From: Deltaproteobacteria bacterium
GTDB taxonomy: Bacteria > Desulfobacterota > Desulfarculia > Adiutricales > Adiutricaceae
Length of the DNA: 55,866 nucleotides
Direction of reading: 5' to 3'
Assembly (NCBI GenBank): GCA_031257535.1
Contig: JAIROO010000330.1
Span: forward strand, 1-55,866
The notes under the pieces are model-generated. The model was not told the DNA's origin. It saw only the letters and a list, made by a program, of their open reading frames with translations, and made no database searches. The position numbers and the translations under genes are program-made. Below, piece by piece: positions 1 to 55,866 of the stretch (within the stretch, counting starts at the first letter, position 1; every line of letters begins with the position of its first letter).

Positions 1-317
1 ATTCCAAAAATAGTTGAGGGAAAACCGTGATTTAAAAATTTCTTCCCAAGCAGTTGATCACCTTTCCAAGCGACACCATAGCTGCTGTAGAAAGAAAAAT
101 CCAAAATTAGAATTGCTGAGATGCGCTTGCCAAGCGCGCTGTGATATCCACTCGGCAACTGACTTCTTAAATTGATAGAAACTATCAAAATTAATGTCCA
201 AATATATCTCGTCATTATTTAATAATATAAATAATAAATAAATAACTGATAATATTTAAATCAAATATAAAGGAAAAATTGTTATTAAGAAGAGTATAGT
301 TCTTTTTTTTAATATTT

Positions 318-581
318 GTGCGCCCATGAAGGCGCCTTATCAGAGCTGTGAAAGTCCGCTTCAGGGATAGTCAGCATCCCTGTAACCAATCGTAACCGCG
401 TCATCGAGAGGTGGGGTGGGGAGCAACAGGAGGTGAATGAGCAGTCCGCAGGATGACGAACCTGTTTCGGCCTGGTATTGTGACGAGCATCCATATATAT
501 TGCGAAGTCTAGGGGCGGACCAAACGGTACGTACGGTGGCTTAGGAGGACGGCGGGGAGATCCCGCGCCCTACCCGGTTAT
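318..581 (+). ncRNA. Group II intron-like structured RNA remnant (ORF-less, too short to be a complete intron)
   Basis: A GC-rich 264-nt island sits between AT-rich flanks. It starts exactly with GTGCG (GTGCGCCCATGAAGG, like bacterial group II 5' ends). It contains CGGTACGTACGGTGG, which matches the 3' strand of domain V in class C/B bacterial introns. It ends ...CCCTACCCGGTTAT (AY-type end) after a GGCGGGG/CCC(G)CGCC hairpin resembling domain VI. I could not find the 5' strand of the domain V lower stem, and there is no maturase ORF. Confidence 0.4.
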
Positions 582-594
582 TAAACAAGATTTT

Positions 595-2169
595 TTATTT
601 GAATATATTAGTTAGTTGTCTTGAAGTATGTATATATATAGAAACAGTAAAACTAATCAATAAAAACACTAATTTATCAATTATATCTATGTATAAAAAG
701 TAAATATTTTCATTGTTAATTCTATTGATAAAATACGTTAAATAGAATAAATCAATTAGAGCACATAAATCGATAAGCCCAATGAATAATTTACTTGTAT
801 TTAAAAAAGTTAATATGACAAATACGTATACAACAATAATTACAATTAAGTAACTAAAATAGAGTTGTAAATCAACTGTATAACTGTATTCATGTATAAA
901 AAAATTATAAATTAATTCTAATTGAACTAATATTTCGTAGGAGTAATTAGTTATCCTATAGATTAAATATGAAAAAATACTTAACAATAAAGCATTATTT
1001 TTAATTTTTAAATATTTATTTATATAAAGGTCATTAACTTCCTTGGTATTTTTGTCAATAAAACTCTTATTTAACGTTAATAAAACTTTACTTTGCGCTA
1101 ATGATTGATAATCAGCATTTCCTAATTCGCTTTTTTGGGCCTGGCTAGCGTCTTTGGTCGCGGCTTGTTCTAGTTCGGCTGTGGTAATTATTGGAAGGTT
1201 TTCGGACTCTTCCTTTAAGGCTGAGGCGGGATCTTCTTTGAGTCTCGCCTCTGGCCAGAGAGGGTTGAGGGCCTCGGAAAATTGTTTAATCCCCTGAATT
1301 CGTTTTTTGCGGACCAGTTTTAAACTTTTTTCCAAGGCCGCTATTAACGCGGGGTGATTTTCTTTGGCTAAAACGCTCAATTTCGCCGCCAAAGGGTCGG
1401 GCTCGTTTTCAGCCACGGCCGCTTGCCTGGCGGCGGCCGTGGCCGGGATCTCGCCGGTTAAGCAGTTATAAATGACCGCGGCTAAAGCGTAGACGTCTGT
1501 CCAAGGGCCTTGGGTCGAAATTAGGCGCGAGTATTGCTCGGGCGGCGAAAAACCCGGGGTTATGACGACGACCGTGGTGGGTAATGTGGCGGTTAAGGCG
1601 TTTCTGGCCGACCCAAAATCGATTAAGACCGGCTGGTTGATGGTTTTAAAAAATATATTTTCCGGTTTCAGGTCGCGGTGTAAAATCCCTTGGGCGTGGA
1701 TGGCCTGAAGGGCGCTTAAAATCGGGGGTAACCACGTAAGGACCTCTTGGGTCGTGGTTTTACCCTGAGGGGCTTTAGCCAATTTTTCGGCTAAGGTTTG
1801 GCCTTCGTAAAAAGGCATGACGTAGTAGGCGGTCCCTAAGATCTCAAAATAGTCGATGATCTGGATAATGTTAGTGTGGGAAAATTGGGCTATGGTCTCG
1901 GCTTCCCGGAGGAAAGAGTTTAAACTCCTCTGGTATTCGGTCTCGCTCGTGGAGTTTTTGGGGATAACTTGGTAACTAACTTGGACTCTGGCCGCCAAGT
2001 CTTGGGGAAAATGCTCCTTAATAACGACAAATTTTTCCGTTTTAACGTCTTTCGCCTTATAAGTGACCCCAAAACCACCTTGGCCTAAGACGCTGACAAT
2101 CTGATAGTCCTTAAGCGTAAAGCCAAAGGGTAAACAAAAATTTATAATATTATTTATATTGTCGTGCAT
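595..2169 (-). CDS. Hanks-type Ser/Thr protein kinase with a C-terminal polytopic membrane tail (paralog 1)
   Basis: 524-aa ORF with ATG start and TAA stop. Kinase motifs: G-loop GQGGFGVTYKA, VVIKEH (catalytic Lys), HRDLKPENIF, DFGSA, TPGFSPPEQ. The last ~165 codons are extremely AT-rich and encode several I/L/F/Y-rich hydrophobic segments. Confidence 0.9.
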   Translation of the reverse strand: MHDNINNIINFCLPFGFTLKDYQIVSVLGQGGFGVTYKAKDVKTEKFVVIKEHFPQDLAARVQVSYQVIPKNSTSETEYQRSLNSFLREAETIAQFSHTNIIQIIDYFEILGTAYYVMPFYEGQTLAEKLAKAPQGKTTTQEVLTWLPPILSALQAIHAQGILHRDLKPENIFFKTINQPVLIDFGSARNALTATLPTTVVVITPGFSPPEQYSRLISTQGPWTDVYALAAVIYNCLTGEIPATAAARQAAVAENEPDPLAAKLSVLAKENHPALIAALEKSLKLVRKKRIQGIKQFSEALNPLWPEARLKEDPASALKEESENLPIITTAELEQAATKDASQAQKSELGNADYQSLAQSKVLLTLNKSFIDKNTKEVNDLYINKYLKIKNNALLLSIFSYLIYRITNYSYEILVQLELIYNFFIHEYSYTVDLQLYFSYLIVIIVVYVFVILTFLNTSKLFIGLIDLCALIDLFYLTYFINRINNENIYFLYIDIIDKLVFLLISFTVSIYIHTSRQLTNIFK

Positions 2170-2300
2170 GATGGTTTTTGTTTTCTACTGTCTTTAATTA
2201 TAGAAGTTAAAGCGAAAATATCGCTATTTTAGTCTATAAGATAAATATTAAATGTCGTTAGTTAAGTGTTATAGAACTATATAAGCTAAGAAATGTATCC

Positions 2301-4255
2301 TACCTAGAATCCGGCAAAATTTTTACACAACAATCCGCAGTGACATTTTTGAATGGCAGTCGGATAAAATTTGTAATTAACGCATAATATTAGGTATATT
2401 AAGATAAATTATTAAATAAAAATATGTATTGATATAATTACAATTAATTATAGTTATTTTTTTAAATTTATTGTACTTAAATCAACATTAAAAGCAGTAA
2501 AAATATCGTTTTGGATTTTAGTAGTTGCAGAATATACTATACAGTCATTTATCATTATTTTTTTGAAACGTTTTGTCTCATTAATTAATTTTGTAATTGT
2601 AAAATTTTTATATAAATTATTTGAAATCATTATTTGATGAATTTTAGACAACAGAATAAGTGCAGTGAAAGAGATAAAAATTTTATTATTTAAGGCCTCT
2701 TGGCTTTTAACTATAGTTTTATATAGATCAAGAGATCCTTTAAGTCTTAAAAAACCTTTTTCGACAATATCTTTATTTCTATAAATGTTAAGAATTTCAT
2801 TATTTGATAAATTATCATTAGAAATGAACGATAACCAACCAGCATTCCGAGACAATTTTTTTAATTTATCATCTGATATAGTAATAATAAATTGGTCATT
2901 ACTATTTTTTAATTGTTTAAAATCTAAAAATTTTAAATAATCAGAATTTTTATAATATAATAATGGATTTTTTAGAGCTGTTTCTTGAGCTTGCAATGCA
3001 TCACGTAAATTATTATCAAATACATTTGTATATTTAATATGATTATAAAAATTATATACATTTAAAGTGTTAACATTATTCCAAAAGTATTTGTCAGAAA
3101 TAGTGTATAGAGATTTATCATTATGTATAATTGCATTTGAAATAGAAAATATAGCATCTCGATATTTAGAAAGCTGTTCCTTAGCTAAATTACATGTAAA
3201 AGGCACAGAAATTATGAACCGCATATTTTTATGTTTATTAAGTAAAAATGATATATTTTTCTCGCTATAAAAACCTTTATCCATCACTAATGAATATTTA
3301 TCAGTTTTAGTGATTGATGATAGTAGATTAATAGTATTTTCAAGTATTTTAACATCGTTTAAACTACCTTGATAATTCATAATATATATAGGAAGCAAAC
3401 TTTTTTCACCCATTAACATACAAATATTTATTTGTGGTAATTTTTCTTTATCTCTATTATATCCAAATTCAACATCATCTATTAATTCAGAATATGAAGA
3501 AGTTGAAGATACATCTAAAGCAAAATATTCTTGTTTAAGCATATTTTCAGCCCAATATTGATAGAACTTATTCCGTTCGACCTCAGTAATTTTGCGTAGT
3601 AAGGAACTAATATATTGAGATGACATTTCACCAACATTATATCCTTCGGAATCATTTATCCAGTCAGCACAATGTTGAAATGGTTCACCCGATGAAACTA
3701 AGTAACATGATAACATAAAAACATCTTTCCATAGAACAGGCAAAGCACTGGATAATGAATCTATAAGACCAATTTGATTTGATATATGTTCCATCAAATA
3801 AAAAAAACCGAAATCTTTAATTGTACAATTACTTAAATCAAGGTTAGAATGGCGTTTTATATAATCATATTGTGATACTATTTCATAACCAACAGGAAGT
3901 TTTTGTTTTAATAAGTCGATATTGTTTAACTTTTCTAAATAATCATCGTTAAAAATTGCAATTTTATTAACTGGATCATACGTACCGACACGGTTTTTAT
4001 TAATAATCACTTTTTTACCTTTTCTTGAACCAGTACATTCGTATATATAATAATAATTTTTGTCGTGATTATGATTTATTGTGCTTAAATGAAGATACGT
4101 CATTGGGGCCTCCTTTGTTGTGTAAAATATTTTACACAACAAAGGTGAAGGTCGTCAAGGTTTTTTTTTTATTATTTTTCTTTTACTTAACAATTATTGT
4201 AGTATACTTTTAGGGCGCGATTTTGTTATGTAAAATTTTTTCCGGATTCTAGGTA
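2301..4255 (-). mobile_element. Insertion sequence, IS4/IS1634-like, apparently intact
   Basis: 33-bp terminal inverted repeats match 30/33: left 2301-2333 TACCTAGAATCCGGCAAAATTTTTACACAACAA, right 4223-4255 reverse complement TACCTAGAATCCGGAAAAAATTTTACATAACAA. TCC occurs on both outer flanks and may be a 3-bp target duplication. One long transposase ORF lies inside. The whole unit is AT-rich relative to its flanks. Confidence 0.75.
2454..4103 (-). CDS. DDE transposase (IS4/IS1634 family-like)
   Basis: Long ORF inside the IR-bounded element. I prefer the ATG at 4103 (MTYLHLSTINHN...), which is preceded by AAGGAGG, over the TTG at 4142 used in the ORF track. The size (~549 aa) and C-terminal region are typical of IS1634-type transposases. 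Family assignment is by architecture, not by search. Confidence 0.8.
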   Translation of the reverse strand: MTYLHLSTINHNHDKNYYYIYECTGSRKGKKVIINKNRVGTYDPVNKIAIFNDDYLEKLNNIDLLKQKLPVGYEIVSQYDYIKRHSNLDLSNCTIKDFGFFYLMEHISNQIGLIDSLSSALPVLWKDVFMLSCYLVSSGEPFQHCADWINDSEGYNVGEMSSQYISSLLRKITEVERNKFYQYWAENMLKQEYFALDVSSTSSYSELIDDVEFGYNRDKEKLPQINICMLMGEKSLLPIYIMNYQGSLNDVKILENTINLLSSITKTDKYSLVMDKGFYSEKNISFLLNKHKNMRFIISVPFTCNLAKEQLSKYRDAIFSISNAIIHNDKSLYTISDKYFWNNVNTLNVYNFYNHIKYTNVFDNNLRDALQAQETALKNPLLYYKNSDYLKFLDFKQLKNSNDQFIITISDDKLKKLSRNAGWLSFISNDNLSNNEILNIYRNKDIVEKGFLRLKGSLDLYKTIVKSQEALNNKIFISFTALILLSKIHQIMISNNLYKNFTITKLINETKRFKKIMINDCIVYSATTKIQNDIFTAFNVDLSTINLKK

Positions 4256-4283
4256 TCCTAGAATAAAGAGGCTCAATATTTTT

Positions 4284-5000
4284 ATGGCCGCAAGCTTTGG
4301 CTTTTTTATAAATCGCTGGCCCCGTTGGTTTAGCCTTTTGGCTAAGGTGGTCTTGTTTTTTAGCCTCTGGCTTTGGCCCACTTTGTTATTGGCTCTTGAT
4401 GACGCTATAGTCCAGCGAATGAAAGCCGAAGATGAATTATTCGCGTATGTTGAAAATACTATTGTTACTAATTGGCAAACATATCCACCTAATTATAAAT
4501 CACGACTAAAAACAGATCAAATAAAATGGGTGAATTATAAAAGAGACATAGAAGCTGAATATTATATGTTAAAAGGCCTTTCATTTAATGACGCATATAC
4601 ATATGTTACTGCGGTTCGTAATAACGAAATGATTAGAATTTTACCAGGACATGTGCAAGATAAATATGTAATAATAGATTTGGATCTTTTAACTAAAATA
4701 ATATTTAATAGTAAGTTAAATACGTTTAAGCCTGACCAAATCCCGCCTCAAGTTCAGACCCCGCCTCAAGCTCAAAACCCGCCTCCGCCTCGCCTCCCGA
4801 CAGCCTCGTTTCAAAATAGCCCTAATGAAACTATAACGACTTCCCGGCCAGCGCTAGATTCGGGGCAAGTAGAACCTTTGTCTTTGAGGCCTGGTGAGGC
4901 TGAAATTATCAGTAAGTTTAAAGCTATATGGACTTTTGTTATAGTAGTACTTATATCTGCCATGGTTTTATTACAATATTATAAGCCTAATACTCAATAA
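4284..5000 (+). CDS. Hypothetical exported/membrane-anchored protein with a Pro/Gln-rich linker and C-terminal TM segment
   Basis: 238-aa ORF with AAGAGG upstream of the ATG. It has an N-terminal hydrophobic segment (FSLLAKVVLFFSLWLWPTLLLAL), the tract PPQVQTPPQAQNPPPP, and a C-terminal hydrophobic anchor. An AT-rich block sits at about 4440-4740 inside the ORF. Confidence 0.5.
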   Translation: MAASFGFFINRWPRWFSLLAKVVLFFSLWLWPTLLLALDDAIVQRMKAEDELFAYVENTIVTNWQTYPPNYKSRLKTDQIKWVNYKRDIEAEYYMLKGLSFNDAYTYVTAVRNNEMIRILPGHVQDKYVIIDLDLLTKIIFNSKLNTFKPDQIPPQVQTPPQAQNPPPPRLPTASFQNSPNETITTSRPALDSGQVEPLSLRPGEAEIISKFKAIWTFVIVVLISAMVLLQYYKPNTQ

Positions 5001-5163
5001 ATAATATTACATATTAAGTTTATTATTGGTTTTTTAAAATATAGTATACCGAACTGTAAGTAAAGCTAACATAATTTATCTATATTATTGTCTTCAATAT
5101 TAATTTTTTAAATTATAATAAAATTACTTTATATAATTTATAACATTTAACTTTATCATATTA

Positions 5164-6819
5164 TCATTTTTGTTGTAATCTATATGCAACTTTTTTTGAT
5201 ACATGTAAATAAAAAATTATACAAAATTCAATTACTAAAGTTAGTAAGCTTTCATATAAATTATTAATCATTGGTAATAAAAAAAACTCATTAGTTGAAA
5301 AAATAAAGTAAGTAAAAAATATTATATTTGATAGAAATGCTATATCATTAAATAATATAGATAATTTATTTGCTCTTAAAAACAGTATAAGTATCAAAAA
5401 ATATATTGCAAGGATATATAGAAAATAATTTTTAAGATAATTAATTTCAATATTGTTTTTTAACATCTCTAAAACTGTAGCTTCATCTATTTCATATAAA
5501 TCAATCGCTGCACTAACAGAATATAATAATCTGCAAATCATATAAAGAGATACAAATAATATAAGACAACCTGATTTAGGCTTTTCAGTCTTAATAGCGT
5601 CTTTTATATTATGTTTTTCTTTTACAACATTATTGTCCTTAACAAATTCCGTTTGTTCATCCGCCGACGCTTGTAGAAAATTTAATATTTTATTTAAATT
5701 ATCATTAGGTAATGACTTATCGCTTTGTGGATCATATTCTGGCTGAGGGGCCATAACTGGCTTGGGTTTAGGGGCTAACGTCTTTAAGACGTTTTGCTTC
5801 GCTAAAGGCTCTAAAGGCTCTAAAAGTTCTAAAGGCTCTAAAGGCGTTAAAGGCGGGGCCAGAGGAGGAGGGCTAACCGCTTTTAGGGGTTCTTTTTGGG
5901 TTTTAGCTGGGCTAATTATGGCTAAAAATTTCGCTACGCCTTGGATTCTTTCGCGCCTGTTCAATTTAAGGCTGCCTTCGATGGCCTTTAAAAAATCGGG
6001 TTTAAGAGCTAGTTTGTTTAACAAAGGCCAGATTTTGGCGAAGGGATCCGGCTGGTGTTCCATAACAGCCATTTGTCTATCTGGGGAGGGCGGAGGAACC
6101 TGGCCAGTTAGGCAGTAGAAAATAACCGCCCCTAAAGCGTAGATATCCGTCCAGGGTCCTTGGAAGGCGACGTTAGTCGAGTATTGCTCGATGGGCGAAA
6201 AGCCGGGCGTTAAGATCATGTTTAACGATTGGGTTTTGACGGCTAAAGCGTTTCTGGCCGCTCCAAAATCGATTAGCGTCTTTTGGCCGGTGGTTCGAAA
6301 AAATATGTTTTCCGGTTTTAGGTCGCGGTGTAAAAACCCTTTCGCGTGGACGGCTTGGAGCCCCTTAAGAATTTGGGGCAAAAAGTCCAGGACCTCGATT
6401 GGTGGCATAAGGCCTTTAGGACGTATGGCCAAGATGTCCGCTAAGGTTTGGCCTTCAAAAAAAGGCATGGCGTAATAGGCCGTCCCTAAGATTTCAAAAT
6501 AGTCGATAATCGGCACGATATTAGGGTGAGAGAACTTGGCGAGGATCTCGGCTTCTCGCAAGAAATCTAAAAGGCCTTCTTTAAATTGGTTAGGGCTCAC
6601 GCTGGCTTTGGGCGTGACTCCGTAACCCTCTTTATCCCTGTCCGCGGTATCTTGAGGAAAGTGTTCCTTAATAACGACCATTTTATTCGTTATGGTATCT
6701 AAAGCTTTATAAGTAACTCCAAAGCCGCCTTGACCTAAGACGCTTATAATTTGGTAGGCTTTAAGGGTAAAACCTTTGGGTAAGCAGAAATTAACGATAT
6801 TACCGTGTTTAGGCTTCAT
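5164..6819 (-). CDS. Hanks-type Ser/Thr protein kinase with a C-terminal polytopic membrane tail (paralog 2)
   Basis: 551-aa ORF with a TGA stop. Motifs GQGGFGVTYKA, VVIKEH, HRDLKPENIF, DFGAA, TPGFSPIEQ. The N-terminal ~300 aa clearly align with the kinase at 595-2169. The linker carries (EPL)n encoded by 9-nt repeats near 5805-5850. The tail from about 5164 to 5720 is AT-rich and hydrophobic. Confidence 0.9.
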   Translation of the reverse strand: MKPKHGNIVNFCLPKGFTLKAYQIISVLGQGGFGVTYKALDTITNKMVVIKEHFPQDTADRDKEGYGVTPKASVSPNQFKEGLLDFLREAEILAKFSHPNIVPIIDYFEILGTAYYAMPFFEGQTLADILAIRPKGLMPPIEVLDFLPQILKGLQAVHAKGFLHRDLKPENIFFRTTGQKTLIDFGAARNALAVKTQSLNMILTPGFSPIEQYSTNVAFQGPWTDIYALGAVIFYCLTGQVPPPSPDRQMAVMEHQPDPFAKIWPLLNKLALKPDFLKAIEGSLKLNRRERIQGVAKFLAIISPAKTQKEPLKAVSPPPLAPPLTPLEPLELLEPLEPLAKQNVLKTLAPKPKPVMAPQPEYDPQSDKSLPNDNLNKILNFLQASADEQTEFVKDNNVVKEKHNIKDAIKTEKPKSGCLILFVSLYMICRLLYSVSAAIDLYEIDEATVLEMLKNNIEINYLKNYFLYILAIYFLILILFLRANKLSILFNDIAFLSNIIFFTYFIFSTNEFFLLPMINNLYESLLTLVIEFCIIFYLHVSKKVAYRLQQK

Positions 6820-6929
6820 AATCTTTTTTAGAATAATTATTTTAAAATTTATATATTTCAGTAATTTATTATATTATTAATGATTAAATAGTTGATAAAT
6901 ATAAATTATTAATGCTTAACATTTGGTAG

Positions 6930-7748
6930 TTAATAAATATAATATATAATTACGCTATAATTATCATATTCTTGTTTAGCGGAAGATTTGGCTATAATTT
7001 CTTCTTCTAATGAATTAAGAATCTTAAAACGCTCATTATTTAAATTATCTAGGGCCGAAAAATCAAGGAGTTTGAGGGAGTTTTCCTCGATCAACTCCCA
7101 AAAACCATCGGTGACCAGAATAAGAGTATAGGGTTTGTCGGTTAGCTCATAATCGCCTAAAGTTGGCTTTGGGTAAGGCGAGTCTTGGCCTAAGGCCTTG
7201 GTTAAGACGTGGCGGTCAGGGTGCCCTCTAATTTCGGCGGCCTCGATTTCGCCTAAGGCCACCATCATCTGAGCCACGGTGTGATCTAAGGTCTGGACCA
7301 GAATTTTTTGATTTTTTAGAAGGTACAAGCGGGTGTCCCCTACGACCCCCCAGCGCAGGATATTATCCTTGACCGTGGCCACGGTCAAGGTGGAACTCAT
7401 AGAAGCTAAGCCTCTATTATTGTTTTTAGCGGACATTATAGCTTCATTAGCGTTTTTAAAAGAATTTAGAATAGTTTCATCACTATTTTCAAGGCCATTT
7501 AAAGTCGCTAAAGCTCCTATTATGGCTTTTCTTGAAGCCATGCGGCCCCCAGCGTGACCGCCTAACCCATCGGCCAAAGCCAAACCTGAGAAAGAGGGGG
7601 CTAAAGCCAGCCCAAAGGCATCCTGATTTTCTGAGCGCCCCCCGCGAGCGGACAAAGCTAAAATATCCCCGCCGCTAACTTCTGCGAACGTTGAGGCCCG
7701 CTCCCTGGCGGTTTCCGCTTCCCAGGAAAATGAGTAAAACAAGCCCAA
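6930..7748 (-). CDS. PP2C-family Ser/Thr phosphatase (cytoplasmic type)
   Basis: 272-aa ORF with a TTG start 5 nt downstream of AGGAGG. PP2C metal-binding motifs are present: LADGLGGHAGG and VTDGFWE. Confidence 0.85.
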   Translation of the reverse strand: MGLFYSFSWEAETARERASTFAEVSGGDILALSARGGRSENQDAFGLALAPSFSGLALADGLGGHAGGRMASRKAIIGALATLNGLENSDETILNSFKNANEAIMSAKNNNRGLASMSSTLTVATVKDNILRWGVVGDTRLYLLKNQKILVQTLDHTVAQMMVALGEIEAAEIRGHPDRHVLTKALGQDSPYPKPTLGDYELTDKPYTLILVTDGFWELIEENSLKLLDFSALDNLNNERFKILNSLEEEIIAKSSAKQEYDNYSVIIYYIY

Positions 7749-7899
7749 AAACCTCCTAAATTGAACTATATCACTATAGATATATTTTTATAAAACGCTT
7801 ATTAAATGAAAATACAGCAATAATTAATGTTATTTTGGTTAGTAAACCTTACTCTATCGACTTTAGCGTTAACAAAATTTTTTTTTCGATGAATAGATA

Positions 7900-9030
7900 T
7901 TAACATATGTAAAATATCAGCGATATAACTATAATAAATACTATGAAAAAAATAATACTTGATTTATCTTTAAATAAAAACATCCTAATATCATTATAAT
8001 AGGAAATTATAGTAGTCCAAATATTTTTGAGTCTACCTTTTAAACTTAAATCTTTTGGGTTAATAACGTTTTGTTTATTAATAGCTTCTGTTTTAAGACT
8101 TTTTGGCTTAATTTTTGATGGTTGTTCGGCAATTTCTATGCCTAAATATCTTCTTAATTCGGCCACCCCTTTAATTCGCCCTTTAACCTCTGGGCAAAGG
8201 CACCCCCTTAAGGCCCGCGCCCATATCGGCTTGAGCTTAGTTTCAACGGCCTGTAAAGTAGGCTCTAAGGGATCGAAGGTACCTTCAGTGGTGGCGATCA
8301 GCCGGGCAACCGAGTTGGGTAAGTCCCGCCCGGTCAAACAGTAAAGCAAAACCGCGCCCAAAGCGTAAATATCGGTCCACGGGCCCTGGGCAATGGCTGT
8401 TTGTAAGTACTGCTCGGGGGGGGCGAAGCCATGGGTCACAAATTGGTTTTGCATGTCCCCGCCCAAGATATCGCCGGCCGACCCAAAGTCGATTAAAATT
8501 GGGTTCAAGTCAGTTTGGATAAAGACATTTGAAGGTTTAATGTCGCGGTGCACGATCCCTCGGGCGTGGACGGCCTGCAGACCGTCTAAGATGGGCGTAA
8601 ACCACTTTTTTATCTCTTCTAGCGATTGGCCAGGCGATCGACTAAGGATCGTTTCCAAAGATTCGCCGGCCAAAAAAGGCATGACAAAATAAGCTGTCCC
8701 CAGGTCGCGGAAATAATTTTTAATCTTCACGATGTTGGCGTGGTTAAAATTGGTTAGAGTTTGAGCTTCTTTGAGAAAATGACCTAAACTTTGTTTAAAA
8801 TCAGCTGGACCCGCCACCTGGAGAGGAATAACGCGATTGTCTTGGCGCGTGACTAAGTTTAAGGGAAAATGCTCTTTAATAACGACCTTTAGATTTGTTT
8901 TTAGCTCAGTGGCTTTATAAGTTATGCCAAAACCGCCTTGACCCAAAACTTCTATGAGCTGATACGGGAACTTCGAAAAGGTATAGCCGCTCGGGAGGGC
9001 TTGGTTAGGGGGTTCTGGCGACAGGCTCAT
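7900..9030 (-). CDS. Hanks-type Ser/Thr protein kinase with a single C-terminal TM anchor (paralog 3)
   Basis: 376-aa ORF. Motifs GQGGFGITYKA, VVIKEH, HRDIKPSNVF, DFGSA, HGFAPPEQ. The C-terminus IIFFIVFIIVISLIFYIC is encoded in AT-rich DNA. Confidence 0.9.
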   Translation of the reverse strand: MSLSPEPPNQALPSGYTFSKFPYQLIEVLGQGGFGITYKATELKTNLKVVIKEHFPLNLVTRQDNRVIPLQVAGPADFKQSLGHFLKEAQTLTNFNHANIVKIKNYFRDLGTAYFVMPFLAGESLETILSRSPGQSLEEIKKWFTPILDGLQAVHARGIVHRDIKPSNVFIQTDLNPILIDFGSAGDILGGDMQNQFVTHGFAPPEQYLQTAIAQGPWTDIYALGAVLLYCLTGRDLPNSVARLIATTEGTFDPLEPTLQAVETKLKPIWARALRGCLCPEVKGRIKGVAELRRYLGIEIAEQPSKIKPKSLKTEAINKQNVINPKDLSLKGRLKNIWTTIISYYNDIRMFLFKDKSSIIFFIVFIIVISLIFYIC

Positions 9031-9078
9031 TATAGACGATCCGCGTTAAATTGGATTTGAATTTGGTTAAAAAGTTAG

Positions 9079-10197
9079 TTAATTAGTCGCCGGCGATTGG
9101 TCTGGCCTGGTCTCTATGGGCTCAGAGACGCTTTGATTTTTGGGTTCAGAAACGCTTTGATTTACGGGCTCAGAGACGCTTTGATTTGTGGGCTCAGAGA
9201 CGCTTGGCGGCGACAAGTTCTTGTCGGTTTGGTCTGAGGTAGACTCTTTGGAGGGATGGAAGACGTAGAGCCAGCCGAGGCCAAAAAGAATGGCGAGGAA
9301 TATAATTAGCCCAATCAGCCAAAAGCGCCGCGGGGAGTCAGGGATTGGGTCAAAAAAATCGGTGGAGTCGACCTTAGGCTCGTCAATTTGGGCCAATTGG
9401 ACGGTGACGTTGTCCGGTCCTCCGGCTTTAAGGGCCGCGGCCACTAGATTTTGGGCCTTGGCTTGAATAGAGGCCTTAGAGGTTAAGATGGATTTGACTA
9501 AGTCCTCGGAGACGGGCTCAGTTAGGCCGTCTGAGCATAAAAGAAACAGATCCCCTGGCTGACAATTCAAAGATTTGACGAAAATGGACTGGCTGTCGAC
9601 GTTACCCCCTAAGGATTGGGTAATGACGTTCCTTAACTCAAAATTTTTGGCTTCTTTGGGCGTCAGTTGGCCAGAGTCTATTAATTCTTGAACGTAAGAG
9701 TGATCTTTGGTTAAAAGCTCTAAAACCCCGTTCCTTAAACGATAGAGCCGACTGTCGCCAGCGTGAATGACAAAGGCCAAGTAGCCACTAAATAAAATAG
9801 CCACTAAGGTGGAGCCCATGCCCTCTAAATTAGGATCTTCCGTGGCTTTGCGCGTGACCTCTTGGTCGGCGGCCAAGAGAGCCTCTCTAAGGATAAGGCT
9901 AGGGTCTTCGAGGTTGGCCGCTTTCACGCGGCGTTGAAAGACGTCCACGGCGATTTTGCCCGCCAGGTCCCCCCCCACGTGACCGCCCATGCCGTCGGCG
10001 ACCACTAAAAGCTCCCCGGCCCGCGAGCTAAACCAACCAAAACTATCCTCGTTGTTAGTCCTGACCAACCCCGGATGGCTGGCCTGGGCGACGCGGAGGC
10101 GAGGAATAGCTATAGTCACTCTTTTGTTTTGGGAAGTTACGTTAAGGGTTTTCACCAACGTAACGGGCGACTCATTATGAAGCGTGGCTTGGGTCAT
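9079..10197 (-). CDS. Membrane-anchored PP2C Ser/Thr phosphatase with a repetitive C-terminal tail
   Basis: 372-aa ORF. Motifs VVADGMGGHVGG, LLCSDGL and GGPDNVTV, followed by the TM segment FWLIGLIIFLAILFGLGWLYVF and a tail with SVSEPxNQ repeats. The start overlaps the upstream FHA gene by 23 nt. Confidence 0.9.
   Translation of the reverse strand: MTQATLHNESPVTLVKTLNVTSQNKRVTIAIPRLRVAQASHPGLVRTNNEDSFGWFSSRAGELLVVADGMGGHVGGDLAGKIAVDVFQRRVKAANLEDPSLILREALLAADQEVTRKATEDPNLEGMGSTLVAILFSGYLAFVIHAGDSRLYRLRNGVLELLTKDHSYVQELIDSGQLTPKEAKNFELRNVITQSLGGNVDSQSIFVKSLNCQPGDLFLLCSDGLTEPVSEDLVKSILTSKASIQAKAQNLVAAALKAGGPDNVTVQLAQIDEPKVDSTDFFDPIPDSPRRFWLIGLIIFLAILFGLGWLYVFHPSKESTSDQTDKNLSPPSVSEPTNQSVSEPVNQSVSEPKNQSVSEPIETRPDQSPATN
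9118..9205. repeat. 24-nt tandem repeat (3 full units plus 1 partial) inside the PP2C 3' end
   Basis: Unit GGGCTCAGAGACGCTTTGATTTnn repeats head to tail at 9118, 9142, 9166 and 9190. It encodes (SVSEPxNQ)n on the minus strand. Confidence 0.9.
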
Positions 10198-10819
10198 TTT
10201 TCAAAGGGTCTTCTTTCGGCACGACGACCAAAACGAAAGCGTTCGAGCCTAAGCGTAAAGTATCGCCATGGTTGAGAGTAACTTTGTCGGAGATTTCCTG
10301 GCCATTGACCCAAGATCCATTGGAAGACATGCTATCGCCAATGGTAAATTTACCGTTTCGGTAGAGAATCACCGCGTGTTGGTCGGATAAAAGAGCGTCG
10401 TTGATCCGAATCGTCGAGTTAAGGCCCTTGCCAATAGTGTGTCGACCTTCCCGAAGGGGAAAAAACGCGCCTTGGGTCGACATGGTGTAGCTGACTAAAA
10501 AACCGGTTAAAGCCGGTAATTCCGAGCCAGCGATTTTGGTCCCTTTTCGATCAATAATCGTTTTTTTAGAAGTCGATTCGCTTAAACGGACCGTTTCTCG
10601 GATATCTGAGGGCGATTGTTGGGGGGAGGGGTTCGCGGATTTGACGACTAGCTCTCCACACCAGGGGCAAAACTCGGAGCCTTCGGACACAACATGACCA
10701 TTAGAGCAGCGGATAAAATTGCCATGAGTCGTCGGCGTCTGATCTTTACCACAATGTGGGCAGGTTTGCGCGCCAGGTGGAATGGGTTGAGCGCAATAAA
10801 CGCAATATTCGTCGGACAA
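10175..10819 (-). CDS. Zinc-ribbon plus FHA-domain protein
   Basis: 214-aa ORF. Two CxxC pairs (CVYCAQ...CPHCG and C...CPWCG) are followed by an FHA signature (HTIGKG...SDQHAVILYRNGKFTIGDSMSSNGSWVNG). Confidence 0.85.
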   Translation of the reverse strand: MSDEYCVYCAQPIPPGAQTCPHCGKDQTPTTHGNFIRCSNGHVVSEGSEFCPWCGELVVKSANPSPQQSPSDIRETVRLSESTSKKTIIDRKGTKIAGSELPALTGFLVSYTMSTQGAFFPLREGRHTIGKGLNSTIRINDALLSDQHAVILYRNGKFTIGDSMSSNGSWVNGQEISDKVTLNHGDTLRLGSNAFVLVVVPKEDPLKNDPSHAS

Positions 10820-10857
10820 TTTATTTCCTCATTTACTTAGGTAAGCTAAAAATCAGA

Positions 10858-12357
10858 CTATTTCCTAATCAACATGGCTCTAGCTGTTCCGAATTTTAGA
10901 ATATCCCCGATTTTTAAAGTCGTGAATTGACGAATTACCGTATCGTTAACCAAAGTTCCGTTTGTCGAGTTAAGATCTTTTATTTGACAGCCCAATTCGG
11001 TGACGTGAAATTCGGCATGACGACCGGAGACGGTGGCCACGTCAATGACGATATCGTTGGATTTATTGGCCCCTAAAGTGGTATGGCCAAACTTTAAGGG
11101 GTAGCGTTGATTAAACTCCATAAACTCCAAAATAAAAGGGCTAGTTTGAGTCGCGGGGAGGCGGACGGTTTGGCCGACTTCCCGATCGCCGCGGGTAGTG
11201 TTCCTCACGACTAAAGTGGGCGTGGTTTCCTTTAGCCTTTTTTTCCTTTTTAAGAATAAAATCAAAATAACGATAAAAATTAAGGCCGAGACGCCCGTGG
11301 CCACGACGAGGGCGGGATTGGCGCGATACTTGGCCACTAACCAGTTTTCTTCTGAGCCTGGCTTGGACTCGGGAGTTTTCCCAGCCTCGGGCGATTTTCC
11401 AGGCTCAGAGCCTGGCTCTGTCTCGGGCTCGGGCTCGGGAACTTTAACCAGGTTTTCTGGAACTTTAAGCTTTAACGGTTGGGTTATGACCTGGTCGTCA
11501 ACTCGGCGGATAAGGTTAGCGTCTATTTCTTTGGCCAAAGCTTCGTAACCGGTTAGCTCAAAGTTGATATCAAGTTTGACCGGCGGGATCGGTAAAGAGG
11601 ATTTGTCTTTCATGACGTCGTAAACGGCCATGGACAAAGACTCGGGGCCCTCGACCGCCCAAAAACGGCCATTGGTTTCAGAGGCCAGTTTTTCCATAAA
11701 CAGTCGAGGCCCTGGATCTCTATTTTGTTGCGATAGATAAATGGCTAAGATCCGGATATTATTGCCAGTCGCCGAGTTTAAAACGTCCACGGAACTATAG
11801 CCCGTCCCGTCGTCTTGGCCATCGGAGACAACCACCATAGTTCGGCGGCCAGGGATGTTTTTAAGTAGGTCAAAACCCGTTCGCAAGGCCTGATAAAATT
11901 CCGTTTTTGACCCTGATAACTGAAGCGCCCTTAAGGCTTGGGAAAATTCGCCTCTTTGGGTGGAAAAACCAAACGGAATTTGGACCGTGTCGTTAAAGGC
12001 GATTAAAGCTAATTGGTCGTCGCGATCTAAGAGGGCGGCGAGTCGGCTTAGGCTGTCTTTGGCCGCGTTCAAATTGTTCAAAGTCAGGCTTTTACTGGTG
12101 TCTAAGACTATTAGGACGCTATAGCGGTCGTCGTCGGGCGAGCTGACGGTGGTCAGCGAAGTGGCCGGAAACTCTTGGTCATTGGGGAGGCTTAAGAACC
12201 ATCGCTCTTTAGTCTCTTCGCGCGTTGGAAAGTCCAAGGTCAAAGAAACTTTAGGCCAGAGCGCGGTCTCAAGTTTTTTGACGGACAGACCTTGGGCCGA
12301 CGCGGCTTGGGTCCACAAAAACAAGATAAAAAATAAGGCGACGACCTTTTTGGCCAT
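10858..12357 (-). CDS. Secreted/membrane vWA-domain protein with a C-terminal cytoplasmic FHA domain
   Basis: 499-aa ORF with a signal peptide (VVALFFILFLWTQAASA), a vWA MIDAS motif DTSKS in VLIVLDTSKSL, the TM segment ALVVATGVSALIFIVILILF, and a C-terminal FHA domain (TTLGANKSNDIVID...SGRHAEF...DLNSTNGTLVN). TAG stop. Confidence 0.85.
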   Translation of the reverse strand: MAKKVVALFFILFLWTQAASAQGLSVKKLETALWPKVSLTLDFPTREETKERWFLSLPNDQEFPATSLTTVSSPDDDRYSVLIVLDTSKSLTLNNLNAAKDSLSRLAALLDRDDQLALIAFNDTVQIPFGFSTQRGEFSQALRALQLSGSKTEFYQALRTGFDLLKNIPGRRTMVVVSDGQDDGTGYSSVDVLNSATGNNIRILAIYLSQQNRDPGPRLFMEKLASETNGRFWAVEGPESLSMAVYDVMKDKSSLPIPPVKLDINFELTGYEALAKEIDANLIRRVDDQVITQPLKLKVPENLVKVPEPEPETEPGSEPGKSPEAGKTPESKPGSEENWLVAKYRANPALVVATGVSALIFIVILILFLKRKKRLKETTPTLVVRNTTRGDREVGQTVRLPATQTSPFILEFMEFNQRYPLKFGHTTLGANKSNDIVIDVATVSGRHAEFHVTELGCQIKDLNSTNGTLVNDTVIRQFTTLKIGDILKFGTARAMLIRK

Positions 12358-12480
12358 GATGAACCTCGAGTAGTTGTCTTAAAATCTATTTATTCGTTAA
12401 GGGCGAAAATTCGCTCCTTTTTTTTGGTTTTACTATTAATTTTGGAATGTTATATAATAAAAAATATCCAAAAACTAATT

Positions 12481-14082
12481 TTATTGGTTAAAAGGGATGG
12501 AATTTTTCCGTAAAAAATTTATAATGCTTTGGGAGCTTAAGGCAATATTGTATTGAAGCGTTCTAAAGAGAGCGTCCGTTTTTATTCCACCTAACGTGTT
12601 TACGCCCACGACTAAGCCTCGGTTATTTAAAAGAGGGCCTCCACTGTTGCCGGGAAAAGTTTGGGCTGAATGAAAAATAATTGTCCCGGAATAGATTTTA
12701 TCTACCTTGTTAATATGACCAGCTTGAAAAACGGGTTCCGGCGATTGAAAAATGTTATCTGGGTCGCTAGCTCTGTTATACAATCCTGGGTAACCCCATA
12801 AAAAAACGTCATCCCCATTTTTGAAGTTGGGGCTGAAGGCTAGGGCCTTCGCTAAAGGTGAGGGAGAAAGCTTAATTACCGCGAAATCATTTAGAGAGTT
12901 AATATTATGTTCGAAGGCGATAACTTGGCCTTTTACCAGTGATAACTTGTGATTATTTATTAGGCATAAATTGTTTATATTTACAGCTACATGTGCGTTA
13001 GTAAATATTAAATCATGACCAATAAAAAAACCTGTTCCTTCCCTTGAGGCATTTTGAGTATTTTCTCGACATGAAATTATAACCGTAGCGTTTTTAGCTA
13101 TTTCTTTGGCCTCTGTCGTCGGAGTCGAAGGGATTACGGTCGCCGGAAGAGGCACGGGGGCCTGGGGCAAAGGGACCTTTTGGCCAGGGGCGACTAGGCC
13201 CGGGGTCGGTTGAACGGGCGGGGGACTGACCTCTGGGGGAGGCGGGGCCTCAACTCGCGGTTTGGCCGGCGAACTCGACTCTTTTCGGGGAGGTTTAGAC
13301 TGGACCGTCTCGGGTTTTTTCGAGGGCTCGGTCATCAACTGGACCAGGCCGACCACGGTCAAAGCCAGACAGGCTAGAGCGAAATATTTGGATAAATGAT
13401 TCCAAAATAATGTTTTAAAGTGAAAATAATAGCCTTTAGGCTTACTGTTTTGGGCCAAAACTAAAAGAGATTGTAAATCAGTCTGATATTGACCAAACCT
13501 TATGTTGTTTTTCAGGGTGACTAAACTTTTTTGGATCTGGCGGCCGTCGACAAAGGAGCCATTTTTTGAGGACGCGTCGGTTAAACGCCAAGCTCCATTA
13601 ACGTCTAGGCTTAAAGTAGCGTGATTTTGGGAAACGCTGGGGTGGTTTAAGACCAGATCGCTACTCTCGCTCCGACCAATAGTAAATTGTTTGACGATTG
13701 ACCTAGGCGGGTCCGGCCCAGGCGGGAGCTTGGTCCGACCAGTTAAAATGGCGCTGGCCTCGTAACGTAGGCCCGCTATGTAAATAATATCCGTAACTTT
13801 AATGGTCGCGGTTTTAATTAAGTTGCTAGGATCGCCTACGGCCGTGCCATTCGCCGAGTTTAGGTCCGTTAATAAGTACTCGCCCGGGCCGATTGGGCTT
13901 AAGTAAGCGTGGCGAGCGGAGACGCGGCGGTCGTTAATATAAAAATCCGCCTCCTTCCCTCGACCGATCAAGACGTCGGCGGAGGGATCGCCGGCTTGGG
14001 TCGAGAAAGAGGCTCCGCAAGCTGAGCAAAACAGCACTCCATTAGCTGAGAGCTTATGGCATCTTGGGCAGATCAAAGGCAA
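12481..14082 (-). CDS. Zinc-ribbon, 2x FHA, TM and trypsin-like serine protease fusion protein
   Basis: 533-aa ORF with a TTG start after GGGAG. It has an N-terminal CPRC...CSAC and two FHA signatures (LIGRGKEADFYI...SARHAYL...DLNSANGT and FTIGRSESSDLVL...SQNHATL...DASSKNGSFVDG). These are followed by a TM segment, a Pro-rich linker, and a chymotrypsin-fold triad context (FTNAHV, NDFAVIKL, GNSGGPLL). Confidence 0.85.
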   Translation of the reverse strand: MPLICPRCHKLSANGVLFCSACGASFSTQAGDPSADVLIGRGKEADFYINDRRVSARHAYLSPIGPGEYLLTDLNSANGTAVGDPSNLIKTATIKVTDIIYIAGLRYEASAILTGRTKLPPGPDPPRSIVKQFTIGRSESSDLVLNHPSVSQNHATLSLDVNGAWRLTDASSKNGSFVDGRQIQKSLVTLKNNIRFGQYQTDLQSLLVLAQNSKPKGYYFHFKTLFWNHLSKYFALACLALTVVGLVQLMTEPSKKPETVQSKPPRKESSSPAKPRVEAPPPPEVSPPPVQPTPGLVAPGQKVPLPQAPVPLPATVIPSTPTTEAKEIAKNATVIISCRENTQNASREGTGFFIGHDLIFTNAHVAVNINNLCLINNHKLSLVKGQVIAFEHNINSLNDFAVIKLSPSPLAKALAFSPNFKNGDDVFLWGYPGLYNRASDPDNIFQSPEPVFQAGHINKVDKIYSGTIIFHSAQTFPGNSGGPLLNNRGLVVGVNTLGGIKTDALFRTLQYNIALSSQSIINFLRKNSIPFNQ

Positions 14083-14872
14083 ACTCCCAAAAAAAAAGAT
14101 TTTGCTCTAAAAAAAACGAGCTAACCTAAAAAAAATTCAAGCTAACCTAAAAAGACCAGGGGGCTTAAAAAGCGGCCATGGCCTAAAATAAAATTTGACG
14201 AATAACTTTAGGGTATTATAGCACAGTTTTTTTGGGATAAATTCTTAAGAGTTAGGAAGGGATAAAGCGATTCTTAAAGTCGCGAGGGCCTTATAAGCCT
14301 TAACCACAACCCTTTAAGTTCGCCTTTGGCCTTACCTCTAATATATGGTCCCACTCGCGGCGGAATAATTTCTATAAGTCTAAAATATGAAACAAAAAAC
14401 GACCGAGATTCGTTAACCGCAAGGTCTTTAAGCTCGGTTTTTTTGGGCCGGTCAATTGACTATAGTTTTATAATAATTTAACTTACGTAATTATAAATAA
14501 TGTTTTTATGATATTTTAATAACAAATAAATAATTGGCGTTAAGCTAAAAATTATTTTTCATTTGTTAGGTAAAAAAATACAAGTTAATATAAATTCGCT
14601 CGTTGCGATTACGTCCAGAAAGACCCTAAAAAAAGCCACTGTCAAAACGTAACTCTTCCCCTGGTTGTTTTAAACGGCGGCCAAAACGAGCCGTGGGTCT
14701 TTTTCGGCCGCGGATTTCGGCTCGCGACAAAAACGTTAAAAGTTTCTCCTTGAAGTCTAACGGGCAAAGTTTTTGGTCTAAAGGATTTTTGTTAGTCTCC
14801 CTCTTTTGGTCCTTACGTTTTATGTTTTTTGGTTAAGCCACTTTTTGGCTTTTTGTTTGCCGTTATGGACCG

Positions 14873-17800
14873 CTAGTCGGTCTTGGACTTGAGTTCGCGC
14901 TCGAGTTCGAGTTCGTACTCTTTTAGCGTATCTTGAAAGTCTACGAACTCGAAATGTGGATAATAGTCATAATTTTCGGCCTCGGAGGCCGTCTGGGGTT
15001 CGTCCTTAAGACACTCGACGTTAATACCCAGGGCGTTAAGGATTTTAAAAGGTAACATAACACTTTCTGGTAAACTATTTATTTGGAAAGTTTTTATATT
15101 ATATATCTTTAAAATATTCATGAGCCGACCGATAGGGTCGTCGCTTTTACTGGACAAAAATTCTTTCAAGTTATAAGCCGCGCCATAGGCTGAAAGGGCC
15201 AAGATCGCCTCTTCGCCGAAGAATTGAGCCCCATTTTTAGCTAAGCTAGTGGTAGGTCGCTTGGATACTAAGGAGTTGGAGAAATAACCGTGGGCTTGGA
15301 AGATCTCATCTACGCCTGGGTTGAGTTTCGTCATATGTACAACCCCCATCGTAACTTCGTGGTCAAATTTTTCGCCAGTTCGTCCGTCGAACAACGCGCT
15401 CTGGCCAGTGGGGGAAAGATTAGCTTTTTTGAAAAGGTCAAAAATAGCCGATTCGTCGGCTCCGTCAAACGGGGGCGAGACAAACCTAAGACCGCGTCTT
15501 TCGCGCGCGGCCCTCTCCATAAGCTCTAGGTCGCTTAAATTGGCGAATTCGCGCTCGAAGTCTTGGTCGCCTAAGACGCTTTTTAAATAAGCTTTTAGAG
15601 ATTGGGGATCGTTCGCCTCGATTAAATTCCCTATTTTTTGGCCAATAGCGTAACTCGCGAAACCTAAATGGGCTTCCAAGGTTAGGCCAACGTTTAGGCC
15701 CTCGGCGATCAATAAAGGACTTAAAACCACGTCGACTGGGGTCCCGTCCTCAAGAAATGGCATGTCCTCGACGGGAAGAATCCGCGAGACCGTTCCCAAG
15801 TCGCCGTGGCGGCTGGCCAGGATGTCGCCCACGGCTAGTTTCTGTTTATTGGCTAAAAGGACTTTCGCGATCAAGTTGAGGCCGACGGGTAACTGAAAGT
15901 TCATTTGGAGCTTTTTTAGAGCGCTTTGAAATCTAACGTCGATTTTTATTAGAGCTATTTGGTAGTCGCGGACTATAGCCTTGACCTTAGACTTAAGGGT
16001 TCCTTTTTCGTTCCCTTTAAAGTCTACCTCCGCCCAAGCCGCGATAGGCGTATTTTTAATAGCCTCTAAAGTGACGGAAGAAAGCGGTTCTAAGAAAGGC
16101 GATGACCCATTTTGGCCGGTAATTGGGGCCTTTAAGGGCTGACCCAAAATAATTCGGGTCAGAGAGGCGAGGGCGTCGTTTTTAACGGTTTGGAGGTTAT
16201 TTTCATGTTCTTCCTTAAGGAGAGTAATTTCGCTGGCCTTAAAACTTCGAATCCCGTTTAAAGCGTCATCTGAACTATCATACGTTTGGATATCTTTAGG
16301 TCTACAAAAAATTTGGGCATCGACCACCACGCCTTTTTGCCCAACTGGGACCTTTAAAGAATTGTCTTCTACGTTATTATGAAACTTTTTACCAAAAATA
16401 GTATTTTTAAGTTTTATTTCAGGCGTTGTTATGGTTCTGGGAGGAAAAAAGATCCGCCAGACCAGGGAGTCGTCGGTTTTGACCATCGTCCCCACCTTAA
16501 TGACTCCTGAGCTATCAGCGTTGGGCTCAGGTTCATCATACCGCGTAAAATCTTCGTAATAGCCGGACATATAATCAATCGGCTCAAGACGACTTCTTTC
16601 CCTTAACTCGTTAACCTCAAGGCGGAACGAAGTAAAAATATCTTCTTGAACTAGACGTTCTGAGACTATGATTGAGTCCTTAAAGTTGTAGCCTTCCCAG
16701 TTCATAAAGGCGACCAGGACGTTTTGACCTAAGGCTAGCTCGCCATTTTTCGTGGCTGGACCGTCGGCGATGACTTGATCTTTGGCGACGAACTCCAAAG
16801 GTTGGACCAGCGGTTTTTGATTAAAGCAAGTTCCTTGGTTAGAGCGTTTAAATTTGGTCAGCTTTTGGACGGTAATATTTTTGATTTCAGCGTTATTCGA
16901 ATGGGATAAAGGCCTAATGACGATTAAGTCGGCGTCGACGAATTCGACTATCCCATCGTGACGAGCTAAGACGACCGCCCCTGTGTCTTTAGCGATTTTC
17001 GACTCCAGGCCCGTTCCCACGAGAGGAGCTTCGGGCCGCAGTAAGGTCGTGGCCTTAAGACTCGCGTTTAGGCCCTTTATCGCTTGGGTGGGCTCGTTAT
17101 GCTCCAAAAAGGGGATTAAAGAGGCGCTCGCCGAGAAATTTTGAGTGGGGGCCACTTCCAGGTATTTTAGGCTAGACGCCGCGACTAAGACCGTCTCGCC
17201 CTTAAACGACAAGGAACTAGTTGACTTAAAAAATGACCATTTTTATCCAAAGGCGCGTTACTTAAGGCGATTGGCGACTCGGACTCCTCTAAGAGCGATA
17301 GATACGCGACTTTAAGCGTGGGGACTCCATTTTCGACTAGTCGAAAGGGAGTCTCGATAAAGCCGTCCTGGGTAATTCTCGCGTAGGCGGCCAAAGAAAC
17401 CACGTGGCCAAAATTAGGCCCTAGTGGGGAATCGAGTGGGCAAACGCGGCCCAAGTGAGAGGGATGGCCGTTTACCCAGGCGAAATTGGTTAATTTGTAA
17501 GGTTCTAAAGCCGGGGACTCAAATTTCCCGAGTTCTGGGAGCGTGGGTTTTAAGGTTGAAAGTCGTCGATGGTGGGCGATTATGGCCAGAGGGTTATTCT
17601 GATCTATCGGTTGGAACAAAGAGCTGGTCGCGAATAAATTTTTGAGCGACAACCAAAAATGATTGGGCGCGAATATCTCTTCGAAGCTTAAGCTTAAGTT
17701 TGAGTTTGATGATTTATTCAGCCGTCGCTTTAAGGTTTTGGCGAAGCGTTTAAGAGCCAGCCGACACCGTTTATCTATAAGCTCGCCCAAGGTTAAGACC

Positions 17801-19188
17801 TTAAAGGCTCGCAAGTGGTTAAGATCGTCGCCTTGATAGTCGAGGTCTTTTAAGCGTTTAAGCTCTTTGACGACGGCTAAGACGTCCGCTCGGCTTAAAA
17901 AGGTCTGGTCCGATTCGCCTTCGATCGAAGATTTTACGCGGTAATTGAGAGCTTTTCGACCAGCGGGGGAAAGGTCGTAATTATTGGCGTTAAAGAACAT
18001 TTGATGAAGTATCGGCGTAACCTGTAATAAGTTTTTCGGTCGGGCGCCCCGAATTTTAAGGCCTAAGCGTTTTAAAGCCTCGTATTGGCTCATAAGGTCT
18101 TCTTTGGCCACAGAGTCTCTAATGAAGGAGTCCCCATTGGTTAAGTTAACGCGCAAAAGGTGAATTTCCGAAACTCCCGCGGCTAAAGCGCTAAAGTATA
18201 TTTTTTCAGTAAACTCCTCGTTTAAATCCAAAATAAGCGCCCCGGTATTATCGCCAAAAACCGGCCTCGCCGCGTAGCGACCATAGAAATGAAAAGCCTC
18301 AATGGCGATCTTTTCCTCTCGCTCGACTTTCCAAGTCCTCTGGTCGCCGTTAAGGTTAAGGTCGCCCTTTTCCTCACTCGACGCGTTTTGGGGATTGAAG
18401 AGGACGTCGAAAAAGCTCTGGTCGATAAAAAGGGTGGGCACGTCGTCTCTTTTGACTTCATTAGGCTTAAAATAGACAATGTCTTTTTCGTAGAACTCGT
18501 TTAAAAGTTCTTGGGGGCTATAACCAAAAGCCAGTAACAAAGTCGCGGCCGAAACCTTCAGCCGGTGTCTAATTCGCGCGTTGATAAAACCACTTTTATC
18601 CAGCTCAAACGTTAGCCTTTCCCCTCGATTGGGGACGATTCTGGCCAAAAATTCAATTTTGTTCGGATGGCCGCTTTTTTGGTGGTTACGAAAGAAGTAA
18701 ACGCCCGGGGCGCGGCGGAGTTGGGCGTCGAAGATCTTTTCCACGCCGTTTATGGCCAAGGTCCCGTTCTCGGTCAGAAGCGGGAAATGGGCGAGATAGA
18801 TCTCCTTTTCTTGGACTTCAATAAGTTTTTTCATCCCGGATTCGTTGACCTTTTCGTAGCTCTCAATGGCGACTTTAAGTTTTAAAGGCGCCTCATAAGT
18901 TAAGCCCGTGGCCAGGCACTCGTCGAGGTCGTGGGTCGGCTAGCCAAAGGAATAGCTAAGGTATTGACATTTGGCGAGCTTAGAAGCGTTAACCAAGGGA
19001 AAAAAGACATTGAAAAGGGCTTCTAACCCGAAATCCTCTCGCGAAAGCGGCGGGACGTCCTTTTGCAGGAATCGCTCGTAGGAGAGTCTTTGGGCGTCAA
19101 TCAAATTAGGCGCCTCAAAAAACGCTTGGGTCCCCCCAAAATTTTGGCGAACGCGAAAACGAAGAATTGAAGACATTAAATTTCCCAA
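14873..19188 (-). pseudogene. Second, strongly diverged rpoB-like gene, disrupted by one in-frame TAG and one frameshift
   Basis: Three collinear minus-strand ORFs (18940-19188, about 17185-18936, 14873-17212) align end to end with the rpoB homolog at 19508-23662. Example matches: [18 protein letters not shown] vs [18 protein letters not shown], and [36 protein letters not shown] vs [36 protein letters not shown]. The first two pieces share a frame and are separated only by the TAG at 18937-18939. The frame changes near 17201-17206 (VPCRL|KGETVLV). Catalytic-region motifs are degenerate (NASLKA for NMQRQA, NGAQFFGEEA for [10 protein letters not shown]). Confidence 0.8.
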
Positions 19189-19507
19189 AAGATCGTGGCC
19201 TTAAGCGAAAAAAAACCAATCGCGCCGTTTTTTATTTTTTAGCGCGAAAATTAGAGCCAAAATCGAGCGCTTGACTTTAGCTAATCTTGGAACGATAGTC
19301 AATAAAGTATGAACCTATTATACCATTATTTAGGGGAAAAAGGGATTTTTTTAGGGTAGCGGGCGAATCGCGCCTGGACTTTAGAGGCGATTGGCGCCGA
19401 TTTTTTGTTTTCTGGTAAGTTCGCGCCTTTGGCTAGCTTGGCCTAAGGCGAGCGTTTTAGGCGCGTTTAAAGCTTTAGTTAGAAATTTTTTCTCTATTTT
19501 TTTAAAC

Positions 19508-22500
19508 TTAGTCGTAATAATCTGGTTTGAGTTTATCGGCCTTATCCGTCAGGCTCTCATCCTCAAGGGCCTCGACCTCAATACCTAAGGCCATAAGTTC
19601 CTTAACTAAAATTTTAAAGTTTTCAGGCGGCCCGGCTTCTAAGAAGTTGTCGCCTTTGACGATCTTCTCGTACATCCGGGCGCGACCGTCCACGTCGTCG
19701 CTTTTGACGGTCAGAAACTCCTTTAGACTATAGGCCGCCCCGTAAGCCGCCATAGCCCAGACCTCCATCTCCCCAAAGCGTTGGCCGCCCAAGAGGGCTT
19801 TCCCGGCTAAGGGCTGCTGGGTAATTATGGAGTAAGGCCCTATGGACCGGGCGTGGATCTTGTCGTCGACTAAGTGGTTGAGCTTTAACATATACAAGAC
19901 CCCCACCGTGACCTCGTTTTCAAACTTCTCCCCGGTCCGGCCGTCGCGTAAAAAGGTCTGGCCATTTTCCGGCAGATTAGCTCGCCTTAAGAAGGCCCGG
20001 ATCTCGGACTCATTGGCCCCGTCAAACGCTGGAGTCGAAAGGTGGAGACCATTTCTCGCTCCTTTGGCGATCTTTAAAAGATCTTTGTCGCTAAGGTCGT
20101 CTATAAAGCGGTTAGCGTCCTTTTCCCCCAAGATCTCCCTGAAGTAGGCGCGGAGTTTTTTGGGGCTACGGGAGTCGACCAAGCGACCGATCTCCTGGCC
20201 TATGATAAGGCTCGCCCAGCCTAAGTGGGTCTCCATGATCTGCCCCAAGTTCATGCGGCTAAGCGGGCTTAAGGGATTTAAAACCACGTCGACTGGCGTC
20301 CCATCCTCAAAGAAAGGCATATCCTCTGCCGGCAGGATCCGCGAGACCACGCCCGCGTCGCCATGACGGCCGGACATTTTGTCGCCCACCGCGAGCTTTC
20401 TCTTCATGGCCACGAAGACCTTGACCGACTTAATGACGCCGGGCGGGAGTTGGTAGTCCTTTTGGACCTTAGCCACTTTTTCTTCATAGCTAAGGCGAAT
20501 GGCCTTTTGACTCTTTTGAAAGAAGTTCACTAAATCGTCGACCCGCGACCGAACGCTCCTGGTCTTGTCCTCGACCAAGTCCACTCCCAACCAAAGAGGG
20601 ATGGGCAGCTTAGCGATGGCTTTATGGGTAATGACTTTTCCCCGCTTAAAGACTGTCTGGTCGCCATCCCAGACCTCGGCTTTTAAAGTCTTGTCCACTA
20701 AGATCTTGATGAGCTGGTTTCGGACTTGTTGGGCGAGGATCGTCAGCTCGTCGGTTTGGTCTTTCATGAGGCGACTAATCTCGTCGGCTTCAAACCGCCG
20801 CGAGCGCTCGTCGCGTTCGACGTCTTTTCGATAAAAGACTTGGGTGTCGATCACCACGCCCTTAACTCCAGGCGGCGTTTTTAAGGAGGAGTCTTTAAAG
20901 ATTTGGGCTTTCTCCCCAAAAATAGCCCGTAAAAGCTTGCGCGTGGGCGTGTTATGGGGCTTGGCTTTGGGGGTGATCCGACCGACTAATATGTCGCCGG
21001 TTTTAACTTCCCTTCCTATCTTAATAATCCCAAAAGCGTCCAGATTGGCCAAATCCTCTGCCTCGTGATTCGGAATATCGCGGGTGATCTCCTCAGGCCC
21101 GAGTTTGGTGTCTCTGGCCGCCGCCTCGTAAACCTCGACGTGGAACGAGGTAAAAACGTCCTCTTTAACCAACCGCTCGGAGACCAAGATGGAATCCTCA
21201 AAGTTGTAGCCGTAATAGCTCATGAAGGCCACCGTGACGTTCCGACCCAAAGCCAGTTCGCCCAAGTCGGTGGCTGGCCCGTCGACGATGACCTGGCCTT
21301 TTTTCACCGACTCCCCGGGTTTAACGAGGAGTTTTTGGTTAAAGCAGGCGCTCTTGTTGGAGCGTTGGAACTTGTTCAGCTTGTAAAACTTGATAAACTC
21401 GCCATCGGTTAAGGGCCCTTTGGAGTCGTAGCGCATGACGACACGGGAGGCGCGGGCGTCTTCGACCACCCCGTCGCGCTCCGCCAAAATGGTCAGGCCC
21501 GAGTCGCGAGCCACCGCCGACTCTAAGCCAGTCCCGATTAAAGGGGCCTCGGTTTTTAGTAAAGGCGTGGCCTGCCGTTGCCAGTTGACGGCCAGGACAG
21601 CTCGTTTGGGGTCGTCGCGCTCTAAAAAGGGGATCAAGGAGGCGCCCACGGAGACCATTTGTTGAGGCGAGACGTCCATGAGCCGAACTTGGTCGGCCGG
21701 AATCAGGACGTAATCGCCGTTTAGGCGACAGGGGACCAAGTCGTTTAAAAAACGGCCTTTCCGAGTTAAAGGCGCGTTAGCTTCCGCCACCGGCAGATCG
21801 GCTTCTTCCATAGCCGTCAAGTAACCGACTTCCTTGGTGGGGGCCCTGTTTATCACCAGTCGGTAGGGAGTCTCGATAAAACCATACTCGTTGACCCTGG
21901 CGTAGGTGGCCAAGGAGACGATTAAACCAATACGTGCGCCTGATGGAGTCTCAAGGGGACAGAGGCGGCCGTAGTGAGTCGGATGGATGTCCCGCGCCTC
22001 AACCCAGGCCCGGTCGTGAGACCAGCCGTCTGGGCTTAAAGCCGACAGGCGACGCTTATGGGCGATCTCGGCTAAGGGGTTGTTTTGGTCTATAATCTGG
22101 GCCCGATGACTTTGCCAAAAGAATTTTTGAATCGCCATGGAGACGGGTTTAGAGTCAACAAGATCATAGGGAGTCATGTCGACAAGGTTATTGTCGCGCA
22201 TCCATTCTTTAGCCTTCCGCGCCATCCGGAAGAGGCCAGCCCGATACTCGTTTTCTAAAAGCTCCCCCACCGCCATGACTCGCCGGGAGCCCAAGTCGTC
22301 GAGGTCGTCGACCTGACCGTTTAAGTCTTTTAAGCGGACCAGCTCTTTAACCGTGGCTAAGACGTCTTCCCGGGTTAAAGTCGTTTTAGACGCGTCGTCC
22401 TTGGGGGCGGTTTTTAAGCGTAAGCTTAGTTTTAAGCGGCCAGCCGGGGAGAGGTCATAGAACTTGGGATTAAAAAAGAGGTCCTGAAGATAAGCCTTAG

Positions 22501-23662
22501 CGTTTTCTAAAGTTAGTGAGAGCGCGGGTCGATTCGTCCGGATGAGGGCTAACATGGCTTCTTCCTTTGTTTTCACCCTCTTTAAACAAATGGTTTCCCG
22601 AAAGTGGGAGCTAAGGTTAATCTGGTCGACGCGTAAGAGAGGGATCTCTTTGATCTCGGCGGCCAAAGCCTTGTCGTAAACCCTCTCGGTAAACTCCTCG
22701 TTTAAGCTTATAATGAGTTCTTTCGTCGCGTCGGAATAAACGTCCTTGGCCGCGACCAACCCATAGAACTCGGACGCTTCGGTTCGGATCTCTTTAATCC
22801 CGGCCGCCGCTAGCTTTTGGGCGCTGACCTTATCGATCTTATCGCCTGGCCGTAAAATAAGTCGGCCGTCGCGGGGGTTGACCACGTCCTCGTAGGCTGT
22901 TTGGCCAATAATCCGGTCCGGGAAGAGCTCTCGAGTCGCCTGGCCCATGGCGTTAAAACGGAGGATCTCTTTTTCGTAGAACTCGTTTAACAGCTCTTCC
23001 GAATCGTAACCTAAGGCTTTGAGGAGGACGCTCGCCGGAAACTTTCGCCCTTTTTTGAACCGCGCGTAAACGATGTCTTTATGATCCATATCCAGTTCCA
23101 GCGAAGCGCCGCGACTGGGGATGATCTTCGCCGAATAAAGATTTGTCCCCAAGGCGTGGGTTTTGCCTTGGTCGTGGTTAAAGAAGACGCCGGGGGACTG
23201 GCCCAGCTGGGGGACGACAACGAATTCAGCGCCAGAAATTATGAAGGTTCCCCGCTCGGTCATTAAGGGCAGGCTCCCAAAGTGGAACTCCAGCTCTTTG
23301 ATCTCCTTAATTTTCTTAGCCCCAGATTTATTGTCTTGGGCGTAAATCTCCAAAGAGAGCCCGAGCTTTAAGGGGACTTCGTAAGTTAGGCCCTTAGCCA
23401 GACACTCGTCTGGGTCGGACTTGACTTCGTCTAAGGCGTAGTAAAGGAACTTTAAGTGAGCTGACCCAGAAAAAGTGGAGATGGGGAAAACGCTTTTAAA
23501 AACCGCTTGGAGGCCGTAATCTTCCCGCTCGTAAGCCGGCGCGTCCTTTTGAAGGAAGCGCTCGTAAGATCGCCTTTGCGTTTCAAGGAGATTGGGCGTT
23601 TCGGTAACCAGTTCGGTTTTGCCGAAATTTTTACGAACGCGGGGATGGAAAACGGAAGGCAT
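19508..23662 (-). CDS. rpoB: DNA-directed RNA polymerase beta subunit homolog (full length, atypical motifs and context)
   Basis: The 1384-aa ORF is collinear with bacterial beta subunits. Shared motifs include [70 protein letters not shown] and [36 protein letters not shown]. Several normally invariant positions are substituted (see findings), and no rplL or rpoC neighbour is present. Confidence 0.85.
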
Positions 23663-24041
23663 GGGCGCTCCTTAGCGATGTCTAGCCCACTTAAAAGGCG
23701 TGGCGAAAAAACTGTCTTGTTTTCGTCAACAAGACCTCTCTTAAAGTTTAATTCTATTGGCGCCCGTAAGTGGTCGCCGTAAAGGGGCGATAGATTTTTT
23801 TGACCTCAAACTTAAAGTCCTCTCAAAGCGACGCTTTGGCCGTCTTGGGATTTTTTTCGGTCGCTAAAGCCGCGTAAAATATTTTTGACCTGTTATTCTA
23901 TCGTCTATTTTTTAAGTTCGTCTATTTTTTAAGTTCGTTTATTTTGGTTAAGTTAAATCGAAAGCTTAAAATCGCCGTTAACTAAGGGCTCCGGGAATCA
24001 GGGCCTAACGTTTTTTTAAGTTTTTAAACGAAAAAGTTTTT

Positions 24042-25403
24042 CTATTTATCTTTATTGGCTTTTAGTTTGGCTTCCCGTTCGGCCAGAAATTCGCCGATCC
24101 GCTTTTCCAGGCCGCGATTTGTTGGGTGGTAATATTTTTTTCCGCTAAGCTCTTTAGGCAGTCGCTCTTGATCGACTATGGCTTCCTCGTAATCGTGGGC
24201 GTATTGGTAATCGCGGCCATAACCCAAATCTTTCATTAGCTTGGTCGGGGCGTTGCGAATATTAAGCGGCGTGGGTAAGGGGCCGTAATTCCGCGCGTCG
24301 GCCCGGGCGGCGTTAAAAGCCACGTAAACCGCGTTCGACTTGGGGGCGGTGGCTAGATAAGCGGCTAAATGAGCTAAGGCCAGATCCCCCTCCGGCGAGC
24401 CCAGTAAGCGGTAACTGTCTAGACAGGCGGTCCCTAAGGTTAAGGCCCCATTGTCGGCTAAACCCACGTCTTCCGAAGCGAAGCGAATCATCCGTCTTAA
24501 AAGGTAGACCGGATCCTCGCCACCTTCTAACATCCTGGCCAACCAGTATAAAGCCGCGTCCGGATCGCTGTCCCTTAAGGACTTGTGCAGAGCCGAGATC
24601 AGGTTGTAATGCTCTTCGCCGCCCTTGTCGTAACGCCAGGCCTTTTTCTGGACCGCTTCCTCTAAGACGCTTAGGGGAATGACTCTTTGCCCTTCCGCGT
24701 TAGGTTTAACCAAGCTCGCGGCCAGCTCTAAGGCGTTTAAAAGAGAGCGAGCGTCGCCGCCCGCGCTTCTAAATAGAAACTCCTTAGCTTCATCGGTTAG
24801 GCTGGCCTTAAGACGCCCTAAGCCTTTAACCTCGGTCAAAGCTCGCCGCGTTAGATCGGCCAAGTCCTCGGAGCTTAAGGGCTCTAAGACCAAGACCCTG
24901 GCCCTTGAGATCAAAGCCGGAATGATTTCAAATGAAGGGTTTTCCGTGGTGGCCCCGATCAAGGCGATGAGCCCGTTTTCCACGTGGGGCAAAAAGGCGT
25001 CTTGCTGGGCTTTGTTAAAGCGATGGATTTCGTCGACGAACAAAACCGTCTGCCGTTTACTTAAGCGCAGCCGGGCTTGGGCCGTGGCCACGACCTCCCG
25101 CACGTCTTTAATCCCAGCTAAGACGGCGGAAAACTCCACGAACTCGGCCATGGCTTTTTGGGCTAAAATCCGAGCTAAAGTCGTTTTTCCGACTCCGGGT
25201 GGCCCCCAGAGAATCAGGGAGGCGATCCGGTTTTCCTCGTACAGAAGGCGTAAGAGCTTACCCGGCCCCACCAAATGGGCTTGACCGACGAAGTCGTCAA
25301 GGTTGGTCGGCCGCATTCTCTGGGCCAAAGGAGTCCAGACAGGGTCGGTGGGGGTAAAGAGGTCCATTTGCCGCCTTTTTTCGTTTTTTTGGTTAAACTC
25401 CAC
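24042..25403 (-). CDS. rarA: Replication-associated recombination protein A (MgsA/RarA AAA+ ATPase)
   Basis: 453-aa ORF. It shows the N-terminal LAxRMRP...L.DFVGQ.HL pattern, Walker A GPPGVGKTTLARI, Walker B FVDEIHRFNK, and a C-terminal MgsA-type helical domain (HYNLISALHKSLRDSDPDAALYWLARML). Confidence 0.9.
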   Translation of the reverse strand: MEFNQKNEKRRQMDLFTPTDPVWTPLAQRMRPTNLDDFVGQAHLVGPGKLLRLLYEENRIASLILWGPPGVGKTTLARILAQKAMAEFVEFSAVLAGIKDVREVVATAQARLRLSKRQTVLFVDEIHRFNKAQQDAFLPHVENGLIALIGATTENPSFEIIPALISRARVLVLEPLSSEDLADLTRRALTEVKGLGRLKASLTDEAKEFLFRSAGGDARSLLNALELAASLVKPNAEGQRVIPLSVLEEAVQKKAWRYDKGGEEHYNLISALHKSLRDSDPDAALYWLARMLEGGEDPVYLLRRMIRFASEDVGLADNGALTLGTACLDSYRLLGSPEGDLALAHLAAYLATAPKSNAVYVAFNAARADARNYGPLPTPLNIRNAPTKLMKDLGYGRDYQYAHDYEEAIVDQERLPKELSGKKYYHPTNRGLEKRIGEFLAEREAKLKANKDK

Positions 25404-25662
25404 GCAAAACTAGAACTTTACGCGAGTTAGTTGGTGAAAATAGTAAAGTAGTTAACGGTTTTTTTGACAAAAATTTGGCATTAAGCGTCTATAATTAAAT
25501 AAATATATGATTTTATTATAGTTGTTAGAATTATTAAAATATTTTATGATATTGTTAGATATCATGACGTTTCTTACAAGTAAAAATTATCTTAAAATAA
25601 TCATATAAAATTTTTATCAATTATTATTAGTTAATCAATATTGATTTGGTTTAAAGGTCATT

Positions 25663-26376
25663 TTAGGCGCCATTAGGCCAGGCTTTGAGCCTTAACCACA
25701 GATCCTTCGTTTGCTGGATCAAGCGACTAAGGGAGCCGCGGTTGTCGATGATAGCGTCGGCTAAGCGGATTTTATCGGCGTAGGGTTTTTGACTTTTGAT
25801 CATTCTTTTGACGAGGAAGCGGGACTTTTTGGGGTCTCTGGCTCTCAAGCGGAGGTATTGGGTCTCTGGGTCGGCGAAACAGACCACGACCGGTTTAAAA
25901 AGGCTATTGAGGTTAGCCTCAAAGAGCAAAGGGACATCGATTATAACTAGGGGACTGTCTTTAAGCTCGTCGAGTTTTTGGAGCGTAAGTTCCCAAGTTA
26001 AGGGATGGACGATATTTTCTAAAGCTCGCCTTATAAGGGGCTTTTTAAAAACCAAAGCCGCGATTTTTGGCCGGTCGAGCGACTGATCGGGTTTTTGAAA
26101 TTTCGGGCCAAAGAGCTTTAGGGCTTCGGTCCAGCCCGGCGTAAAAGGGGCTAAAACTTCGCGGGCTAAGACGTCGAAATCAATGAGATCCGCTCCTAAA
26201 GCCACTAAGAGCGAGGCCACCGTAGATTTGCCCGAAGCCACGCCCCCGGTTAAGGCCGCCCGGACGCGACCAGGCTGGCTTTTAAGGGCGTCGGCCACGT
26301 CCAGAGCCCAACTTGGCGGCGGCGGCTCTTCGGGGCGACGGGTCAGTTCAGGCGGAGATTCGGGCATGGTTACCAA
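25663..26376 (-). CDS. coaE: Dephospho-CoA kinase with a ~40-aa N-terminal extension
   Basis: 237-aa ORF with P-loop LTGGVASGKSTV and a typical CoaE layout (IDFDVLAREV..., VIIDVPLLFE). Its start overlaps the upstream HAD gene end by 7 nt. Confidence 0.8.
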   Translation of the reverse strand: MVTMPESPPELTRRPEEPPPPSWALDVADALKSQPGRVRAALTGGVASGKSTVASLLVALGADLIDFDVLAREVLAPFTPGWTEALKLFGPKFQKPDQSLDRPKIAALVFKKPLIRRALENIVHPLTWELTLQKLDELKDSPLVIIDVPLLFEANLNSLFKPVVVCFADPETQYLRLRARDPKKSRFLVKRMIKSQKPYADKIRLADAIIDNRGSLSRLIQQTKDLWLRLKAWPNGA

Positions 26377-27038
26377 TTGGCCACGACTTTATGAAAATCG
26401 GCGGGGGTGGTTAAAATGGCTAAAGCCCCACTTTCCAAGAGCTCTTCTTGGGGTCGAAATCCCCAAGCCACGCCAATGGGCCGACAACCCGCGCCTTTAG
26501 CCGTCGCCATGTCCACCGCGCTGTCCCCCACGTAGAAAACTTCTTTTGGCGATTGACCTAAAGAGGCGCAGATGGCCAAAGCTCCGGTCGGGTCGGGTTT
26601 AGGGGTCACGCCGGGTTTTACGCCCAAGATTTGGGAAAATATCCCTGGAAAATAGTGGTTGACCACGGCTACGGCGTTTTCGTGGTCTTTATTGGAGAGG
26701 AGGCCTAAGCTCCAATCCTTAGCCACTAGATCTTGTAAAAGCTCCATGATCCCCTCATAGGGCGTGGTTTTGTCGCATTGGCGGCGGGCGTATTCATTTT
26801 TAAAAAAAGCCATAACTTTCGTCTGGGTCGCGGGATCCTTATGGTCCGGCGGCAGGGCCCTTTCAATCATTTTGACCAGGCCATTACCCACCATTTGCCG
26901 ACAAGCGCTAAGTTCGCGCGTCGGTAAATCAAAGGCCGCGAGAGCGAGGTTTAAGCTATCGGCTAAGTCCGGCAGAGTGTTTAACACGGTGCCGTCTAAA
27001 TCAAAAATGGCCGCTTTTTTGGTCATCCAGTTCTCCAT
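26370..27038 (-). CDS. HAD-superfamily hydrolase, phosphoglycolate phosphatase-like (subfamily IA)
   Basis: 222-aa ORF with HAD motif I FDLDGTVLNT, motif II LLSNK and motif III/IV GDSAVDMATAKGAG. Confidence 0.8.
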   Translation of the reverse strand: MENWMTKKAAIFDLDGTVLNTLPDLADSLNLALAAFDLPTRELSACRQMVGNGLVKMIERALPPDHKDPATQTKVMAFFKNEYARRQCDKTTPYEGIMELLQDLVAKDWSLGLLSNKDHENAVAVVNHYFPGIFSQILGVKPGVTPKPDPTGALAICASLGQSPKEVFYVGDSAVDMATAKGAGCRPIGVAWGFRPQEELLESGALAILTTPADFHKVVANW

Positions 27039-27428
27039 CTTCGTTTTTAATTTCCCAAGTTTTGCAGTTGTGATCTCGGGAAAGCTAGACCACGCCTAAC
27101 TTTCAGTGCTATTTTAGCACAAAAAAAAGTCAGGAAAATAAATTTATTTTTGGTCGACGGTGGGCTGGAGTTAGAAGACAATTGTCGCTATTCATTCTTC
27201 TAGATATTACAGACATGTAGTTCTATAATCTGATCTTTCTCGCTACATTAGAGGTTATAAGATTAGTATTTATGTCAAATATTTTCGAAAATATCTAATT
27301 AAAAAAATTTTTTTAAAACTTTATATATAGTTGAGTATAATTCAATTTTTATGTATTATTACTTTACTTTTTAATTTTTTTTTTGTAATAAATGTTGATT
27401 TAATAGTTCTTTTGATTGTATTTAAGAA

Positions 27429-27826
27429 CTATTTTAAGTTAGTCGATTTAGGTAAACGTAGATTATAAATTATGCCATAAGCGTCAAGTATCAGCTGGAG
27501 ATCGGCATTTGTTTTAGTTAATCGGTAATATCCGTCGGGCAATGGGTCAGCATTCCAAGAATTGAGCGCTTCTTGAATTTTTTCTGTTGTAAGGCCAGAC
27601 TCCCAGCCGTCAATATTTAGGGTGTCTTTTCCTTGAAATTTAAGAATTCTATTATGAATTAGTCTCACAATAGTGTGAGAGATGAAACAAATTAAAAAAT
27701 GGGCGTTAATATGCTCTGGAGTTCGGACAAATATAGGTCTTCTATCAAGATAGCTCTTAATGACTCGAAAAGAATATTCAATACGAGAAAGTCCATGGTA
27801 TTTTCCGATTATTTCAAGATCTGATT
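27429..27826 (-). pseudogene. 3' remnant of an IS4/IS1634-family transposase gene
   Basis: The open frame reads EIIGKYHGLSRIEYSFRVIKSYLDRRPIFVRTPEHINAHFLICFISHTIVRLIHNRIL.... This is the Y-x2-R-x3-E-x6-K C-terminal signature region of IS4-type DDE transposases. There is no N-terminal part, and a stop lies immediately upstream. Confidence 0.6.
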
Positions 27827-27910
27827 ATCAATTTCAGATGTAATTATAACATAGTAACCAAATAAACTAGTATACTCATTTAATTTATCAAAATCAATGC
27901 CCTTTCGTAG

Positions 27911-28399
27911 CAAAAGGAAAAGTACGCCCTAGATGGTAAAACATTTAGCTTTGCGGATCAATGTAAACATCTAACAATATGGAAGGAAAACAAAGAGACA
28001 AGTTGGCTAAAAGAGGTTCCCTCCCAAACTCTCCAGCAGACCCTAAAGGATTTGAACGTAGCCTTCAAAAACTTTTTTGAAAAGAGAGCTAAACTTCCTA
28101 GGTTTCAAAAAAAAAAAGGCCAAGAGGATAGTTTCAGGTATCCGCGGGGCTTCAAGTTGGACGAGGCTAACGACAGGGTTTTTCTCCCGAGACTAGGCTG
28201 GACGCGTTATCGCAACAGCCGGAAACTGGACGGTAAACCGAAAAACATAACAATATCGATAGTTTGCGGTCGTTGGTTCATGTCCGTATGCGTAGAACGT
28301 CCCTTCGTGGTCGAAGAACACGAGGACCAGGGACCCATTGGCGTCGACATGGGTATCAAGAATTCCGTTTTTGGCTTTACGGGGCGGTTGTTTTTTTAG
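27911..28399 (+). pseudogene. Internal fragment of an IS200/IS605-family TnpB (OrfB) gene
   Basis: The frame reads ...SWLKEVPSQTLQQTLKDLNVAFKNFFEKRAKLPRFQKKKGQEDSFRYPRGFKLDEANDRVFLPRLGWTRYRNSRKL...GVDMGIKN. This is typical of the TnpB WED and first RuvC (D in GxDxG) region. The N-terminus is missing, and everything after RuvC-I (the remaining RuvC motifs and zinc finger) is absent. Confidence 0.65.
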
Positions 28400-28577
28400 T
28401 TTTTCACGGGTAAATTTTGTCGGCTATAAAGTCAGCTTATTGTTAGCTTTATAGGTTAATTTCGCTAAAAAAATCGTTAGAGCGAGCGCGTAAGGGGCCT
28501 TTTTTGAGGAAGCCAAGGCGAGGTTAGGGTCTTTTTTAAGACTTAAGCGGGCTGGTCTTTAAAAAGGCGGGGCGTAA

Positions 28578-28615
28578 AAGGCCTTTTTAGAGGAAAAACC
28601 TCTAAAAAAGGCCTT
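28578..28615 (-). terminator. Long near-perfect hairpin downstream of the lipoprotein gene (putative intrinsic terminator)
   Basis: AAGGCCTTTTTAGAGG-AAAAA-CCTCTAAAAAAGGCCTT forms a 16-17 bp stem with one bulged A. T residues follow on the minus strand. It lies ~40 nt after the stop at 28655. Confidence 0.45.
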
Positions 28616-28654
28616 CGCGTTTTTTGGCGTTAAAAGTCAAGAGCTTTTAAAAAC

Positions 28655-29077
28655 TTATTGAGCGGCTGGAGTCTCGGGAGCGTCGGTCTCGCTTTCCGCC
28701 GGAGCGTCAGCCGGAGCGGCGGCGTCTTCAGCTGGCGCGCCTTCGGCGGGTGGAGCCTCGGTGGTTTCGGGGGCCGCCTCGGGAGCGGGAGTCTCGGCGG
28801 CGGGGGCCGCCGCGTCAGTGGCCTCGCCAGCCGGCGGAGCTGCGGCTTCAGGAGCTGGAGCCGCGTCAGGAGCCGGCGCCGGGGGCTCAGGAGCCGGAGT
28901 CGGGGGCGTGGCCGGGGGAGTAGCCGGAGCGGCTGGAGCGGCTGGAGCGGCTGGAGCGGCCGGAGCTGGAGTAGAGCTAGCTGGGGGCTCGCTACTACAG
29001 GCTAAAAGAGCCAGGGAACCGAGGCAGACCAAGGCCAGCCCCAAGAACAGGTTTTTCCAAATAGGGGTTTTGGGCAT
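28655..29077 (-). CDS. Ala/Pro-rich low-complexity lipoprotein
   Basis: 140-aa ORF with a signal peptide ending in the lipobox LLAC|S. The remainder is a P/A/E-rich tract with (APA)n, encoded by 9-nt GGAGCGGCT-type repeats around 28926-28965. The coding strand is chosen for the signal peptide and lipobox. The two plus-strand ORFs here are antisense artefacts. Confidence 0.6.
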   Translation of the reverse strand: MPKTPIWKNLFLGLALVCLGSLALLACSSEPPASSTPAPAAPAAPAAPAAPATPPATPPTPAPEPPAPAPDAAPAPEAAAPPAGEATDAAAPAAETPAPEAAPETTEAPPAEGAPAEDAAAPADAPAESETDAPETPAAQ

Positions 29078-29612
29078 TTCGATTTTCGCTTAATCCCGGG
29101 TCAAGCCCTAGGGATCCTAGCGTCCTCCATAAAAATAAAATAAGGCGGCCTTGTGGACGCCGATAATGTAGCCAAAATTGGGATAATGACCAAGAAATGG
29201 CCTTTAAAGGGAGAGAAAAACTAGTCAGAGCGAAGAGTCCTTTTTTTGGTCTTAAAAAAACAAAATTCGCTACTTCCTTAAACGCCGAAAGACAGCCTCC
29301 CCAACCCGCCTTAAGGAAAAATTTCCAAAAGATTTCGTATACTATATGTTAAGTTTGGGCAAAATTCAAGTCGAAGACTTGATTAAAAAAAACTGGTCTT
29401 GGCCAATAAACTAACGGCCACTAACAATTAAGTCAACTAAAAAATTATAAATTATCTGAGTAAATTGTTGTTTAAGTAAAATTTGCTAAAATAACTTATA
29501 TAAAAGACGTTTATAACTTTTTAAATTGCGTAATAAAGTATCAAAATATTTTATATGCAATAAATAGGAGTATTAAATAAATTTTAGAGCTAAATTAGGC
29601 AATCTCTCTGGC

Positions 29613-29641
29613 TTGACAAAAGACTGGCTTTTGGTTAAATT
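29613..29641 (+). promoter_or_regulatory. Sigma70-like promoter candidate upstream of tRNA-Gly
   Basis: TTGACA (29613-29618), a 17-nt spacer, then TAAATT (29636-29641), about 85 nt upstream of the tRNA. Confidence 0.3.
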
Positions 29642-29726
29642 ACTTTTCGCCCCCAAAAAAAAAGGCGATGTTTAAGTTAGGCTAAAACGCCGGGGATTTC
29701 TTGGGCGTTTATTTTTTTGACTCTGA

Positions 29727-29802
29727 GCGGACATAGCTCAATTGGTAGAGTACAAGCTTCCCAAGCTTGGGGTTGCGGGTTCGATCCCCGTTGTCCGCTC
29801 CA
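29727..29802 (+). tRNA. tRNA-Gly (anticodon CCC), CCA encoded
   Basis: A manual cloverleaf fold works. Acceptor GCGGACA/TGTCCGC. D arm GCTC-AATTGGTA-GAGT. Anticodon arm CAAGC-TTCCCAA-GCTTG. Variable loop GGGTT. T arm GCGGG-TTCGATC-CCCGT. Discriminator T, then CCA. Confidence 0.9.
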
Positions 29803-31098
29803 GTAGTATTTAATTGCCTATAAAACATCTCGCAAACACCTCACAAACACATCTAAAAGCACCTTTTAATTTATAAAATATTTTAAACGCAATTTATAGA
29901 TATCTATAGTTTAGCGTTTATAGTAGATCCACTAGCCTAAAATGGCGAAATATGGGTTTTACTAGGCCATCTTAAATAACAGGTTCCTTTCGGGCTCGCT
30001 AAAAGTTGTCGAAAATATTTTTCTTGCCTTGTCGCTATACCCAGGTTAATAAGATACAAAAATGAAAAATTACGCGCTATTATTTTAATAAAGCCATTAA
30101 AGTAGGTTGAAAGTTTAATTTAATTTAAAAATATTGTAAAAAAAAGTAAATAGATAATAAAATTATCTAACAGAAGTATATTGATGATTGGTTAGGGTAA
30201 ATAAGGAATTTTGTAGACTGACGACAACAAATTAATTGAATAAAAAAGAGGCGCAAAGCCAAAAGTCACGAGAGAAAGAAAAAAACCCGGCTAAAACGCC
30301 TTGGCCCTATTAATGTAAGTCGACTAAAAAGTTTGTCAAGGCCTAAAAAACCAAAAAATAGGGATTTTTTAAAAGAAAATTTTTTAAAAATATGTGGTTC
30401 AAACCCCCTGGCCGACTATGGCCTTAGAAGCTACTAAATAGGGGAAAAAAGCGAATCATGCCTCAATAAGTCGCGTCCCTTTTCCCTTTAGCCGCTACGC
30501 GATTATGTCGCTCTTTTTAGTCTTTATCGCCTTTTTCGTCGAGGAGACGGCGGCTTTTAGCCCTATACGCGAAGGGCCGGGTAGAAAAGAAGCTTTTGGC
30601 CATAAAGGAACGGCGAGATAAGGGTCAAGGGTTTTTAGGCGTCCCGACCAAGGGAGGGGTCTTTTCGACTTAGCGGATAAGTTCTCTTTTTAAGCCGCTT
30701 AAAGAGAAAAGCGCGCGTCAACCAAACTATTTCGCTCCTTTTTAAGCGGGCCAAAATCAGAAGAGCCCTTAAGGTCAAAACGGTCGTTGACCTTTAGGTT
30801 TTAAGGCCAAGTTACCCTCCGAAAGCCTAAGTTCATTAAATCATTAAAGTTTTTTTATCTTGAAATCGAACTAAATTTCCGCCTCTCTAAATCACGCGCT
30901 CCTTATGGCGAAAAAAAAGCGAGTGGCCTATAATTACTATAGTCAGACAATTACTTTTACTGTTTTTGGGGGGGTCATTTTTACGCCCTCTATGGGGGTT
31001 TTGGGAAAGGCCTAAAGCTTTTAGGGGGCTTTTTGGTTTTCGTTCTATTTGGTTATTTTTGCTTGTTAGGCGATTGATTCAATTGTTGGTTTGTCGAT

Positions 31099-31135
<37 letters not shown>

Positions 31136-31169
31136 ATTGGCTAATTGGTTGGTTCTTGGCGAGCGATTT

Positions 31170-33041
31170 ATGGGTCAGCTAAGGCGAGCTTTCCGCTTTT
31201 TAATCTTATTGATTTTCGCGACGACCTTAACTTTAGGCTTTGGCGTAGCGACGATAACCTTCGCCGCGTCCAACGAGGCCACGAGTTCTTTGACCTTAAA
31301 AGTCGAAGAAGTCGCCCCAAAGGGCGCCCTTACGGTTGACCCATTTCCGCCACCTAAGACTCTGATTAAAGACGAGCGGACTCGGCTGAACGCTCTCCAA
31401 GCTCTGCGTATCGCCATCGCTTCCATCTCCGATATCGTCAATTCCCGCGACCAAGTGGTCGTGACCAATATCCGCGACAACATTTTAGGGGCTTTAAACC
31501 AAAAAGAGATTGACTTCAATTTTGAAATTATAGAACTGTATAAAGCCATCGCCACCCGGGTCAGCCAGTATGGTTTAGATAAGGCCGGCCAAGACGCTTT
31601 TCAAACGGCGTACGACCGCAAAATTCTGGAAGCTTTCGCCGCTACCGCGACCGACGCTGGACCGACCTTTGGGTGGTTAGAGTATTTAGCCCCGGCTTTT
31701 AGCTCAACTCTTTCGGACTACCTGGACTATGGGGTCAACTCCCTGGCTTACCGCGGTTCTTTAGGCCCGAAAGTCTGGCGGTTGACTCCTAAGGAAGCCT
31801 TGGCTCTAACCGAGTCTTTAAACTCTTATCTTTCGCGAGCTTGGGCTTTATTGGATTTTTACGCTAAACCCGGCGACTATCGGTTAACCCCCGAGAACTT
31901 TAACCAGTTTGGCCAAGCCTTAAACGCCAAAGACAAGGCCGCGGCTCTGGCCGCTTTAGTCGCTTTGGAAGAGGAGTTAGGCTTTTATCCGCCTTACTGG
32001 TTTTACCGTGGTTACGCTCTTTTGACTTTAGATCGCTTAGAAGAAGCCGTGACTTGTTTTGAGCGATTCATAGCCGTTTGGCGGCCAGTTTTGAATAAAG
32101 ACGGCTTATTGGCCGACGCGGCTAAGTACGCTCTTATCTTGGCTATCCGCCAAGGGGATCTGGTTAGCCAGAAAAAATACGCCGACCTTATCGCTCAAAG
32201 CGCCGACAAAGACGGCTGGCTTAATTTGCTTTTAGCCGGAGTCGTTTACGACGAGCTAGGCGACCAAGAAAAGGCCGAGGATTGTTTTCAGAAGAACTTA
32301 GACAACGGACGGGGTCCTTTAGCTAGTTATTTGGCCCTAGATTACGTCCACCAAGGCGGTCAGGCCGCGGCTGGCTTACTTGAGTACGTGGGTTTAAAAC
32401 CTTATTACGAGGACGGGACCAGGGAAATCGCCATCGTGAAAGAGCGAGCCGACGCCGGCGACCCCTTAGCTCGCTACGCTTTAGGCGTTTTAACCCAATC
32501 TGGGGTGGCCACGAGCCAGGATCTCAAAAAGGCCGCTAAATGGTTTGGTTTAGCCGCCGACCAGGGTTTCGCCAAAGCTCAAAACGCCTTAGGCGAGCTT
32601 TATCGCGATGGCCAGGGTTTAACCCAAGATCTAGCCAAGGCCGCTAATTTGTTCTTCCAGGCCGCCGACCAAGGCGACCCAAGAGCTGAAGCTAATTTAG
32701 GGCTTGCTTATTTAAAGGGGGCGGGGGTAACTAAAAATCCGGTCGAGGCCGCGAAATGGCTAAATCTGGCGGCCACGGTAGGGGAGCCGCGGGCTCAACT
32801 AGCCTTAGGCGAAATCTATTTTCAAGGCCAAGGAGCCCAAAAAGATCAGGACGCGGGGCTAAAGTGGCTCCTTTTAGCCGCGGAAAACGGCTCAACCGAG
32901 GCCCAGTTTCAGCTAGCTAAGGCCTACGCCGTGGGCGAGGGGACCCCCAAAGACCTGGATTTGAGCCAAAAATGGCTCCGCGCGGCCGCCTTAGGCGGCA
33001 ATCTTAAGGCTCAAGAAGTTTTAGACTCCTCGCTGAAATAA
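31170..33041 (+). CDS. Exported Sel1-like repeat (SLR) protein with a non-repeat N-terminal domain
   Basis: ORF with a preferred ATG at 31170 (MGQLRRAFRFLILLIFATTLTLGFGVATITFAAS, signal/TM-like). The C-terminal third carries at least 5 Sel1 repeats (AAKWFGLAADQGFAKAQNALGELY..., AAKWLNLAATVGEPRAQLALGEIY...). The ORF-track start at 31122 lies inside the microsatellite and is unlikely. Confidence 0.8.
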   Translation: MGQLRRAFRFLILLIFATTLTLGFGVATITFAASNEATSSLTLKVEEVAPKGALTVDPFPPPKTLIKDERTRLNALQALRIAIASISDIVNSRDQVVVTNIRDNILGALNQKEIDFNFEIIELYKAIATRVSQYGLDKAGQDAFQTAYDRKILEAFAATATDAGPTFGWLEYLAPAFSSTLSDYLDYGVNSLAYRGSLGPKVWRLTPKEALALTESLNSYLSRAWALLDFYAKPGDYRLTPENFNQFGQALNAKDKAAALAALVALEEELGFYPPYWFYRGYALLTLDRLEEAVTCFERFIAVWRPVLNKDGLLADAAKYALILAIRQGDLVSQKKYADLIAQSADKDGWLNLLLAGVVYDELGDQEKAEDCFQKNLDNGRGPLASYLALDYVHQGGQAAAGLLEYVGLKPYYEDGTREIAIVKERADAGDPLARYALGVLTQSGVATSQDLKKAAKWFGLAADQGFAKAQNALGELYRDGQGLTQDLAKAANLFFQAADQGDPRAEANLGLAYLKGAGVTKNPVEAAKWLNLAATVGEPRAQLALGEIYFQGQGAQKDQDAGLKWLLLAAENGSTEAQFQLAKAYAVGEGTPKDLDLSQKWLRAAALGGNLKAQEVLDSSLK

Positions 33042-33717
33042 AGCCGCTAACCGAAAAAAGTCAGCCGTTAGTTTTAAAAGCCAAAAAAAACCAAAAAAAG
33101 CTTAACCGGCTTTAAGCCACTGTCTATAGGGGATAGGGCTTAAACGTCGCTTTTGGCTTTTTTAAATTTATTATTCCCTAATTCGTCTTGGGCGCGAACG
33201 AGCCGCGAAAAACGACCTCGCTTTAAGGTTTTTTTGGCCTGACAAAAAAAAAGGGAGGGGAAGTTTGGCGGCTAGCGTGAGGGGCGACATAAAGTCGGAA
33301 AATTTCTTGACATAGCTAGTCCTTGATCTAAGATGGTATAGATTCTAAGGAAAAATCCTAAAAATAAGGCCAAAGACCCCTTGATCGACAAGAGCGAAGA
33401 GGGGTCTAAAAAGGCTTAAATAATTGTCGCTCCAAAGTTTTTTGTCATATTTCGATTTTTTTGGGTTATTTGGTTGGCGCTAGCTATTTTTTGCCTTTTA
33501 GTATATTTTAGGTTGCCTTTGACCAGTTTTTAGGGTTTAACTTTTTGGTTTATTTTGATCAGTTTTTTAGGGTTTTAACTTTTTTTTCTGGTTAAAGTCT
33601 AAATTTCCATGTTTTAAATATTTTCCCGCTGATTATACGAGTAAAGGCCGGACCGTCTCTTAAAGGCGCGCCGGTTTTTTTTTTGGCTAAACGTCCGCGC
33701 TCTGTCAGGAGGAGCCC

Positions 33718-36201
33718 ATGAGTTCCTTGGTCTATTCGCCGCAAGAAAATCGTTTACGGGTTTTAGCGGCTGGCCAACCCGATCCCCTTTTAAATCGTCA
33801 TGAAAGGGCCGCGCGCTTAGTGGCCCGCTTACAGGCCTCTAAACCCGTTATCGACGTGGAAAGGGCTTTATATTTCACGCGCTCCATGGCCGAGACCCAA
33901 GGTCAGCCCTTGCCTTTACGCTGGGCTAAAGCCCTCTACCGCGTGGCCCAGAACGCGACCGTTTACGTGACCGAAGACCAGCTGCTTTTGGGTCGGGTCG
34001 GTCAGCCCGGTCGCCACGGGATCTTATATCCAGAGTTAGACGGGGATTTTTTGGATCTCGCCGTGGCCTCTTTACCGGGTCGCGTTGGCTCGCCGGCCGA
34101 TATTAGCCCTAAAGACGCCAAGATAGTTTTAGAGGAGATCTCGCCTTTTTGGAAAGGCAAAACTTACCACGAGGCCTTAAGCGCGAGTTTACCCAAAGAC
34201 GTTTTTAATTTAACTTACGACGACCCGGCTGGCTTAAACTCGCGGTTCATCGTTAACGAGACTTCTTCGTTTCGATCTTCGATCCAGTGGGTCCACGATT
34301 ACGAAAAAGTTTTAAAAAGAGGTTTTAAGGGGATCGCGGCCGAGGCTAAGGCTCGTTTAGAGGCCCTCGATCCCTATGACCCCGTGGCTCAAGCGGAGAA
34401 GAAACCTTTTTACGAGGCCACGCTTTTAGTGGCCGAGGCCATCGCCTTGTGGGCAAGACGGCACGCGGATCTGGCCGAAAAAGAAGCGGCTAAGGCGAGC
34501 GATCCGACCTTAAAGGCGGAGCTTTTAACCATGGCCGCGATTGTCCGCAAAACGCCTTGGGAGCCCGCCGAGACCTTTCGCGAGGCGGTCCAAGCCCAGT
34601 GGCTGACCCAGCTGTTTTCGCGGTTAGAGCAAAAAACCGGGACCATTATCTCCAATGGGCGCCTCGACCAGTATTTATATCCTTTCTACAAAAGAGATCT
34701 AGAGTTGGGCGTAATCGACGAGGAAGGGGCTTTAGAGCTTTTAGAGTGCCTTTGGGCGGGGATGGCCGAGTTCGTGGACTTGTATATCTCGCCGGCCGGG
34801 GGAGCCTTTAACGAAGGTTACGCCCACTGGGAAGCGGTGACCATTGGTGGCCTAAGGCCAGACGGTTCCGACGCCACTAACGAATTGACTCATTTAATCT
34901 TACGCTCTAAAAGAGAGTTTCCCTTTCATTATCCGGATCTCGCGGCTCGGATCCATAGTCGCTCGCCCGAGGCTTTTTTGTGGGACGTGGCGGAGACCAT
35001 TAAAGAAGGCTCGGGCTTTCCTAAACTTATCAACGACGAGGAAGTCATTCCTTTATTCGTTAAAAAAGGAGCCACCTTCGCCGAGAGCCTCGATTACTCG
35101 GTCAGCGGTTGCGCCGAGGCTCGCCTGCCTAACCGGGACGTTTACACCTCGGGCGGGGCTTACGTCAATTTCGCGGCGGCCTTAGAAATGACCTTAAGAA
35201 ACGGTCGTCTTTTAAAGTACGGGGATCGACTTTTAGGCTTAGAGACCGGGGAGGCCAGGGAGTTCAAGACTTTTGACGAGCTTTATCAAGCTTACCTAAA
35301 GCAGCATTTTAATTTATTACGGGCGGCTTTTGTTCAGCAATACCACGTTAATAAGCTAAGGGCCCGCTATTTCGCCCAGCCCATGGGCTCGGCTCTCCAT
35401 GACCTGTGTTTAAAGTACGGGATCGACCTCCATCAAGAGTTCGTGCCCGAAGGCCTTAATTTTGGTTACGTGGAGTTTATTGGTTACGGGACGGTGATTG
35501 ATTCTTTGGTAGCCTTAAAAAAGATGGTCTTTGAGACTAAGCGCTTAACTATGGCTGAGGTCCTTAAAGCCGTGGACCATGATTTTGTGGGTTACGAGAA
35601 AATCCGGGCCATTTTACGGTCGGCCCCGGCTTACGGCAACAACGACCCTGAGGCTGACGTCTTGGCTCGAGATCTGGACCGGGTCAGCGTTTTATTTTGC
35701 GAGCGTAACTCCAAGTCTTTAGGGATAAATAACGATATTCGTTACGTGCCTTTTACCTCCCACGTGCCGTTTGGCCGGGTCATCTCGGCCACGCCCAATG
35801 GCCGAAACGCCTGGTTTCCTTTGTCCGACGGGGCCTCGCCGTCCCAAGGCGCCGACCGTAAAGGCCCGGCCGCCATTTTGTTGTCCAATTTCGCTAGCAA
35901 AAACTACGACTTGTCGGCCCGAGCCGCGAGAATGATTAACGTTAAGTTTACGCCCAAATGCTTAGAAGGCGAGGCCGGCACGGCCAAATTGGTCGACTTT
36001 ATCCGGGTTTTTTGCGATTTAAAGCTCTGGCACCTCCAGTTCAACGTTATTAATCAAAGCACCTTAATCGCCGCCCAAAAGGATCCCGACCAGTATCGTC
36101 ATCTGATCGTGCGGATAGCTGGTTATAGCGCGTTTTTTACGGATCTCTCAAGGGATTTGCAAAACGACCTTATCGCCCGCTCGGCCCACGAGACCCTTTA
36201 A
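33718..36201 (+). CDS. Glycyl radical enzyme (PFL-fold), C-x-E eliminase/lyase type
   Basis: 827-aa ORF with AGGAGG before the ATG. The C-terminal glycyl radical motif is VRIAGYSAFF (Gly at codon 802, 36121-36123). The thiyl loop is VSGCAEA (Cys codon 465 at 35110-35112, Glu two residues later), not the CC pair of pyruvate formate-lyase. Confidence 0.9.
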   Translation: MSSLVYSPQENRLRVLAAGQPDPLLNRHERAARLVARLQASKPVIDVERALYFTRSMAETQGQPLPLRWAKALYRVAQNATVYVTEDQLLLGRVGQPGRHGILYPELDGDFLDLAVASLPGRVGSPADISPKDAKIVLEEISPFWKGKTYHEALSASLPKDVFNLTYDDPAGLNSRFIVNETSSFRSSIQWVHDYEKVLKRGFKGIAAEAKARLEALDPYDPVAQAEKKPFYEATLLVAEAIALWARRHADLAEKEAAKASDPTLKAELLTMAAIVRKTPWEPAETFREAVQAQWLTQLFSRLEQKTGTIISNGRLDQYLYPFYKRDLELGVIDEEGALELLECLWAGMAEFVDLYISPAGGAFNEGYAHWEAVTIGGLRPDGSDATNELTHLILRSKREFPFHYPDLAARIHSRSPEAFLWDVAETIKEGSGFPKLINDEEVIPLFVKKGATFAESLDYSVSGCAEARLPNRDVYTSGGAYVNFAAALEMTLRNGRLLKYGDRLLGLETGEAREFKTFDELYQAYLKQHFNLLRAAFVQQYHVNKLRARYFAQPMGSALHDLCLKYGIDLHQEFVPEGLNFGYVEFIGYGTVIDSLVALKKMVFETKRLTMAEVLKAVDHDFVGYEKIRAILRSAPAYGNNDPEADVLARDLDRVSVLFCERNSKSLGINNDIRYVPFTSHVPFGRVISATPNGRNAWFPLSDGASPSQGADRKGPAAILLSNFASKNYDLSARAARMINVKFTPKCLEGEAGTAKLVDFIRVFCDLKLWHLQFNVINQSTLIAAQKDPDQYRHLIVRIAGYSAFFTDLSRDLQNDLIARSAHETL

Positions 36202-36217
36202 GGCCAATTTAAAGCCA

Positions 36218-37126
36218 ATGACCTTGGGCCTAGTTTTTAACGTCCAAAGTTTCGCGGTCCACGATGGCCCGGGGATCAGGACTTTGGCCTTTTTAAAGGG
36301 TTGCCCTTTACGCTGCCCCTGGTGCGCCAATCCCGAGTCCCAAGAGTTTCGCCCGGAGCCGGCTTTAATCTTAGACCGCTGCTTGGGCCTTAACAAATGT
36401 GGCATGTGTCGGTCGGCGTGTGGCTATGGGGCCATCGGGGGGGACGACTACCCCGTCTTAAACCGCGACCTTTGCCAGGTCTGCTCGGATTTCGTTTGTC
36501 GAGATAGTTGTCCGGCCGAGGCTTTTTTGGTTTACGGTAAGTGGCTTACGCCTAACGAGGTGATGGCCACGGTTTTAAAGGAGAGCGTTTTTTTTCAAAG
36601 GGGCGGCGGGGGGCTCACCGTCTCCGGGGGCGAGCCCTTAAGCCAACCGGATTTTTTGCTCGAGCTTTTGGCCTTAGCCAAAAAGAATCGCTTAAACGCG
36701 GCCTTAGAGACGGCCGGGGTGGGCTCTTACGCGGTCTTAAGGCGAGCCGCGGATTTTTTGGGGACCCTTTTTTATGACGTTAAAATCGTCGACGACTTTA
36801 AAAGCCAGCGCGTTTTGGGCCAGGCGAGCGCGGGCGTTTTGGACAATTTAAGGCGTTTAGCGAGCGAGAAGCCAAACTTAAAAATAATCGTCCGCGTCCC
36901 TTTAGTCCCCAAGGTGAACGACGATCCGAGCGCGGCGAGGGATTTAGGTCGTTTTTTGGCTAAGGTCCCGAATTTAACCTGGGAGCTTCTCCCTTACCAC
37001 CGCTTTGGGGAGCCAAAGTACGCCGCGTTAAACCGGCCCAATCCCATGGGGACGGCGACCTTAGAGCCTTTAGCCCTCGCCCGGTTTCAAGAGGAGGTCA
37101 ACGCGGCCAAGGCCTTGGCTAGTTAA
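36218..37126 (+). CDS. Glycyl radical enzyme activating enzyme (radical SAM)
   Basis: 302-aa ORF starting 17 nt after the GRE stop. It has the CPLRCPWC (CxxxCxxC) radical SAM motif near the N-terminus. An extra ferredoxin-like Cys cluster insert (CLGLNKCGMCRSAC, CQVCSDFVCRDSCP) is typical of non-PFL GRE activases. Confidence 0.9.
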   Translation: MTLGLVFNVQSFAVHDGPGIRTLAFLKGCPLRCPWCANPESQEFRPEPALILDRCLGLNKCGMCRSACGYGAIGGDDYPVLNRDLCQVCSDFVCRDSCPAEAFLVYGKWLTPNEVMATVLKESVFFQRGGGGLTVSGGEPLSQPDFLLELLALAKKNRLNAALETAGVGSYAVLRRAADFLGTLFYDVKIVDDFKSQRVLGQASAGVLDNLRRLASEKPNLKIIVRVPLVPKVNDDPSAARDLGRFLAKVPNLTWELLPYHRFGEPKYAALNRPNPMGTATLEPLALARFQEEVNAAKALAS

Positions 37127-37970
37127 CCGCGGCGTAAGCTCCGACAAAGTCGACCGCGTCTAGGGCCCCGGCTTTAAAGGACTTTAAGGCCTCTTCGTGG
37201 AGGAGTTCTAAGCTTTCGGCTTTTAAGGCCAAGTACTCGGGGGAGTTTCGAATAGTCTCTAAACGGGGCCGGGGGAGATTTACGGGGATTATTTTTTTAA
37301 CTTTAGCCGGTTGATTGGTGGTAATGACCAGGCTATCGGCTAAGAGAAGGGCTTCGTCCAGCTCGGCGGTGACGAAGAGGTGACAACCTTGGCTTTTTTC
37401 GAAAAGCTCAAGGTAATAATCCCGCATTAAAGACCGAGTTAAGGCGTCAAGGCCTCGAAATGGCTCGTCCATAAGGGCCACTTTGGGGTGGTTAATCAGG
37501 GCCCGGGCTAACTCGGCTCGTCTTTGCATGCCTCCGGACAATTGGGCTGGGTACTGGTCCCGAAACTCGTCTAAGCCCACTAAGCGGAGGAGGTCGCGGA
37601 CGACTTTGGTTAACTCGGCCCCTTTGTAAAGCCCTTGGATTTTAGGGCCATAAGCCACGTTCTCAAAGACGCTTAACCACGGAAATAGGGCCGTCTCTTG
37701 GAAAACCACCAGGCGGTCGGGGCCAGGGCCGGAGATTAGTTGGTTATCTAAGTAAATAGCCCCCTGGTCGGGCTCCTCGTAACCGGCCAGTAAATTAATG
37801 AGAACGCTTTTGCCGCAGCCCGACGGTCCCATTAAGGCGGTTAAAGCCTTGGGGGTCAAGGTCAGGTTAAACCCGCCAATGACCTGGCGCGTGGCCCCGG
37901 ACTCTAAGCGATAAGTTTTATGAAGGTCTACGGCTTCTAAACAACCTTTAGGCCAAAGCGTCTGGCTCAT
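37119..37970 (-). CDS. ABC transporter ATP-binding protein (NitT/TauT family-like), second ATPase of the operon
   Basis: Walker A GPSGCGKSV, signature LSGGMQRR, Walker B LMDEPF. I prefer the start at the ATG at 37970 (MSQTLWPKG), preceded by AAGGGG. The longer ORF-track version would overlap the upstream permease by ~265 nt. Its 3' end overlaps the convergent activase gene by 8 nt. Confidence 0.85.
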   Translation of the reverse strand: MSQTLWPKGCLEAVDLHKTYRLESGATRQVIGGFNLTLTPKALTALMGPSGCGKSVLINLLAGYEEPDQGAIYLDNQLISGPGPDRLVVFQETALFPWLSVFENVAYGPKIQGLYKGAELTKVVRDLLRLVGLDEFRDQYPAQLSGGMQRRAELARALINHPKVALMDEPFRGLDALTRSLMRDYYLELFEKSQGCHLFVTAELDEALLLADSLVITTNQPAKVKKIIPVNLPRPRLETIRNSPEYLALKAESLELLHEEALKSFKAGALDAVDFVGAYAAVN

Positions 37971-37987
37971 TTGGCGACCCCTTCTTT

Positions 37988-38776
37988 TTAGCGGCTTTTG
38001 AGCCAGGGCGTAAAGTATAGGCCGATCCGGCGTATTAAGCTTGAGGACAGGTAACCAGCGAGGCCAATGCTGAGCATGCCCACGACGATCATGGGAAACT
38101 CGCCGGCCACGTACCCCCGCCAGGTGAGGTAACCTAGGCCCGTGTTGGTGGCGATCATCTCGGCGGCCACGACCACGCACCAAGTAATCCCCATGCCCAC
38201 GGTCATGCCCACTAAAACCGAAGGTAAGCTCGCGGGCAGCAAAACCCGCCAAAAGACGTCCCTGGGGCTGGAGCCCAAAGAGGCGGCGGCCCGTAAGTAG
38301 CGAACGTCAATGGCCTCAATGCCCTCGACGATATTTAAAACCACCGTAAAAAAAGCCCCTAAAAAAGTCACGAAAATCATGCTGGCCTCAGCCGAGGGCC
38401 AGAAGATGACCGAGACCGGGACCCAAGCCAAAGGCGGCACTGGCCGGAGGATCTCGACTAGGGGAAAAACTATTTCCCTGGCTTTTTGGCTGTAACCTAA
38501 GAATAAGCCCAAAGGCACGCCCAGGACCTGGGCGATCAGAAAGCCGGCTAAGATGCGGCCTAAGCTGACCCCCCAAGAGCGCCAGTAGTAGGGGTTAAAA
38601 ATTTCAACCCAAACCCGAGCCAAGACCTCCGAGGGGGCGGGGATGGCTCCTAAAATAGGGGCCTTAAAGCGGGCGGCCAGCTCCCAGCCAATAAAGAAAA
38701 GGGCGATGGCTAAAGCGCCCCGTCTTAAAGACGGGGCGCTTAGAGATTTTTTTAAGCGTTGGCCAAGGCTCGCCAT
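37988..38776 (-). CDS. ABC transporter permease (NitT/TauT family-like)
   Basis: 262-aa polytopic ORF with an EAA-type loop (AAASLGSSPRDVFWRVLLPASLP), abutting the upstream ATPase gene. Confidence 0.85.
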   Translation of the reverse strand: MASLGQRLKKSLSAPSLRRGALAIALFFIGWELAARFKAPILGAIPAPSEVLARVWVEIFNPYYWRSWGVSLGRILAGFLIAQVLGVPLGLFLGYSQKAREIVFPLVEILRPVPPLAWVPVSVIFWPSAEASMIFVTFLGAFFTVVLNIVEGIEAIDVRYLRAAASLGSSPRDVFWRVLLPASLPSVLVGMTVGMGITWCVVVAAEMIATNTGLGYLTWRGYVAGEFPMIVVGMLSIGLAGYLSSSLIRRIGLYFTPWLKSR

Positions 38777-39595
38777 TTACATTTCCCTTTCGCCTTTGGA
38801 AAAGGCTTTTCTGGCCTCTTCCCGGACCGCCTCTTGACACTCGTCTCTTAAGGACTGGTACTCGGCCGTGGCTAAAAGCCGATAATCCCGCGGCCGGGGT
38901 AAGGGCACGTCCAAGATTTTTTTGACCGTGGCTGGCCGGGTGGTCATGACAAAAACTCGTGAAGCTAAAAACACGGCCTCGTCTAGGTCGTGGGTGATAA
39001 AAAAGACCGTTGGACGGTCGCGGTCGTAAACTTCCATTAAGAACTGGTGCGACACGGTCTTGGTTAAGGCGTCTAAAGCCCGAAAAGGCTCGTCTAACAA
39101 CAAGACTTTGGGTTTTAAGGTCATGGCCCGGGCGATCTCGGCTCTCCTCCGCATGCCTGAGGAGATCTGGCCGGGGTAGTCGAAGGCGATCTGGGCCAAA
39201 CCTAAGTCCTCTAACTTCTGGCGGGCTAAGGCGTGGGCCTCTTCTTTAGAGTAGCCTTTGGCGGCTAAAGGCCCAAAAGCCACGTTATCCAAAATGGTCA
39301 TCCAGGGAAAAAGGGCCCCATTCTGAAAGACCACCACCCGGTCGGCCCCGGGGGTGGCGGGCTTGGTTGGGGAGCTTAAGAGGTCCCCGTCTAAATAAAT
39401 CTCCCCCGAGCTTAGCTCGTGAAACCCGGCGATGGCGTTTAAAAGGGTGGTTTTGCCACAACCAGAGGGACCGACGACCACGGAAAAATCGCCAGCCCCA
39501 ATCTCCAAAGAGCAGCGATCCAAGGCCACGACCCTGGCCCCATCGGGATCGTAGACCTTAGTGGCCTCTCTGACGCTTAAGGCCCCGGAACTCAC
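38777..39595 (-). CDS. ABC transporter ATP-binding protein (NitT/TauT family-like), first ATPase
   Basis: 272-aa ORF with a GTG start. Walker A GPSGCGKTT, signature ISSGMRRR, Walker B LLDEPF. It overlaps the upstream permease stop by 4 nt. Confidence 0.85.
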   Translation of the reverse strand: MSSGALSVREATKVYDPDGARVVALDRCSLEIGAGDFSVVVGPSGCGKTTLLNAIAGFHELSSGEIYLDGDLLSSPTKPATPGADRVVVFQNGALFPWMTILDNVAFGPLAAKGYSKEEAHALARQKLEDLGLAQIAFDYPGQISSGMRRRAEIARAMTLKPKVLLLDEPFRALDALTKTVSHQFLMEVYDRDRPTVFFITHDLDEAVFLASRVFVMTTRPATVKKILDVPLPRPRDYRLLATAEYQSLRDECQEAVREEARKAFSKGEREM

Positions 39596-40491
39596 TTAAA
39601 GCTCTCCTTATCGCGCCACCTGTTTAAAAAGTCGCCTAAAGAGCGAATGGCCAGGCTACTTAAAGAGCCCACCAAGCCTAAGGTGAGCATGGCGATAACG
39701 ATAACCGGATACTGAACTAAGATGTAACTGTCCCAGATTAAATAACCTAAGCCAAACTCGCCGGCCAGCATCTCCCCGGCCACCAAGGAAAACCAGGCGT
39801 AACCCACGCTAATCTGCAGGCCCGTAAAGACGAAGGGCAAAGCCCCGGGCCAGACTATTTGGCGAAAAATAAGGTAGGGCGAGGCCCCTAATGAGGCCGC
39901 GGCTCGAAAATAGGCCTCGTCGATGGACTTTACCCCTAAGTAAGAGTTTAAGGCCGTGGCGAAAAAACTGCCTAAAAAAGTCAAAAAAACAATGCTCGTC
40001 TCTCGCCCTGGCCACATGAGAATAGCCAAAGGCACCCAGGCCAGCATGGGAATAGGCCGGAGGAGCTCTAAAATGGGAAAAGCGTAGTCGGAAAAGGTTT
40101 TTTTCCAACCCATTAAAAGACCCACCGGGGCCCCTAAGCCCGTGGCTAACAAAAAGGCCAGAAAAACCCGTAAGCAGCTTAAGCCAATGTGTTGATAATA
40201 CTCCACGGTAAAAATGGAAATCCCGTAAACTGGATTTAAGGAAAACCACTCCCTAGCCGTCTCTAAAGGACTGGGGAGCTTCACAAAGAGCGGGACCTTA
40301 AAAACCCGAGTCAAAAGCTGCCAGAGAACCAGAAAACCGATTAACCCTAAAAGATTGAGCCAGGGACTGGAGCTTTTTAGCCAGCGTCTCGTTCCTGTCC
40401 ATAAGCGAGCCAAAAAGCCAATTTTGGGCTCCGCTCCTTTGGGCTCGGCGTTAAGGAGCGGCGAGCGGGCTTCGACGGCCGAGTCGGACAT
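39592..40491 (-). CDS. ABC transporter permease (NitT/TauT family-like)
   Basis: 299-aa polytopic ORF with an EAA-type loop (AAASLGASPYLIFRQIVWPGALP). Confidence 0.85.
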   Translation of the reverse strand: MSDSAVEARSPLLNAEPKGAEPKIGFLARLWTGTRRWLKSSSPWLNLLGLIGFLVLWQLLTRVFKVPLFVKLPSPLETAREWFSLNPVYGISIFTVEYYQHIGLSCLRVFLAFLLATGLGAPVGLLMGWKKTFSDYAFPILELLRPIPMLAWVPLAILMWPGRETSIVFLTFLGSFFATALNSYLGVKSIDEAYFRAAASLGASPYLIFRQIVWPGALPFVFTGLQISVGYAWFSLVAGEMLAGEFGLGYLIWDSYILVQYPVIVIAMLTLGLVGSLSSLAIRSLGDFLNRWRDKESFK

Positions 40492-40535
40492 TGTTGGCTC
40501 CTATCTTCCTCTATGTATTAATAGTTACGGGGATC

Positions 40536-41666
40536 TTACTTAAAGGGGCTATCCGCGGCTTTGGCCCCGTAAATGTAGCCCAAAGTCGCTTCGTCGTCGA
40601 CCGGGGCGTAACCGGCTTCCTTAAAGACCTCCCTGGCCAAAGAGTCGTCGACCACCCAGTCTTTTAATTGAGGTTTGTCGATGACTTTCTCGGCGTAGAG
40701 GAAGGGAGCCACGGCCGCGATGTTGTCCCTTTCTAATTTGTTAAAGTAAAAGGACTTCCACTCCCTAACTGGATTTTGCCGGTCCACGGGGACTTGCCCA
40801 TAGATGGAGTACCATAAAACGTTTTTATCGATTCCGGTCGCGTATTTGGCTACCATTTCGATGACGTTTTTCTGGTTGGCTTTATCTAACACGTAGCGTT
40901 GGGCCTCGAGTTCCGACCGCACGTAGCCCTTGGCCGCGGCTGGGTAATTCTGGATAAAATCGTCGCGTAAGACCAAGATCCCTAAATCGTAGTTGTCGGC
41001 GGCGCTGCCATCGGCGGCGATGCGGACGTAACCCTCGCCCACGTTATCGGCGATCCGGGAGACGGTGGGCTCCCAGGCCGAGGCGGCGTCAAGTTTGCCA
41101 ATCCTAAAATTGGTGGCGATGACCTCAATGGACTGGTTTAAATATTCTTTGGGTTTGACGTTGTATTTGTTAAAAAAACGACGCAAGTACTGGTCCGAGG
41201 CGCTGCCTTTGGGGGCGGCGATGGTTTTGCCGTCTAGCCAGCGGGCTAATTCCTCGGAATTTTTAAAGGCCGGGGCGTCTTTTCTAACCAAGACCACGGA
41301 GCAGCGCGTCCCCTCGGACATGCCTAAGGAGGCCGCGATTTTGATCCGGGCTTGTTCGTCTTTGGAGGCTAAAATCGTGGCCGGCATGACGCTCATATAA
41401 CCAGCCACGGCTTTGCCGGCTAGCATGTTGTTGGCCACGATGCTGCCTTGAAGAGCGGGGGTAAACTCCAGCTCCGTCCCTTGGGGCATGTATTTTTTCC
41501 ATAAACCCAATTCAGCGTTAACGATGACTTGGTAAGAAATGGTGTCGTAAGGCTGAAAGCCGATGGTAAATTTTTCGGCGCTGGCCGGGGAGCTAAAAAA
41601 GAAAAGGGCCAAAGCGATAAGGGCGGTCTGAAAGAGCTTGGCAAGGCCAGAGGTTGTCCGCGACAT
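40536..41666 (-). CDS. Periplasmic substrate-binding protein of the ABC importer (NMT1/SsuA/TauA-like fold inferred)
   Basis: 376-aa ORF with a signal peptide (ALIALALFFFSSPASA). It is the first gene of the five-gene transporter operon. The family is inferred from the operon partners and its size, not from a search. Confidence 0.75.
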   Translation of the reverse strand: MSRTTSGLAKLFQTALIALALFFFSSPASAEKFTIGFQPYDTISYQVIVNAELGLWKKYMPQGTELEFTPALQGSIVANNMLAGKAVAGYMSVMPATILASKDEQARIKIAASLGMSEGTRCSVVLVRKDAPAFKNSEELARWLDGKTIAAPKGSASDQYLRRFFNKYNVKPKEYLNQSIEVIATNFRIGKLDAASAWEPTVSRIADNVGEGYVRIAADGSAADNYDLGILVLRDDFIQNYPAAAKGYVRSELEAQRYVLDKANQKNVIEMVAKYATGIDKNVLWYSIYGQVPVDRQNPVREWKSFYFNKLERDNIAAVAPFLYAEKVIDKPQLKDWVVDDSLAREVFKEAGYAPVDDEATLGYIYGAKAADSPFK

Positions 41667-41701
41667 GGGCGAGTATCCTTATTGAAAAAATGGCGTTCGG
41701 C

Positions 41702-41739
41702 CAAAAAAAAAGGCCAAACCGCTGTCAAACGGTTCGGCC
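41702..41739 (-). terminator. Intrinsic terminator-like hairpin in the 5' leader of the ABC operon (possible attenuator)
   Basis: On the minus strand, GGCCGAACCG-TTTGACAG-CGGTTTGGCC (10-bp stem, one mismatch) is followed by TTTTTTTTT. It lies 36-70 nt upstream of the SBP start codon and in the same orientation. Confidence 0.45.
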
Positions 41740-41842
41740 TTCAGATTTCTGATCGGCGAAATTATGGAAAGTCCAAAAAAGGGGAAAAACGAAAAAAGTC
41801 CAATCCCTTTAAGGGAACGATATTTATAGGTTAGTCGGGGGG

Positions 41843-41872
41843 ATTGTAGTCTAGGCAGACTAAGTCTGTCAA
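41843..41872 (-). promoter_or_regulatory. Sigma70-like promoter candidate with an inverted repeat in its spacer
   Basis: The minus strand reads TTGACA (41872-41867), an 18-nt spacer, then TACAAT (41848-41843). The spacer contains AGTCT-N4-AGACT dyad symmetry (plus-strand TAGTCTAGGCAGACTA). Confidence 0.35.
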
Positions 41873-42649
41873 CTGATTTTCCGTCAAAAAAGGCGGGGCT
41901 AAAAAAAGAAGTTTTATATCATCTTGCGCTTTTAGTTTTATCGCTCTTAATGGTTTCTGACCTAAGATAAACAAAGGCGTAAAAATCGTAATAGTTAATT
42001 ATTATCAATTTTTTTGTTCGTTTATCGATAAAGAATCAGATTTTTATCTATATAAATATAAATAAAAATCTGATTAGAGATTAATTTAAATCCATAAGTG
42101 CCGCCAAAGCCTTTAGAACCGCCCATTTCTTGACCTAGACGCGACTTCTCTTTGGCCTTGGGTTGACCAAAATTTAGGCGAGATAGTCTTGGGACCGAAT
42201 TTGGCCCACAAAAGGCCGGGCCGCGAGCAAAGCGCATAAAGGCTATGGCCAAAAAAAAGTGGGAAAAATTATATAAAGTTCTTGACAGCCAAGAAAGAAA
42301 AGTTTAAGTTAATTTTACTCAGATTCAATAACAAAAAAGTTAACGCGAATTAAAGAGTCGATAAACGCAAAAATTCGCGCATGGAAAGACCAAAAAAATT
42401 AGATGGCCAAAAAGAGGTCAAGATGGGGGGAGTGAAAATCTGATTTTTGGCCTTTTCGCGAGCCAAAATTTTAAAGCTAGCCCTTAGGGCGTTAAAACAA
42501 ATAGATTTCTCTTTATAACAAATACAATTAACTATTAATACTGTATAAATTTTTATGTATATTTACGCTATTTATTTCGCGCCTTTTGTAAGTACGTTAG
42601 CGAGTATGTTTTAATGGTTAATTCTATTTACGCCAACCCCCCCCCCAAG

Positions 42650-42696
42650 GCTCAGGCCATGGTCAAGTCTTAGACGACCAGGGCCTGAGCTTTTTT
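42650..42696 (+). terminator. Intrinsic terminator-like hairpin with no annotated gene upstream
   Basis: GCTCAGGCC (42650-42658) pairs with GGCCTGAGC (42682-42690) and is followed by TTTTTT. A C10 homopolymer (42637-42646) immediately precedes it. Confidence 0.45.
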
Positions 42697-43395
42697 ATAT
42701 GACTTAAAGGTTTTAGGCCAAAATAGGCGGCAGCGTTAAGAGGGGAAGAATTTGAAAAGGACAAATACTAAAAAATCGGGAAATTAGTTTGGGGCGGCCA
42801 ACGAAAAACCATCTTTATAACTAGCGGTTTATTAAAGTCGCCAGCTCTTAAAGGAGGAAAAAAAAGTCAAGGCTAAACGGGCGATAACTAGATAACCGTC
42901 TTTGGCTAGTTAAGAAAAATTAAACGCGGAAAAAATCAATTCTCAATTTTTAGGGCAAAAATTTGGGACGCTATTATTGCGCCTTTAGTTCGAAAAAACG
43001 CGAAGGCCAGGAAGTTGAAGTATTTTCCCCCGTATTTTGAAAGATTTTTTTTTCGCGAAAAGGTCGCGATATTTAAAGCTAAAAGCTAACGCGCGTAAAT
43101 AACCTAAGAAAAATCTTAATCGAACATTCGTTTATCGGCCATGACAAAATCGTCAAACGCGTCGCGAACGATTTGACGCTTAGCCATAATTTTGTCGCCG
43201 ATTCTGGACAAAAAATAGTTGGCGGACGCTTTTCGAAAAATGCCAAAAACGGGTCTGCCAACCTAATGGGCAAGGCTTAGGGAAATCCTTATTTAGTTGA
43301 GTTAGAGATAAGTCCGTCGCGATTTAGGTCGTCGTTCGGGGTTTTGCCAAGGCGACTGTTATTTATTGAATTATTATCAAGGAGAATCTAAATTG

Positions 43396-45462
43396 ATGAG
43401 TTTTAAAATTAAAAAGCGACTCGGATTTTTTGTCGCGATTTGTTTTTTTTGGGCTCTGGCCTTTGGGCGGGCTGGAGCGGAGGAACCAGTAGTTTCTATT
43501 GAGCCAATTATCGTTTCCGCGAGTCGAACGGAGTCAGATCTTTTAACCGTGCCTATGTCGGTGTCGGTTGTGGACAAGATTCGAATCGAGGAGCATTTCA
43601 CTGGAGCCAATACGGCTGAAAAATTGCTTGAGGTCCCGGGAGTGAGTTTGTATACCCAAGGTCGATTCAAGCCAGGTAACAACAGCATGGTAAACATTAG
43701 GGGTCAAAATCCCTGGCGGGTTTTGTATCTTATTGATGGGATTCGCCAAAGTTCGCCTTTTAAAGAAGACACGAATAAAGGGCTTTTAAACGTTGATCCC
43801 TTAGACATTGAAAGAATTGAGGTGATTAAAGGCCCCGCCTCGTCCCTATATGGCTCCGACGCCATTGGCGGGGTCATCAACGTCATCACCAAAAAAGGCG
43901 GCGAAGGTAAACCAGTCGGTGGGCGAGTTGGCCTAACTTACGATGGCTCTAATCAGGGATTTCAGCCAAGTATGGCCATTTACGGCGACACGGAGAAGTT
44001 TAATTATCGGTTAAGCGGCTCTTACCAGAGCGCTGGCAACCGACGGTCGGCCAAAGCCGGCCGCCTAGATCATAGCTCTTTTAAAACGGAAAGTTTTTTA
44101 GGGCAATTTGGGATTAAATTTGATAATGGAACATTAGATTTTAAATTTACACATTACGATTCAGATGTGCAAGAGCCACCATTTAATTTTGAAAATAAAA
44201 AATTTAAATATTATAAGAAAAATAGTCCACCAATAACTGAATTAAGCGTTTTCCCTAAAAATCAAAGGGATAGCTTCCAGTCTAAACTGACTGTTAATAC
44301 ACTATCTAATTATCTTGAAGAATTTTCAATTCTTGTTTATTACCAAGAAATTGATACTGTCCAACAAGGTAATTACCAAAATGTAGTCAACCATTATAAT
44401 GGTGAATTTAGATCAATGCTTGAAGATATTGTCAATACTTACGGCGCTACAATTCAGACTAACTGGTCCTTTGGATCTCATAAAGTTATTTTGGGTTTCG
44501 AGTATCTTTACGACGATTTGCATAGTCATACCGTCAGCCCAACTTCAAATTACTTTATCGACGCCGACCAGACGACAAAAGCCGTATACATCCAAGACAG
44601 CTGGAATATCTACGGCCCCTTAACGTTAATTGGGGGGTTACGGCAGACCTGGATCGAATTGGGGCTGAACAGATTCACCTTAATTCCCGACCGCGAAACT
44701 AAGTTAAAATTCGACAATTTAGTTGGGAATTTAGGTTTGACATTCGCCGTCACCGATAATTTCGTCTTACGTGGCCAGTATTCCCAAGGCTTCCGGACCC
44801 CTGATTTGGCCTCCAAATTGACCGGAACCAGTTACATAGTCCCTAGAACGGATCTTGGCCCGGAAGAATCCGAAAACTACGAAATTGGGGCTCGGTATTA
44901 CGACGGGGACTTATTCGCGGACGTGACCTTTTTTCATGACAAAGTCGAAAATTATATAAGCGCCAATTATCTTTACAGCGCTCAGGGCCATTGGTTTTGG
45001 GACTACGTTAACACCTCTGAATACGAGTCTTATGGTCTTGAATTGGCGGTATCCTACCGGATAGGTGACACTGGTTTTACTCCATACGGCAACATTACCA
45101 GTCTCCACACGAAATTTAAGGAAAAAGTCACCCAAACTGAAACGAAAAATAATGGCACTCCTCGCGCCTGGGGCGCGATTGGCTTGAAATGGGAAAAAGA
45201 TTTCGGGGATAGTGGACGATTTTTTTCCGACGCGGCGTTGCGAATTTCCGGTGGCTCTAAACTTTCGAGTTCAAGGCTTGGAGTTTGGCACGTTAAAGAA
45301 GCCGGTCGAACTTTGGACTTAACCCTGGGATTTCAGTATGGCCAGGAAAGCCAAGTCAAAGCCATGCTCAGCGTTAAAAATATTTTTGACAAAGAATTTG
45401 AGGCCTCATATTTCTACTACCCTGGTCGTCACGTACTATTGACAGTTTTATACTCGTTCTGA
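43396..45462 (+). CDS. TonB-dependent outer-membrane receptor (unit 1, intact)
   Basis: The plug-domain motifs are present: a signal peptide, IVSASRTE, NIRGQ, IDGIRQ, IERIEVIKGPASSLYGSDAIGGVINVITKKG. A beta-barrel region follows, with a terminal aromatic residue (LLTVLYSF). I prefer the ATG at 43396 after AAGGAG. TGA stop. Confidence 0.85.
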   Translation: MSFKIKKRLGFFVAICFFWALAFGRAGAEEPVVSIEPIIVSASRTESDLLTVPMSVSVVDKIRIEEHFTGANTAEKLLEVPGVSLYTQGRFKPGNNSMVNIRGQNPWRVLYLIDGIRQSSPFKEDTNKGLLNVDPLDIERIEVIKGPASSLYGSDAIGGVINVITKKGGEGKPVGGRVGLTYDGSNQGFQPSMAIYGDTEKFNYRLSGSYQSAGNRRSAKAGRLDHSSFKTESFLGQFGIKFDNGTLDFKFTHYDSDVQEPPFNFENKKFKYYKKNSPPITELSVFPKNQRDSFQSKLTVNTLSNYLEEFSILVYYQEIDTVQQGNYQNVVNHYNGEFRSMLEDIVNTYGATIQTNWSFGSHKVILGFEYLYDDLHSHTVSPTSNYFIDADQTTKAVYIQDSWNIYGPLTLIGGLRQTWIELGLNRFTLIPDRETKLKFDNLVGNLGLTFAVTDNFVLRGQYSQGFRTPDLASKLTGTSYIVPRTDLGPEESENYEIGARYYDGDLFADVTFFHDKVENYISANYLYSAQGHWFWDYVNTSEYESYGLELAVSYRIGDTGFTPYGNITSLHTKFKEKVTQTETKNNGTPRAWGAIGLKWEKDFGDSGRFFSDAALRISGGSKLSSSRLGVWHVKEAGRTLDLTLGFQYGQESQVKAMLSVKNIFDKEFEASYFYYPGRHVLLTVLYSF

Positions 45463-45932
45463 TTAACGCGTAATTATTTTGTTAGTATTTTGCCAGAATA
45501 ATTTTATAGATTTGACGATTTGCGCGGGTCTTTGACTCCAAAATATGAAGACCTCAATTTTGTCAAATAAATTGGGGACGCTATTACTTCGCTTTTTGTT
45601 TTGACTAGGCGAAGACGTGGATAATTGACGCGTTTTTTTTGGGAGCCCTGTTTTCTAAGAGTTGATTTGTTATCGTCAAAAGTCGCGATATTTTTGGTTT
45701 TCGCTGGCGTTTACGCGATTTAGCGATAGGCCTTAATTGGTGGCTTATCGGCCAAGACGATAACGTTATTTTTTTCTGAAATAGATTTGACGTTTGGTCA
45801 AAATTCTGGCCTCGAATTTGGGCAAAAAATTTACTGCGCGAGGTCTTTCGCCAATCGTCATTTTGGGAAGTATGTAAATGGGCTTTTAAAAAATACCAGA
45901 AAAAATCTTTTAAGATTTTATGGAGATAAAAG

Positions 45933-48062
45933 TTGGGATTTCAAAATTATCGGTTTTTTAAGAACCTATCTTTTAAGGTCAGCCTTATTTTTAGTTTAAC
46001 CTTTTTATTAGCTGGGTTTTTGGGAGTAAGCGATCTTTTGGCTCAGAGCGAGTCAATGATAACCCTTGAGCCTATTATGGTCACTTCAACTCGCGTCGAA
46101 AGAGAACTCAAGGAGATACCGCTCTCCGTTTCAGTGATAGACGAGACTGAAATTAACGAACAACCCAGGCAAGACGCGGCTGATTACATAAGGACTATGC
46201 CCGGCGTTCAGATATCCTATTTAGCCAATGGGCAGGCTTTTTATAGCGTGCGCGGTTTTGGGACGGAAAGAGTCTTACTTTTAGTCGATGGCGTCAAACA
46301 AAAATTGGCCTCAACTTTAAACTCCAGCGAGGCGGGGTCGGTAAATTTGGATCCTTCTGAAATTGAGCGAATTGAGGTCATAAAAGGACCAGCCTCTGTC
46401 CTATACGGTTAGGACGCGATAGGCGGGGTAATTAACGTTATTACGAAAAAACAAGTTGATAAACCCTTTGGCTTTTCTTTAGGCCTTAATTATGATGGAT
46501 CCACTACTGGTTGGATTCCTAGAGCCTCGTTTTATGGTTCTCATAAAGGGTTTTATTGGCGGGTCTCCGGCCGTATCGCCAGGAACCACGATCTAAAAAT
46601 TAACGATGGGGATCATTTTCATCATACTGACAATAGAAAAGAGTATTATTCCGCGAGATTAGGTTATGAATGGGATAAAGTGACTTTTGATTTAGCCTTT
46701 TCCAGATTTGAGACAAGACGCAATACAGGCGTCTTTGTCATGGAAGATCATACTTGGAAACAGCTAAGTCCATCGTTTATGCGCGCGAATAATATTCCTT
46801 ATTCCAGCGTACCCAAAGAAAATAGTCAACAGTTTAGCGCTTCTTTAAGTTTGAACAATATTTCCAGTTATTTGGAACGTTTACTAATTAAAGGATACAC
46901 GATTAAGACTGATATAATCCATAATTCTATATATCCTTACGTTGTTCAAGGGGTTTATTACAACGCGCTTTACGAATTTATTATTACCGATAACGCGAAA
47001 GGTTATGGAGGTAGCCTTCAGGCGGATTTCGCGTTGCCAGCCGAAAATAAGTTAACGCTAGGCGTTGATTACGATTTCAGCGAAGTTCACAGTATCGCCG
47101 ATTACGAGCAAGGCTACGCCCTTTTTTACGTCGACGAGGATAGGGAAGGCGAAAGCTCGACTATAGCTTTTTTCGCCCAAAATGAGTGGCGGCCTATAAG
47201 TACCCTCATGATTTCGGCCGGGCTTAGATATTCGACGATTAGAAACAAAGTCACGAAATACAGAAACTTTCCAGATCGGGTAAGCGAAGCGAAAAATTCC
47301 TCGACCGTCGGCAGCCTGGGCGTAGTTTTCGACGCGAGCGACGAGCTGGCCATTAGGGCTTTGTACTCCCAAGGCTACCGCGCTCCCTCGCTCAACCAGC
47401 AGCTTATGGGTTTAATCCAGTATTTTCAAATCAACCCGGACTTAAAACCAGAGCGAAGCCAAAATTATGAGCTGGGCCTGCGTTACGTGGGTTCCGGCCT
47501 TAACGCGGATCTTTCTTTTTTCTACTCAACTCTTAAAGACGCTTTTTATCAGCACGATACCGGCGTTCCTATCCCGAATAGCGTTTATACTTACCAGCAA
47601 ACCAGAAACGCCGAAAAGGCCAAGGCCAAAGGCGCGGAAGTGGCCATATCTTACGACATAGCCGACACTGGCCTAACTCCGTACGTCTCGTTTACGGCCA
47701 TGAGATACGAGCGCCAATACAATAACGGGAAAAAGACCAAAAACACCGGCGTTCCGCATTCCTGGGGTATGGGTGGGTTTCGGTATTCCAATAATTACAA
47801 TTCTGACCTGCGCCTGTTTGGCGACGCCAGATTGACTTGGTCAGGGGGATTTTTTGACGAGCCAGCTGGCAATCTTAGTAGTGGAGCCTCAATTTATGGC
47901 AAGGGCCTTAAAGGCGACGTGACTATTGGTCTTGAGGCTGGCGTGGACCATAAATATCAGGCCATCTTGAGTTTTAGGAACATCGGCGACACTGATTTTC
48001 AGCCTTGGGGTTGGTTCCAACCCGGGTTCCATATAGTCGCGGCCGTAGGTTTTGAATATTAA
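45933..48062 (+). pseudogene. TonB-dependent receptor (unit 2) interrupted by a single in-frame TAG
   Basis: ORFs 45933-46412 and 46680-48062 share one frame. I translated 46413-46679 by hand and it is open and homologous (DAIGGVINVITKKQVDKPFGF...). The only interruption is the TAG at 46410-46412, where unit 1 has Ser (LYG-S-DAIGGVINV). The protein ends in a terminal aromatic residue (AAVGFEY). Confidence 0.8.
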
Positions 48063-48079
48063 ACGTAACTCTTTATAAG

Positions 48080-48126
48080 CTTAAATGGGCCTTATATTCA
48101 TTTTTTATGTATAAGGCCCATTTAAG
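48080..48126 (+). terminator. 16-bp perfect hairpin downstream of TBDR unit 2
   Basis: CTTAAATGGGCCTTAT, a 15-nt loop, then ATAAGGCCCATTTAAG, 18 nt after the stop codon. The trailing sequence is T-rich but not a clean U-tract. Confidence 0.4.
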
Positions 48127-48523
48127 TAATATTTTCTCAGATTATAATTTTTTATTCTCTTTATATTTAATAGTTAAATACACTAACTTACATACTATTT
48201 TATTTTATAATAATTTCTTTTTATGTTATTAATATTACTTGTAATCATACACACGCTTTTGATATAACAATGTATACTGTATGTTGAACACGAGATCGGC
48301 TCGGCTTTTTTTCGACCCGACTCCAAAAAACTAAATGCAATGAGGAATCTATATTTCGATAAAGTTCCAAACTATTAGCTTTTAATAACAAATTTTTTGT
48401 CTTAATAATCAGTTCTATAACAATATAAAATCATAAATTATTCGAAAGTAACTGATAATCAACATAAAAATATCCTAAAGATACTCAAAAGACACTCAAA
48501 AAACACTTAAACTACTCAATACC

Positions 48524-48758
48524 TACTTGATACGGGCATCAAATTCCTCTCGCATACTATCGCAATCATTATAGTCATTAAAACAACCTTTTAAAAGTTT
48601 CCGCCAATTATAAGAACGCTATGGCCGAAAATCGTCGTTTTAAAGCCCATAACGCTTGTAAGAACGACGCGATTACCATCAAGTTAACAGGCAAAATCAG
48701 TGAGTTAAAAAATAAACTGGCCGCGTCTGTTTATTCCATAGATAAAAGCGCCGTAAAA
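48524..48758 (+). repeat. ~235-nt dispersed direct repeat, copy 1
   Basis: Aligns with 52003-52253, with substitutions and small indels. Shared strings include TACTTGATAC, GCGATTACCATCAAGTTAACAG, CAAAATCAGTGAGTTAAAAAA, TAAACTGGCCGCGTC and GATAAAAGCGCCG. Confidence 0.8.
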
Positions 48759-49190
48759 AGTCTTGGACAAAAAACAAAAATATCGGTTATTATAGGCCGT
48801 TAAGGAACGGCCTTTAGACTGGATATCTTTCCAATCCTTTTAGTAAAAAGCGATCTGAATCACCCGGAAAGACGGGATGTATTAAAAGCCGAAAAAGCGT
48901 TCTATACAATTTTAAAATTTAGTAAAAGTTAATTAATATTAATCTACTATATACTTTTTTACCATTTATCCTTGATTATACAAATATATGAAGGCAAAAT
49001 ATTAATAATAGATCTTTTTTAGATCGTCTGAAGTGGGACGCCCAAAGATCAATCTTCGCAAGCCTTTATTTTTCAAGGCTTTTTGAGGCTCAATTGGCCC
49101 GGACACTATTACTTCTAAAACAGACTTTATGTCAGCTAACTTTCTCTATTAAGTAGTTTTAGTTAATATTTTTTTAAATTCGAGATATAT

Positions 49191-51053
49191 ATGAATAAAA
49201 GACCTTTACAATTTAAGATAAAAACAATTATTTTAATTGTGCTATGCTTAGTTATTTATGTTGAGCTAAAACATATCATTAAAGTCCGAAATTTACGTAA
49301 AGCGCAACAAGAGTATAATAAAAATTTTAACGATCAACGCATATTTACCGACCACAAGAAAATAGTCCAAATACACGCGAACGAAGGAAACAGTGACTCA
49401 CAGTTTTATCTTGGCCTTAAGCATTTGAAGGGCGAAGGCGTTCCCAAAGATAACGCCAAAGCCGCTGAATGGTTCCAAAAAGCCGCGGATCAAGGAAACA
49501 ACCTCGCTCTAGTTTATTTGGCCATAATGTACTCAAATGGCGATGGCGTTCCCAAAGACGAGGCCAAGGCCGCTTTACGCTACCAAAAAGCCGCGGATCA
49601 AGGAAACGCTTTCGCTCAATTTAATATTGGCCAATTTTACGAAAAAGGCAATGTTTTCCCCAAAGATATGACTAAAGCCGCGGAATGGTACCAAAAAGCC
49701 GCAGAACAAGGAAACGTTTTCGCTCAATATAATCTTGGTAGACTATACCAAAGAGCCCAAGGCGTTAGTCTAAGCCTTGCCAAAGCCGCGGAATGGTACC
49801 AAAAAGCCGCGGATCAAGGAAACGCTTCCGCGCGATATGAGCTTGGGTTCCTTTATGATTACAGCGCGGGCTTTACCCATGACGCCGCCAAGGCCATAGA
49901 ATTGTACCAAAAAGCCGCGGCTCAGGGACACCCTAAAGCTCAGGCTATTCTCGCCAAAATTTACTCGCATGGCCTTGGCCTTCCAAAAGACATGGACAAG
50001 GCCGTGGATTTGTACCAAAAAGCCGCCGCTAAAGGACTCCATTCCGCTCAGGTTAATCTTGGCCGGCTTTACGAAAACGGCGGCGAAGGAGTCGCCCAAG
50101 ACAAGTCAAAGGCCGCGGAGTGGTATCAAAAAGCCGCGACCCAAGGGCTGGCCAACGCCCAATTTAATCTGGCCGTAATGAGCGCTAATGGCGATGGCGC
50201 GCCCAAAGACATGGTCAAAGCCGCGGAATTGTTCAAAAAAGCCGCGTATCAAGATAACGTTTCCGTTCAGTTTAATCTTGGCTGGCTCTACGAAAACGGC
50301 GAAGGCGTCGACCAAAACAAGCTAAAGGCCGCGGAATGGTACCAAAGCGCCGCGAATCTAGGGCACGTTGAAGCCCTTTTTAGTCTCGCGAAAATGTTCG
50401 AAAATGGCGATGGCGTTCCCAAAGACCTGGCTAAAGCCATGGAATTACGCCAAAAAGCCGCGAATCGAGGGCACGCCGAAGCTCAGGTAAATCTTGACGT
50501 AATGAAGTCTAATGGCGATGGCGTGCCCAAAGACCTGGCCAAGAGGGCGGAATGGCTCAAAAAAGCCGCGCTAAAAGGGGACGCCGTCGCTCAAAATATT
50601 CTTGGCTGGCAATACGAATACGGCCAAGGCATCCCAAAGGAAAAGCCAAAGGCGGCTTTTTGGTATAAAAAAGCCGCGGAACAAGGGCTCGCCGGCGCTC
50701 AGTTTAATGTTGGCCGGCTATACGAATATGGCGAAGGAGTCCACCAGGACGACGCCAAGGCCGTGGAATGGTACCAAAAAGCCGCGGATCAAGGGCTCGT
50801 CGAAGCTCAGTTTAAGCTCGCGAAAAAGCGCTATAATGGCGATGGCGTTCAAAGAGACTCGGCCAAAGCCGCGGTATGGTTCCAAAAAGCCGCGGAGCAA
50901 GGGCTCGCTGAAGCCCAGTTTGAACTCGCTCTAATGTATTTATATGGCTTAGGCATTCCAGAAGACAAGTCTAAGGCCGTTTTTTGGCTGCGAAAAGCCG
51001 CGGATCAAGGGTACGCTTTAGCGCAAAAAAATCTTGATAAGCTGTCCAAATAA
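49191..51053 (+). CDS. Sel1-like repeat protein, about 16 tandem SLR units, N-terminal TM anchor
   Basis: 620-aa ORF with the N-terminal hydrophobic segment IKTIILIVLCLVIYV. It then shows a regular ~36-aa periodicity (AAEWYQKAADQGNxxAQxNLGxLYExGxGVxxDxxK). The DNA repeats at the same ~108-nt period. Confidence 0.85.
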   Translation: MNKRPLQFKIKTIILIVLCLVIYVELKHIIKVRNLRKAQQEYNKNFNDQRIFTDHKKIVQIHANEGNSDSQFYLGLKHLKGEGVPKDNAKAAEWFQKAADQGNNLALVYLAIMYSNGDGVPKDEAKAALRYQKAADQGNAFAQFNIGQFYEKGNVFPKDMTKAAEWYQKAAEQGNVFAQYNLGRLYQRAQGVSLSLAKAAEWYQKAADQGNASARYELGFLYDYSAGFTHDAAKAIELYQKAAAQGHPKAQAILAKIYSHGLGLPKDMDKAVDLYQKAAAKGLHSAQVNLGRLYENGGEGVAQDKSKAAEWYQKAATQGLANAQFNLAVMSANGDGAPKDMVKAAELFKKAAYQDNVSVQFNLGWLYENGEGVDQNKLKAAEWYQSAANLGHVEALFSLAKMFENGDGVPKDLAKAMELRQKAANRGHAEAQVNLDVMKSNGDGVPKDLAKRAEWLKKAALKGDAVAQNILGWQYEYGQGIPKEKPKAAFWYKKAAEQGLAGAQFNVGRLYEYGEGVHQDDAKAVEWYQKAADQGLVEAQFKLAKKRYNGDGVQRDSAKAAVWFQKAAEQGLAEAQFELALMYLYGLGIPEDKSKAVFWLRKAADQGYALAQKNLDKLSK

Positions 51054-52002
51054 GGGTAAAGCGTCTTAAATTCGTTAAAGAGAAGCCGATAGTAAAGATC
51101 ATAAATGTTCTAGCCTAAGGATTTCACTAGATCGTTTTTTTTGTGGGCTCGCTTACTTTCGTAAAGTTGAACATAGAGTCAATTTCAGGACTAAGATCGT
51201 TAATATTGACATACTTACAGTTGATTATATTATCCTCGGCCTTTTCGGATTGTTTTACAGTCTAAATATACTATATAGATAAGTCTTTATCAACATTAAA
51301 ATCAAAATGTTTAAAATTTTTTGCTCAAGGCTCGCTTTGGCTCGCTTGGCTCCCTCCAGTCGGTCGTCAATGGCTCCGGACTGTAAACAAGAGGAGTCAT
51401 AAATCTCGCCTGACTTTTGGCAAAATTTGGCCCAATCATAGAAAGATATTTCCCTAAACCCGTAAGAGCGCGTCCTTATCCTAATCAGCGCTAGGCGCGT
51501 CCTATTTATTAAAATAATCCGCGCGTTCAAGTCCTATTTAATTGAGGAGCCCCTCGCGTCAATCGCGCCAGCGGGGATCCGCGCGGGGGGCCTGAAAGGG
51601 CTTTCCTACCGCGACTTAAAAATTTGATTCGTACGATTGCTTTAATAATGTAATTACGATATTTTATGCTAAATAAGACAGCTTAAGCCAATATAATATA
51701 TATAAATTTGCCTAAAGAGGAGAGCGTAAGAAGCGATTGAATGAACCTTTATAAATTTATTTAGATCTTTTAAGTTCATTTTCAACAAAGCTATTGATTA
51801 CTTGCCATACATATGAATATATTTACTTTATGAAGAATCTTTAGATCGATAAAGGTCAATATAGTTAGCTTTAAATCACAATCTTTGGTTTTAATATAAG
51901 TCATATAACATTATAGACTTTAAAAAATGCTTAGTTGCTATTCAAAAATGACTAAAATCTATCTGAAGATACATATAACATACATAATGCATGATTAATA
52001 CT

Positions 52003-52253
52003 TACTTGATACATACTTGTTAATGATATCAAATTCTTTTATCAAACTATGGCTATTATTTTAGTGATTAAAACAAGTCTTTAAAAGTAATAGCCAAGTA
52101 TAAGAGTGCTATAGCCGAGAAATGTCGTTTAAAAGCACATAGTACTTGTAAGAACAACATTGCGATTACCATCAAGTTAACAGCCAAAATCAGTGAGTTA
52201 AAAAAAATAAACTGGCCGCGTCCGCTTATTCCCAGATAAAAGCGCCGCAAAAA
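52003..52253 (+). repeat. ~235-nt dispersed direct repeat, copy 2
   Basis: See copy 1. This copy continues into AAAATTAGAATTGCTG, a 16-mer that also occurs at 105-120 of the window. Confidence 0.8.
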
Positions 52254-52422
52254 TTAGAATTGCTGTAAAATGCCAGCGTTATTTGATTTCCTGTGATTTT
52301 TCAGTTAAGAGCCCATCGTAACGATTCATAGTGACCGTGTCTACGCCACAAACGTTTGTTGGCGCTGTGATCATGAAAAACTAAATTCAAACAACCAAGG
52401 CAATCAAAATATTGAGGAGTCC

Positions 52423-53595
52423 ATGGAAGCTAAGTCCGCTAAACAGTTTAACACCACTGGTCCTTGCGTGCCTTTTAAGCACTACATGTTGCCAGTTTTG
52501 CCACGGTTGTCCGCAGTGGAAGACATGATTAAGGGTGAATTTTATTTTGTCGTTCACGCGCCTCGTCAGTCAGGTAAGACTACTTTTTTAGATGTTTTAA
52601 CTGATAAAATTAATTCAGAAGGCAAAATGTACGCCTTAAATGTGTCTTTAATGACTCTGCAAACAGTTACTGACGTGACAAAAGGCATGAACGTAGTAAA
52701 TGACATGCTTAATCAAGCTTTATTCTCTTCCGAGGTTGAGATCCTTAAACAAAAGGCTGACACATATAATTTATTGCCAGGGATGTCGTCTTTTGGGCGA
52801 ATGGTTAGGATGTTTCTCATTTATCTGTGCGAAGATCTAGATAAAGAGCTGGTTATTTTTTTTGATGAAGCTGATTGTCTACCAGAAGCTCCTCTTATTC
52901 CTTTTTTGGCACAGATTCGCGATGGTTACAATAATAGATATAAAAAGGGTAATAAATTTCCTCGATCAATGGCCTTAGTTGGTATGCGGGACATCAGAGA
53001 TTACTTAACTCAAGTTCGTCCAGACGAACAGTCAAAAGGCGTAGCCAGTCCTTTCAATATAAAAAAAGAAGCCTTTACGTTGCCCAATTTCACCGAAAGA
53101 GAGATTGGGACCTTATACCGGCAGCACACGGAAGCCACTGGTCAAGTTTTTGAAGATTCAGCCGTCGCTAAAGCGTGGTACTGGTCAGAAGGACAACCAT
53201 GGCTAGTCAACGCTTTGGCGGACGTTGTGATTACTAACCAACTTAGAAACGACTACAAAGCGCTCATTACCGGCCAACATATTGATCAAGCCGCTCATAT
53301 TTTAATCTTACGCAATGATACCCATTTTGATTCCATCAAACAAAGGCTTCTAGAGCCAAGAGTGAGAAGGGTAATAGAAGCGGTATTGATCGGAGCTAAT
53401 GGTTTTCCAGATGGTATTTCGGACGATGACGTGAAATATGTTATCGACCTTGGACTATTGAAAGATGACCCAACCAACTCTAATGATTTTAAAATAGCGA
53501 ATCCTCTCTATCAAGAAATTATACCAAGGTTTTTAAATTCCAAAATTCAATATAAAATTACCAAAACATTGCCAAATAATAATATTTTAAAGTGA
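52423..53595 (+). CDS. P-loop ATPase (AAA-like/ORC-Cdc6-like STAND-type NTPase domain)
   Basis: 390-aa ORF. It has the N-terminal motif FNTTGPCVPFKHYMLP, Walker A HAPRQSGKTTFL and Walker B VIFFDEADCL. It ends at a TGA that is immediately followed, in the same frame, by the next ORF. Confidence 0.75.
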   Translation: MEAKSAKQFNTTGPCVPFKHYMLPVLPRLSAVEDMIKGEFYFVVHAPRQSGKTTFLDVLTDKINSEGKMYALNVSLMTLQTVTDVTKGMNVVNDMLNQALFSSEVEILKQKADTYNLLPGMSSFGRMVRMFLIYLCEDLDKELVIFFDEADCLPEAPLIPFLAQIRDGYNNRYKKGNKFPRSMALVGMRDIRDYLTQVRPDEQSKGVASPFNIKKEAFTLPNFTEREIGTLYRQHTEATGQVFEDSAVAKAWYWSEGQPWLVNALADVVITNQLRNDYKALITGQHIDQAAHILILRNDTHFDSIKQRLLEPRVRRVIEAVLIGANGFPDGISDDDVKYVIDLGLLKDDPTNSNDFKIANPLYQEIIPRFLNSKIQYKITKTLPNNNILK

Positions 53596-54144
53596 ATGGA
53601 TGGAATTTCCCTTGATATGACTGGTCTGCTTAAGGCTTTTCAAATCTATTGGTCTGAAAATTCAGAAATGTTTTTTTCAAGTAATAAATTTGATAGCCTT
53701 GTTGATGATAGTATTGACGCGGCTTTAAGTAAAAAGAGCTTGCCTAAATACCTAGACTTTTCAACAGAGATAATTGATAATATAAAAAACAGTTTAGTCA
53801 ATCTTACTAACGAAGCGTTAACTCACTTAGTTCTTTACGCTTTTTTACAAAGAGTCTTAAATGGGGGCGTTGATTTTATCCAAAGAGAATACGCCCTTGG
53901 ATCGCTTAGGGCTGACATATGCGTCTCCTATAAAGACCTCCGTTATCCACTAGAATTGAAAATAAAAGATCATAAATCCCAAAGCGCGAGCTTAGAACAG
54001 CTTTTTGATTATATGAACAAATGCCTGGCGTCGGAAGGTTGGCTGGTCGTTTTTGACAAGGATTTCGCTAAACCATGGGACAAGAAAATTAATTGGAAAA
54101 CACGAAAATATAAAGGCAAAACTATACATATTGTCGGTTGTTAA
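53596..54144 (+). CDS. PD-(D/E)xK nuclease-fold protein (possibly the C-terminal domain of the preceding ATPase)
   Basis: 182-aa ORF containing LRADICVSYKDLRYPLELKIK, a D...E-x-K restriction-endonuclease-like core. It starts at the codon directly after the TGA of the ATPase ORF, in the same reading frame. Confidence 0.6.
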   Translation: MDGISLDMTGLLKAFQIYWSENSEMFFSSNKFDSLVDDSIDAALSKKSLPKYLDFSTEIIDNIKNSLVNLTNEALTHLVLYAFLQRVLNGGVDFIQREYALGSLRADICVSYKDLRYPLELKIKDHKSQSASLEQLFDYMNKCLASEGWLVVFDKDFAKPWDKKINWKTRKYKGKTIHIVGC

Positions 54145-54197
54145 GTTTATCTTAATTTTTCTATTTAAGCTATCTAAGTACATATTTTATTTTATAT

Positions 54198-54385
54198 CGA
54201 ATTTTTTCCGACGCGGTGTCGCGAATTTCAGGGGGTTTTAAACAACTTTTGGAGTTCAGTCTGGCCAGGTAAGCCAAGTCAAAGCCATGCTCAGCCTCAA
54301 AAATATTTTTTTCGAAGAATTTGAGGAGTCATTTTTCTACTACCCTGGTCGCCACGCGCTATTGAAAGATTTAAACTCGTTCTGA
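54198..54385 (+). pseudogene. 3'-terminal remnant of a third TonB-dependent receptor unit
   Basis: This segment aligns with the last ~250 nt of unit 1 (45217-45462), apart from an internal deletion. Shared strings include TTTTTCCGACGCGG, GCCAAGTCAAAGCCATGCTCAGC, TTCTACTACCCTGGTCG and CTCGTTCTGATTAACGCGTAATT. Homology continues into the downstream flank to about 54450. Confidence 0.8.
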
Positions 54386-54954
54386 TTAACGCGTAATTCT
54401 TTTGTCAATTTTTCGCCAAAATAATTTTAAAGATTTGGCGATTTTTTCTTTATCTAGTAATTTTCTAATATAATTGACCAAAATAAGCCTTTGGAATTTA
54501 TCGTGGGTCGATGACCCTAAAAATGGGCTAAATGACTGAGGCGAGGCGACTTATTTTTAATGGTCCGTCCTCGTCTCCTTTATTTTTGGCGTCCGATTAT
54601 CTCCTTTATTTATAGCGCGTTGGACTTCGCTCGATTACCTTCAGTTTAAATACCCGTCCGGCGATTCAATTTCGCCAAAAGTCGGGACCGACTTGGTCTA
54701 GTCATAGCGCGAACGAAGTGGCTTAAGCTTTTTGTGGACGCTCTTTTACTTCTTTATATTCATTATATAACTTAATCCTTAAATTCTATCTTTTGACGCG
54801 ACTATATATACTATATGTTGTCCCCGAGATAAGCCCGCCCCTTTTCCTCCACCCCATAAAACCTGAAGCAATATGGCATTAATTTTGCTTGTTTACTCGC
54901 GGGAAACCTAAACTAGGCAAAAATAGCCTGGGACGGTTCTAATTGGAGGCGGCC

Positions 54955-55866
54955 ATGGAAAATTTAGCTCTGGAAAACGAGGCCCCGAGTTGGGCGGAGG
55001 GTTTACGCCAAGTTCAGGAAGGGGAGCTGTTGTTCGCCGAAGGCAAGGTTAGCGAAGCTAAAGATTTGTTTCAGGCGGCCGTGGACCTTTGTCCAGGCAA
55101 CGTCCAGGGTTGGAATAATTTGGCCGTCGCCTCTCTCGCTCAAGATCATTTACCAGAAGCCGAAAAGTGCCTAAAAAAGGCCCTGGAGCTGAAACCCGAC
55201 TTTTGGGAGGCCCGTTTTAATTTAGCCGAGGTCCACGTTCAGGCTGGCCATTTGGCTAAGGCGGCTAAAGAATTTAAGAAAATCTTGGAGTTTAAACCCG
55301 ACGATTTGCCGACCGTCAAAAGGTTAGCTCAGATTTATCTAGAAATGGGGGACTCCGAAAGCGCCCGGGCCATTTTGGAGGACTCCAATAACTTGGGGGC
55401 CACCCGAGCTTTTATCGACTCTTTGTGGTTAGGGATCAAATTTTACGCCATGGTCGAGGGCCTACCCATTCGGGCTCGTTTAGAAAAACTAATCTACGCC
55501 ATTTTAAAGCTCATCGACGGCCAAGACGGGCGGAGCCAGGTTTACCGTTTAGTCGGCCAGGACCCCTTGTCTGGTCGCGAGGTGGTTTTAGAAAATTTGG
55601 CCGAGCGCTTTTACTACAAAGAATCAAGGGAGATCCAAGACGACTCGGATCAAAAGCCCTTAGGCTTGATCCTCACCATTGGCGACAACGAGGACTGGCT
55701 GGCTTTTCCTAAGGCCTTAAAAAATGAGATGCGGGCTGAGGGTGGCTGCTTAGGCGATATGACCCAGACCAAAAAAGTCCTCCGCTCCCAAGGGCGCATC
55801 CAAACGTACGATCTAAAGGCCACTTTGGATTATTTTCTGGCCAACGTCGGGCCCTGCGACTGCCAT
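54955..55866 (+). CDS. TPR-repeat protein, 5' partial (runs off the window)
   Basis: The ATG at 54955 is preceded by GGAGG. 304 codons stay open to the window edge. The N-terminal TPR-like helices include GWNNLAVASLAQDHLPEAEKCLKKALELKPDFWEARFNLAEVHVQAGHLAKAAKEFKKILEFKPDD. The ORF track misses it because no stop is reached. The listed 55425-55712 ORF is an alternative frame. Confidence 0.7.
   Translation, partial: MENLALENEAPSWAEGLRQVQEGELLFAEGKVSEAKDLFQAAVDLCPGNVQGWNNLAVASLAQDHLPEAEKCLKKALELKPDFWEARFNLAEVHVQAGHLAKAAKEFKKILEFKPDDLPTVKRLAQIYLEMGDSESARAILEDSNNLGATRAFIDSLWLGIKFYAMVEGLPIRARLEKLIYAILKLIDGQDGRSQVYRLVGQDPLSGREVVLENLAERFYYKESREIQDDSDQKPLGLILTIGDNEDWLAFPKALKNEMRAEGGCLGDMTQTKKVLRSQGRIQTYDLKATLDYFLANVGPCDCH

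Follow-up and report, generated by a model that had tools for sequence, protein, structure and literature searches.

A conserved kinase, phosphatase, and FHA-protein cassette with predicted periplasmic vWA and protease domains in a Deltaproteobacteria bacterium

We analyzed a 55,866-nt window of deltaproteobacterial DNA (the whole stretch under study) and found that seven of its genes form an expanded version of a conserved five-gene cassette, whose core order is protease, vWA-TM-FHA protein, ZnR-FHA protein, PP2C, and kinase (Table 1). To this core the present genome adds a second PP2C, two more multi-TM kinases, and orfX, additions that would let the system take several inputs. The FHA, kinase, and PP2C domains are all cytoplasmic by predicted topology, and the vWA domain, with its MIDAS motif, and the HtrA-like protease domain are predicted to be periplasmic. 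Modules of FHA proteins, Ser/Thr kinases, PP2Cs, and vWA proteins are already known as a kind. We propose that the proteins of this one build a single phospho-threonine switch spanning the inner membrane, a reading that we consider about evenly balanced between right and wrong.

Table 1. Features of the cassette and its surroundings (window coordinates; numbers after Pfam names are bit scores).
Feature	Coordinates	Strand	Remarks
Third Ser/Thr kinase, 524 aa	595-2169	-	Pfam Pkinase; multi-TM C-terminal tail
IS element, 1955 bp	2301-4255	n/a	DDE_Tnp_1 transposase 2454-4142; 25% GC
orfX, small membrane protein	4284-5000	+	no Pfam family
Seven-gene cassette	5164-14082	-	all genes on the minus strand
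Ser/Thr kinase, 551 aa	5164-6819	-	Pfam Pkinase (121.8)
Soluble PP2C, 272 aa	6930-7748	-	Pfam PP2C_2 (44.9)
Tail-anchored Ser/Thr kinase, 376 aa	7900-9030	-	Pfam Pkinase (130.3)
Membrane (long) PP2C	9079-10197	-	Pfam PP2C_2 (62.6)
Soluble double zinc-ribbon-FHA (ZnR-FHA) protein, 214 aa	10175-10819	-	Pfam Zn_ribbon_3/DZR and FHA (59.2)
Signal peptide-vWA-Pro/Glu-rich linker-TM-cytoplasmic linker-FHA protein	10858-12357	-	Pfam VWA (58.5) and FHA (58.8), with alignments
ZnR-FHA-FHA-TM-S1 protease, HtrA-like, without PDZ	12481-14082	-	533 aa as ORF; Pfam FHA x2 (102.7), Trypsin_2 (76.5)
Upstream intergenic region	14083-14872	-	790 nt, AT-rich

The seven open reading frames (ORFs) lie exactly where a sequence-only reading of this DNA had placed them. 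A Pfam search of the ORFs gave matches above the gathering cut-offs for every one, upholding the domains that had been assigned, and catalytic and metal-binding motifs are intact throughout the cassette. The topology, with vWA and protease domains outside and the other domains inside, also agrees with that proposal; it was derived from hydropathy and from direct reading of the vWA signal peptide, and is kept in orthologs.

The true start of the protease is likely a TTG at 14076, which sits 7 nt after a GGGAG; the protein read from there still contains the N-terminal zinc ribbon. Two FHA domains follow, with the motif residues G40-R41/S55/H58/N78 and G136-R137/S151/H154/N174, then a single TM at ~229-253 by hydropathy. 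The Gly-Arg of the second FHA domain is invariant in the aligned orthologs, and across all orthologs Gly-Arg is consistently retained in the FHA domains of the protease alone. The catalytic triad (H364/D399/S480) is complete and unchanged in four orthologs. The closest PDB relatives are Mtb HtrA1, HhoA, and MarP/Rv3671c. An AlphaFold model of the protein was of low confidence (pLDDT 54.8), and the K/R charges around the TM are ambiguous, with three before it and five after. Because the protein has no signal peptide and zinc-ribbon and FHA domains are cytoplasmic in nature, we took the protease domain to be periplasmic.

The vWA-FHA protein begins with what reads directly as a Sec-type signal (MAKKVVALFFILFLWTQAASA/QG), and hydropathy gives it one TM at ~345-373. 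Its MIDAS residues (D86-x-S88-x-S90, T152, and D179) were invariant first in seven and then in nine orthologs. A T397-V-R-L motif lies in the cytoplasmic juxtamembrane linker and recurs in five of nine orthologs, the close ones. Alignment to OdhI places Ala430 where the canonical FHA Arg would be, and this phosphate-binding position is Ala or Thr in all nine orthologs. The closest PDB relatives of the vWA domain are 8s05_A (387 aa, E 4e-9), which we read as ArnB-like because its partner chain, 8s05_C, resembles ArnA, and VWA2 (5a8j); the FHA domain matches ArnA (5a8i).

The linker of the ZnR-FHA protein carries two threonine motifs, R74-E-T76-V-R-L79 and K86-T87-I-I. In a nine-way alignment, R-x-T-(I/V/M)-x-(L/I/M) and (K/R)-T-(I/V)-(I/V) were found in every ortholog. 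The classical FHA ligand has the form pT-x-x-hydrophobic. Aligned to the FhaA Arg, the Arg position of this FHA domain holds Lys131; close relatives have K, Q, or S, and the Arg has been lost in the clade. The cassette's four FHA domains are thus spread over three proteins, with canonical Gly-Arg in just two, both of the protease, and the earlier count of three phospho-threonine readers was overstated.

The long PP2C, whose gene shares with that of the ZnR-FHA protein the 23-nt overlap reported previously and located here at 10175-10197, has a cytoplasmic phosphatase domain, a TM at ~289-316, and a short extracytoplasmic tail containing NQSVSEP repeats. Hydropathy gives one real TM, which is kept in six orthologs; the topology is the same as that of PstP, and the NCBIfam Stp1/IreP model scored 230.1 bits against a cut-off of 230. 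The soluble PP2C has orthologs of 272-276 aa with 48-50% identity at two other loci (L002 and L084), and orthologs at these loci also share the C-terminal tail anchor of the 376-aa kinase, which has all catalytic motifs. In the 551-aa kinase a Pro-rich linker leads into an AT-rich C-terminal domain with ~4 TM.

The unit is wider than these seven genes: the third kinase and orfX belong to it, and the boundary drawn earlier, which omitted orfX and treated this kinase as a mere neighbor, was too narrow. That kinase had been described as a paralog separated from the rest by an IS alone. The paralogy holds (45% identity to the 551-aa kinase, with homologous C-terminal tails, E 7e-6), but orfX also lies in between. 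Encoding a signal or N-terminal TM, a ~110-aa domain, a Pro-rich linker, and a C-terminal TM, orfX gave no match in the Pfam search, yet homologs in L084 (two copies) and L002 match it in relative placement and orientation, and the third kinase fills the slot that in L084 is taken by the extra kinases after the orfX copies. orfX is convergent with the end of the cassette and was divergent from the third kinase before the IS inserted. The IS, bounded by 33-nt terminal inverted repeats (2301-2333 and 4223-4255, 91% complementary), splits this divergent intergenic region; it interrupts the unit and is no working part of it. A degenerate, split second rpoB copy adjoins the cluster.

The neighborhood check set beforehand showed that the gene order extends beyond this window: it was found in at least 10 other contigs (syntenic core loci L001, L002, L003, L004, L084, L085/L170, L086, L171, L172, and L173) with protein identities of 25-57%, GC contents of 41-65%, and unrelated flanking genes. 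An order that recurs at such identities and GC contents is therefore that of a selected cassette rather than a chance pile-up. Together with the domain calls, this supports the earlier view of a self-contained module as opposed to generic signaling. The IS and the degenerate rpoB near the cluster could suggest a chance neighborhood or, in a symbiont genome rich in pseudogenes and IS elements, the remains of a decaying locus, and Ser/Thr kinase, PP2C, and FHA genes are common and often neighbors. However, the nine ORFs are all undamaged, their catalytic motifs are complete, and specific, rare architectures keep a constant order at at least 10 loci, down to 25-45% identity. Synteny and motif conservation effectively refute this explanation, which we give almost no credence. 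More distant FHA-trypsin fusions of other phyla likewise adjoin kinase and FHA genes, so the kinase-FHA-protease link recurs independently.

The cassette is rare, with ~13 protein clusters among 1.84 billion representatives, and is known from about a dozen contigs, presumed to be from gut metagenomes. Named relatives of the vWA-FHA protein and of the window's RpoB come from 'Candidatus Adiutrix' or Deltaproteobacteria MAGs, and one copy lies on a contig binned as Bulleidia. This distribution could fit a gut-symbiont device directed at a host or partner, in which the vWA domain would bind a surface ligand, the protease would process it, and the kinases would report contact. The Bulleidia-binned contig fits sharing inside one habitat, and adhesion is a classical function of vWA/integrin-I domains whose MIDAS is complete. 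In a diderm cell, however, both domains, tethered to the inner membrane, would face the periplasm and not the cell surface, and no secretion system genes were seen beside any copy. We find such a role very unlikely.

In the phospho-threonine switch that we propose, the membrane kinases would phosphorylate Thr-x-x-(L/I/M) motifs, namely T76 and T87 of the ZnR-FHA protein and T397 of the vWA-FHA protein. The protease would dock on these phospho-threonines via its FHA pair, the system's only fully canonical FHA domains, and docking would set its periplasmic domain beside the periplasmic vWA receptor. It might then cut the receptor, the receptor's bound ligand, or something nearby, for instance orfX or the tail of the PP2C. 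The PstP-like anchored PP2C and the soluble PP2C would remove the phosphate marks and reset the switch, and the ZnR-FHA protein may act as a soluble adaptor or competitor in the manner of GarA or ArnA. Like the earlier reading, we favor the view that the FHA pair may gate proteolysis. The restriction of the vWA-FHA threonine motif to five of nine orthologs and the missing canonical Arg in two of the four FHA domains count against the switch.

A phospho-dependent FHA/vWA complex has a precedent in ArnA-ArnB of Sulfolobus acidocaldarius, likewise a zinc-finger-FHA and vWA pair, which acts in motility repression under Ser/Thr kinase and phosphatase control (PMC6509490). ArnB, however, is cytoplasmic and lacks FHA and TM, whereas here an exported vWA domain is joined by a TM to an FHA domain; the archaeal pair has no protease partner and uses PP2A rather than PP2C as eraser, and the present bacterium has no archaellum. 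The P. aeruginosa H1-T6SS pathway PpkA-PppA-Fha1 likewise links an extracytoplasmic vWA domain, a precedent for a periplasmic sensor on a T6SS kinase, across the membrane to a Hanks kinase, with a PP2C as eraser and Fha1 as the FHA reader driving assembly of a membrane complex (PMC3224232). In PpkA the vWA domain is fused to the kinase, whereas here a separate protein carries it, fused to FHA; T6SS genes were not seen near the cassette, and TagH/VI_FHA scored 52 bits against a cut-off of 120. Deinococcus radiodurans DRA0331-DRA0334 is likewise an operon of vWA, TM Ser/Thr kinase, stand-alone FHA protein, and PP2C (bioRxiv 10.64898/2026.01.23.701218), but the FHA fusion there is with the PP2C (KAPP-like) and not with the vWA or a protease, a protease is absent, and, as far as the available text of that preprint goes, vWA export is not reported.

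Like the S1C proteases DegS, MarP/Rv3671c, and Mtb HtrA1, the cassette's protease would carry a periplasmic chymotrypsin-fold triad domain on an N-terminal membrane anchor, but it has no PDZ and places a regulatory zinc ribbon and two FHA domains across the membrane in the cytoplasm. Its control would be phospho-dependent and inside-out, as opposed to control through peptide binding in the periplasm. The ZnR-FHA protein resembles GarA/OdhI, which are among its best PDB matches, in being a small soluble FHA protein with conserved Thr residues in the linker that precedes its FHA domain. It differs in its N-terminal double zinc ribbon, in a motif of R-x-T-V-x-L rather than ETTS, and in the FHA Arg to Lys change in this genome, and no metabolic enzyme partner was evident.

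The same switch logic might instead serve envelope growth or division, in which case the HtrA-like protease would process a factor of the wall or envelope. The cast parallels the actinobacterial locus fhaA-fhaB-pstP-rodA-pbpA-pknA-pknB (PMC6554272) in its two FHA proteins, anchored and tailed PP2C, and at least two membrane kinases, which are in tandem; the best NCBIfam and PDB relatives of the FHA domains are FhaB/FipA, FhaA, GarA, and OdhI, with FhaA, FhaB, and GarA closest in sequence; and MarP/Rv3671c, one of the relatives of the cassette's protease, is a membrane-anchored envelope protease. However, no rodA, pbpA, or PASTA domain occurs in or adjoining any copy, with vWA and protease ectodomains present instead, and the NCBIfam equivalog cut-offs for PknB, FhaB, and MarP were all missed widely. 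The cassette is also rare and patchy, in contrast to the phylum-wide actinobacterial locus and unlike a core division locus. On balance we regard this role as unlikely, though it deserves some weight.

The label 'TerY-P type' attached earlier did not survive. TerY-P systems comprise a TerY-like vWA protein, a PP2C, and a kinase with a C-terminal ZnR or OB fold (PMC11090510, which credits the type to Anantharaman et al. 2012 and its role in defense to Gao et al. 2020). Both share vWA, PP2C, and Ser/Thr kinase together and have zinc ribbons, but here the vWA protein is exported and anchored and has no PADLOC match, the kinases end in TMs, the zinc ribbons are on FHA proteins (ZnR-FHA matched TerY_C only weakly and below threshold, 19.8 bits against 28.4), and three FHA proteins and a protease are added. 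A TerY-P-like conflict or anti-phage module, with the triad as sensor-switch and the protease as effector, perhaps sensing envelope damage or phage adsorption, nevertheless has points in its favor. TerY-P-like triads are reported to be stand-alone defense systems (PMC11090510), the kinases score high with defense kinase models, mad6 and PD-T4-6 among them, and the cassette looks mobile: flanks differ at every locus, the window contains an IS, and the neighbors are IS1/rve transposases, AAA_21 genes, and a type IIG-like methyltransferase at L171 and methyltransferase/HNH genes at L089. Against this, the kinase matches reflect generic Pkinase similarity, and the kinases lack the defining C-terminal fold; ZnR-FHA, like vWA-FHA, has no PADLOC match, and the PP2Cs match PDC-M21C only. 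TerY is cytoplasmic, whereas the vWA and protease domains here are predicted to be extracytoplasmic. At most loci, moreover, the cassette is flanked by housekeeping genes (rpoB here, rpoD at L001, a PCRF/RF-1-domain peptide chain release factor gene at L003, and a GH94 gene at L085). We consider a defense role improbable.

Minus-strand terminator-like sites were absent from every intergenic gap within the cassette, and from gene spacing alone we infer that its genes would be co-transcribed. The region upstream of the protease gene is likely the cassette promoter region, and contains a sigma-70-like match, by consensus only, at 14519-14490.

The seven minus-strand genes that a sequence-only reading had taken as one dense Ser/Thr signalling module are intact open reading frames with exactly the coordinates it gave, and all of its domain calls are matched in Pfam, each above gathering cut-offs. 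The 23-nt overlap that it described between the gene for the ZnR-FHA protein (ZnR, zinc ribbon) and that for the long PP2C is likewise genuine. The remaining intergenic gaps inside the cassette measure 38-151 nt, and a terminator scan found no minus-strand terminator-like sites within them; judged from sequence, both features would fit co-transcription. An AT-rich gap of 790 nt lies upstream of the first cassette gene, which encodes the protease. Terminator-like sites in the promoter/terminator scan (15 versus 14.2 expected) were uninformative, the enrichment of promoter-like matches is explained by the AT-richness of the region alone, and Rfam and tRNA scans gave no match in or near the cluster.

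Features of the cassette and its surroundings in the window (Pfam names for the cassette genes)
Feature	Position	Strand	Length	Matches and remarks
ZnR-FHA-FHA-TM-protease	12481-14082	-	533 aa	FHA (two), Trypsin_2
vWA-TM-FHA	10858-12357	-	499 aa	VWA, FHA
ZnR-FHA	10175-10819	-	214 aa	zinc ribbons, FHA
Long PP2C	9079-10197	-	372 aa	PP2C
Tail-anchored kinase	7900-9030	-	376 aa	Pkinase
Soluble PP2C	6930-7748	-	272 aa	PP2C
Multi-TM kinase	5164-6819	-	551 aa	Pkinase
orfX	4284-5000	+		
IS	2301-4255		1955 bp	DDE_Tnp_1 transposase; 25% GC
IS inverted repeats	2301-2333 and 4223-4255		33 nt	91% complementary
Kinase 3 (third kinase paralog)	595-2169	-		
AT-rich kinase tails	5164-5900 and 595-1300			GC about 0.31
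Intact rpoB	19508-23662			1498 bits
Split rpoB	14873-18834	-		overlapping ORFs 17185-18834 and 14873-17212
HpsG and neighbour	33718-37126	+		
Skewed 2-kb bin	38001-40000			AT skew +0.20

Among 5.8 billion proteins, only three close homologs of the protease were found, and the vWA-FHA protein has seven. Searched exhaustively with HMMER, 1.84 billion representatives yielded approximately 13 clusters with the FHA-TM-protease architecture (E <1e-40, counted at 50% identity). Gene-neighbourhood comparison bore out the arrangement read in the window: the order protease, vWA-FHA, ZnR-FHA and TM-anchored PP2C is retained in six contigs from other genomes or metagenomes (L001, L002, L003, L084, L085, and L086), where kinases and a second PP2C follow in variable order. 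The five-gene core, which includes a Ser/Thr kinase, is present in the contexts retrieved from the HMMER hits as well (L170, identical to the L085 contig, L171, L172, and L173). Because this order is kept while cassette proteins are 25-57% identical to those of the window, the loci span 41-65% GC, and the genes flanking the core differ at every locus, we regard the core as a conserved and probably mobile cassette, of which the window holds an expanded version. That the genes lie together by chance is contradicted by the synteny and is excluded.

The core was also found on a 6.2-kb contig of 49% GC (L004, CAVLCT010000116.1) binned as Bulleidia sp. (Firmicutes), which points either to mis-binning or to horizontal transfer among organisms sharing a habitat. 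Of the core, four genes are seen there, and the PP2C among them shares 40% identity with the window PP2C (phmmer E 2e-62). When GTDB species-representative contigs were scanned with the protease alignment, no close relative besides this contig was found, and the other 79 loci matched in generic FHA or S1 parts only. Searching metagenome contigs with the vWA-FHA alignment gave generic FHA matches and one distant full-length match, at a locus with the layout STK-vWA-PP2C-STK and without the protease (L090).

Two related loci have distinctive surroundings. In L171 (ENA ERZ27271727), the neighbours of the cassette are IS1/rve transposases, a type IIG-like N6 methyltransferase and two AAA_21 fragments, and in L089 (ENA ERZ25068262) two Trypsin-FHA genes are accompanied by a vWA gene, a MotA/ExbB gene and methyltransferase/HNH genes. 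Such surroundings partly resemble a defence island, in a small sample of two loci.

At the kinase end of the window cassette lies orfX, whose product has a signal or TM segment, a domain of about 110 residues, a Pro-rich linker and a C-terminal TM. No Pfam family matched it even at E up to 5, which also leaves a by-eye impression of likeness to DUF1311/LprI unsupported, and a single-sequence AlphaFold2 model of its ectodomain was too poor for fold assignment (pLDDT 50.4). Homologs of orfX occur in L084 in two copies (15517-16302 and 18444-19157) and in L002 (9934-10635), in each case at the kinase end, encoded on the opposite strand and convergent with the cassette end; both L084 copies are divergent from an extra multi-TM kinase. 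In the window, an IS with GC far below its surroundings occupies exactly the divergent gap between orfX and kinase 3. Since this gap matches the divergent layout of L084, we count kinase 3 and orfX as parts of the locus and the IS as a later insertion. The insertion point is 28 nt upstream of the orfX start, and the IS may disturb or replace the promoters of both genes.

Based on hydropathy and on a Sec-type signal in the vWA protein, the vWA and protease domains are predicted to lie outside and every FHA, kinase and PP2C domain inside, and the topologies of the window proteins were found again in orthologs. In the vWA protein, the signal peptide is followed by the vWA domain and then a TM, and the vWA holds a complete MIDAS (D86-x-S88-x-S90, T152, D179) that is invariant in nine orthologs. 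A cytoplasmic, ArnB/TerY-like vWA was rejected on the strength of the export signal and of exactly one TM before the FHA domain in nine out of nine orthologs. The Gly loop, catalytic Lys, HRD and DFG motifs are present in each of the three kinases, as is an invariant Thr in the activation segment. Both PP2Cs, as read from their sequences, carry the NED/NQD, DGxGGH, DG and DN metal-binding motifs; the long PP2C is a borderline pass for the NCBIfam Stp1/IreP family (NF033484; 230.1 bits, cut-off 230), and the soluble one falls below it (133 bits). The long PP2C also has a TM, followed by a short outside tail that contains repeats. One kinase ends in a tail anchor and the other two in mutually homologous, AT-rich domains of about four TM (E 7e-6; no Pfam family matched), with a GC content well below that of the remaining cluster (0.45-0.49). 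The equivalent long kinase in the Adiutrix contig L085 has an FGE-sulfatase domain in place of the multi-TM tail, and the sensor end of this kinase has therefore been exchanged between lineages.

The protease more likely starts at a TTG at 14076, because GGGAG sits 7 nt upstream, and its N-terminal CPRC...CSAC zinc ribbon is kept with either start. Its catalytic triad (H364/D399/S480) is invariant across the four closest orthologs and aligned to the catalytic motifs of M. tuberculosis HtrA1, its Trypsin_2 score in Pfam is 76.5 bits, and its closest solved relatives in the PDB are HtrA1, HhoA, MarP/Rv3671c and human HTRA1/2. It thus has the His-Asp-Ser triad and chymotrypsin fold in common with HtrA/DegP (S1C) proteases, but those carry one or two C-terminal PDZ domains, whereas Pfam found none here. 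The S1C equivalogs of NCBIfam were missed by a wide margin (HhoA/HtrA, 41 versus 450 bits; degP_htrA_DO, 38 versus 416), as was the MarP family (NF033740, 64 bits versus a cut-off of 250); MarP has a multi-TM N-terminal anchor, in contrast to the single TM of the cassette protease, which is preceded by the zinc ribbon and FHA domains. An AlphaFold2 model from a four-sequence alignment had a mean pLDDT of 54.8, with the second protease barrel below 35.

Both protease FHA domains retain the Gly-Arg (R41 in FHA1, R137 in FHA2), as do the orthologs examined, including distant single-FHA members, and both also retain the Ser-x-x-His and Asn-Gly signature. By sequence, the signature of a canonical, predicted pThr-binding FHA domain is full in the two protease domains and fails at the Arg position in the vWA-FHA and ZnR-FHA proteins. 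The vWA-FHA protein has Ala430 at the position of the OdhI Arg (A or T in 9/9 orthologs), and the ZnR-FHA protein has Lys131 at that of the FhaA Arg, where close relatives have K, Q or S and only the distant L004, L171 and L172 have Arg. Reading an upstream "EGR" as the "GR" Arg of the ZnR-FHA protein was rejected, as the 13-residue spacing to Ser-x-x-His favours Lys131 and the HMMER alignment to FhaA also puts Lys131 at this position. The classical FHA ligand has the form pT-x-x-hydrophobic. Two linker motifs of the ZnR-FHA protein, R-x-T-(I/V/M)-x-(L/I/M) (T76 here) and (K/R)-T-(I/V)-(I/V) (T87 here), are present in all nine orthologs, and the juxtamembrane cytoplasmic linker of the vWA-FHA protein has (K/R)-T-V-(R/K)-(L/I/M) (T397 here) in the five closest orthologs.

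Taken together, the cassette genes very probably constitute one membrane-spanning phospho-signalling unit. A specific recruitment mechanism, in which the protease FHA pair docks on phospho-Thr marks, is a tentative proposal that leans towards doubtful, and on unit and mechanism combined our confidence is evenly divided. Drawing on components observed to be intact and conserved and on the predicted topology, the wiring we infer is that the membrane kinases would write phospho-Thr marks on the ZnR-FHA protein and on the vWA-FHA tail, and the protease, which has the only canonical FHA readers, would dock on them. Docking would place its periplasmic HtrA-like domain beside the periplasmic vWA receptor, where its substrate could be the receptor, the receptor's ligand, the PP2C tail or orfX; the switch would be reset by the PP2Cs, and the ZnR-FHA protein may be a GarA/ArnA-like adaptor or competitor. 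The kinase-FHA-protease link is independently supported by distant FHA-trypsin fusions in other phyla that adjoin kinase and FHA genes (L087, L088, L089). It is possible, though we think it unlikely, that the cassette performs "inside-out" regulated proteolysis, in which Hanks kinases would mark a soluble adaptor and a periplasmic MIDAS receptor on their tails, these cytoplasmic pThr marks, read by the FHA pair, would set the time and place of periplasmic cutting by a bitopic, HtrA-like protease, and FHA domains would take the regulatory role of PDZ, acting across the membrane. If true, this would be a mechanism not yet described in bacteria.

The distant FHA-FHA-trypsin fusions of L087 (Solirubrobacterales, an actinobacterial MAG) and L088 (an untyped metagenome contig) are 613-656 aa long and directly adjoin a Ser/Thr kinase, in L087 together with a small FHA protein. 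Neither a vWA nor a PP2C gene lies beside them, and the arrangement may represent a simpler relative of the cassette.

The label "TerY-P type" given by the sequence-only reading did not hold. Adjacent, same-strand genes for vWA, PP2C and kinase (Pfam VWA, PP2C_2, Pkinase) match TerY-P in triad composition only: its vWA is TerY-like and cytoplasmic, whereas the cassette vWA has a Sec-type signal and a TM. The TerY-P kinase carries a C-terminal fusion, either an OB fold or a zinc ribbon (PMC11090510); here all three kinases end in TM without a zinc-ribbon or OB match in Pfam, and the zinc ribbons sit on the FHA proteins. A TerY-P-like defence module is nonetheless the most serious alternative, in view of the triad composition (PMC11090510), the mobile look and the defence-like flanks of L171 and L089. 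Against it stand the extracytoplasmic vWA and protease, the kinases without such fusions, and flanks that are mostly housekeeping; in PADLOC, no model matched the specific vWA-FHA and ZnR-FHA proteins, and the similarity seen was of a generic kinase, PP2C and protease kind only.

The ArnA/ArnB pair of Sulfolobus (PMC6509490) joins a zinc-finger-FHA protein to a vWA protein under the control of Ser/Thr phosphorylation, which may also apply to the cassette, and the 214-aa ZnR-FHA architecture matches ArnA; the closest solved relative of the vWA is 8s05_A (PDB), which we read as ArnB-like, and ArnA was not among the PDB matches of the FHA domain of the ZnR-FHA protein. However, ArnB is a soluble cytoplasmic vWA whose C-terminal region is phosphorylated and binds ArnA, whereas the cassette vWA is predicted to be periplasmic and its C-terminal region consists of a TM and an FHA domain. 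In the T6SS pathway PpkA/PppA/Fha1 of P. aeruginosa (PMC3224232) the periplasmic vWA is on the kinase, in the cassette on a non-kinase protein; the cassette FHA proteins score 38-52 bits against a VI_FHA (TagH type) cut-off of 120, and no T6SS genes were found among the window neighbours examined or in related loci. PASTA kinases (PknB/Stk1, NF033483), which carry extracellular PASTA repeats, were not matched either (99-134 versus 450 bits; no PASTA match). The nearest characterised analogues of the cassette are ArnA/ArnB, the TerY-P triad, PpkA/PppA/Fha1, the actinobacterial PstP locus (PMC6554272), the Deinococcus DRA0331-0334 operon and membrane-anchored HtrA-type proteases, and the cassette may work like them through a pThr-dependent assembly around a vWA protein. 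Since defining features of each were checked and not found, we place the cassette in none of them. By analogy, a role in envelope growth, as at the actinobacterial PstP/PknB/FhaA-B locus, is an alternative that has the same cast of proteins in its favour, but RodA, PbpA and PASTA are missing here.

What is new is that vWA-TM-FHA and ZnR-FHA-FHA-TM-S1 protease fusions exist and are obligatorily paired; a literature search found no paper on either fusion. FHA/kinase/PP2C modules are among the least understood in bacterial signalling, with outputs seldom evident from sequence. This cassette encodes its own output, a protease in which the only regulatory domains to be recognised are a pair of canonical FHA domains, across the membrane from the catalytic part. 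Should the proposed wiring be true, it would offer a compact, genetically separable system of five core genes, with defined candidate phospho-sites (T76/T87 and T397) and reader residues (R41, R137), as a model for control of extracytoplasmic proteolysis by Ser/Thr phosphorylation, and might reveal bacterial vWA/MIDAS receptor signalling. The analysis also defines a small protein family, adds orfX as a conserved uncharacterised partner, and cautions that not every vWA, PP2C and kinase neighbourhood deserves the TerY-P label. Its immediate impact is moderate, because the cassette is rare, occurs only in uncultured organisms and has an inferred mechanism.

The intact RpoB of the window is only 64% identical to its best matches, from Deltaproteobacteria MAGs, and shares 59% with "Ca. 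Adiutrix intracellularis" and 53% with Syntrophobacter; the cassette proteins have homologs under the label Deltaproteobacteria or "Ca. Adiutrix sp." The window therefore derives from a deep relative of the Adiutrix lineage. This taxonomy, and nothing else, suggests a role in symbiosis.

Directly downstream of the intact rpoB, in the usual position of rpoC, two overlapping ORFs together make up a second, divergent rpoB. Some 100 residues are missing from its N terminus, the two parts score 294 and 542 bits against rpoB cut-offs of 801-896, and its GC content is lower than that of the intact copy; from its sequence, it looks like a decaying tandem duplicate. Elsewhere in the window, the glycyl-radical (2S)-3-sulfopropanediol dehydratase HpsG (1387 bits; Desulfovibrio-type equivalog cut-off 1000) is encoded next to a gene whose best match is the HpsG activase HpsH (327 bits, below the cut-off of 430), a putative pair that points to organosulfonate metabolism in the source organism. 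AT skew stands out in one 2-kb bin, compared with about 0.1 or less (absolute) elsewhere, and this bin covers minus-strand ORFs adjoining an ABC-transporter ATPase gene.
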